A stretch of 64,000 nucleotides of DNA, from positions 2,805,591 to 2,869,590 of the forward strand of contig LN717261.1 in NCBI GenBank assembly GCA_001244265.2, given 5' to 3'. Position 1 is the stretch's first letter. Every line of letters begins with the position of its first letter. The notes beneath the pieces were generated by a model. The model saw nothing but the letters and a program-made list of their open reading frames with translations. It ran no database searches and was not told the DNA's origin. The position numbers and the translations under genes are program-made. Below, piece by piece: positions 1-64,000 of the stretch. The stretch is from Microbotryum violaceum (Eukaryota).

Positions 1-1
1 C

Positions 2-4104
<4,103 letters not shown>

Positions 4105-4473
4105 ACCCAAAGAATGCACCATTTGTAAGTGAACTTTGCACCTTACTACCTGGGTAGATGGGTCAAGCTTTGGGGGTAAACACGCGCGCGTAATTGGTAA
4201 TTGCACCCTTTACTCACGGCATTATGTCTGGATGCTGGTTGGAAGCTTTAAGCCAGAGGGAGATGGCTCGTAACCTGTTTCTCAGACCAAAATTCTCAAA
4301 AGCCATCTGATCAGCGCTCTGGAATCCATGTTTTCGTGAAAAAATACGGAAATCAATCATCTTCGTACCTTGTTAGACTACGGAATTCATATGATCCGCC
4401 CCGCCAGCCGGACATACGGATACGTGCAGTTCCCGCAGCCTACGGGGTCGCCCGTGTAAGTGCCTCTGGGAGC

Positions 4474-4675
4474 GGCTTGTATACATGTAAGGATATATCC
4501 GATATTGTAACATCAACATATAACTATTTCTGAATGGTGTCTGCAAGGACTACATGATAGCATGTGCATTGCAAGACTTGTAGTGATTCAGAATTTCTGT
4601 GTCCTTACTGCACCCTTGTATCCTTACATGTGTCAACATGTGTAAGGATACGCCCGCGCGCGCACGTGACATGTG
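4474..4675 (+). repeat. Left TIR of the GCM/USP element
   Basis: Begins GGCTTGTATACATGTAAG, identical to the end at 63441. The body (gatattgtaacatcaacatataactatttctgaatggtgtctgcaagg...) is the reverse complement of 13885-14077. Confidence 0.9.
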
Positions 4676-4843
4676 GAACGACAGGAGGCGCACTCAGCTC
4701 GAAGCCTTTGTTCACATTTGTTCACCTAATTGTCCCCACACCGCCCATCGACGTCAACACCGTGGCACTGTTTCACTTTTGCGAACCAGCCAATTGCGAC
4801 CTCCAGCTTTGTGCCAGCAGGCACGGACTCAAATCTTTCATCA

Positions 4844-7330
4844 ATGAGATTGCGGAACCGCCAACTTCCCGACCGTGACGCCGGGCCCTGGACTCGGACT
4901 CGTTCTGGAGCTGGAGACCGGCCCCAATGGCGGACTTCCAAGTCGAGATTCAAAGTCCCAAGCATCAAACGCCAATCAACGGTAGTAACCAATCGTCGAA
5001 TCAGGAAAGGAAACGGCCAGTCGGTCCCCGAGTCGGCAAACTCAGCGCATCCTCAGGATGATTCTGGCGACCTTCAAGCTGAAGCATTGACTTGCACGGT
5101 GTCCGCACCGCGGCTATCGAAATCCCTGACTCGAACAGGAGAATTTCCTATCACCGATCGTACAAGCGACTTGCCTAACCACATCAAGTCCGCAGAGGAC
5201 TGCGAGGAGAACTGTGACAATTATGTGGACAATAAGCACAACGATCACAAGGACGACCATGACAATGACTCACCTTGTTCCACTCGGCTCGCCCACAACA
5301 CTCCCTTCCACCACACCATCAAGCAAGAGAAGTCAACAATGCCTCTCCTGTGCTCCCAGAACAGCGATCCCGGTTGGCCGTCGCTGCGCAGTCAAAGCAG
5401 TGTTGAGAGTGTGAATTCCGCTTCTACCCTCCAAGTCGGCTCGCTTTCACCAGCATTAGCTCCGAACCTCTCCCGTCTAAGCGTTTCACAACCCAAGGCT
5501 ATTCCAAAGGACAGCTCTATTCTTCCCAAGCATCAACATACGACTCTTAAGCTTGAAGGTACGCCACATGTGTTGTCTAGATGGTAGGCCATCGGTAACG
5601 TGGCAAGGTGCGCGCCCGGAGGCTCGATTGATTTTAAGGCAGTGGATTAGACTTAGTGTCTGAATGGATTATAGTCTTGCGCGTGGGCCTATGCCTTCGC
5701 AAAGCAGACTCCCTTGTTTATCTTTTCTTTAATCACTCGTTCCTCGACTATCGGTTCTGACACTGCGCTGCGTATCATCCTACCGCTGCCACCTCTATAG
5801 ATGGTGCACTTTTACATCAACATGCGCTCTCCCAGCCTGCTTAACAAACGGCTTCACTGAAAATTGATATTGTCCGCTTGCCTTTCTTAGTGTTGATGGT
5901 CAACTCTGATGTTTCCTTGAAACCTCTCTTGGCGACTAACGTGCCGATGATATTTACGCTGTTGGTGTCCATCAACTTCACGGAGACAGAACATTGTTTC
6001 GTCTATCTACGAGATATTTTGGAAGAGGTTGCTGAGCTAACTGGCCTGGCTCTCCAAGGTATGCAAGACAAGATTAGATTGGTTCCCAAGCAATGTTGAC
6101 AGGCCACTCAGCCAGTTACTAACCGTTTAATTCGGCGACTTATCTGTGCCTTTGTACAGAGGACTCCTGCTTCGACCACTGGGTGGTCAACAACGCGGCT
6201 ACGTCATCTACTCACTCGACTCCATGTCTTGCCTCCTGCCGGTACGACCAACTCGCAGCATTTACTGCTGCGACCGACTCTTCGGACAAGGTTCTCGGGT
6301 TGACCGGCTTCGTACTCGACATCGACTCATTGCCAGCAGAAGCAACCATTACCTTGAGAGTGCGTATAGCTTCATGAGTTGACGGATTCTACGTCGTTGA
6401 GCTTTAGTCGCTGAGCTGACTCTTGATTGCAAATGTCACAGGTCTACGAGCACATCAAGGCTCGACTCCCATTCGTAAATATCACTACAAGACCTCAAGG
6501 CCGGGTAGATGCCCCTGTTCCAAGTGGCGCACCTTCTGCTTCCAAGCACAACTTGCTTGTCAGGGAAAAGCGTGAAGCATCTCCAAGCGACAGGATCTCC
6601 GGCAATCTACGTCCGAACACCGAACCATACTCAACGGATGACAAGCTCGTCAACAGTGAAGATCATGCGAATTTACCAACATATAGTGAAGGAAGGACAA
6701 CGATGACGGACTTGATGCTCGAAGCATACCCACAAGAGATTGTTCTTGATCCTTGGCGGCCCAACGGGACTTGGGGCGGCGTCCTCATTGTTCGTATGGA
6801 TCCAGGCTCGAGCGGTGGCTTGTCACACATGTGGGCTTTCTCGGCGTCATCATCTCGAACCGATTCGAAAGGGCGATGGAAAAGGCCGCGTTTGGATGCA
6901 AACGTCGAGTACAGCAAGTACAGCAAAAGACGTTGCATGGGCGTGTTTGTCTGTTGTGATCAATCATGCCCTGGCAAGCGTCGACCTCACACATTGCTGT
7001 CGACAGCGAGTAGGTCGAAGTTGTTTCAGGAGGAGACTCCACAGCTCGTCACAGGATGCCCCAAAAAGGCTGCAACCCGCAAGCACCTCGCTCCAAAGGT
7101 TGAGAGGCCTTCAGACGAGTTACCGCCATGTCCAATCACAAGCTGTAACGGACCGATGAGGCACATCCTGTGCTCCGCTACGATTGCCCGAGGGCAGCGT
7201 GAGGAATGCCCGGGGACATATATATCTGGCATTTAGGGTACCATTTGCATCCTCCGCCCCCGGTATCGCGTCCGTCCCCGCAACATCTGGAAGAGCTGCG
7301 ACAATTGCGTAAAGCCGCTCCACAAGCATT
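4844..7330 (+). pseudogene. 5' part of the element's multi-exon gene: low-complexity N-terminus then a GCM-like zinc DNA-binding domain, truncated by copia-2
   Basis: ORF 6427..7236 has RRCMGVFVCCDQSCPGKRRP...CPITSCNGPMRHILC. After a 1-nt shift in a G run (~7212) it continues WHLGYHLHPPPP, matching the GCM pattern CLGVVVC..RP..CPNCDGPL.LIPC..KGEHDHP. Confidence 0.7.
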
Positions 7331-7667
7331 TGTTGTGGGAAGTTAGTAAAGGGTCAGCGGTCCAGAGGGACTTGTGGCATTGGGAAGTTGGCGCGCGCGT
7401 GGCGCGACGCTGGATGGAGGCAGATGGCGGTGTGGCGTATTGATTGGACTCAGAGGTGGCTTGCACGCGGATACTATCTAAGGCTCTGGTCTCGTTCACT
7501 CTCTCCTTCTTCTTTAATACACACTCGATATCTATCTCGCCCATTCGCCTGCTACAAGTTGATTGACCTTGGCGATACTCTATCTCACAATAGGTCATCT
7601 ATCAACGCCGTGTAGCTACAGCGAATCTTCATTCATTCATTGGTACTCCAAGTCCAAATCCACAACT
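7331..7667 (+). repeat. 5' LTR of copia-2
   Basis: TGTTGTGGGA...ATCCACAACT. Direct repeat of 11848-12184 with about 10 substitutions. Confidence 0.95.
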
Positions 7668-7676
7668 GGTTATGAG
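7668..7676 (+). promoter_or_regulatory. Primer binding site GGTTATGAG (half initiator-Met tRNA, Ty5/copia hemivirus type)
   Basis: Directly follows the 5' LTR and matches the known Ty5/copia PBS core. Its ATG (7672) also opens gag. Confidence 0.8.
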
Positions 7677-10600
7677 TTCGACGACTACCACCAATGTATC
7701 GAATGAAGGGGACGTCAAGATTACCATGCTCGTAAAGATAACTACGAGCTGTGGTCGATCCGAGTCGACGCGTTCCTCGAAGGTCGTGGCTACAGCAGTG
7801 TACTTCAACACGGAGCCGAACGACCATCGAGTATGGATGTGCAAGCATGGAAGACTCTCCATAACATCGACCCAAGTCTAGAGGAGGGCAAGGTCCCGAC
7901 TCTAATCACCAAGTGGGATCGTAGTGCGCGCGCGATCATCATCTCGTGCCTCGACGATTCGAATCTCAAAATGGTCAAGAGCAAGTCGCTCTCAGCCAAA
8001 AACATCTGGGAGAAGTTGAAACAACACCACGAAGGGAACGCCGATCCGTTCAAGATTCGCACGCTACTCTACGAGATTTCGAATGCGTTGTACGATGAGG
8101 ACACCAACCTCGGCGAGTTTCTCCAGGGCATCACGGACAAGGTCGATCAACTCGAAGATCTCGGGCAAAAGTTCAAGGATGAAGCCATCGTCGCGTTTAT
8201 GCTTCAAGCTCTACCTCCCTCATACGAGATGCTCAAGCAAGCTATAAAGCTCAGCGATAAGTGCTCGGTTGACTACGCCGTCAATCGACTTACCGACGAG
8301 TACAGTGAACGCAAGCTCACTGGCAAGTACGACAAATTACTCAAGAACGCGGGAGCGTTAGCGGTTCGCGAAGGCACGCAAGTCAAGCGTGATCCGAACT
8401 GCATTTGACGTGGTTGCAAGGGAACCGGTCATTACCAAATCGATCCGGAATGTTCCAAGTACGATCCGAACGCCAAACGCGGTCGTAACAAGAACCACAG
8501 CAACAAGAAGAAGAAGCAACATAAGCATTCCAATGGATCTGCGGATTCGGAGGAGTCGGCTTCTTTTGCGTTGGTGGTCAAGTCTCTCGAGGAGAGCCAT
8601 TCGCTTCACATCAACGTCGCGAATAGGGTGTCACAGAACGACCAGAGTGAGATCTGGATCCTGGACACCGGTGCGAGTCAGCACTACGTCGGCAACGCAA
8701 GTCTGCTTACCGACCGTCAACATGGAAGTCTGAACGTTCAAACCGCAAGCGGTCAGGTAGTACATTACGACACGTATGGTACGGTACGGTTCAAGTCGAG
8801 AAGCGGGGCCTCGCTCTCACTTTCGAACGTCTACCATCTCCCGGGCGCTCCGGTGAACCTCGTCTCGACTCGTGCTCTATACCGATCAGGAGCTAGTTGC
8901 GGATGGGAAGATGGCAGGGATGTCATGACGATCAAGATCAAAGGGCTGACCGTAGCAAAGACGCTGAACGGTACCGGTTACACCCTCGACTTTACGCGCA
9001 TTGTTGAGGACCAAGCTCATGTTGCAACTCGTGCGACAGTGGGAGCGCCTTTGATGGAATGGCATCGTCGCTACGGCCACATCGCCGTGAGCTCGCTCAA
9101 GGAGCTCGTCAAGTCAGGCGCTGTAGATGGACTAGTTCTCACCGACGAGAAGGTCCACGACTGCGAGCCCTGCATCAGTTCCAAGTCTCGCGTATCGAAG
9201 TTCTCCGAGTCGGTTACTCATGTCACCGACGTCCTTCAACGCGTATTCATGGACATCGGATTCGTCGCAGAAGATCAAGTCCATTTTCAAGGTCGAAAGG
9301 CGTACCTGGCTATTGTAGACCAGTACTCGACTGCGAAGTGGACATTTCCGTTGAAGACCAAGACGGCCGAAGAAGTCACTCGCGTATGGATCGCATTTCG
9401 ACAAGGTGTCGAGAAGATGACTGGTCGCAAATCAAGCGCGTTCGCACGGACAATGGCAACGAGTTCACCAACAAGTTCATCGGCACAGATTTCCAAAGTC
9501 AAGGAATTCTACATGATACCTCAGCACCGTACACCCCACAACAGAATGGAACGGTCGAACGCTTCAATGGCTCGTTGATGGTGATTGTTTGTGCGGTCCT
9601 TGCAGCCTCCAAGCTGTCCTGGAAGTACTGGTCTTATGCGATGGAGTACGCCACGTTCGTCGCGAATCGGGTCCTACACTCCAAGTTGGATGGCAAGACG
9701 GCTTACGAAGATTTCTACGGAAAGAAGCCCAAGGTCTCGCACTTTCGTCCGTTTGGATCGACCGTCTTCGCGCAAGTCCCCAAGTCGAAACGCTCTAAGC
9801 TCGAGCCGACTTCAGTCAGGGGAATGTTCATCGGGTATGACAACGAGTACAACTATCGCGTGCTTGTCGACTCCGATTCGGAACACAAGGTAGTCATCAC
9901 ACACGACATTGCGGTCTTGAACCTACAACCAGAGGAGGTCCGTGCACCGGAGGTCACGACTTTGCTCGAGGGGCCAGATGAAGATGTGGGTCCCGTCTTG
10001 GAAGGCAACGACGCCGGAGACGAACTTCAGGATGAGGTTGCTGTAGAGCAGATAGCCCCTGCTCGTCCGAACCGTCCTCGTTGGGAATATGGAGATCCCG
10101 CGGTTAGGGGTCGAAACCCAGGCAGGTTTGAGGAGATCGACGCAGGCAACGAGATTCATCAGCGTACTTGTGGCCAAAGACGCATCGCGGAACAACAAGG
10201 TCTCTTTGTCACAGATATACCCGAACTTGATCCCAAACCACCCATCATGTCTGGCTATGCGATGATCAGCACGGATCGACCGGCCGTACCCAGCAGCTAC
10301 GAAGAAGCGATGAATAATGTCGAAGCGGACAAGTGGAAGGAAGCTATCCAGGACGAACTCAATGCGATGGATCGTCGTCAAGTCCTTGCAGACTCGGATC
10401 TTCCCCACGGTGCTCGCGCTCTCGGGTCGAAGTGGGTTTTCGCTTGTAAGGAGAACGCTCAAGGAGAAGTCATTCGTTACAAGGCTCGATTGGTCGCGCA
10501 AGGTTTTGCACAGCAATCTGGCATTGACTACAATGAGACTTTCGCTCCTGTTGCTCGCTCTACGACGATTCTCTTTCTCATCGCCATCGCTGCATCCCAA

Positions 10601-11863
10601 GGACTGTGCCTCGAACAATTCGATTACGACTCAGCGTTTCTGAACGGAACGATGACGGAGATGGTCTACATGAAGTATCCCAAGGGTTGGGATCGTCCTC
10701 AGCTTGGCCAAGTCCTTCGTCTTGTCAAATCAATGTATGGAACGAAGCAAGCTCCTCGAGAATGGAACTCGGCAGTCAACAAACTCATGGTCGCTTGTGG
10801 TTGTGGTTACTCGCGATCTGACGCCGATTCATGTCTTTACGTCAAGTGTGTCGAGGAGATGTTCATCTACATTACTCTTTACGTCGATGATGGACTCGCT
10901 GCCTCGAACGATCAGACGTTTCTGGATTCGGAGATCCAAGCTTTCAACAAGGTGTACCAACTCAAGCGACTTGGTCCTGTGAAGGTGTTTCTCGGTCTCG
11001 AATTCCTGCGCTCGTCCAAGTTCATCTTCGTGCACCAGTCCAAGTACATCAGGAGCCTTGTCGCTACGTATGGCGGAGATCACGGATCGAAGCACCCAGC
11101 AAAGGTCCCGATGGAGCCCAGGTTGAACATGGAACACTCGGCGGAGCTGTTCAACGACATTGCACTCTACCAGTCAGCAGTGGGAGCTTTGCAGTATGCT
11201 GCGCATCGTGCTCGTCCAGAGATTGTCACTTCGGTTCGTGCAGCAGCTTCCAAGGTTTCAGCTCCTACCCAGGCCGACTGGATCGCGGTGAAGAGGATCA
11301 TCCGCTACTTGCAAGGTACCATTGACTGGGGACTCAAGTACAACCTCGAGGGTTCGACTGTGTTCGAACTCTACTCAGATGCCTCGTGGGGAGACGACAT
11401 GTTGACTGGCAAGTTGATAGGAGCGTTCGTCTCGATCATGGCAGGCGCAGCAATTTCTTGGCAGAATAAGCAGCAATCGATGGTTGCGACTTCGACTACT
11501 GAGGCCGAGATCTTGGCTGCTTCCGCGACAGCAAAGGAGGCCATGTGGCTTCGACGCCTGGCTGCGGATCTCAAGATTCAACAGCCTGGATCTACACTTC
11601 TCTGGGAGGACAATCAGGCGGTGATCGCGATCGCACAGAACCCGGCTCATCATGGTAGGACGAAGCACTACAGTGTGCATCACTTCTACATTCGCGAGCG
11701 AATTACGACTGGCGACATTCGAATCAAGTATTGCAAGACAGGAGCCATGACTGCGGATCTTCTCACCAAGCCGCTCGCTCGCAACTTGTTCGAACTTCAT
11801 CGTGATGGATTGGGGATGGTATCCCTTGGAGCCTTGACCAGTGGGAGTGTTGTGGGAACTTAG
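7672..11863 (+). pseudogene. copia-2 gag-pol, broken by frameshifts (~7731, ~9428) and a stop (8406-8408)
   Basis: ORF fragments 7672.., 7833..8408, 8571..9578 and 9059..11863 are colinear with copia-1. RT LYVDD is intact. Confidence 0.93.
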
Positions 11864-12184
11864 TAAAGGGTCAGCGGTCCAGAGGGACTTGTGGCATTGG
11901 GAAGTTGGCGCGCGCATGGCGCGGCGCCGGATGGAGGCAGATGGCGGTGTGGCGTATTGATTGGACTCAGAGGTGGCTTGCACGCGGATACTATCTAAGG
12001 CTCTGGTCTCGTTCACTCTCTCCTTCTTCTTTAACACACACTCAATATCTATCTCGCCCATTCGCCTGCTACAAGTTGATTGACCTTGGCGATACTCTAT
12101 CTCACAATAGGTCATCTATCAACGCCGTGTAACTACAGCGAATCTTCATTCATTCATTTGTACTCCAAGTCCCAATCCACAACA
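11848..12184 (+). repeat. 3' LTR of copia-2
   Basis: TGTTGTGGGA...ATCCACAACA, preceded by PPT-like AGTGGGAG. Confidence 0.95.
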
Positions 12185-13360
12185 AGATGGTGTTGAGCCT
12201 CCGCCCTCGATATTTGGCACTCGAGCTATGGGATGCGATTCGCGAATACACAGCATTGGCTCGAAAGTTTGATATGAAACCGGCGGCGAACGCAATTGAA
12301 GCATACACACAATTACGAGAACGGATGATTTCCACTGTGGTTGGGATGTCGAAAGAGCGCGGAAGCCATTTTACAACTCCATTTAAGCGGGGGAGTTATA
12401 GGCAGCCCAGTAGTCAGTCAATCACTTAGCGAACTCCGCCCTCCCAAGACGATTAAAACTGGACGCTAATCATCACTTTTTTGGCAGACCTGGCTCGAGA
12501 CACTTCGCTCGTTCACCGTCGATCATCCGGTTCTGCCAAGCGCTGTCACGTTGAATGATCCCGACCGAACTCTCGTCGAATTACATCTTCAACGAGCCGG
12601 GTATTGCACTGCCTGCAACTGCATTCAGATTGAGGTGTCCCCAAGACGACAGTTTGTGGTTGACTGGCCCCTTCTCATCTCAAGTCTCCACCTGCCTTCG
12701 CATTCGCTGGAAACGTTGTCGGACGTCCTCGCCTCAATCGTTGGGCAACCGTTGAAATTGTACACAGAGGCAAAGAACTCAGGCCGTCGGCATCACAAGC
12801 GCAATTGCACCGGAGGCTCTTACGTGCAATTCGTTTCAATCACCTCGCTCCCCCGTGTGATTGTGATCAACATCAACAATATTTACCCGGAACATCCACT
12901 GGCCCCAACTGAGCTACGCTTCGGTGTTTCGGACCAAATGCCAGAGATGGTCTGGCGCCTTCGGTCAGGAGTGTACAACATCAACAATTCACATTTCGTT
13001 ACGAACGCGACGGTTGGATACGGGCAAGAGGCCGCATGCTATCATTTCGACGCCATCAAAGGCTCTCTCGCTAGGCCGATAGGGGACAGGAACGCTGGCG
13101 GATTAGTTTCCGTTCTTTTCTACGAGCTAGAAGAGGAGTCATTGAACTTCTTGCAAGCCTTCAACCTAATGCTAACGCGGCAGTGGCACGAAATGTGGAG
13201 TCTATACCATGAGCCCTCCGATCCTACCGATATCGGCATTAAAGTGTCAAGTCTACCACCCAAAGGGACTCTTGAAGAAGGACAAGGTGTCTGGAAGATG
13301 GAAGACATCAGGAACTTTGCCACTCGCGCTTGGTGCAATTTGGCGCACCGGAGATTATAG
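12185..13360 (+). pseudogene. 3' part of the GCM element gene: C-terminal half of a USP/peptidase C19-like (papain-fold) domain
   Basis: ORF 12551..13360 has CTAC, SLPRVIVIN, WRLRSGVYNINNSHFVTN, YHFDAIKG and VSVLFYEL. These parallel USP LPxxLxI / His box / FDD / AYxLFY. No Cys box is visible. Confidence 0.6.
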
Positions 13361-13366
13361 AAAACG

Positions 13367-13438
13367 AGCTAAATGTCACTAAAAATGCGCTTTTGGCACT
13401 AAAATGCGCTAAATGGCACTAAATTGCACTAAAGCGCG
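13367..13438. repeat. Short degenerate tandem repeats of (G)CACTAAA / ATGCGC
   Basis: ctaaatgtcactaaaaatgcgcttttggcactaaaatgcgctaaatggcactaaattgcactaaagcgc, just after the USP-like ORF stop. Confidence 0.7.
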
Positions 13439-13819
13439 AGTGGCAAAGTTGCTGATGGATGCGTCGGCTTTTTTTCATGAATGCGAGATAGTGAGTGTCA
13501 GGAACGCCAAAAAAGCAGATCAATAGAGCTGACGATGCTCTCCTCTTACAATGTTTTCCAGCGGTGCAGTGCTCCTGGAGGAAATCACAGTGGGGAACAT
13601 TCATGTTGATGGCAAGTTTGACTCACAAAGTTGTGCCCCAGTGGTCCAGTGAAGTTTTGGCCTTGTCAATCACTAATGTAGTGTACAGTAGGGGCTATGA
13701 TAGCGGTCAGCAATAGTATGTATAACTAAACTTAGTGCAAAAATGGGCATGGCGGTACTTTGACAACCACTGGTGTGCGGAAAGAGTCATTTATTCACCA
13801 GCAGCAGCCAGTGCTCTTT

Positions 13820-14148
13820 GCGCGCGAGCGTATCCTTACGCATGTCACGTGCGCGCGCGGGCGTATCCTTACACATGTCGACACATGTCACGTGCGCGCG
13901 CGGGCGTATCCTTACACGTGTCGACACATGTAAGGATACGAGGGTGCGGTAAGGATACGGGAGGTGCGGTAAGGACACAGAAATTTTGAGTCACTACAAG
14001 TCTTGCAATACATATGCTATCATGTAGTCCTTGCAGACACCATTCAGAAATAGTTATATGTTGATGTTACAATATCAAGATGAACAGGTTTGGTTGTGTA
14101 TTGACCTTAACTCATGTGTAAGTATATATCCTTACATGTGTCGTGGCC
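13820..14148 (-). repeat. Right TIR and subterminal repeats of the GCM/USP element
   Basis: Reverse complement of 4474-4675, plus extra GTATCCTTAC/GTAAGGATAC and CACGTGCGCGCGCG units. Confidence 0.9.
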
Positions 14149-14541
14149 GTCGCGCGCGCGGTCTAGGCTGTAACTTTGAGAGTACGCTTGAGGTGCGATA
14201 AACGTGCGTGCGACGTCCGAGTTGCGGCCCCCCAGGCTTCCGAGCGTCGAGCGACGTGAATGCCAACTCGGACGTCGCACGCACGTTTATCGCCTTCAAA
14301 TCCGCCCCCGGCGATGAAGGCACTCGCCAAATCGATCAACAGCCGCCTCGCCGCCTCGGTCGCGACCGGAATCCCATCGATCAAGTCGCCCTTGACTCGG
14401 CTTGGCTGAACTCATCAACTCTGGACCAGCGTCGAGCGAACCAAGACCACATAGGCATTTCAACTTCACAGCGGGTTACAGATATACCACGATCCAAATC
14501 GTGTGCTCTCTAGTTGAAATCTGCCCGCAGTCATCACCTCA

Positions 14542-17500
14542 TCATGCTCGCCCTTTGCCTTTAGCCATCCTTCTCTGTTCAGCCGCAGAGAGCTCGACAG
14601 GGGGTGCGATCGTGACAGACCCCGAACCCACAGCCTTCGACCCTATCCGCGACTGCTGCTGTTGCTGCTCCTTTTCCGCCATCTTCTCGTTGCTATTCAT
14701 CGTCTCACTCGAAAACCTCTGCTGCACCGTCTTGTAATGAAGCATCTCCGCCTTGGACACCGACGGAACCAACTGCAAGAGGCGACATCGACCGTCGGAG
14801 TTAGCAAACGAACAAGCTATTGCGTCTACACCCGACCACACAATCACTCGCCTCGGCAAGAGCAGCCTCAAAATCTTTCTGCAAAACGAGCACTTCGATC
14901 TCGGCCGGAGTGGCCATCTCGGCGAGGTAGTATTGAGGCGTAAGCTTGATGCCATTCGAGTAAGGTGGATTCAAATTGAGTTTGGCTGCGGGTGAGGGAA
15001 GGTCTGTCTTTAGTAAATGCAATGAGACCGAACTACATTCTCATCTCAACTCACTGATGGTATCATCAATCTCCGTCGCCTTCCTCGTCATGGCTTTCAG
15101 CATCGCGTCCGAACACAGCGCGTAAAAGTCGGCGCCGGTGTAGTTGTACGGGCACAACGCCACGACATCCTCGAGTCGAATGTTGGGGTCGAGTTTGAAC
15201 TTGCGTGTGAGGGCCTGGATGATCTTGAGCTGCGCATCATGCGTATCGCTCACGCCAAGGTACAGCATGCGATCGAATCTGTCGCCGCCGGAAAGATGCA
15301 AGTCAGTGAACCGTTGGGCGCAGGGAGAGAAAAGCCTTCACTCACCGACCGGGGCGGAGCAAAGCTGGATCGAGCAAGTCAGGTCGATTGGTCGCCCCAA
15401 TAACAAAAACGTCGCTGCCACCCTTGCCCTCCGACATGCCATCCAACTCGGCCAGCAGCTGAGAGACAATACGATCCATCACACCACCCGAATCTCCCTG
15501 GTTACCACGTTTCGGTGCGACCGAATCCAACTCGTCGAAAAAGATGACACACGGCTTGGCATCCCGAGCGCGTTGGAATACTCTTCGTACGTTGGCTTCA
15601 GACTCTCCAATGTACATGTTGAGTAGCTCAGGGCCCTTGACGGAGAAGAAGTTGAGTGAGCATGACGTCGCCACGGCTTTGGCGAGCAAGGTTTTGCCCG
15701 TCCCCGGTGGACCGTACAGCAAGATACCTGATCGCTTCTTCAGCCCATCAGCGAAGAGCTCGGGATGCTCAAGGGGTAATTGAATCGTATCCAAGATGTC
15801 GCTCTTGACATTAGCTAGGCCTCCGACGTCGTCCCAGGTCACGTTGGGGATCTTGGGGGCGCCGATGCTCTCCGAATACGAGGCCCGAGCTTTGTCCAGT
15901 GCTTTGTTGAAGTCCACAGCCGTCAGCTCCAGTCCGGCATGAGCTACATCTTCGACTCGCAGAGATCTTGCATCCGCCTCGGAGGCGTCGATCGACGCGA
16001 GCGCTCGCTCCGCTGCAGCCGAACCAGCCCGTCGCACCAAATCGACCAGGTCATTCGCCACCAGTGCAGCGGTCTGGACGGCGAGAGCCCGCAACGAAAC
16101 GTCAGGCGCGATGACCGAGGAACGGGTCAACGAACGCAGGATCGTAAGACGCTCAGCTTCGTTTGGTGCTTCGATCGCAATCTCCTCTTTGAATGCACCA
16201 AGAACGCCCCTGGGTAGCTTTTCGATGTCACACGTTGTCGCGATGATGATGACGGGGAATCCGCTCGTCTTCCACCCTTGCCGTGCGGTCGCGAAGCACT
16301 CTTTCAATACAGTGGTCATCGCCGGCTCTGCACGAACATCAAAAGATCGACGAAAACCTCAGTCATCTTCCACGTGTCTGAGATCAATTCGACGATCGGC
16401 GCACCTTGCCCAGTCTCGAGTGCTTGACTCTTTCTCGCCAACGCCTCAATGTTCCGCAAGAGCATGATGCACGGGGAGCACGAGAGCGCATTATCGATCC
16501 TCGCTCGTAGATGTCCCTCCGTTTTGACGTCCGACTCGCCAATCAGGTCGTAGCAATCCAACTCGAGCAAATGTAGACCAGAAGAACGAGCGACGAATTT
16601 GACGAGAGATCGCTTGCCCGACCCATGAGCGCCTTTGACGAGCACCGTCAAGTGCAGATCATAGTCGCTTGTCCCAGGTCGCAGAGACGCTTTAACGTAT
16701 TCCAGCAGCCGCCAGGTTGGTGTTCCCTCTTCCAAGGCGGCTTTGTCTGACTTGGCAGCAAACGAGTCGACTATGGGTGAACATCATGGATAAACTTCAA
16801 CTGGTGGCGACTGCCTAGGCCAACGCTGGGATAACAACTCACCTATCCTGAGATACCCCTCCACGTCCGGGACCAGACTATGCTCAACGCCACTCTGCAC
16901 CAGTTTCGTCATTCGAGGATCCACATGGCAGCCGAACGCGCCTAGGTCCAGTAGCTCCGTCAGCTCATCGCCCCCCTCTGCTCGGACCTCTGTCGGAGGC
17001 GAGAGCTCTAGTGACGTGATGACGAAATAAACGACGGCGGTAGGAACATTCAGGGACGCCGGTAGCCTTTGGAAAGTAACGGAGATTGTTGAGCGTCGTC
17101 AGAAAAGAACCTTCGGTCCCGCGCCCAGAAAGGGCTCCGTAACTCACTCGACCTCATCCTCATCTTCTGCGGCTGCTCCTTCGCTGAACCGAGCCATATC
17201 CTCACAGATGCCGACGGCGATCACGTCGCCCTTCTTCAATATCCGCTGTCGATCCTTAAATAAACCTTTGAGACCGTCGAGGAAGAGGGACTGGTACACT
17301 CGATGCACTGACCGGGGTGATGCGACTCGGGCTACAGTGACAGAGGAGGCGAGAGGGAATGAAGTCTGAAAGGGGAGAGCGGCAGGAACGAGTGTGACCG
17401 TCTTGGACGGCAAGGTGTGGAGAAGTGTCGGGGCGAACAACGCAACAGGTGCCCTGCGAGTCGTACAGGGTCGTGTGTTAGCCTCTTGGTACCATGAATG

Positions 17501-18819
17501 ATAGGAGCTTCCACAGCTTACCCTGTCGCATCGATCACGTTTTGCAGTTCGTCCGAAACGAAGACTCGCACCAGTCTTCGCTCCGACGTCAAGACGCTCG
17601 ATCCCTCGGATTCGACCAGAGCCCAATCCCCACTGAACAATCCCACCCGACTGAGATCCCTACTGCCCAAAAAAGCCCATAGTGTTTCATCCTCCCCTTC
17701 GGTAGGTTGCGGAACCAAAGTCGAAGAGTCGACAGGGCGCTGTAAAGCCTGAGCTTGTACGAGCGCGCGCTGGTTCTGACTCCGAAACAGAGCAGATCTC
17801 GTTGGCGAGAGCGGACCATCGCCATGGCTAGGGAAAGGGGAAGGAGGAGAATTCAAAGGCGCAAGATCTGAAAGTTCTCGAGGAGAGATGGGTGTGGAAG
17901 TGCCATCAAGTCGGGGCAGAGAAAGGACTGAAGCGGCCAAGAAAGACTCGTCAATGTCGAATGCGCCGTCATCGTCGTCGAGCGAGTGTAGATCGTGGTG
18001 GTCGCCATGCCCATTCGGAGAACTGCTCCCATTGAGCAATGACGCTGGCTCGTCCGTAGGAGTAAGCACGAGAAAGCGCGTGCTACCGGGAACCAACACG
18101 CCTTGCAGCACAGGCTCGGCTATAGCGATAGTCCAACTAAGCGCCTGACCGCGAGCCGAAGTGGAGCTCAGCACCTCGCCTGACCTAAGGATGCGCCCGT
18201 GCTTGCCGAGTGACTGCAGGAACTCGTCCTTGTTGGTGACCGAGTAGTCGTACGAGTTGGAGTTATATGCGATGAGGATGAGGTCCGAAAGCGGGACCGG
18301 TCGAACACGGGATACACCGAGCGAGACGGAAGACGTCGAGGACGACGAGGCTGAGCTCGAAGTCGACTTGAGCGCGGAGCCAAAAATGGCGGGGTGCTGC
18401 TCGAGCAGTCTTTGTGGTACGTATACAATGTTTGTATTCTGTTACAGTAAATAAGTGATCCATCAGTGGCCCAATAACAACCAGCACCGGCACAAGAGCT
18501 GAGGCAGACGACTGACCGGTTGCTGCTCAGCCTTGTTCTTGCCCGTCGCCTTGCTAGCATTAACGACCAAACTGCCGAACGTAGTCGAGCTATTCCGAGC
18601 TTGAACAAGTCGTGTTCTCGGTGTTAAGGCGATGGCAAATCTAGCCTCTGTCACGAGTTGGGATGAGATCGAGGCACCATGACCCGACTTGGCCTGATCG
18701 TCGTCCTCGGCGTTCAAGTCGCGTAAGCACTGCCACAGCGCATCACTCAGTGCCACCTCGTCAGCGTGGGTGTCGTCTTGCACTTTGATCGACGCCAGGA
18801 GGTCATCTTGGATGGACAT
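14542..18819 (-). CDS. PEX6: Peroxisomal AAA+ ATPase Pex6 (multi-exon)
   Basis: Degenerate D1 (KGAHGSGK). Conserved D2: [91 protein letters not shown] introns. Start MSIQDD at 18819 is inferred. Confidence 0.95.
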
Positions 18820-19163
18820 GGCGCCCCGCTCGGATACTTGCGATTGAGCGGTCGAGACGGACGGTCGAGAAGGAGCGACGATCAGTTTAACCGGCCGGTC
18901 GGTCAAAAAGTCATAACCGGTTTCATGCCCGAGAGTGCCCGAGCCAGCCGAGCCGGAGTTCATCGTCGCCGAGACCTGAATCCGCCCCGGTTCACTATGT
19001 ATCGATACAACCCAGTTTTAGGAAGGATCCTCTGATCAATCCCACACAGCAGTGTAAATGATGAACCAATTGAATTATTCGCAGAATATAATGCAAGCTT
19101 CCTGACAATGCCAGGGGTATCGTCCGCCACGCCATTCGGCCTCCGGATCGGGCCAACCCCATT

Positions 19164-22100
19164 TCAATCACCATACGTCGATGGCAGCTTGGGTACAGCA
19201 GGAGCGCCATGGCTTCTCCCCAATCGCGATGAAGATAACTGCTTTCCGCCATTGTTGAGAGGACGTCGCTGCAAGCTCCCACCGACAGCTTTGCCGCCCC
19301 TGCCTTGCTGCAAACGCGTGCTCTCTTGCTGCAACGAAGCTATCGTCGCAAGCTGTTGGGCAATAAAGTCACTCGTGCCAGAGCTGTACCAGACCAATCG
19401 ACTCGTTGCTCAGTTAGTCCGAGTTGAAGGGTCACTCTAAGGAGTAAGCTACTCACTGCATCCTCAGGATCCTCAATATCATCTCGCCACTAGTCGAGGA
19501 CGTCTGCTTCTTCTCGATCTTGCGCGCGCGGATCGTACCCAGGTTGCGTTGCTGATACACCGACTTGGATCGCGATAGCAGCGAGTCATTCTTGCTCAGC
19601 ATGGAGCGTTGCACTGTAGGTCGGAATCGGAGGTCAGTGATCAGCTTCAAACAGCATGAGAAGTCACTGCCGCCGCGACTTACTCGATCGAACCGACTCT
19701 TCCATCAATTGATCCGTGGTCCAGTCCCAGTACATCCTCGCTTCGACGAGTTCTGTGCGAACAGTTTCCCGTAAGTGGACCGCACCGAGCACCGCATTCA
19801 GAATCTCGTTGCTCACCTCGATATTTGGCATTGCGAAGATCCTCAAGCGGGACACCGTCGCCGCTGCTGTGGAAGAAGTTCACCAAGAACTTTGAAACGG
19901 AAAACGGATTGATTGGAGCGCTGTCAGCATTTAAGCCCCAAAAATCTACCGCAAAGGTCCTTCGCAGTACTCACCCCAAGCCACTTGAAGACAATGTCCA
20001 ATTCTTTCTCACTCATCATTTTCAGCGGTGTAGGTCGGTCCGATAGAGGCGGAACGATCAAGCCTTCGATGGTTGTGAGAATGACCTTCCACAGTCTCGA
20101 GATGACGAGATTCCACGCTGCGCAAGGGGTCCAGCACCATCATGAGTTAAGAACATCAACGAAATGGCTCTCAAGGACTCACCATCTTGACTCAAGCTTG
20201 TCTTGAGCGTACCAAAGGTATCGTTGAAGTAATCAAACAGGTCCCCAATCGCGTCCTCAATCTCAAGATCCGTCAACGGCCCTCGACCCTTCTTCTTCTC
20301 ACTCGGCGAAGCCGTAGTCTCATAGTGACCGTATTCCTCGACGGGCGGAATCGTGTATGAAGGCCCATTGATGGCGTCACGGACATAAGCGTTGAGCTTG
20401 CCACCGACTTTGACGACGTCGCCGCGCACCTTATCTAGATCGATGTCAAAGTTATACGAAGTCTTGACGAGCGCTTTGAGGGTATTGCGGGAGATGTAGT
20501 GGCGCACGAAAGGCGACATCTTTTCAATATGAGCGAGGACAGGTTCAGTGGGTGGGATCTCGACTGTACCGATCAGGCGGCTTACCTTGTCGACCATGAT
20601 TCGGACCATATCACTCTCGGCACGCTTGAGCCATCGGAACGCGCGACCAAAGTAAAACTGAATATCATCCTTCTCCCATTCCATACTGATGCGGAACGAA
20701 ATGCGACTGTCAAGTCGACGTCGCTTGGTATCTTCAAGTTGGAACCACAGGTCCTTGGGCATGAAATCGCTGAACTCTTTCGGGTCGAGATGGACGTAAG
20801 CGCAGCCATAGTTGTCGTGGCTCTCTACGAGATTGCGGTTGTAAACCGTCGCACGGAGCCAGAGATCGCCTTTGACTGAGATATCAATCGTCTCATCCCA
20901 TCGTGGGTCGTTCGTATCGTACAACGTTCGCGTCTTGGCCACGCGGTATCCTTGGGGGTCCGACAAAATCAGGAACGGGTCGAGCTTCTTGCGCGAGGCA
21001 CTGTCGTTCGGGGCCAGATTCTCGCCCAGTAGGATCTTGACCGTGAAGAGATACCGCGTGGGCTGTATCACCTGCTGCGGCGCTTCCGTCTGCTGATGAG
21101 ATTCGACGGTACGAGAGACATTGTCGGCATCGAGCGTCGTGTACATGATGTCCAAGAGCTTGCGTGCGGCTTGGATGTTGTTAAGCTTGACACACGTCTG
21201 CAGAAGCAGTTCATCCCGTTGAGTTCAGTTAATCACGAGTCAAAACCAAGGCAAAAGGCCACATACCTCGGGTTTGAAGACAAAAGGCTGAATCTTCTTA
21301 TCCCCTTGCACGACCATCTTCGCTTTCGTGAGCCACGCCGAAGGTCGAGCCGCTTCCGGATCTTGCTCTTGCTCGCCGCGAGGGTACATCTCATCGATGA
21401 ACATTGCTTCCAGCGCACTCGCATACCGTTCGATTGACTTTGCGATGGTTTGAGACAGGGCGGTAAGGTATCGAGCGTTGTCGTACGAGTCGGGCCAGTT
21501 GAGTTTGAGGATGAAGTCCGCTGCGGATCGGCACGAATCGCTGAGGTCGATGATGGAGGATGAATGACCGTCGGCTCCCTCGGGTTCGAACTGGGAGCAG
21601 CGAGGCTGAGCATCAGCTCGTGTTCCGTAGCTGATCCTGATCGAGCACTAGCAACACTCACCGTGTCGTGATGAATGGCCGCCTTCACCCATTCGGTCGT
21701 CTTGGCATCGGTTCTTTGCAGCCATTTCCGGATGTAGGGTTCGAACCAGCTCGAAAATTCAACCTTGAGCGGCTCCCTGTCCAACGAACAAAAGACAAGG
21801 GTAAGTCTTGAGAAAGCCGTGAGAAACTGGTAAAAAAACACGCACTTGGGACAGAAAGCGCCATGCATCCTCTGCAAGGCCAAGATGGCGCGATACAGAT
21901 CCAAGATATCTGCATCATTCGCGCCTCCTTCCCCTTCATTCCTGGTCACCGCGTCCAGAAGAGTTTGCCGCTGCGAGTTGAGGTGTTGGACGAACCACGG
22001 ACCCGCAATTCCCAGGAACAAGGCTGGCGGATCGATCACGCTATTGACATTTCGTAATACGGACGCATCAGCATTGCTTTATTGCCCTTTGGTATGGCCA

Positions 22101-24206
22101 CTTTTAGAACTCACTCAACAATTTTTTTGGGGAACAACGTGTCATAGCTCTTAGCCTCGGCAGTGATCCAATAAAGCATCGTCAAAAACGGGTGTAGCGC
22201 ATTCCCGGGCGGAGACCTCTCAATGACCTCGAGCTGTTTCTCCTCGTACATCATCACGATGAACTTGCGCATCCCCTGTTGCAGCTCTTGCAAGGTCGCA
22301 TCAAAGTCCCGAATGTCCTCCCGGAAGACTTCGTTGGTGTGCACCTCGTGGATCAGATCCACTACCTCCTCCAGGGAGATCGCGAGAAGTCCCTGGAAGA
22401 CCTCAAAGAAACGGCTAAGTAGCGTGTCGAAGAGCACCGAGAGCCCTTTGAAGAGGTAGTCTCGGTCTGCCCAGGGCCAGCGGGCGTATTCCCAGTCCTC
22501 CACGACCTGCGCCAAATCGCTGAGAGCCTGCGCAACACAGGCTTCCGGCACGGCTTGAAACTTGTAGTGCTGGCCGATGAGCGAGAGCAACGTCCCCGCT
22601 CGAGTCGGGGCCATGATACGCCATCGCGTCGCACAACCCGAAAGAAGCTCCTCGTGCAGTGGCGACAGAATCGTCAGCGAGACGTCCTGATCGGGAGGAA
22701 GATCCCTCATTGCTTCATAGTCGTGATTGAGGGCGATCTCATACAGCCGTCGGTAATAGAACTTGGGATCCGGCGGTACAAATACGAACGCTGGGTCGAC
22801 GAGCGGTTCGCTGTCGTCCTCGGAGTTTAGCGAGAAACCTCCATCAACCGAAAGAACAGACCGGCGCAAACTCGGTGATCCCGTGATGGGGGTACTCGAG
22901 CCCGTTTCACCCGTCGCGACAGTCGATGACGCCGATCGCACGAGATTCGGGTTGCGCTTGATCATGTTCAGCATGTATTCCTGCAGCGTATCGCTCTCCT
23001 GTTTGCGCCAGGTCGAGAACGACTCGTCCGAATCGAAATCCTCTCTTCGTGCGGGAAAGCGAGCACCTTTCGCGACGTTGTTGATGCAGAGCTTGAAGTC
23101 ATTGAAGGCGGACTGTCAGACCATGTCGAGAGGGATCAGCACATCGAACGTGAACGCAGTGCGCATGATGTGGCGCAACAACTGCTCACCTGTTCAGTAC
23201 ATGTCCTTCGGATTGGAAAGTAGTCGCGATTCAGATCGGCGATCGATTTGCCAAAAAGTTTGCCGACTGCAAGGACCATTGGCATATCCTGCACGTTCGC
23301 CGATCCAGGTATGGGTGGGGTGAGGTGGGTATCGAGGGTGAGCTTCGAGGTCGAAGCCTGCGCCGATCCGGTTGAGGCACTAGAAGACAAGTTCTTGTTG
23401 GTCGAAGCGGTCGATGCTGAGTTGGGACCACCTGCACTCGCCGGAGTCTGCATCTTTGAGCAGTACGAGTCGAGCCTGAGCAGGAGCTCGGAGGGCACGC
23501 CGCGACAGAGTTTGAGGCCATCTCGAAGCACCATGACGAACTCGGCGACATGTTGGTTGAGGTGCTCTTTCCAGTCATCCCCTTCGAGCCGCTTCCTGAG
23601 GTACCCGGAAGCGATGGTGACGAAAGTCAAGATGATCTCCTCTATGCCTCGGTTCTGCAGCAGCTTGGTCTGGAACGACTTGTCCTTGTAGGTACCGTAG
23701 AAGGCACCGACAGTGGCTCGGAACAACTTATCGTCGTGCTTGGGATCCGACCCTTGGAATATCTTGACGAGCTTTCCATCGAGCACCTTGACAAACTCCT
23801 TGGGGAACTTGACACTCTTGCCGCTGCCGCTGCCACCGCTCGAGTCTCGGAATACGTCACCGACGGAAAGCAGCGCATTGGTCCACCCGTCGGCGGGGCG
23901 CAAGGATGATCCCATGGCTGAGGACGAGGTGGTGGACAATTTGAGATTGTTCGCCCGTTGCTTTGCGGTCAGGTTCGAAGCGGTGATGGTCGAGGTCGAG
24001 GTCGTGGCTGAGGCTGAGCCCAAGCCCGACGCGGCACCAGCGGCACCGGCCTCGTTCGCGTCATCAGCATCGCTCTCGAGTCCAGCACGGAGCACCGAGT
24101 GCAGGACCGCGAAGCGTAGCGCATACTGGTACACGTCATTGTCCTCGCGTGGGACATGCGACGACGACGCGGTGGAGCGAGACGATCGTCCTGTACCGGG
24201 CGGCAT
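19164..24206 (-). CDS. Munc13-homology (MHD1/MHD2) plus C2 domain protein, Git1/YOR296W-like (multi-exon)
   Basis: N-terminal YQYALRFAVL, VFVPPDPKFYYRRL and FEPYIRKWL. C2 domain FTVKILLGENL...DPFLIL...KTRTLYDTNDPRWDET. DDIQFYFGRAFRWLKR and C-terminal ILRILRM. Family recognised from memory. Confidence 0.8.
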
Positions 24207-25018
24207 GGCCTCTCAAAATCGCCAACAGTCAACAATCGACGATTCGAACCGAGTTGGCTGTCGTCGTTCTGGCAATAATCGTGGCTGAGACTGGTATGAT
24301 GATCGGGCCTGTAGCCGTGGTTGTGGTCGGTGCAGGAGGATAACACGGTCTTGTTGCGGCTGCCTGCGTTCAGCTGTACGTGGGCATGTAAACGTCCCCG
24401 AGAACCCCTCGATGCAAGCAAGTGATACTGGCTCGTCGTCGACTCGTCGTGCGACGTGAGTGCACAGGCCTAGCGAGGGCCTGAGCGCCTGAACGCCTGA
24501 GCGCCTGAGCTCCACTCCGCGCCTCACTCGGCAGGCGCGACAGGACCCGGAAAAGCTCAGCCCAATGTTAAGCTCAACTAAGCCCTCCCTAAGCTCAACT
24601 AAGCCTCTCCACAGACACTAAGCCCTCCACTCTGTGGAAAGGCTTAGAGCTTATCGGCGCGCCTGGCCCAGTTGCCCTCCGAAATTTCAGGGCCATTTTG
24701 GGGTGGTTCTCTGTAGCGTGGCAAGTACTTACAATTATCCAAAACGTAGAGACGCTATTAATCTTCTACTAGAAAAAATGGCCCGTGCCGAACGGCAAGA
24801 GGATACCCCATCTGTAGGCGAAGCTATAATGATCTGAAGTGTGTAAATTTGGTCAATTTGGTCCCGAGTGGTCCGAGCGGCAGCACGCTGCTGCAGCCGC
24901 CGGCTTCCGCACTTCGGCGTGTGCGCATCGGTTTCTCTCCCGTCCCATTCCGCATCATTCGTCTTCTTGGTACTATGCTCTTCGCTTGTTCTCGGTGCAA
25001 CACCGCGCTTATCTCAGA

Positions 25019-25513
25019 ATGACGCGCAACCGCAGACGCTATGACTCGACGACTCGCCAGGATCGCCGCCGTCAGGCGGATCTATTCGCTCGGTTTCGGC
25101 TTCATAAGCTCTCACTATGTCAATACCTCTTGTGGTATTTCAGCCCATCAACACAACACAATGGTGTTCACAATCGTAGACCAAAGCTCTTCAACAGTAA
25201 TTGGACCCAGCTCAAGCATGTACTTGATCTCATCATACAACTCGCCCACGAAGATGACTCAGACGCACGAGGCCGAATCAATAATTGGATCGCCAACCAG
25301 GTGGGTAACACTCCAGCATGTCAGATCAGTATACAAGAACGCGGCAAGGCCTCTTATAACTCGTTGTCGGAACGAGCCCTTCGCTATCCAGCCCAGCGCT
25401 TGTCTCCATTGTGCATTTCTGGAGACTGTCGGAGATTTTTAGTAGCAAGATATCAGTACGGGGGTTGTGAGCATGCAAAAACCTGCATCGGATTGAATGG
25501 ACATGTACGATGA
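25019..25513 (+). pseudogene. Probable N-terminal fragment of the Academ transposase
   Basis: Convergent to the helicase, the arrangement described for fungal AcademH. LSLCQYLLWYFSP..LKHVLDLII..RINNWIANQV loosely resembles basidiomycete Academ transposase N-termini. No catalytic motifs seen. Confidence 0.45.
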
Positions 25514-26170
25514 AGATGAATGAGACGGTATGGGAGGGATCGCTCAACTGCTGGTACAGCTCTCCGTCACCCCATGTTTCCTTGCATATGCCAACCGCTT
25601 TCTTTCGCTCTTGATTGAGATTGTCGGCCTGTAAAGGTATCAAGACCGTGGGACTCAGCACCGGCGTCGCCTCAACGGCCAACCGAATAAAACCTACCTG
25701 ATGTTGGCTCAGCGCAGTCGGAGGACTGACAACTATGGTCACTGCCCGGCGTCCGTAAACCAAATACATGGCTTGAAATATCAAGCTCTTCCCTGACCCG
25801 TTGGAGCAATGACGAACACAGCGTCATACTGATTTCGAGTCTTGAACCGCTCGAGCTGAAAAAGTCCCGCTCGAGCTTCGATTTGCACCGGCCAGGGGAC
25901 GAAGTCCTCGCCAAATTTGTCGACCAAGAGGAGTCTGAGCTTCTTGCGTAACTCAATTGGGTCAACTCGATCTTCTTGAGTCAATTGTGATCTCCAGTGA
26001 GCAGCCCGAGAGCGACGGGTAGGCAGTTCGGGGGTTGTGTTGGTTGATGGATGGTCCCTTGATGTTGTTGGCTTTGCTCTCGAAGCTGATCGTAAGGGCG
26101 ACTCTCTGAACTCAATCGATGGAGACCGACGCGGTGTGCCCTTGGCAGGCGTTGGCGTTTGTACGGGCAT
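25505..26170 (-). pseudogene. RecQ-like SF2 helicase N-terminal fragment
   Basis: PWPVQ (Q motif), VFVIAPTGQGKSLIFQ (motif I, across a 1-nt shift at ~25790) and TIVVSPPTAL (motif Ia). Truncated before DExH. Confidence 0.8.
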
Positions 26171-26870
26171 GGTGGATCATGAGGGCGGTAGCGACGTCGT
26201 GGACTGGCGTTGTGGACCGAAAGTGAGACCGGTGAGGCGCGGCTGGAAGAACCGTCCCTCTGGGTCCGTGCGCGAGCCAGCTCCAAGTCGAAAATAACGA
26301 CTTCTCACCGCTGTAGCTCAATGAATAGGAGTTACAAGAGTCTTCCCTTGGGTAGATGCTCGAAAAAATAGCATAAGAGTGCGCCTATTGCAACGCTTGT
26401 ATAGGTTGATTTTATTTGCCATGCTATGGCAAGGTGGTACTTTTCTGGGCCAAATTTCGATAGGCAACTCAGCCAAACGCGCCGATAACAGAGTGGAGGG
26501 TTTCGAGCTTAGCCCAATGTGCGTCTCGAAAAACAGCGATTTTAGGCCGATTTGTACATCGGGATAAGGTGTCTGAGGGGTCGATTAACGCACCGCGGGG
26601 CGGCGACGAGTCCCTGAACCTCCAGTGCTGTAAGGCCGCCCCTTTGAGACCAGGCCTTCGACCCCGTAGCCGACGTCAAGACGCGTGCAAATATACGCAC
26701 ACTCGAACTGTCAATTCGGCCAGGCCAATATTTTTTGGGCCAAATTGCTCTGCTTTTGACCGCCTTATCGGGCCGGTTCGGTTCGGAATAGGGGGGCGGG
26801 CTAGGATGCCCAAATGTAGTACATTCCAAATTCATCCTCAAATCCCCTGCTCGCCCCCTTCTCCCCATAC

Positions 26871-28243
26871 TCATACTCTCCTCTGCTTAGCCCGCCATGT
26901 AGAATACCCTTCCGTAACTGACTTGCCTGCCTCGATGAAAGCCTCGGCCAGCCCAGAGTCCGCCAGCCGTGTGAGAGGGTCGCAACCATCAGCCTCCAAC
27001 TCCTGCCAAGTTCGAAGCAGCTTTGCGTGTACTCGTCTAGCTTCCTCAGCGAGCCGTCGGTAGAGTTGAATGCGATCTTCGTGCTCCGCAGTGTTGTTGG
27101 GTATCGCTTGAAGTGGTGGAGGGAGCGACAATGACGACGGCAGCGAGGGCGAGACTTCGAAAAACATGAGATGATGCTTGAGATGCGAGAGGAACATGGT
27201 CGCTAGTGCAAAGATCCACGCGCTGGCGAGTGACACACGCGGCAAGCCACATGTTCTTGCACGGAAACATGTGGCAAATGAAATCCGGAAAATCGCAAGT
27301 CGAGATCATTTTCGAGTCGGTGGGATGGAGTCCAACGGTATAGCATGTTCCAATGAAGGTCAAGTCCTCGTCCTCCTGCTCGTCCTCTCCAAAAGAAGTG
27401 ACGTAGATCTAAATGTTGGCAAAAAGAAGAAGAAAAAGGCGCCAAAGTCAAGTCAGCCAAAGTCTCGACCCCGAGACGCGAGAAAATCCTACGTTTAACT
27501 CACATCACAGTCGTCGTCCATTTCCGTGACCATATCGTTCGCTCGACTCCACTCAATTGATTGCGCGGCGTTCTGGCGCCGAGTCACGGCTTTACTCGAT
27601 CGCCGACGAACAAAGCCGGTGATGATGAGACGAATATCTTGGCGGTATGCTGGCTCGGCGTCCATTGTGAGGGTGTGGATGAGCTGATCCGTCCGCTGTC
27701 GCTGCCCGCGGCCAATGTAGTGATACTTTAAGATCTTATGACAAGACTCGATGTAGTTGTTTGTGGCCATCACGTGATGCGTAACCTGTGTATCATCAGA
27801 AACAAGAGTATGAGCCGAGGTAACTATCTCGAGGCCAGCGCGCCGGACCGAAGGGATCGTCGCTTACCTTCACCCACGGCCCAATTGTAGTATTGTTCCA
27901 ACATCATTCTGCGATCTTGACCTTTGAGACGAGTGCCGGATCTGTGTGGAGAGGAGCAGCGGTAGAAGGACAGTCAACAAAACAGTCAGCATGCGCATCG
28001 AGCGCAACGCGCTGTTTGACTGTCATGAGAACGCGATGGAAACCTACTTGACAGTTGATTGGAAGGACCTGCGATCATGTGGCGTTGCCAATTGATGGTC
28101 GCACGTTGTCGTGCCAGCCAGTCGGGGATTTTGGCGGCGGGAACCAATGTTGTTTGTATCGATTTGGGGTCAGGCGGCGCAACGAGAGGTCGCGTGGCCT
28201 TGTACGACATAGATGTGTCGAAGAGAGGGTTTGACGTCATGGT
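26871..28243 (-). pseudogene. MULE-type transposase remnant with degenerate SWIM zinc finger (core deleted)
   Basis: TNNYIESCHKILKYHY..RQRTDQLIHTL (MULE C-terminal E motif) and CDFPDFICHMFPCKNMW (SWIM CxCxxF..PCKH-like). Confidence 0.75.
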
Positions 28244-29183
28244 GTTGGAGTGGTGAAGATCGTTTAGGACTTGCAAGTGCATGGAAGGAAGGACAGAGAG
28301 AATTGGGTTGAACAGCCCTATTTATTCATGCGCGCGGGCAACGTCTACGAGCGCAAGCGCAGTAAACAACAAACATTGCGCTTGGACCGCGCGCTCGTTG
28401 GCCACGTGCTGTGGCGACGAACCCGACAGACGCGCCTCGAGACAGGAAGGCCGAAACGCGCGGCCGAATTAGGCGGCAGAAATCGGTCCAGAACTCGCGC
28501 GCGAGGACAATAAAAAGCTTCGGTGTGTGGATCCTACGCCGCCGTCAAGACTGACACTGGCGCACGGACCCTCGGCCTCCCTCAATAGGGACGCCCTTCC
28601 CCATATCTCTCTTTCTCTCTTTCCTCTCTCTTGTAGTTAGCTTCTAGCTGAAACCCAGTAAAGACGTTTAACAACTATCCTATCTCGGCCGTTACTACAT
28701 CGACTTCGATCTACAACCGTCCTCGCGACCTTCTGTAGGGCGAAACCCTTACAAGTGCCCTCTATAAAGTCACACTCACAACTATGGCCCAAGGATAGGC
28801 ACTACCTCCTACTTAGCCGCAAGCGAATAACCACCGCAAGACAAGGCTAGAGACTCTAACGACAAATTAAACCCACATTTCATTCGATTTTGACTGCATT
28901 TCATTTTAAATTTTCTTCTCTGTCTATCCTCATTCAGATATTTCTATTCTCGTTTCCTTGTCTAAACAAGGTCCAGGAACCCTTTCTTTCCTCACCATTC
29001 GCTCGAGACCAATCAAGCATGAGCCTTTCCGGTCATGCGGTAGGAGCCAGCCGCGCGTTCCGAGGAGACTTCATTCATGATCCTTGTCGGCGGCCTCTTT
29101 CGCCTGCGCGTGGACCGGATTCTTGATGTTGTCAGTGACTGTTGAACGCCAAGTAACCAAACACGTCAGCCGGTATAAAAGAA

Positions 29184-29922
29184 TTAGTGGGGAATTTCGG
29201 GTTTGAACTCATCCTCGTGACCATCGGTGCTCCACAAGTCAATATTCAGCTTGGCGTCCATTGCCGAACGCTTGACAGGGGAGGCGAAGACCCGCCTAGG
29301 ACTGCGGACTGTCGGCGGGGCGGGCATGGTCTGGCGTGTCATCTGCCGCACATCAGACAGGGAAGCTACACCAGGCCCAGGCAATATGCACAAAAGGTTT
29401 GCCGGAGGACCTGTCCCTCCAAGCACGACCCTTGACGGTGCAGACAACCGCACATAGATCACCTTCACCCAGGGTGCCCACTTCCCAGCGTGGGAAATCC
29501 TTGTGCAAGTCGCCTAGGGTGCTCATCGACAGTCACGGGGAGTTGTGTGGGATATCCTTTGGCGTACATGCGACCGGTAAAAAGCCCCTCCCGGACCTCC
29601 GCATAAAATCGACTGTAATCGGGCAGGTCGAGAATGTTCTCCGGGTCCAAATGGGAACAGGCGGAACCACGCCGGCCTCCAGCACCCCCTGTGACTCCAT
29701 CTTCCCAATGACTGCACACACCCGTGTCAGCCCAATCATCAGACGCTGGAGCACACAAATGCAAACATCTACATTACTACTTACATCATGGGTGTCATCA
29801 AAGTTGAACAACTGACTGTTCCGATGCAGAGCCAAACGTCAGAATTAATCATTAGACACATTAAGACATGGATACGCGAAGTACACACCTGATCCGATTT
29901 TAAAACTGAGGGCGACACGCAT
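29184..29922 (-). CDS. Putative spliced antisense gene in the L1 5' region, unknown product (103 aa as assembled, ~197 aa if one G is restored)
   Basis: Exons 29922-29889, 29815-29785 and 29711-29184. Two 73-nt introns (GTGTGT..TCTGAC..AACAG; GTAAGT..GCTGAC..TGCAG) join in frame: MRVALSFKIGSVSCSTLMTPMIHWEDG... Confidence 0.55.
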
Positions 29923-31339
29923 GAACAACCACAACAACAACGACACCAGCAATGCCACCCCCGGTGCTATAGCACCTAATCGCCCTCCCGACCCCACCGG
30001 CGTCACCGTCACCGCCCAAACCAAGTCGTACTCCGCGGCCGTCTCCGCCCGTTCCCATGCGAAGACCAACGCCACCCCCGCCACCGCCACGACTGTTGCC
30101 TCCCACCCGATGATTCACAACATCGCCAACTGTGTAATCATCAAAACCCCTCCCGCGACCACCTCCGAGAAAGTGCTCTCAGCACTCGATCACCACTACC
30201 CGGCCCTTGCAGGCGCCATGCCCTGCGTCATCAAGGGACAACACGGCATCCGATTCCCTAAGGACGCCGACATCGCCGACCTGGTCGCGAATGGTCTGAC
30301 CGTTGGAAAGACCTTGTGCCAAGTCGAGAAACTATTCTCAGCCACTACTGGTCTAATTCAATGCACCCTTTCTGGCTTCTTCTCCGATGTAGAGGGCCTC
30401 CGCCTCTTTGATGAGCAGATTGCCGAGTACGGCAAGGTCCTCCTTCGCCGCACTCATTACATTGGCAAGACTAGGCACATCTCTGGGTGTATGACTTTGT
30501 TCTTGCCCTCGGGGACCCAAACAAATTGCCTCCTGCATCCATCTCCATTGAACGCGACGGCGTGACCGAGCGTATCCCGCTCAGGATCACCGGTGGCATG
30601 CGCCACTGTGTTTTCTGCCGTTCCGCGGCCCATGTCCGTAAGGACTGCCCCGTCGCCCCGGCGTGCAAGTCGTGCGCAAGCACCTCGCACGCCAGCCAGC
30701 ATTGCCCGGGCCGCCGCTTCGCGTCGAGCCCCCAGGGCACTCCCGAGTCACGTGCCGCGCAAGCCTCCACCATGACCAAAGCCCCCCGGCCTCCAAGTCG
30801 ATCCCTGCGCCACCCGCGCCCGACCGCTCGTTGAAGACCAAAAAACGTCGAGTGAACCCAGATCAGGACCTGGCTGCCCAGCCCCAAGATCCATCTAACA
30901 GGGCTCAGCCTGAACCCCTGTCGGAGACTCCTCGCCCCGGTTTCTCCTTCAATTTCCCTCCCAACTCCGCCCCCTGCCCGCCTCCAACCAGTCAACTGCC
31001 CCTCCCCTCGTTGAAAAATCCTCCGAGTCCCCCAGCTCGGAGACGACCCCTTCGCCCCCAAGCCCTGCTCCGGCCACACCAACGCCAAAGACGATCATCA
31101 CTCGTTCCCAGTCAATTGCTGCCTTCTCCACACCAGCCACTCGTGAAGACCCGCCCACTCCGCCTGCCCCCGAAGCCTCCGAGCCGAACCCCCGGCCCTC
31201 CTCGCCGTTGCCCTCAGCGATCAAAGCCCGACCCGATGCCACCGACGCCGACGAAGATGCCGAAGAAGAAGGCAAAGACCAAGAAGCACCCCCCGAGGAC
31301 GTGGACGACGTTATGGAGCAAGACGATGAGCACAATTAA
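29921..31339 (+). pseudogene. L1 ORF1 (gag-like, two CCHC zinc knuckles), frameshifted as assembled
   Basis: CVFCRSAAHVRKDC and CKSCASTSHASQHC. The acidic C-terminus ends at TAA 31337-31339 and overlaps the ORF2 ATG. Confidence 0.85.
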
Positions 31340-34300
31340 GATCCCAAACGTGTCTTTTGTTGCTGCCAACGTGCAGTCAATCAATGAAGATCGTAAGCGT
31401 GCCTCTCTTTTCTCCAATCTCCGCTCCCATAACGCCGATGTCTTTCTCCTGAGCGAAACGGGCCGACCTTCCCCGGAAAGGGTTGCCCAGTGGACTCAGG
31501 AGTGCCAAGACTTAAAGCTCTCCGCTCTTTTCACTCCTCTCAACAACACCGCTATACTCTGGAAGAGCGACTCCGTGGTCATCACTATTGATCCCGAGTC
31601 ACCTCCCAACACTCTTCGTGCCTCTTTCGCTTTCCCCGACCGAGTCACCGACGCCACCTTTCGCGTGGGAGACTCAAAAATCCGGGTTGTATCAATATAC
31701 GCGCCTTCCTCCGACAAGCCAGACAAAAAGCGTTTCCTCTCACATCTCAGCACAGCCCTCCGACAAGTCGTGCGCGACGAGCCCTCGCCGCCTGCGCTCT
31801 TAGTCGGGGGGACTGGAATTGTGTTGAGTCCCAACCCCTCGATTCGGAGAACCAAAACGGGACGAATTATGGGGGCCAGGAGATGCGCGACCTTGCCACG
31901 GCCAACAACCTCTTTGATGTCTATCGGCTTCACCATCCCAAAGGACGAGCCACGACGAATCGCTCAGCGCCCGGCACGTGCCGTCGCCTTGACCGCATCT
32001 ATGTCTCGCCTGATTGGGTCGACCTCTTCCACGACCACAAAATCTGGGCTCCTGTCCTCAAATCGACGCACTCGATGGTGGCGGCGCGGTTCCAAGTGCC
32101 GGGCGCAATCGACATCGGTCCGGGTAAATTCAAGTTGGGTTTGCACGTGATCGAGGGCGACGCGACCTGCGAATACCTCACTTCCACTGTCCAGGCCCTC
32201 TACAATGAAGCCCTCCTCCAGACGCCCGACGACCCATCAGCAGCTTGGACGTCCACCAAACAACACTTGCTGCCCGAGCTTCAGGCTCTGGCTCGCACAC
32301 TTGCCCGCTTCCGACGTGGAGGATCGGAGGAGGCGAAGGCAGATCACTCGCGCTACGGCGCGGCGCTGCGGTCCCGCATTGATCCTTCCCTCGCGGGCCC
32401 ATCTTCCATCTTCATCCGCCTACGCAAAGTGCGCGCATCCGACCTCATCCCTTCCCTCTCGGTCGACAATGTCGTCCACTCCGACCCCGACTCGATGCTT
32501 GGAGCCGCTAGCAAGTACTTCGAAGGGGTCTACGAGGATCGCGCTATCGATGACGACGCCTTGGAGAAGATTATCGACGGTCTCGCCTCGACTCGCCTAT
32601 CCCCTGCCGATTCGGACAAGCTCGAAGGAGCGTACCCCCTAGAGGAGATAACAAAGGCACAAGAGGCGTGTAAGTCGAACTCCTCGCCTGGACCCGACGG
32701 TCTCCCGGTCGAGTTTTACCGCGCAACGTGGACAGCCACAGGCCCCATCCTCCGCGACGTCATCAACTCGATCCCCACCGACGACGCCAGTTCTCGAACG
32801 TCGGCCCGCCACACTGCCCACATCCACCTCATCCACAAGCGCGGCGAGAGGGATCGGCTGTGAACAAACGCCCCATATCACTCATCAACGCTGATGAACG
32901 CATCATCTCCCAAGCCCACAACCAGCGCCTTGCCCCTCTGCTCGAGACCCTGATCGGCTCGACCCAGCGCGGTTTCATTCCGAACCGCTGGATTGGCACG
33001 AACATCGCCGAGGTGCAGTGTCTCATGGATCCTGGGCTCCCGGGTTCAGAGCCGGTGTCCGGTCTGCTCGCAGTGATGGACTTCGAGAAGGCTTACGACC
33101 GTCTTTCCCACACCTACATCGATGCAGTCCTCAGCGCCGTTGGCCTTGGCCCGAAAGCCTGCCAATGGTACCGAGCGACCTATACAAACCAATCCGCCTC
33201 AATCTACCTCAACGGATGGCTCTCGGCCGCGTTCGATATCCTCTCGGGAGTTCGACAAGGCGACCCGCTGGCTCCGTCGCTCTTCGTTCTCGCAATTGAG
33301 GGCTTCGCCGTACAGTTGCGGTCACAAGTCAAGGGCATCGCGAGCCCGGGACTCCCAACCATACGAGAACTTCTCTTTGCCGACGATGCCTGCTGTGCTC
33401 TCCACGACACCTCGGACCTCGACCACCTCAATCGGGCGATCGAGCTGTACGAGCGGGCAAGTGCCAGCAAGCTCAGCAACGCCAAATCTTTCCTCTACCC
33501 CCTCGGGTCATTCAGGGACCGTCCGATCCCTTCACACCTCGGGTCCTGGCGTCTCAGCGACTCGCAGTTTCGTTACCTGGGAGTGCAGGTTGGGGTGGAC
33601 ATCGCCGAGGATGCGGGCTGGGAGGAGGTCAAGTCCGCGACCGTCGCCCGGATACGATCCATCCCAATGTACGACCTTCCGTACGCAGCGAAATGTTCGA
33701 TAATCAATATCTACTGCTACACGAAGATTCTCTACCATAATCGTTTCATCCCAGCTTCCAAGAGCGTCGTCAAGGAGATCGAGGACGCGGTCATGATCGC
33801 TATCCACGGTCGAGCCTCGGACGGATCTCAGAAACCCCGAAGGTCTCTCGGCTGCGCCTCTGCACCCCTCTCGACCACGGCGGCTTTGGCTTGATTGACT
33901 TACCTCGGCGCCTCGCGGTCGATCACGCCAAGTGGGTCTTTCATCTTCGGGACCCGGACGGCTGCTTCATTCGGCACCTCTTCGACATCCGCACTCGCCT
34001 TCAGGCGGCGAACGAACGCACCCCCTTTACCTTGCCCAAATCAGGCCCCAACCCACATCGTCGCTCGTGGGTCTGGATCTGGTGGGCCTACTTTTGCCAC
34101 CCTCCTCCACAGTGGGAACGCGCAGTGAGGAAGACGAAGGCCCTGCTCCCTCCACGATGGATCCGCTTTTTCGAAGCCTGGGATTTGGTGACAACGCTGA
34201 ACCCCCCCGAACTTTCCAAGAGCCCGAATCTGGAGCGGTGGGCAACACACGTCCTCTACTTCCCAGCAGGCCACGGAATCCGACTCTCGGTGAACCCGAC

Positions 34301-34894
34301 GCTTTTCGAGGACCCGATGGCGAGGTGATGACTCCGTCTTCGTTTGTGAACGCGTCCAAACGCCACCAAGCCTTCCTCTACCCTCCTATCCTCCCTCTCG
34401 GTCATCAGAGGGTTTTCTGTCTCCCCGAGCAACGCTGGAATGCCTGGTGGAAGGCGCTACGCAAGATTCGCAGGGTTCATTCGGACGCCGAAGACACGGC
34501 CCACCTCCTCTCCCTAGGTTCACTTCATCCAGGTAGCCAAATCGCTTCTCCAAATAGCCGTTCTCTCCACAATCGATCTACCGCATGTGTCATGTGCCTG
34601 TCGGAGGCTCCGGAGACCCTGGCACACCTTGCGGTCGGTTGCCCGTTTGCCCGCCGCCTCTGGTCTGCGCTCACTCCTATCCCACACCCCGACTTTGTTC
34701 AGTTCGTGTGCCCGGTCGTTTCTCGCTCGGAACGCCGACCCGTCGAGCTGCGTCTACTCTTCTTCCACGCGATCTGGAAGCTCTCTCGTCGCCGTCGATT
34801 TTCGTCGGATCCTCTGGAGCCGATCGCCGAAACGGCATTTGAGGAGCTCCGCGCGTCCATCCAGGAGTCCAAGGGACGACTGGTTTCGCTGTAA
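31326..34894 (+). pseudogene. L1 ORF2 (AP endonuclease, reverse transcriptase, C-terminal CCHC), frameshifted as assembled
   Basis: AANVQSI, LLSET, SIYAP, GGDWN, RRLDRIY, SPGPDGLPVEFY, DFEKAYD, QGDPLAPSLF, LFADD, CVMC..ETLAHLAVGC. Confidence 0.93.
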
Positions 34895-36124
34895 CCGCCT
34901 AAGGGGGTTTTAGTGGGTATGGTTGATTTTGTTCCAAGGTCAACGAGTCCCACACTACTGGCCTCGCCAGTGTGCTTAACTGCATTCCCTCCGTCTTTTC
35001 CGAGGATTTTTAGGCATTAATATAGATATGCTGTTAATGAAATCTATTAGATAAAAAAACAGAGCCAAACGTGAGGAAAAGACCCAGTTTGCCACGCGCG
35101 GGATCAGGCTTATCAAATTCTATTCAGGCACTCTTGTACTCGCGCGTACGCCGCACAGACCTCCTCGACTGCTCGCCGCTCCTTCCAACTATCAACTGGT
35201 GTTGGATGGAGACCACCTGCGGCTTGGCCGTTAGTAGGTTTGGCGTGTTGGATGTGATCGCTGGCCGGGCCGGTGAGGGTGAGAAAGGGGGACGAGTCAG
35301 GTCTCTGTCTTTTTTTGCAACGGATTCAACTTACATTAACTGTGCCCCGATTTCCATGCCGTTGCCCCATGTTCAGAAAAAGAAGGATCGCAACTTGGAC
35401 ATGCCCTGAGTCGCAACTTAATATGGAAATTCAGTCAGGCTCGTCACAAAAAAAAATCAGGACTCTCTGTCTTCTCCTCTCTCTTCTTGGTTGTGCTTAT
35501 TCTTCAAGACTATATAGGATTGGTGGTTGGGGCTCACACTTTTAGGGTCTCATTTTTGTGGTTCTGTGTAGGGCTGCATAGATCCAGTGGCTCCGACTTT
35601 GCACAAGTCTAAACCCCTGTTCAAGAAGAATCAAAAGCCGGAGCCATACCACCAGCTCTCGAAAATCGTGACTTTTGTTGAATAATGCGGGATCTCGAAC
35701 ACGTCGTCTAGGGACAGGTGAATTCGTGACTCTGGAGGACTTATAGATGTCATGTTGTTCGTTTGTCCCTCAACAAGCGCACACACGGAAGTGCGCATAA
35801 CGTAGGATGATCGCGACGTGGCACAAGGTGAGGGTGGTCAGAGGCTGCCGGCTGTCAGGGGCGTCTATTGGCATTTGTTTCACTTCCAGCGCCCTTGATT
35901 TGGTGAGCGTCTGTACGTCTGTGAGCTCTGGGAGCGTGAAGCGCATTTTTTTGCATTATTACAATCGGCTCGCGCGTCCAATTTCGTTCAGAAACTCATT
36001 CAAACTAATGGACCGCCAGTTGCACCTCTGGCTATACCAGTGGGAACCCGTTAAATTAACGGGAGGATCAAATTCAAAAGAAAAGCAGGATAATCGAACA
36101 GTCTACATGATCTCAGCGCAGAGG

Positions 36125-37778
36125 TTAAGAAAACACCCTACGAAGTACAGCAAAGAAACAAAATCCATTCATCCTACATTCATCGCCGAAACAGCCTGCA
36201 TGTCGCTTGTTGCCGGATTTGGCTTCAAACACTTGCGCAATGAGATCCGGACGGGTGCATGCTTTGTCATTCAGCCCCAGTGCAGCCTTGAATTCCGGTG
36301 CTTCGGGGTCGTACGTCATCGTGATGAGCAGCGGAGGCTTTCCATGTTTGACAACGCACGCCATCGCATCCTGGTATCGCTGCGTGATGTCGCAATTTGG
36401 TTCGGGGTCAAGCCTGATTCAGTCGGTCTTGACTTGGGAGTACATCCGTAAATCACAAACTCCAGGAAAGGACGTTGGTTGCAATGCGGGATTGAGCAGT
36501 ACTCGTCGCGTTCGGCAAGTAGTGCGCAAAGAATTGTGAACGCGAGACTCGCCACCTCGACCCCTTTACTTGACCTTCGTCCTAGGTGTTCAAAAGTTCA
36601 ATGTCAGTCTGTGCTTGCGCCTTAGACAGAATGGAGCCTCAGAGAAAGAGCCGAAGACGCGTACGTTCGCCATCACCATCCTCTTCGTCCCCTTCCTCGC
36701 CGTCTTCATCCTCATTGTCGCTGTCTTCGTCCTCCTGTTCGTCTTCGTCATCCAGACCAAGACCGGCAAGTACCTCGCGCAATTGGACACCATTGTCGAT
36801 CTGCTCTCGGTTTCTGGCGACTGGCGGCCCGGCTTGGTGGAACCCGCAAAGAGGAGTGTTGAGGTGGGAGCTATTTTCCTCTGCGGCGAAGAGTGTTGGG
36901 TACCGGAGAGGCATCGCAGACGGATGGAACGAGCTGACGACTTGGTACTTGGGTCGACCATCGGGACATCGATGACTGCGCACCTGGACAATAAGTTCTT
37001 GCGGTCCACGATCTCCCGTGTTGGTGTCGGAATCGCAGATAAGCATCGTCATTTCCGTGCTCGGCGGAGGAAGGTTGTGGGTGCGTCGGTCTCGGCCTGG
37101 TGGTAGACAGAGGCGCAGGACCCACTCTTTGGCCGTATCCCCAACCTGCGCAAGCTTTGGCCGATGCAAACTCCTTCACAAAGCGGTTTCCGGTACGCGG
37201 ACTCGAGCTTGGTCAAAGTAGGCCTTTGTATGCGACTGCCTGCGCCGTTGAGTCCAAGTCGAGTGTCGGTGGCGGCTGGGTCGATCAGCTACGTTTGAGC
37301 AAAGGGTGGAGCGTTGATTGACGACAGGGATCTGGACGCCGAGTCGAGGAGTAAAGCCGATCAAGCACGCGAAACACGCGGAGTCCTAGAATGCCCAGTC
37401 GAGTCTGGTCAAAGTGAGCAGCGAGCAGAGTCAACGACAACGCGTTGTTGTACGACCGGGCGTTCTCGCGCAATGCTATAGCTTCTGTGTGCGTGGGAAG
37501 ATTCTTGCACAGTTCAGCATGTGGGTCTACTGCAGACGACGGTTGTTGGACGGAGCAACTGACCGCTATCCGAGCCTTCACGTAGCTGTCGACACTCGGG
37601 ATTGTGCCGGAGAGGGGGAGGTAGCTGCACCTTGCCCTGCGAAAACGTGGGGCTTGAGGGGTTCGAGCACCTCTGGCTATATACATAAGCACGCTAAAAA
37701 GTGGCGCGCGCGGCGTAGCCATACATGTTGCCCGCCTGCAACCCGGGTTGCTGGATGGCCCCAGGACTAGGGCAACTT
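36125..37778 (-). mobile_element. Helitron remnant: 5' end plus degenerate N-terminal/Rep region of RepHel
   Basis: ENARSYNNALS..VFRV, DRRTHNLP..EM, PLRYPTLF and GKPPLLITMTYDP..RPDLIAQVFEAK (Rep motif 1 region). No helicase part. The 5' end is shared with 41925-42065. Confidence 0.85.
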
Positions 37779-38085
37779 GCTAATGAGATTGACCTATTAT
37801 TAGGGAGTACTTGTGCAATCGCCCACAGAGCTGTCTCTTCTAGCCTCCCCCCGCTCAGCGCAAAATCAGACCCGCCTCAGTTCTAACACGAGCACCAACT
37901 ATTGTAACACACAGTAACACATTCTCGAATCAATCTACGACATTTGTATCAGACAATGGGCAGGCATATATGGAATCGCTTCAAGTTCTGACCTGACAGG
38001 CTACTTCGAGGGACATCCTGACTATAAGCCCCGAGGCCTTCGTTCGGACGCTCGAATCCGCACCAACATCCCCGGAACCCGGCAC

Positions 38086-39386
38086 ATGGTTACGTACACT
38101 GCGCGCCAAATTCAGCAAAGAACCTTCGATGAACATGCTCGTGGCGAAGCTAGCTCGCCGTCTCCTCGGCCTCCAATGGCCCCTCCGATACAGGCCGATT
38201 TCGACGAAGCCGCCAACCCGAGTGGGATGGATTGGGATGATGAACGTCACAGCGAGTACGGTGGTGGCCATGAACGCGACTTTAGTCCGGCCCCATATTT
38301 TTCGGATCGAACATCCCGTATGCCAATCGCGCCTGACTATATTGCAACCGCCGAGCGATTATCATTGGCTGATCTGCGCCAAGTCGAAAGTTTCGAACCA
38401 GCCACACGTGGTCAGTCGAAGAAAGAAACGTACAAGCAGTTTGTGTTCAACGACGCTCGTCTAAGGAGCTTGGAACGGCCAGCGCTTCTGCGCCAGTATA
38501 TTGCGTTTTGCGCTGGGGCAGAAGCCAAAAAGAGGTGGAGGGAGCGCAACAGTTTTGAAGGAGTATAGGACCCGCATCCAAGACTTTGACGACATCCTCG
38601 CGCGCATCTTCACCGTCCCCGTTGACATTGCCGCCGAATATGAGGAATCGCGCCTATTCCGTGAAATCCTTTCACCCCTGTACCAAGAGCGCCAACGCCC
38701 CCTCTCTGAGGACGAAATAAGGACCGACGAGGACCAGGAGGGGAGTGACCGCCTTTTTAAGATGGATCCAAAAGGTGTACCGCCCTTTTCTCGGGAAACG
38801 TGCCCCGGACGAGTACTGGGATCAGTTAGAAAGCGAACATCGCACCTGGCAAGCAGCGCTCAGACCATTCGCAACGACGGTGCTTGTCAGGAGTAGGTCC
38901 AAGCTTTACCACTAGCCTACGCTGACCTCAAAAAGGTACAATATCCACTCTGAAAAGAGTGGACAGCTTGGTACTATGTATGGCCAACCCCAGTGAAACG
39001 AGCTAGGAATTGCAGGATTACTGGTTCATGACAGTGCTTGTCCACGTTCCCGAACCTCCCAAGCCGCCCACCGATGAGGACCGAGAGCCCGAAAGGAAGA
39101 AGATCTGGGACTCCTGGATTGCTGCGTGTGCCCACAGGTGGTTGGTGCTGTTGAGCAAACGGAGGGAGACGTATCGTTGGATGCGCAAGAGGGGTCCAGC
39201 GGAGAGGGTGCCGCGTTGACCTCAGGGGCACGAGAGGAGGACGCGATATCGGAACACAGTTCGGCGACAGGCCAACATTCCGACCACGGATCAGCAGCCG
39301 GCTCGGAGACCAAAAGCACCCTCTCCGCCCTCTCCGAGCTGACCAGCCTGAGCAAGCTGGAGCGCGGCCTGGATACTGGGACATGA
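38086..39386 (+). pseudogene. Uncharacterised multi-exon or frameshifted protein-coding remnant
   Basis: Consecutive protein-like ORFs 38086..38568, 38501..38896 and 39010..39386. No family recognised. Confidence 0.45.
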
Positions 39387-39574
39387 GGCACCATGAGTGC
39401 CAATTCACCAGTTAGGCAATGACCGTCTCGAGTTTTCCGTGAGCGTGTGTAGCCATCTAGCTTGTATGTTATGTCAACGGAGATCCTGCATTGCAACCAT
39501 GATTCACCCCGAGGGTACAACGCACTCCGAAGGCGGAAATTCTTGTTCAATTTTTAACCTTAGGGCAGGGCGTA

Positions 39575-40368
39575 GATACACTACAACAGAGTCCCGCGCC
39601 TCCGGAAATGAGGAAGCGGTATGCGACGACATGCTTCATCAATTCTAGGACACTCTTAGCAAGCACTGTACAACCGGCGTGGCGATGTGTACCCGCCGGA
39701 GGTACACACGACCGGTGCCCTCTCCAGCTGTGTACCCCTGGGGTTCCACGGCTCAGGCGCGGTCCGTCGCCGCCGACGGCCTTGCTGACTGCACTACAAC
39801 AAACTTCCACGCCCCCGTTCAAAGCTCAGGATGTGTCTGGGGTTACGGAATGAAATAACCTCTTGCGACGGGACCGACGAAAAATTTGTTTGCTACATCC
39901 GACTTGCACTCTGAAAAACCCGCAAGGCCAACGCACTTCCCTAGCTGAATTCTTCGTTCGAATCAGCTTCCGAGCAGAGCAGAGCGAAACTGCACTACAA
40001 CGAACTTCCACGAACCCGCTCAAAGCCCAGGATGTGTCTGAAATTACCGAAAGGATTCACCTCCCGCCGTTGGAGACTCGTATATGTTATTATACAGTGA
40101 TCTGCCACCGGTGACCGACTTTGCACCCCGGGGGTACACAAGGCGCAAGCGGGAAAGCGCCTGTGTACTCCCGGGGGCACGCAGGACTGGTCCACCCTTC
40201 CGCTGTGTACTCCCGGTAATGATCACACCCCGCGCGCCGAATGACTGTGTACCCCCGGGAGTACACAGCTTTGTCGGCGGCACAGGCCGGGTCCCTCGGG
40301 TTACACTCTTGTACTCTTGTCGCGCGCCGACTCTGTGTATGTGTACCCCCGGGAGTACACAGCCCCTA
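39575..40368. repeat. Cluster of palindromic TGTGTAC-CCC(C)GGG-(A)GTACACA motifs and a ~60-bp duplicated unit; probable DNA-transposon subterminal region
   Basis: Motif copies at ~39686, 39730, 40122, 40162, 40204, 40246 and 40340. actgcactacaac..ctcaaagc.caggatgtgtctg occurs at ~39788 and ~39989. Confidence 0.7.
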
Positions 40369-40899
40369 CAAGGTCCTTGGCCGATGGACCGATATCCCTG
40401 CTCACTCGACTACATAAACTATCACGTCAACGGAGTAGGTATGCGGTGACGTATTTCATTGATTTTTGCTGACATGTTATCGCAAACACTGTACAACGGA
40501 GCGCCGTTGGACGCGTCTGGACCCATGCTTTGGGGTGCTGTTGGAACAGAACAACTACAGCAACACCAATTCTCACCGCCCCCCGCCCCCTCTGGCAACG
40601 TTCCCAAACCTGAACCTGCAGATGTCAGCACCGATGCGCACCAAATTTTAGTCTTTAACTTAGCAGAACCTTCAAGCTTGTCACGTACTGCAGTTCGGTG
40701 AGTGTGGCGGTGGCGACCGGCTCGTGGGATCGTGGTCGTCAACGCGTCAACGCCTGATTAAGGCTGACATTCATTTTACTTTTGTGCACTGGCGTACATT
40801 TCCATCATGTGCAATATGGGCCGCATACAAAAAGCAAAGTCCTTCAATAACAAATAATCTACAGTCAACAAATGCGCCAAACCATCCCTAGCTAGCCTA

Positions 40900-41489
40900 T
40901 GGGCTCGTCGAGAATCTCGAGGTCGTCCGAGTCTTCAACGCTTGTCAGCCCGACTCTCCGTCGCCCTCCCCGAGCTCAGCATCATCTTCTTCCTCGAACT
41001 CGTGCTCCGATCGTGAACCCAAAACTTCTTCCACTCGTCTTTCATACACATCATCGCGGTCTCGCTCGGCATGCTCCGCGGCTGGATCGGGGGTCAGGCC
41101 AAGTTCCCTTCGGAATGCGTCGAGGTCGATGACTGTGTGGCGCACGTCCACGGCAGAAGGACCTGATGAGCGGCGGCTGGACTCAGTGACGAGGCTCTGT
41201 ATTTGAGTATCATTCAGCGTCGAAAGGCGGCGACCAAAATGACGTGGACTACCGCGCGACTGGCGCAACACCTGTTTCGCCCGTCCGGCGAAAACTCCTC
41301 CGATCAAACGGAATGCCGTGGGCCGCGATTCATGAACTGCGGGTAAACGGGTAAACGCATTCTGAACCAGACAACCGAGAGATCATCGCATTCGGCGAGC
41401 CGATCCAGACGCTCTTTGACCAAAATCTGCCGGCGTTGAAGCACATACCACATCGCAGTGCCAACCTCGCCAGCGGGTGGAAGCGGCAA
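40900..41489 (-). pseudogene. Uncharacterised coding fragment with acidic C-terminus
   Basis: ORFs 41304..41489 and 40945..41307 abut across a frameshift. No family recognised. Confidence 0.35.
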
Positions 41490-41924
41490 ACGCTGACGCG
41501 TTACTGGGAGCAGACAGGAGAGGCAACATATCGTATGGTCGGATGGCTTCGAGTCAAGACATACGACCGAAAGCGGAAGGGAACATAAAGTAGTAAGACC
41601 AGGACTGTGATCGATAGTGGCGCGTCAAGCGGCAATGCTGTTGCTCGCTCGCGCTCAGGCTCGCTACGGCTGGTCTACCAGCGTGGTGAGACGGCACGTG
41701 ACTTAACCACGTCCATCAATGCTACCTTATCCCCACCGCTAATGAGGTAATGATGTAATGATGTTCTAACCGAGCTTCTTCTCGCTACTAATCTAAAGAA
41801 GAAATTGACGATGAGTGTTCCGAATATGCTTTATACGCAATGGCAGCATTTATAAGGTTGGATTACCCCGATACGAGCTCGCACGTACAGGAGATGAACG
41901 TGTTGAAGGCCACACTAGCCTCCG

Positions 41925-42065
41925 TGTTGCGCTAGTCCTCGGGCCATCCAGCAACCCGGGTTGCAGAGGAGGCAATATGTATGGCTACGCCGCGCAGAAG
42001 CGAGGGTTGGAGGCGCGCTGCGCGCGCCACTTTTCTGCGTGCTTATATATATAGCCAGAGGTGCG
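41925..42065 (+). mobile_element. Solo Helitron 5'-end fragment (inverted copy of ~37668-37778)
   Basis: ctagtcct.gggccatccagcaacccgggttgcag...tatggctacgccgcgc...gcgtgcttat.tatatagccagaggtgc is shared with the reverse complement of the Helitron start. Confidence 0.8.
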
Positions 42066-42412
42066 CAGGTTCCGAGACGCGACACATGTACACGCTGGGC
42101 TACATAATTATTCTTTCTCGCGGGCAGGAACTTGCGAGATCACGCTGAACGTGTCGCATACCGCGACGATGCTCAGAACAACGCTCGTAGTCGTGCATAG
42201 TATACCTCGAGATATTTCGTTCGATATTTACCTCCGCGGGTCTCGGCCGATCCGGATCGTGCGGCTGCTTTCACGGCAAGCGTGGCCCGTCGACTCAAAA
42301 CACGACTGGCCCACGCCTGCGATCGATCCACAACTTTATTACCGTCCAACTCGCATTCTGCCCGTCTCGCACTCTCACTCCACATCATCTTTGCATACGC
42401 CCGTCGCCCACC

Positions 42413-44220
<1,808 letters not shown>

Positions 44221-44337
44221 TAGGCGATACATCTTTGTAGAGAACCTCCGTCCTTCTTCTTCGTCTTTAGCTTGCTTTTTCTACGTCTTGTACACTTGCC
44301 CAAATTCATGCTTAGGTGCCACCACAGTTCCACTGTT

Positions 44338-44703
44338 ACACATGCGCGCGCGAAACTCATGGAGCCCATATGGAAAAACGCCCCAAGACCAAAGTTACCT
44401 TGCACCGTGAACGGCCCCCTTCTGATTTCAATCAGCATCGATTGAAATTGTGATTGTTTTTGCCAGCCCCTTCACAACTAACTACACGCAAAGTTACATT
44501 GCGCCTTAAATGGCTCCCTTCTGATTCCGCATCGCTTGAAATTGCTGTAGTCCAGTTGTGAAGGGGCTGGCAAAAAAATAACAATTTCAATCGATGATGA
44601 TTGAAATCAGAAGGGAGCCGTTCACGGTGCAAGGTAACCTTGGTCTTGGCAGACATACGGCGTTTTTCCATATAGGCTCCATGAGTTTCGCGCACGCATG
44701 TGT
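44338..44703. mobile_element. MITE / foldback element (~366 bp, ~140-150 bp TIRs)
   Basis: 44338-44479 is the near-perfect reverse complement of 44554-44703 (ACACATGCG termini). No clean TSD. Confidence 0.9.
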
Positions 44704-45252
44704 TCTAGACAAAATCATCGAGAGCGGTCTTCTCGATGCTCTTCGGTTGTGCGAAGCCCATCCAGTCAAATGAAGTTGCTAGCTAGATTTTCAGCGTGTA
44801 AATGAAGCAGACGATGCAGATGAAGTGTTCCGTCTGCATTCTTTGGACGCTCCCCCTGCACTGGTGCCTACTCCAGTTCAAGTTGGGAGCGAAGTAACTT
44901 GTCCCTCAAGTCGAGGAGGGTGTCAGCGTTGAACGAAATACTACAACAAGCGTCAGCCGTATGGCCCCACCAACCGTGATGAGGCAGAATGCATGTACGC
45001 ACCAAGGAACAGTAGATTCCGCATGATGGCTGCGCCCTCGGGACCCTTATAGTCCAGATGATCGAAATCGAGGGACGCGACATATATCACAATACAAAGG
45101 ACGTGTGATGTCTGCAAGGGCGTCCGAGATGATGGTCAAAATAGTTTACAACGCGTCACATGTCGACAAAAGATCATCCACACACAGTCTTCCAAAACAT
45201 AACATTCCGCCAGAACGCCATCCAGCACTCCTCGCACCTCACCTGAATCCAC

Positions 45253-48200
45253 CTACAGCCTACTGGCCATCTCCGAGAAGACTATATCCCTAATCCGATC
45301 CCCTTCTCTTCCCCTCCACAACGCTTCCTTCCCAAACGCCGCTTCCAAAGCCTCAAAGATGTTTCGAACAAAGATGAACTCGATGTCATTCTGGATCTCG
45401 AGGGGTAGGTCGTCCTTCACATCGCGGCGGTTCTTAAAAGGGAGGATGAGGGTTCGGATACCTGCTCGATGGGCACCGAGGACCTTCTCGCGGATGCCGC
45501 CTACTGGGTTTACTGTGGACTTTCACGTAGCCAAAACTAGTCAATATAAGTCAGTAGAAATGCAGCTGGGAAGACCTACCATTCCCACGCAAAGTGATCT
45601 CTCCCGTCATGGCAACCCCTTTAATCATCCTAATCTCCCTCATCAGCGACACAATCGCCACTACCATCGCCACGCCCGCCGAAGGCCCATCCTTCTTTAT
45701 CGAACCCGAAGGGAGATGTAGATGAATATCCAGATCCTTGAATGCGTCCTCAGTTCGACTAGTGGCAATCCCCAATTGGTGGGCATGCGATTTGGTCCAT
45801 GCTAAAGCCAGCCCAGCAGACTCGGTGATGACATCTCCTAGTTGGCCAGTGAGTTTGAAGTTGCCATGACCAGGCATCGAGGTCGTCTCGACGTGCAAAA
45901 CGCCACCATTGCCTGAGCCTCGGTATGCCAATCCTGTCGAAACGCCAATCATGTTCTCGCGATCCATCTCTTCGGCGTCATGGCGACTCTGTCCGAGGAT
46001 ATCGCCGATGTCCTCCTTGGTTAAGTCGACGCGGTAGCCATACTTAGCGACATGGGCTCCTAAGCGACCACGAGGATCCTTGGCCGCCTCGGCCTCATCG
46101 CGAGCCTTGGTGTATTCTACGGCCTTGGCACGGCAGACAGCCCCGATTTCGCGTTCGAGCGTCCGTACACCAGCTTCGTGCGTGTATGAAGTGATGAGGT
46201 GGAGAAGGACGTCGTCAGGCATCGAAAGGAGGTCGGCTGGCAGGGAGTTGGCTTTAACCTGTTTGGGGATCAAGTACTTCTTTGCGATCGCCAGCTTCTC
46301 CGAGTGCTGGATGAAGAAGGGACGCTCGATTAGGGTTGCAACCAACCCTGGACATGCTTTATGCGATACACTCACCACGTAACCGGACAGTTCGATCGTT
46401 TCCATTCGATCAAATAACGGTTCCGAAATCGTGTCGAGGCTATTGGCCGTGGCGATAAACAAGACGCTCGACAAGTCCAAGCTGTAGACTCGTCAAAGAA
46501 GGTCAGTCATACTAATTCTGAAGCGAGATGAGTATGTGGATTGGTTTTACGGGATTCCCAAGTAATGATCCTCGAAAGAACAGTTCTGCTCCGGGTCCAA
46601 CACCTCCAACAGCGCCGCTCCAGGATCACCATGAGTATTCGAAGACACAAGCTTATCAATCTCGTCCAACAGAATGACAGGGTTATTCGTCCCGCACTTG
46701 CGCAACGCCTGAGCGATCGCACCCGGTAACGCAGCGACGTAGGTACGACGATGTCCACGGATCTCGGCTTCGTCCCGGACACCACCCAGCGAAATGCGTT
46801 GGAACTTGCGACCCATCGCCGAAGCGAGCGATTTGGCGATCGAGGTCTTGCCCGTTCCGGGAGGGCCGCAGAGGAGAAGGATCGGGCCCTTGTTGCGTGG
46901 CTTAGCGACGACGTTCTGCCTCGAAGGAGCAGGCACGGACGGGGCGGCTGTAGGTGGAGGTGCACTGTCGTTGGTCGAGGCGACGACCTGACCCACCGTC
47001 GAGTCCACGGCGTCCTCATTGAAACCTCTCGCGGGCGTGCCATCGGTCAACTGCGCCTGTTCTAGCGAAGCGACGGCAGCCGCATTGTCGACCTCCCACT
47101 GCTCCTGCTTGAGTCTCAGCACGGCGAGCCATTCCAACAACCGCTTCTTGACCTTCTCCAGTCCGTAATGATCATCATCAAGCTTCTTCCTAGCCTGTTC
47201 GATAAAGTCCCTGGACAGCGGCAAAGGCGTCGACTCATTCCATGGCAAAGCCAATAGCCACTCGACGTAGTTGCGAATGACGCCATGCTCGGCACCTTGA
47301 GGGGGCGATTTCTTCAACCGCTTGAACTCGCGTATAACGACCTTGCGCGATTCCTCAGTCCAGGCTTTGGCCTTGATCTTCTTCTCCAACTCGGCCGTCT
47401 CGTTCTCCTCGTTCTCCTCGTCGTCATCATCGTCGTCGACCGGACTCTTCTTCTTGTCTCCTGGACCACCCCGGAGTCGACTCAAAGGTGAAGACGACGC
47501 TCGACCATTCTTGACGTCATTTGCGGCCAACTCTTTCAGTTCTTGTCGAATGGCGATGAGTTGCTGCATCAAGAGGTACTCCCTCTGTCGTCGGCTCGTG
47601 TTCTGGTCGACCTTGTCGCCGATCCTCTTTTTGAGGTTGAGCGATTCGTCGACGCGGCCGAGAATTTCGATCGCCTGCGCAACTCGATCGTCACCTCCCA
47701 AGGTGGACAGAATGGCGAGTCGATCGCTGAAGAGCAATCCGGTGGTGGAATTTGTGGGGATCGAGCCAATGAGAGCGTCGACAAGAGTGGGCGCGGTCTC
47801 GGGTGTCAGGGATCCGATGAGCGACTTGAGTCGACGATTGAGAAGCAGTGACAGAGGCGCGAGAGCCGAGAGTGAAGTCAAGACCTGATTCGCGATAGCC
47901 TGCAACGATTCGAGGAGAGACGAGGAGGAATAAAGGGGGGTCGACTTGAGGACCGTGACTGTCGTTTCGTGGAACGGCAACGTCGAGGGTCCAAAGTCGT
48001 CCATGTGCAGAACGATGCGGGCCAATCCTTCGAGAACGACGATGAAACCGCCCGAAGACAGTCGTTCAAGTCGCACAATACGAGCCGCCACACCGTCTGT
48101 AAAAAAATGGCAAAGGATCGCGTCAGCAAGTATCATAGTGTAGGTGATTTTCGGTCGACACCGGCGTGAAAGACTTGCATTCAAAGAGGTCGGCGATGGG

Positions 48201-48901
48201 TGGCTTGCCTTGTGCAGCACTACTCTTGTGCAAGACAACCGCCCTGGATTTGGCCGAATTGGACTTGTTTTGGTTATCCGACTCGTCATCGGACTGAGGA
48301 GGTGTTCGGTAAGGGTCCCGCCGATTGGACGTCGGGTTCGGAGTTGGCCTAGCCGGTGGTCCGGTTGTTGGCGAGGACGTGTCCTTCAGGGGTACGACAC
48401 CGATGATGAGGGGCTTGTTGCCCGAGTTCTGTTCGGCTTCCTGTTGAAGAAGGAGGATACGAATGAATCAGAAACAGTTGAGCTATTTGGAGACTGGACT
48501 TTACGCGTCGATGGTCGAAGAAGCGTCTGTCCGGCGTTCGGTGGCGTGATCAGGCCGAGCGGGGCCAATATCACGAGCCAACGATGCTGCCATGGACGGA
48601 CGGGGGATGACGACAAACGGACAGGAGCAGTCAACTCACCCTGAGCACACTTTGCAGCAACGCAACTGAATGCTTCGAGACGAATTGGATCGAAAGGACG
48701 AGTGAAGGGTACAAAACCTGCTTCTCCGGCAACCTGTATGATCGTACGAGGCAACGTTAAGCAGCGACGAGCGGTCGATGCTGCCGGCTGACGCGTCGTC
48801 CCCCACACGACCTGGTGCGTGGTGAGGCCGACGGTCGCCGGTGGGGTGACTCACGGCAAGATGGGGAGATGTGTAGGGATGTTGTAGGATCGTGACGCCA
48901 T
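45253..48901 (-). CDS. LONP2: Peroxisomal Lon protease (multi-exon) with C-terminal PTS1 -SRL
   Basis: [56 protein letters not shown] (catalytic Ser) and PVGGIREK (catalytic Lys). Ends ..EMASRL*. Start MASRSYNIPTHLPILP at 48901. Confidence 0.95.
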
Positions 48902-50310
48902 GATGGTGGATGCGGGTGGGCGCGAGCTCCGTCTCGAGTAGGGACGAGGTCAAGGTAGACCTCGGTGGAACAGGCTCGCCCGATAGCCGTTGGCTGGGTT
49001 AGCACCAGAGCCTGCACCAGCCGGGCCTCGCTCCTCACCGTTTCGCCGAGAGGCCCGAGATTGCCGAGACGGCCGAGTCTTTTCAACTTGGAAGGCTACA
49101 AAAGCACCGGTGACCAGAACCAAAAGACACACAGTCATATGTGCGACATCACTGGGACAATAATCGCTGCTCTACTACCCACGCACTATCCCACTGCAAG
49201 ACTATGAATTATGCACGCTCCCCGATGAGACTTCAATTTATACGCGCGGTTCGCCCCCGGCCTGCCAAACCGCCGACGGAGCTCATCCGAATGTAATCAC
49301 GGCAGAAAATAATTCTACAGTGTGTAGCAAACAGTCAAAATAATGATATTCGTATTTGAAGCGAAGCAGCAATTCCTCGGCTTGGGGAAGCCACGATATA
49401 TCGCTGCCACTTCCTGACAGGAGAGGTTACGCAAGGCTAGCGGAAATTATGGCTTGAATCTGAGGCTTTCACATATTATCCCATATTGAAGATGATAATC
49501 TTGTCTGTTATATTCCTGAATGGGTGGGTTCGTCTCCCGTCAATTGAGCTGCAGTCAGCCTAGAGAGAGCCCGGCCGAATGGTGTCGAAGGATCCATCCG
49601 ATCGGCTTGACCCCTGAGCGCCGAGTTCTGAGGCTGGCGCGAAACTTTGCCCGATCCCGTTAAGTTGCGCAAGTTCCTGTGGACCGCGGCCCAAAGGCGC
49701 GGTTCCATTCGTCATCACCGGATTCTCACGTTAGGACATGTAATGAGCCGTTCATGAAGGTATTGTATGAGACACGAAGCTCCCCCCAACCCGAATACCC
49801 TTGCAGCATCACCCCAACCGTGATGTTCTTGCACGCCGATTCAGAAGTGTATAATCCATTAGCGTTCTAGTGCTCCCCCACCGCTTACCGACAAAGAAGG
49901 AAAATTGAAGGGGCATACCTTCTTTGCGCGATGGCGGCCCGGTGTCAGTGCCGAGCTGGCTCGGTACATTCTTTGACCTGGTGGCCGCCACCAGCCGCCA
50001 CCGTCGCCGAATCGAAAGACTGAACTTTCCCTGACCCTCCAGGATTTCGAGGTCGGTGAATCGAACCACCCGATTCTTGACCGATGGAATGATCCGCTAC
50101 CGTGCATGTTGGCTTCCGATCATCATGAAGTAGTCCGAATCTCTGCTGGCGAGGGCGGTACGGGTTCGAGCGCTTCGCAAGTTTGCGGAGCACAGGTTCC
50201 TCCACCACCACTTCCTCAGCCATATCCAACACCTCCCATATATTTCAACAGGGTTTGGATACTCACATCAGCTTCTTATCGTATCTTCCATTCCGCTACG
50301 GCCCTGCGTC

Positions 50311-50500
50311 ATGCCTCGAACCACCTCGACGCGCTTCAACTCGCACGCTCACGAGAAGGCGTCCTCGACTTCGAGTTCGGCCAAGACTCGAGCAGGCTCA
50401 GCCACGACCGAGAAAGGTGCAATGAACCCCATCTTCAATACCTATACCTTGGGTCAACATATCTTGAAATCACCCCAGTCAGACTGCGGACGGAGCGCTT
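50311..50500 (+). pseudogene. DIM1: Probable 5' fragment of 18S rRNA dimethyladenosine transferase Dim1
   Basis: MPRTTSTRF...NPIFNTYTLGQHILKSP resembles the Dim1 N-terminal FNTxxGQHILKNP motif. The rest of the gene is absent. Confidence 0.6.
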
Positions 50501-50666
50501 GCGATGATGGATGTGGTTGAGTGTTAGATCACCTTTTTGGCCGAAAAATCCAAAAATTGGTGGACAAATGAGGTCCAAAATCGGGGATTCTGGCGGATTT
50601 TACCTACGCGCCTCAGGCTGGGCTTTCTGGGATCCTCCGGCAGCAGCCGGCAGCATAGGACGGCCA

Positions 50667-51160
50667 TAAGCTCGACGCCCCTTCCTTTGGGAGGGGCTTG
50701 TGAGTTATCGGCGCGTTTGGCCCAGTTGCCTTCCGAAATTCTGGCCCTGAAAAGTGCCCCCTTGCTGTAGCATGGCATATTGGTGCTATCTGAAAACTGG
50801 AGGGATACGTCTTTACTCTATCTCTATTGATGAGGCTTCACCGAAGCTTGAAGTCTAGGAACGCTTGATCATCTCGCTACAGCAGCTTGAATCAAGTGAT
50901 TCCGAACGAGACGCAGGTCGGCGCACGGACTAGTCGTAGTCCGGTCCGCGTCGAAGGCTGCATAGATCCAGGTCACTTGAGCCCGGCCGCGCCTCACGCG
51001 TCCTCTCTCTCCTCCACTCAACATCACACCTCCCCTCATGACGAGCCATGTCGGTACAAACACCCAGGCCGGTTAGGAGACCGCCCTGTCGACATCCATC
51101 AATTGAGTTCAGGGCGCCTCCCTTGCGATCAGCTTCAAGGGCCAGTCCTACGACCCCAGC
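50667..51160 (+). mobile_element. Helicase-side end of a second, diverged AcademH-like element
   Basis: TAAGCTCGA terminus. ttatcggcgcgtttgg..agttgcc..ccgaaatt..gaaaagt..ccttgc..tagcatggca matches the reverse complement of 26415-26511. MSVQTP..HPSIEFR..PLRSASRA matches the helicase N-terminus at 26170. Confidence 0.8.
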
Positions 51161-52084
51161 ACCGTGCACAAGCGCCTGAATGTCAAGCTCCAGCCCTCTT
51201 CGTCGTCTCACCCAGAGACAGACGGTCGCAGCAAGAAAATGAACAAGACTGCCTTCTAGATTCTTTGAGCGCTCGTCAACAAGGAGCAATCCAACTGGGC
51301 GGAGTGCCTTGCTGTCTGTGAGTATGCCATCAACTCGTCTCTCAATGTCGCTACCGGGAAAACCCCCTTCGAGCTCGTGCTTGGCTACACGCCCTCCCTC
51401 GCCCCGCTCGCCCGCATCGACGGTGATGACGACTTGCCGTCCGTTGAGGAGTTGCTTGCCCTTCGATTCCAAGCCTGCGAAGACGCGCGGGACCAGCTCG
51501 CCATTTCCAAGGTTCGGCAGGCAGCACAGTCCAACAAGAAGCGCCAGGATAAACCCTTTTGGGCTGTTGGGGATCTCGTTCTTCTCGACTCGAGTGATCG
51601 CCAAAAGAGGCTCCACACCCGCAAGCGCCGCGCAGCCAAGCTCATGGACCGCTTCGACGGTCCCTATCGTATTGTCAAGGCCCAACCGGAAATCTCGTCC
51701 TACACCCTGCAGCTGAACGGGGACGATGCAGCGGTACCATTTTTTCACATGGGCAAGCTCAAGACCTACCGCAAGAACGACACAGCCCTGTTCCCCAACC
51801 GTGAACCTGCACGACTGGGCCCAGTGGATGTAGGTGGCGAGCCAGAGCACATCATTGAAGACATTGTCGACGAGAGGATCCGTACTGGCAAGCAGCAATA
51901 CCTCGTCTCGTGGGTCTCGTGGCCGTCAGACAGCGATTCATGGGAGCCTGCCGAGGCACTGGAGGATACGGAGGCATTGGATAGGTGGGAGCGTCGGAAC
52001 GAGGAGTAGGGTTTTCGACCGGAGGAGGGGATTTGTTTCAAGGCGGGGAGAATGTAAGGCGCGCGCCTTACTACGGGCCACAGG
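51160..52084 (+). mobile_element. Ty3/gypsy chromovirus 3' remnant: integrase C-terminus, chromodomain, PPT and start of the 3' LTR (TG at 52053)
   Basis: HPETDG, CEYAINS..TGKTPFEL, RFDGPYRI, IEDIVDER..QYLVSWVSWPSDSDSWEP. PPT AGGCGGGGAGAA then TGTAAG. In-frame stops near 51257-51267. Confidence 0.9.
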
Positions 52085-53362
52085 TATGGGCCGCCGTTTG
52101 GGCAACAAATGGATTTGCGCGCCCGGGGCCTCCGCGCGCCCCGCCGAACGCTTCTGCGCGCCCGCGACTCGTCTAGCCTCTTTCATGCGCGACACACGCG
52201 AGCTCACGCACGACACTCGCGCGGACTTGCGCGGCCGCCTTCTTCCACACACACACCGCCCCCATGTCAACCTTGTCCAGTTATTCCCCGCTTTCATAAC
52301 GACTCTGTTTCACTCAACAGCCTTCAACTGCTATCATGAGAAAAGTAGATGGTATCATTCCGACTTGGGAGAGGGGGTTGGCCGTCAAGGGTGCAAGTAC
52401 GTTGCAAGCTGGGAGCTCTTTGAGCCCTCCTAATGCAGGCTGGAGCAGATGCAGAGATTCTTCCAGTGCCGATGTTCGATGTTCGATATACGATTCTGCT
52501 TCTGCATACCAAGACTCTTGGCCGGGAGCACCGGCGCAGGATTTGTCGGCCCACCTCGACAAATAATTATCTGGAACGAGCCCTACTAGTTCTCTGGAAC
52601 TCAATGGAGCCCGACTCTCGGAGTGCCCAGCCCTGAGCCTCGAAAGCTCGAACGCTTTCAACAGCCACACCACCAACCCAATACACCATAGCAATGTCGA
52701 AAATGCATAAAGCTTAGCGTTCGGAGCAAACGCCCTCCTGCCATGAGAATGAGTTCCATATCGCGGAGTAAAAAGGCAAACCTCCTCCGAGTGGTGTCGG
52801 TTCCGGCGCAAGTAGAAAAAGCCGCGAGCGTGTGAGCGTTTCCGGTCGCGCGCATCTGCGATTCTGCGAGCGTGAGAACTGTTTTGGGAGCGCGTGTAAG
52901 CAGCTTCCGAGGCGCGCAAATCGTTAAGAGCGGGGAGTGCGGGGTTCGGAATTTAGCTATGAAAATTGAACAAGTTGAATTATTTTTCGGATTTATTTTA
53001 TTATTTTTGGAAAAATCCCAAAAAGCGCGTAGATTGAGTAGGTTGCGCGCGCATGAGCGCGCTGTAGCGCGTGTAATGCCCCGTCCGTGCGCGGATACGG
53101 CGGGGCGAGCGAGTCTAACAGTGAGTGAAAAGCGCGCGGACCGCCAATAGGGGCCAGAAACAGAGGTTTTTCCTGGAAAGCGCGCAACTCCGAAGGTTCC
53201 AGAGCGCATTAGAGACCAAAAGTGCGTCCAAGGGTGAATGACGCGCGTATGAAGGCCTTTTGGCGCGCAATTGCACGATTTTCGGCGCGCGTACAAACGA
53301 ATTGTAACGCGCAAGTAGCCCCGGGCGCGCAAATCCATTTGTTGCCCAAACGGCGGCCCATA
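52085..53362. mobile_element. IS3EU-like non-autonomous DNA transposon inserted in the gypsy LTR
   Basis: Perfect 45-bp TIRs (52085-52129, 53318-53362) starting TATGGG, with a 6-bp TSD CACAGG (52079-52084, 53363-53368). TAY termini plus a 6-bp TSD fit IS3EU. The alternative reading is GTATGG termini with a 4-bp TSD. Confidence 0.75.
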
Positions 53363-53499
53363 CACAGGCATAGAAATAGAGATCGCACGCACCTAGCTTC
53401 TTCAGTTCCCTCCTCATCGGGCTGACACCAGAAGCTAGGTGAGTACTGGTGTTCCATATCTCAGCACTCTTGTACATCGGGCTGACACCAGACGCTAGT

Positions 53500-56400
53500 T
53501 GCAATCCATATAACTTGCACCTGTCAGCTTAGGTCGCCAGTGAGGCTCGAGAGCGATCTCGTGCCTTTCACTCAGCCAGCCAGTCATTGGTCTCCACTTG
53601 CGGAGCGTGGGGTGCCGGCTCGGTTCGAGGAGGAACGCGTCGATTTCCCTGACGAGGTCCTCAATCGCCTTGTGGGGAAGGGACACGGAGAACGAGTCCA
53701 GGTCACAGTCGATGCCTGTGATCGTGATGCGCCGCCCATGTGGTGCCTTGTCCGGGGAGAGCTTGAAGGGCATGCCGAGTCCAGTCCACAGCGCTGCCAT
53801 CGCTGCTTGTTGGGCCGGAATTGTGTGCGTAGTGCCGTTGTGGTTGTAAGCGACCATCGATCCTGCCAGATCGATGCCGAAAGCGTCGTCCATGTACGCA
53901 AGGGGGTGTTCGATTCCGTAGACGTTGTGAGCCGCCCACATCAGTAGCGACATGAACCTAGTCCACAGGAAGGGCATCGCGCGGCAGCCGAACACGCCCC
54001 TCCATTCAATGTGGTACAAGGTGCGTAGTGTACCGTCCGACAGTTTGCGTTTGATTGCTATGCCTTGACACGCCTGCCAGCGCTTGGACATGATGAGGAT
54101 TTTGAACGCCGAAGAGACATCGAGCTTCCAGAGAACCGATGTGTCTGTAAGAAGTCCCGATGCAAACCGATGCCAGCGAAGGAGACGGATAAAGTCGATG
54201 ATGGTATTATAGATTGTCGGGCAATCGGTTCGTTGGATGCCGTCGTTGAGACCGGAGGAGGTGTGGTCTGCCACCACACGCATCCTATGGTTGGTCAACT
54301 CGACTACGCTACAAAAATCGAGGTGTAGGTGACTCCCGGGAGAGGAAATGCGCTGCCGGGAGAGACCCATCGTTTCTTGACTTCCTCGTCCACAGTCGTT
54401 TGGATGAACTCGCGATGATGCTCGTTCTTAGAAAATCTTACAGACGCGGGGTCATCGCCACGCGCGTTGTTGCCATCGTGCGGTGGTTCGAATCTTTCCG
54501 AACGAAAAGCGGAGAGGAAGGAGTTGACTAAGATCGTGTTTGGGTGCTCTGCCAGAAGCTTGCCCAGGTAGAGATCGTTAATCGTCCGAGTGAAGTTGAA
54601 TTGGGAAGGGTACAATCGTTGAGTGTCCTCGAGGTAGCGGTCCGGGGAGCCTGCCCACGGACGTCGTCGAGGAAAGGAGTGGGGTAGTAGAGAGGAGCCG
54701 TGGTTCGCCGTGGACAACCCCTCGCTTCGAGAGAACCGGTTGCCGGTGAGCCACTTGTTGATCAAGAGCGCGTAGACGCTGTCACCAAGTTTTGCGTCGA
54801 GGAGGGAATGGACCGACTTTCCTCTATCGGCCAGATCCCGACGGTACTTGTCATCGTACAGGACTACAAAGTCGAATCCGAGATCTGGATCTTGGGCCAA
54901 TTCCCTCAAGAAGCGAGTGTAGTGCTGCCAGTTGCGACCTTGATGAGAGTTGAACATGATGCCTTCGAGCTTCTCGAGCTCCATCAAGGCTTCCGTGTGA
55001 CCTGCTTGCGTGAGCGTTCTCTTTTTGACGCTAGCCTTGGATTGAACCATCGCTTCAATTCCGTAGAACTTGTTGCCGGAATGCTGGAACATGTAGAACA
55101 AGTCGGAAGGCGCTGGGTTATCGGCATTGACCGCGCTGACGAATTGACCGGTAAGGACCTTCATGATCTCTATGACGTCCAGTTTCAACCCGTGGTTCTT
55201 CTTGAGTACGGCGGCTTGTCTGTCTAGGCGGTCGACGTGCGCTCGAGGGAGTAGTAAGGCTTCTTTGTACATATCCTCTTTGTTGCGGCAAAGTGTCATG
55301 TAGCCTGGGAGTTCGGAGTAAGCAGTGCTAGGGACTGCTAGAGTCTCCTTGTACATCCTCGCCGCTTTTTCTTGAGCAATGGATGTAGCGGTCGGAGTCT
55401 CCTGGTCCTCATCGTCCTCATCGAGAAGTACACGACCACCTTGCGATAGCGTAGAAGGACGGTACGACACGACAGCGCGCTGGGCTGGAGGGGGTGCCGG
55501 GTTCTTGGACTTCTTCTTAGTTGGTCGCTGAGCAAGGCGATCGGCCGAGCCCTCGAGCTGACGGAGTTGGGTCGCCGGATTCTCAGTCGGTTCGTCGCTT
55601 TTTTCCTCATCAGAAGTCACCCACGGATTGGCATTGCGAGCGGGGCGCTTGCCTTGCATCGAGACCGCCGACGCCGGTGGCGCGTGAGCTGCCCGCGAGG
55701 GTGCCGGAGTAGCAGCCACTGTTATGATCCAACCGAGCGGTAAGGAGCAACGCTTGTATAGCACATCGTCCCCCTCAGGCAAGGCATCGAGGGGTACTTC
55801 ACCTTCGATGAAGAGGTTGAAGCGTACAATGAGACAGGCCGTCCTGATCCGAATCCAGCTCGTTGACCGTAAAGACTGGCAAGTCACCTAGGCCGCGGAT
55901 TGACGTAACACGTCGTTCTAGATCACCATCTTGTCCGGGCCGCTCGTCGCGTCCGGTGTCACTTCGGCCGTCTTGAGCCGCTTGTTGACGTCTAACGCCG
56001 GAGGCGGTAGGATTGAAGACCCTTCGTCCAATAGCGCGCTCCGTATGCAGCGATGTAGTCGGCAGGGTGAGCGGAACCTAGAGCATGCGAAATGACCGGA
56101 TGCATTTGCGCTTCCTCGAGTGCTTCGATACTGATCGGGGTACCTCGAGGAAGTTTCTCGACTTGCGACTCCCAGAACTTAAGGGCGGCAGGATCGAGCG
56201 CCATGCGTTCTAGCTCGGTTTTGAGGATCAATATATCGGCGTCCGTCAGGAGTCCGCCATCCGCCTCCGCCCATGCCTCCGCAATCTTAACGAGCGCCTT
56301 CTCGGTGAAGTTTCCCGAGGTAGGGATCGGATACGAGGAGTCCCAGGCGGGAGGCTCGTAAGGATCGGCAAAGGGGTCGACCAACATGATTATGATGGGT

Positions 56401-56565
56401 TGAGGCAAAGACAGCGGAGGTACGACCTAATATAGACAAAGATAGAATGACTATGCTTGTAAAGCGCGATTCTATTAGTACTCGGAATACTGCAAAGACT
56501 CTGAGGACTATGGCATACCTATGCTTGTAAAGCGTGTCGCTTGGAGACAAGGAGACAGCAAAGGA
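53500..56565 (-). mobile_element. DIRS/Ngaro-type (tyrosine recombinase) retrotransposon remnant: gag-like ORF and RT, with RNase H and YR deleted
   Basis: RT motifs LWKLDVSSAF, GVFGCRAMPFLWTRF, AYMDDAFG and ITITGIDCD are typical of basidiomycete YR-retroelement RTs. Upstream ORFs 55992..56408 and 54304..55887. The 5' leader probably continues at 61595-~61790 beyond copia-3. Confidence 0.75.
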
Positions 56566-56837
56566 TTTTAGCACATCTGAGGCCCGAGGCACGAGGTACA
56601 TAAGCACGAGAGCCGAAGATGGTAGTAAAGATAGTTTTGGTATATTGCAAGACTAACCTGAGGCCCGAGGCACAAGGTACGTAAGCATGAGAGCCAAAGA
56701 TGGTAGTAAAGATAGTTGGAGAAGAGAGAGAAGAGCCAAGTGCGCGTGCACTAGGGAGGCTAGAGGCGCGCGGCTAATATCAACAACTAGATACTAATCT
56801 ATTCTAAGTGGGAGGAAACAGTAATACCCTTTTGACA
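56566..56837 (-). repeat. 3' LTR of copia-3
   Basis: Five differences from the 5' LTR. Contains an internal ~60-bp duplication. Confidence 0.95.
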
Positions 56838-56850
56838 CCCCCCCGTGCTG

Positions 56851-61313
<4,463 letters not shown>

Positions 61314-61317
61314 AACC

Positions 61318-61589
61318 TTTTAGCACATCTGAGGCCCGAGGCACGAGGTACGTAAGCACGAGAGCCGAAGATGGTAGTAAAGATAGTTTTGGTATATTGC
61401 AAGACTAACCTGAGGCCCGAGGCACGAGGTACGTAAGCACGAGAGCCGAAGATGGTAGTAAAGATAGTTGGAGAAGAGAGAGAAGAGCCAAGTGCGCGCG
61501 CACTAGGGAGGCTAGAGGCGCGCGGCTAATATCAACAACTAGATACTAATCTATTCTAAGTGGGAGGAAACAGTAATACCCTTTTGACA
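61318..61589 (-). repeat. 5' LTR of copia-3
   Basis: TGTCAAAAG...GCTAAAA in element orientation, followed by the PBS. Confidence 0.95.
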
Positions 61590-61807
61590 AAGGAAGCAGA
61601 CCTCGGACGCTGGCACGTCGAGGTTGGGTCTGTGTAGCAAGGTAGCCAAGTCAGTCAACGTGTCCAACAAGGACAGTCGAAAGCAGGAGTACCCTAAGGT
61701 AGAGCCTGAAGGGGGGTGATGTACCTCGGCTCTTTGAGCGAGACGCAGGCGAACAGGAGAGAGGCGCAGCACTGGCAGGTGCATAGCAAAAAAGGTGGAT
61801 ATTTTGA

Positions 61808-62058
61808 GGATGGCTTTGGGACGGGGTCGGGACGGCCGTGGGATGGCCGAGGGATGGTTGCCATCCTGGGATGACCGTGGACGATCACGGCGCACTACCA
61901 GAGTTGGGCGCCCCACCTCTTCAACCATCCCGGGACCCGCGCCGACCCTGGGATGGTCCAGGAATTGACGTCGGTCTGGGCACGGTGCTTGGACGGCGCC
62001 GGGATAGTCCTGGATCCCAGGATGATCCCGAGATGGTGCCAGGATAGTTGTGGGATCA
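61808..62058. repeat. Dense GGGA(T/C)GG-like motif cluster, probable DNA-transposon subterminal repeats
   Basis: More than ten GGATGG/GGACGG/GGATAG/GGATGA motifs in both orientations within 250 bp. Confidence 0.55.
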
Positions 62059-63440
62059 ATTAGTAAACAAGTTAATCTTTACTTATCATACTCGTAATGC
62101 TTGATTCATTTGTAATCACTTTCGCGGCGGTTCTCTCGCTGTAATCGGGTGCGATTTTCACATGCAATACAGTACAAGGCTAAACAAAAAACCTAATATG
62201 ACATCTGCTACTCAGAACTGCTCTAGACGCGCATACAAGGCACCTATCGGATGTGGTGGCTGTGCCCGATGATGGCCAATGCTTCATTCTGTCTGGGGCC
62301 AATAGAGCGTGTCAACGACCTGCTCTATGTTTGAGACTTTAGTACTAATAGCTAGCAAGCAGCCGAGAGAGAGCGATTGACCCAGACCTGCTGCTATGGT
62401 AAGCTGTCGGGGACATTGTCAGTAAACCGCGAGCGAGTCAGCTGAGCCCCTGACTCCAAGGCTCTGATGCCGAAAAGCGACCGAGCGGCTCGAAGATGAA
62501 CCGGCGGTGACTCACGCTGGGCTATGAAATGCATTTTGTATGATTGGTGTTCTGTACGAAACTAGTTGATGGCCAGTGTATGGCCTTGAGCCGTCAACAG
62601 CCTGGCGGAGGCGTAGGAGGCTCACTATGGTGTCCAAACAAATCTAACTACGACAGAGATGGAGAATTGACAAACCTCAGCACGAACATCAGCAAAGCTA
62701 AGCGACAAAAGGAGTGAAGAAGAGCTTCAATCGAGGTCGAAGGTGTGGGACGAGAGGGAGAGACTAACCCAAATCGGCACAGGGGCTAGCCAGTCGGCCC
62801 ATCTGGGGAAGGAACATAAAGCCCACCAGAGAGCAAGTCAGCCAGGCAAAGTATTGCGGTCATGGATCGAAGATTCGATAAGTGCAGAGTGAAGCACATC
62901 ACACACTGTACAGTCAAGAGTCGAATGGCAACGGGCGGGAGTGCGTAGACAGGAGAAGTCCCGCCCGTTGAGACAGGAGAACCGTGCACAACAAGGGTGA
63001 CGACGCTCCGGACGGTGGGTCGGGGAGCCCGTAAGGACCTTGTCGTTTGTTGCTCACCTGATGACTCGGTTGTTCAACCCGTCCCGGTGGGTTTGACGAG
63101 TGGTGGATAACCAAGTGAGGGTAGTAGTAGCATGCAGGCGAGGTCAAGTCGAGTCAGGTCGACCATGAACATGGCCCGTCGGTCGCACCATCAAATCGCC
63201 CGTACCAAACATGCCCATGGGCAATAGAGTACGAAGGCAAGAACAGTCCTTCATCATGAGTCGAGGCTAACCGGTGAGTAAGGGTCAGCGGACGTTGCCT
63301 CGCCGATGATGACTGGGGACCCTGCGAGCGCGTGAGTGGAGCAGAGGCAAGGACTGTTAAGACCGACTTGCGTCAGCCGTCTTGTCGTGTCTCGGCCTTT
63401 CTCCTCCTTTCTCGGCTTGTCCCTGCTCATGCTGGAGCTC

Positions 63441-64000
63441 GGCTTGTATACATGTAAGAAAATATCCTTACACATGAGTTAAGGTCAATACACAATCATC
63501 TTGGTATTGTAACATCAACATATAACTATTTCTGAATGGTGTCTGCAAGGACTACATGATAGCATGTGTATTGCAAGACTTGTAGTGATTCAAAATTTCT
63601 GTGTCCTTACCGCACCTCCCGTATCCTTACTGCACCCTCGTATCCTTACATGTGTCGACATGTGTAAGGATACGCCCGCGCGCGCACGTGACATGCGTAA
63701 GGATACGCTCGCGCGCAAAGAGCACTGGCTGCTGCTGGTGAATAATTGACTCTTTCCGCACACCAGTGGTTGTCAAAGTATCGCCATGCCCATTTTTGCA
63801 CTAAGCTTAGTTATACATACTATTGCTGACCGCTATCATAGCCCCTACTGTACACTACATTAGTGATTGACAAGGCCAAAACTTCACTGGACCACTGGGG
63901 CACAACTTTGTGAGTCAAACTTGCCATCAACATGAATGTTCCCCACTGTGATTTCCTCCAGGAGCACTGCACCGCTGGAAAAAATTGTAAGAGGAGAGCA
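63441..64000 (-). mobile_element. Right end of a second copy of the GCM/USP element (continues beyond the window)
   Basis: Near-identical to the reverse complement of 13536-14140, with the intact GGCTTGTATACATGTAAG terminus. Confidence 0.92.

Follow-up and report, generated by a model that had tools for sequence, protein, structure and literature searches.

The interval 4474–14148 of the window, the whole 64,000-nt stretch analysed, is interpreted as a copy, dead and with part of its interior deleted, of a Mutator-like (MULE) DNA transposon family of Microbotryum anther-smut fungi, the autonomous copies of which probably carry a divergent USP-fold tail. These copies are predicted to encode a single protein of ~1500-1560 aa, in which an N-terminal region is followed by an insert-containing WRKY/GCM1-type zinc finger and a DDE core, and a disordered linker (~270 aa, Ser/Pro-rich) connects these to a conserved C-terminal domain of ~440 aa. 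The GTAAGGATA repeats within the 210-345-nt TIRs are the probable binding sites of the zinc finger, the DDE core would, judging from its family, catalyze cut-and-paste transposition, and the tail might, more speculatively, act as deubiquitinase in cis, its targets being the transposase itself or else chromatin or repair factors at the site of transposition. A Ty1/copia element occupies, in the window copy, the place of the coding sequence for residues 418-1191, i.e. DDE core, linker and Cys box. All features are listed in Table 1.

Table 1. Features of the element and of a second family copy in the window (residue numbers refer to P0010)
Feature	Positions	Strand	Basis
Left TIR, ~209 nt	4473..4681	+	inverted repeats I3, I5, I6; gapped alignment to right end and copy 3
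Exon 1 of transposase gene, residues 1-54	5896..6057	+	tblastn P0010, 94% identity
Exon 2, residues 55-122	6159..6362	+	tblastn P0010, 97% identity
Exon 3 remnant, residues 121-417	6439..7330	+	tblastn HSPs 6439-7224 (95%), 7209-7328 (92.5%)
Nested Ty1/copia LTR retrotransposon	7331..12184	+	direct repeat D1, LTR extent, Pfam domains
Exon remnant, residues ~1192-1267	12185..12412	+	tblastn; X1, X7, X16, X17 contigs
GT..AG intron, 75 nt	12413..12487	+	X17 contig joint; borders in sequence
Exon, rear two thirds of USP-like tail, residues 1268-1539	12488..13303	+	tblastn 97%; ORF 12470-13360
MITE insertion, 152 nt + 2-nt GA duplication	13304..13457	+	joint 13303->13458 in X1, X7, X16
Last 22 codons + stop of ancestral gene, residues 1540-1561	13458..13526	+	tblastn 95%
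Right TIR	13805..14149	-	I3, I5, I6, D13; alignment; X7 + X16 contig ends
End of second family copy (copy 3 in alignment), opposite orientation, exits window	63440..64000	+	I1, I2, I8; alignment

Ends and state of the window copy

The structure of the ends supports membership of the element in a repeated, TIR-bounded DNA-transposon family. A sequence-only reading had claimed TIRs of ~200 bp and a second copy of one end at 63441, and both were recovered. The two arms pair over 114 nt (4501-4614 with 13963-14076, 96%), 77 nt (4599-4675 with 13882-13958, 94%) and 56 nt (4626-4681 with 13833-13888, 93%), and the third end is 99% complementary to 13536-13888 over 353 nt (I1), with further complementary blocks of 203 nt at 97% (I2) and 49 nt at 92% (I8). 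In the gapped alignment both termini of the element read CGGC, six variable nt and ACATGTAAGGATATAT, the left one being CGGCTTGTATACATGTAAGGATATAT with subterminal GTAAGGATA(C) repeats inside; the variable positions are TTGTAT at the left end and in copy 3, whereas the right end has CACGAC. The arms differ by indels of 45 nt, 20 nt and 43 nt, with the right arm containing three 43-nt tandem subrepeats (13805-13923) as well as the 45-nt and 20-nt segments that are missing from the left arm. All 14 occurrences of the 9-mer GTAAGGATA in the window fall within the three end copies (chance expectation ~0.49). Contigs of other copies from X7 and X16 part from the window sequence just past 14149, which places the right terminus no more than 1 nt from the 14148 given earlier. 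Consistent with a multi-copy family, contig word depth in X1, which does not equal copy number, rises from 37.6 in the flank to 537 in the element interior and reaches 2500-2900 in the TIR. The flanks of the element, CTCTGGGAG and TCGCGCGCG, show no target-site duplication.

The two peptides reported by the sequence-only reading were both located: CMGVFVCC...CNGPM...ILC lies in frame 1 (6427-7236), followed by WHLGYHLHPPPP in frame 3 from 7227, and SLPRVIVIN...NSHFVT...YHFD...VLFY lies inside 12470-13360. The former belongs to a WRKY/GCM-type zinc finger (~6934-7250, CMGVFVCC...CPITSCNGPM...W-H-x-G-Y-H-x-H) in the exon 3 remnant, where the frame switches from 1 to 3 within 7209-7227. The exon that encodes the rear of the tail contains a putative zinc ribbon (CTAC...C), LPRVIVININN, NSHF with the His, YHFD with the Asp, and VLFYE. 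Residues 418-1191 of P0010 gave no tblastn match on the window, confirming the earlier statement that DDE core and Cys box are missing from this copy. One extra base is found at 12403 as compared to all four runs X1, X7, X16 and X17. In the X17 contig position 12401 is joined to 12488 via 10 letters identical to the exon end of other copies, while the intron segment is retained in the X1, X7 and X16 contigs; the X17 contig, which lacks exactly this segment and is labelled RNA by guess alone, thus hints at expression.

The copia element, which makes up half of the interval, has LTRs of 336 nt (7331-7666 and 11848-12184, 98% alike, TGTTG...CAACA) and Pfam matches to gag (E = 2.9e-23), Pol_BBD (3e-13), gag_pre-integrs (5e-11), RVT_2 (2.8e-56) and rve (0.033); host sequence restarts directly behind it, as indicated by loose contig ends in X1, X7 and X16. 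The MITE has 24-nt TIRs, CATCAG[G/C]AACTTTGCCACTCGCGC, is missing from most copies and cuts off the last 22 codons. Owing to the two insertions the coding pieces are not contiguous; copia element, MITE and this discontinuity, as well as the lack of a significant Pfam GCM or USP match, had been missed by the sequence-only reading. The window copy is dead, its lesions being the frame switch, the loss of a large coding segment, the 1-bp insertion and the 154-bp MITE, and at best it could be moved in trans.

The copia element is flanked by GCATT and AGATG, i.e. it shows no target-site duplication, and these flanks correspond to P0010 positions 774 codons apart. The chance is only a little short of even that the window copy, instead of being a single insertion that lost its interior, is a chimera, two MULE copies with copia at different sites having been joined by copia-copia recombination. 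The MULE flanks are mismatched too, the six variable terminal nt differ between the ends while those of the left end agree with copy 3, and LTRs of the same copia family are found at other sites in other copies, after residue 148 in P0006 and near residue 470 in P0008. Two copia insertions in one MULE copy followed by recombination, however, would result in an identical internal structure, and an adjacent rearrangement is another possible source of the mismatched MULE flanks.

Full-length relatives and MULE assignment

Database relatives comprise six matches of similar length and eight longer ones (88-98% identity), all named Microbotryum silenes-dioicae except P0023. The full-length gene models P0009 (1513 aa) and P0010 (1561 aa) contain the WRKY/GCM-type zinc finger, the DDE core, the disordered linker and the 440-aa tail in a single frame, and P0022, spanning residues 543-1561, combines DDE core and tail within one model. 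The tail of P0009 and P0010 has a Cys-box-like motif, SCWIDS, which is missing in the window copy, along with the His and Asp motifs, and it is kept by the deletion derivatives P0015 and P0017. As these models join finger, DDE core and tail in-frame, there is good support for a MULE family to which an extra domain has been fused, the parts being linked through predicted gene models. By these models the USP-like ORF belongs to the TIR-bounded family, and they supply the DDE core and Cys box that the window copy lacks.

The predicted DDE core bears Mutator/hAT hallmarks and in P0010 consists of D565, D636, C689-x-x-H692 and E760; the first two D show D-71-D spacing, the C(2)H motif follows the second of them after 53 aa, and W residues precede E. 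Language-model neighbours of residues 270-860 in the ESM Atlas include seven kinds of named cluster with scores of 0.89-0.94, annotated as PF10551 MULE, PF04434 SWIM, PF04500 FLYWCH or PF21056. Pfam GCM reached only E = 0.99 on the window (9.8 bits vs a cut-off of 25) and no USP family was significant. P0007-P0011 and P0014 gave no Pfam family at E 0.1, MULE and Transposase_mut had no match in the gene models, a PDB sequence search with P0010 returned nothing relevant (best E 0.26, an amylase), and the AlphaFold2 model of finger and DDE core was unusable (mean pLDDT 32.0). Hence, no curated model underlies either the MULE or the USP assignment. The "GCM-like" finger is an ordinary one for MULE transposases, in which, fungal MULEs included, insert-containing WRKY-GCM1 fingers are known (PMC1702500), and its presence is therefore no novel coupling.

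The C-terminal tail domain

In the P0010 tail the candidate catalytic residues are C1152, H1436 and D1455, with ~284 aa between Cys and His. The motifs of the tail agree with USPs in spacing and in their order, which runs from the Cys box via the putative zinc ribbon and the LP-strand to His, Asp and LFYE. The arrangement Cys...His...Asp speaks for USP/C19 over C48 (order His-Asp-Cys), OTU or VTD (Asp-x-His). The Cys box is present in both subfamilies wherever the region is present, and H316, F334-D335-A336 and 27 more columns are invariant among seven tail sequences from the two subfamilies (41-51% identity). Between subfamilies the tail is the best conserved part, with 46-49% identity vs 33-41% for other parts. 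An ESM Atlas search with the tail gave 30 hits, in which all 15 named clusters were PF00443 UCH (scores 0.90-0.93), the other 15 being unnamed, with two of the three shown being basidiomycete. In an unconstrained merged alignment with 65 viral USP ORFs (32 of which were scanned in Pfam, 32/32 yielding PF00443) C32, W33, D35 and S36 of the tail fell on the Cys-box columns (C in 65/65 USPs) and C187, C190 and C254 on the zinc-ribbon Cys columns (Cys in 53-54/65). These features make a very divergent cysteine protease of USP fold the most probable identity of the tail.

Appreciable weight, well below even, goes to the alternative that the C-terminal domain is lineage-specific and of another or unknown fold, with USP-like motifs arising by chance and no deubiquitinase; the reading of the interval as a dead MULE would stand. 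Every alignment-based test of the tail was negative or inside the shuffle range. Pfam at E 10 gave nothing relevant in P0010, P0017, P0018 or five tail fragments from the window, a PDB search with the tail profile nothing at E 10, and hhalign against the 65 viral USPs a local P of 0.29. When scored by HMM against this set, P0010c was beaten by 201/1000 shuffles and P0017c by 28/1000, and P0018 had no match; the tail matched 16/59 conserved USP columns, equalled by 31/101 shuffles. Of two further shuffle-controlled tests against the same USPs, the ordered-block test gave z = -0.47, -0.65, 1.31 and 2.14 and the high-information-block test z = -0.52, -0.34, 1.88 and 1.60, and in the unconstrained alignment the His box of the tail was not on the USP His column. 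An AlphaFold2 model of the tail was unusable (mean pLDDT 30.4). In the ESM search the score was 0.93 and 162 features were shared, fewer than the 170 quoted by the tool for true family members; this is in the range that the tool assigns to distant relatives or chance hits, and by its account one in three shuffled proteins draws ten hits from a single family. At ~50% identity between subfamilies, moreover, the conservation of three particular residues carries little weight. On the other hand, all named ESM neighbours belong to one specific family, the same one that the sequence-only reading had inferred independently from motifs, and the motifs succeed one another in USP order. Moreover, Pfam fails to recognize the MULE core of this protein just as it does the tail, rendering the Pfam miss uninformative for this fast-evolving family, and the viral USP set is Lys/Asn/Ile-rich by block consensus, which we conjecture to be the reason for low test power. 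Regarding the claim of a MULE-related family with its own deubiquitinase, the MULE with a fused tail is thus borne out by the gene models, whereas USP/C19 is unproven, the profile tests being null; the role proposed along with it, to stabilise the transposase or counter silencing, would be speculative.

It is improbable that the USP-like region stems from a host gene, captured as a fragment in the manner of Pack-MULEs, and that automatic gene prediction alone joins it to the transposase, in which case it would be no working part of the protein of the element. Such capture is known for MULEs (PMC5499845, in the part cited), the long linker has a low-complexity sequence, the exon models of P0009 and P0010 disagree there and the parts are linked by predicted proteins only, but among 1.84 billion representative proteins the tail had seven matches, five TE-type relatives plus P0020 and P0021 (judged unrelated repeat proteins on inspection), and no cellular parent gene, three independent gene models hold one frame across linker and tail, and this best conserved part persists in deletion derivatives.

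Comparison with known systems

The predicted tail resembles cellular and giant-virus USPs (PF00443 UCH) in the order Cys box, helix, CxxC...C, LP-strand, His box, Asp and LFY, and in the co-aligned Cys-box and zinc-ribbon cysteines; it differs by a shorter pre-His loop, different residues around the Cys and the lack of significant profile similarity.

The family shares with MULEs such as Muta1 and fungal WRKY-GCM1 MULEs, as far as described in the sections of PMC5499845 and PMC1702500 used here, long TIRs (hundreds of nt) that contain subterminal repeats, a zinc finger N-terminal to the DDE core, C-x-x-H past the second D and W residues before E. Muta1 of Aedes aegypti has D214, D283, E419 and W401 (PMC5499845), and the D-D-E spacing is 69 and 136 as compared to 71 and ~124-144 here. 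At 53 aa past the second D, the C(2)H motif is just beyond the range of 15-45 in the (C/D)(2)H rule quoted there for MULEs, no 8-10-bp duplication is visible in the window copy, and the protein is about three times as long as Muta1 because linker and 440-aa tail are added.

Protease-carrying DNA transposons include, according to the portions of PMC2836005, PMC1702500 and PMC9741609 considered, Ulp1 (C48) in KI-MULEs and Ginger1, OTU in some MULE transposases, Ginger1 and Helitrons, and VTD deubiquitinases in Helentrons; that these proteases serve transposition or escape from host control has been proposed and is unproven. As in these elements, where a papain-type cysteine protease of the ubiquitin/UBL system is encoded with the transposition enzyme or fused to its C-terminal side, such a protease, putative here, is joined to a transposase, but unlike C48, OTU and VTD the tail has the order Cys...His...Asp, with ~284 aa and a Cys-rich insert between Cys and His. 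The statement of the sequence-only reading that Ulp1 or OTU, and not USP, is the usual protease cargo fits this literature with one exception, Trichomonas vaginalis XP_001314237.1, a fusion of transposase_11 and Peptidase C19 (Bao et al. 2010, PMC2836005). By its description there, the transposase of XP_001314237.1 is of IS5/Harbinger type and its C19 domain is matched by a curated model, unlike here; in both cases a USP/C19 domain, putative in our family, is tied to a DDE transposase. If true, the USP tail would be a variant on the known theme of protease-carrying transposons.

Termini, gene models and insertions of the window copy

Gapped alignment showed that both termini of the main copy (4473-14149) consist of CGGC, six variable bases and ACATGTAAGGATATAT, at 4473 and, on the other strand, at 14149. 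An inverted-repeat search of the window resolved the terminal inverted repeats (TIRs) into three paired blocks (see the table), and the arms, about 209 nt on the left and about 345 nt on the right, exceed the length of about 100 nt or more typical of long TIRs in the MULE/Mutator superfamily. In the gapped alignment the right arm contains segments of 45 nt and 20 nt and additional copies of a 43-nt unit, none of which occurs in the left arm. The second copy of one end that the sequence-only reading had seen at 63441 was recovered as a third end (copy 3), which runs beyond the window edge. The 9-mer GTAAGGATA is found 14 times in the 64 kb, each time within one of the three ends, at a chance expectation of about 0.49. 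The terminal hexamer TTGTAT is common to the left end and copy 3, and the right end has CACGAC.

Contigs from four public sequencing runs (X1, X7, X16 and X17) were aligned over 12150-14450. Just past 14149 the contigs of other copies depart from the window sequence, with differing continuations in X7 and X16, which places the family terminus, to within one base, where it had been read from the sequence. Inverted repeats and contig divergence thus both bear out a TIR-bounded element at 4474..14148. A target-site duplication of 8-10 bp is not visible at the window copy, as its flanks CTCTGGGAG and TCGCGCGCG differ; such unmatched flanks may be accounted for if the copy is a recombinant. The outer flanks of the left end (4464-4472) and of copy 3 (63431-63439) are similar, CTGGGAGC vs CTGGAGCTC, directly before the common CGGCTTGTAT, and may reflect a target preference or a terminus a few bases outside 4473.

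Using the 269-aa frame at 6427-7236 as query we retrieved six proteins of similar length and eight longer ones with 88-98% identity, all named Microbotryum silenes-dioicae except P0023, which has neither source nor name; the window accordingly derives from that fungus or from a close relative. Full-length gene models are P0009 (1513 aa) and P0010 (1561 aa, the reference for residue numbers), and P0022 spans residues 543-1561. P0010 could be placed on the window by tblastn up to residue 417 and again 3' of a nested retrotransposon, residues 418-1191 giving no tblastn match in the window. It is exactly this part, replaced by the retrotransposon, that would hold the DDE core and Cys box noted as missing in the initial reading. 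An X17 contig connects 12401 to 12488 via ten letters that correspond to the exon end of other copies, and this join removes precisely the GT..AG intron 12413-12487, which is kept in the X1, X7 and X16 contigs. The join hints at splicing of a transcript, in a run that is RNA only by guess, as is X16, which retains the intron. With copies 90-98% identical, the family seems to be young, transcribed and spliced. An upstream ORF at 4730-5587 (285 aa, Ser/Thr/Pro-rich) was rejected as coding; it is unlike the N-terminal extension of P0017 and has no Pfam match. The relatives P0015 and P0017 are internal-deletion derivatives that have lost zinc finger and DDE core but still contain 80-140 residues of the N-terminus as well as the tail, the same deletion pattern as in the window copy.

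Features of the window and their coordinates
Feature	Position	Strand	Description
TIR block	4501-4614 / 13963-14076		114 nt, 96%
TIR block	4599-4675 / 13882-13958		77 nt, 94%
TIR block	4626-4681 / 13833-13888		56 nt, 93%
Third end (copy 3)	63440-64000		353 nt 99% complementary to 13536-13888
P0010 residues 1-54	5896-6057		tblastn
P0010 residues 55-122	6159-6362		tblastn
P0010 residues 121-383	6439-7224		tblastn
P0010 residues 378-417	7209-7328		tblastn, different frame
Nested Ty1/copia retrotransposon	7331-12184		LTRs 7331-7666 and 11848-12184 (336 nt, 98% alike), ends TGTTG...CAACA
P0010 matches 3' of nested copia	12185-12408, 12488-13318, 13458-13523		tblastn
MITE	13304-13457		154 nt, in last exon; 24-nt inverted ends CATCAG[G/C]AACTTTGCCACTCGCGC, 2-nt GA duplication
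Second, diverged Ty1/copia	1-4170	+	74-83% identity to nested copia over several 181-300-nt blocks; LTR-like pieces 3847-3898 and 4038-4090 similar to its LTR
Host gene between repeats	15342-16358		AAA ATPase
Host gene between repeats	20058-21224		C2-domain protein
Frames with RVT_1 and zf-RVT	30642-34894		looks like a non-LTR retrotransposon; 60% G+C, strong negative GC skew
Region between inverted repeats	37667-42064		about 4.4 kb between two inverted-repeat pairs (49 nt, 92%; 41 nt, 95%), without a convincing long frame; possible non-autonomous TIR element
Nested palindrome, MITE-like	44338-44703		366 nt, arms 78 nt (94%) and 45 nt (96%); directly downstream of DAHP synthase gene (43258-44223)
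Host gene between repeats	45551-48385		Lon protease (Lon_C, AAA, LON substrate-binding)
Region between inverted repeats	52084-53363		1.28 kb between perfect 46-nt inverted repeats; probably a young non-autonomous DNA transposon
Further copia	56566-61589	-	272-nt LTRs 98% alike; RVT_2, rve, gag_pre-integrs

Two insertions within the element had gone unmentioned in the sequence-only reading. The larger one has the TG...CA LTRs and the gag, integrase and reverse transcriptase matches of a Ty1/copia element, with the domains in copia order: Retrotran_gag_2 (2.9e-23), Pol_BBD (3e-13), gag_pre-integrs (5e-11), SH3_retrovirus (2.7e-18), rve (0.033) and RVT_2 (2.8e-56). Its 3' junction is fixed by other copies (X1, X7 and X16 contigs), in which the sequence before 12185 encodes ...PPLGD, matching the full-length protein. 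A 5-bp duplication around it was not found, the flanks being GCATT and AGATG. The smaller insertion is identified as a MITE, not an intron, by its inverted ends and its 2-nt duplication, the latter being unusual in that it is non-TA. The MITE is missing from most other copies, as high-depth contigs of X1, X7 and X16 contain the joint 13303->13458. Compared with all four runs, the window copy also has one additional base, at 12403. It is a wrecked copy surrounded by nested retrotransposons.

On the ancestral gene the two flanks of the nested copia map to codon 417 and codon 1192 and form no duplication, so that a single insertion cannot explain the structure. One possible route is a chimera, produced by recombination between two different MULE copies that each contained a copia, which would also account for the unmatched MULE flanks and for the unequal terminal hexamers (TTGTAT vs CACGAC). 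The other possible route is insertion of two copia elements into one MULE copy, followed by recombination. Among the relatives the LTR of the same copia family is found after residue 148 in P0006 and near residue 470 in P0008, and P0007, P0012, P0013 and P0023 are fusions with other copia elements. Fusion to a copia or a solo LTR, at varying positions, is seen in many gene models of the MULE family, which may reflect a targeting preference of copia or plain nesting in regions rich in transposable elements.

Probable transposase core and putative zinc finger

We read the DDE motifs by eye in the full-length relatives P0009 and P0010, where residues 540-830 contain TDAHNTYF (D565), VVDYSSAQ (D636), GCAFHF (C689, H692), WIKWW and NAVESSH (E760). 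E760 is numbered as in P0010; P0009 has 20 additional residues before the Glu, and its WIKWW lies 30 aa upstream of it. Spacings are 71 (D-D) and about 124-144 (D-E). In the available part of PMC5499845, the catalytic residues of Muta1 are given as D214, D283 and E419, together with W401, and MULE and hAT transposases are described as having a (C/D)(2)H motif 15-45 residues past the second Asp and a Trp before the Glu. Reading by eye thus found the DDE triad, the Trp and, as C689-x-x-H692 in P0010, the (C/D)(2)H motif of this description, the C-x-x-H lying 53 residues past the second Asp and hence slightly beyond the range quoted there.

Pfam searches for PF10551 (MULE) and PF00872 (Transposase_mut) gave no match at E 0.1 in six proteins and at E 10 in P0010. 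When used as a protein-search query, the DDE region of P0010 matched only its own family, and no deeper alignment was possible. AlphaFold2 on residues 260-833 of P0009, comprising finger and DDE core (5 sequences), resulted in an unusable model (mean pLDDT 32.0). In the ESM Atlas, residues 270-860 were placed next to seven kinds of named cluster with PF10551 MULE, SWIM, FLYWCH or ZSWIM1-3 (scores 0.89-0.94), the PF10551 neighbours being only a lead for the assignment. Based on the DDE reading, these neighbours and the long TIRs with subterminal repeats we accept the element as very probably a MULE.

The putative finger comprises approximately residues 286-391, where the Cys cluster CMGVFVCCDQSC is followed by a basic insert some 55 residues long and then by CPITSCNGPM and W-H-x-G-Y-H-x-H. 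Pfam GCM (PF03615) touches the first Cys cluster with E 0.99 and 9.8 bits (cut-off 25), which does not amount to evidence. The pattern of Cys cluster, basic insert, CPITSC, W384 and H-L-H agrees with what the available part of PMC1702500 describes for insert-containing WRKY-GCM1 domains, according to which a 'GCM-like' finger is expected in a MULE. The coupling of a GCM-like domain to the transposon, put forward from the sequence, is therefore retained as a finger pattern that scores below the GCM cut-off and would be an ordinary MULE part, no odd coupling being involved.

The C-terminal tail and the USP label

The tail, residues 1121-1561 of P0010, contains in this order GPWSDDSCWIDSTLIALL (C1152), SSPVTWLETL, GYCTACNC, HHKRNC, LPRVIVININN, NNSHFVT (H1436), YHFDAI (D1455) and VSVLFYELE, so that C1152, H1436 and D1455 are candidate catalytic residues. 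Searching the 296-aa frame of the window against 1.84 billion representative proteins yielded seven matches, five of them relatives. P0017-P0019 form a second subfamily with 46-56% identity to the window ORF and 41-51% to the P0010 tail; P0020 and P0021 were judged unrelated repeat proteins on inspection and rejected as tail relatives. The candidate His and Asp, the latter within an F-D-A triplet that is conserved as a whole, are invariant in all seven aligned tail sequences, as are 27 other columns, and the candidate Cys is found in all three sequences with that region intact (P0010, P0009 and P0018, with HSCWLDS as Cys box in P0018).

Querying the ESM Atlas with the tail gave 30 matches. Fifteen are unnamed clusters, two of the three displayed being recorded as basidiomycete, and all 15 named clusters are PF00443 UCH, with scores of 0.90-0.93, which also occur in 4-10% of shuffled proteins, and 129-162 shared features, even 162 being below the 170 typical for true members. 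PF00443 is the family that the sequence-only reading had derived independently from the motifs.

Sequence searches were negative. The window ORF, the proteins P0010, P0017 and P0018 and five fragments from the window's part of the tail showed no match to PF00443 or PF13423 with E cut-offs of 1 to 10, a PDB sequence search with P0010 returned nothing relevant, and one with a tail profile returned nothing at E 10. AlphaFold2 on the tail (7 sequences) gave an unusable model with a mean pLDDT of 30.4. The Foldseek check proposed along with the USP label, run with this poor model, gave no match at E <= 0.001 and no USP among the matches listed, and is meaningless for that reason.

For direct comparison a USP reference set was assembled by scanning viral contigs for a Cys-box DNA pattern, resulting in 120 loci and 65 ORFs of suitable length; all 32 ORFs scanned with Pfam matched PF00443 (1e-26 to 1e-65). 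The set consists of giant-virus USPs only, each with the exact motif used for the search, and its block consensus looks Lys/Asn/Ile-rich; the power of the comparison is probably low. Aligning the tail with this set by hhalign gave a local P of 0.29. With an HMM of the viral USPs, 201 of 1000 shuffles scored at least as high as the P0010 tail and 28 of 1000 beat the P0017 tail, and P0018 had no match. An unconstrained E-INS-i alignment put C32, W33, D35 and S36 on USP Cys-box columns and three cysteines on zinc-ribbon columns, with the His box of the tail off the USP His column; 16 of 59 conserved columns matched, a number reached by 31 of 101 column-shuffled controls. Two ordered-block tests on four family members gave z values of -0.47, -0.65, 1.31 and 2.14, and of -0.52, -0.34, 1.88 and 1.60, and shuffles reached or exceeded the real score in 3275/5000 and 3401/5000 cases.

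None of the alignment statistics supports the USP label. We weigh these misses lightly, given the Lys/Asn/Ile-rich set, its common search motif and a MULE core that is equally invisible to Pfam, yet they are still misses. Judging from motif order and spacing and from the ESM Atlas neighbours, we lean towards a USP-type fold for the tail, and its being an active deubiquitinase is a tentative proposal. Of the combined MULE and USP reading, the MULE part is well supported by the full-length relatives, and the USP label is a plausible but unproven hypothesis. The accompanying idea that the domain serves to stabilise the transposase or to counter ubiquitin-dependent silencing is speculation.

Comparison with known transposon-borne proteases

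No MULE-USP fusion is described in the full-text library searched, which lacks Repbase reports and journals behind a subscription. A preprint on Microbotryum transposons pools MuDR/MULE in 'TIR elements' (mean 0.42% of base pairs), in its available part without describing them (10.1101/2022.08.03.502670). For Muta1, the accessible text of PMC5499845 reports a yeast transposition assay. Should the tail not be a protease, the family would be a lineage-restricted group of MULEs whose extra domain lacks an explanation, and the copy in the window would be ordinary transposon debris.

Proteases of the ubiquitin/SUMO system are a known theme in transposons. According to the accessible parts of PMC2836005, PMC1702500 and PMC9741609, MULEs and Ginger1 carry Ulp1, Helentrons carry VTD deubiquitinases, and OTU is known from Ginger1, from Helitrons and from some MULE transposases, and in a single protein of Trichomonas a Peptidase C19 domain is joined to an IS5-type transposase; the benefit of such proteases to their transposons is still unknown in the parts seen of PMC2836005 and PMC9741609. 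If the tail is a USP, its fusion to a MULE would be another independent case of this theme. Microbotryum MULE transposases might, as we cautiously suggest, possess at their C-terminus, as a domain of their own, a working deubiquitinase of the USP class (C19) that has diverged extremely. The Mutator superfamily would then have its first USP, and eukaryotic DNA transposons would, after Ulp1, OTU and VTD, have independently recruited a further class of deubiquitinase or UBL protease, and ubiquitin removal at the transposition site would then be a recurrent need of such elements.
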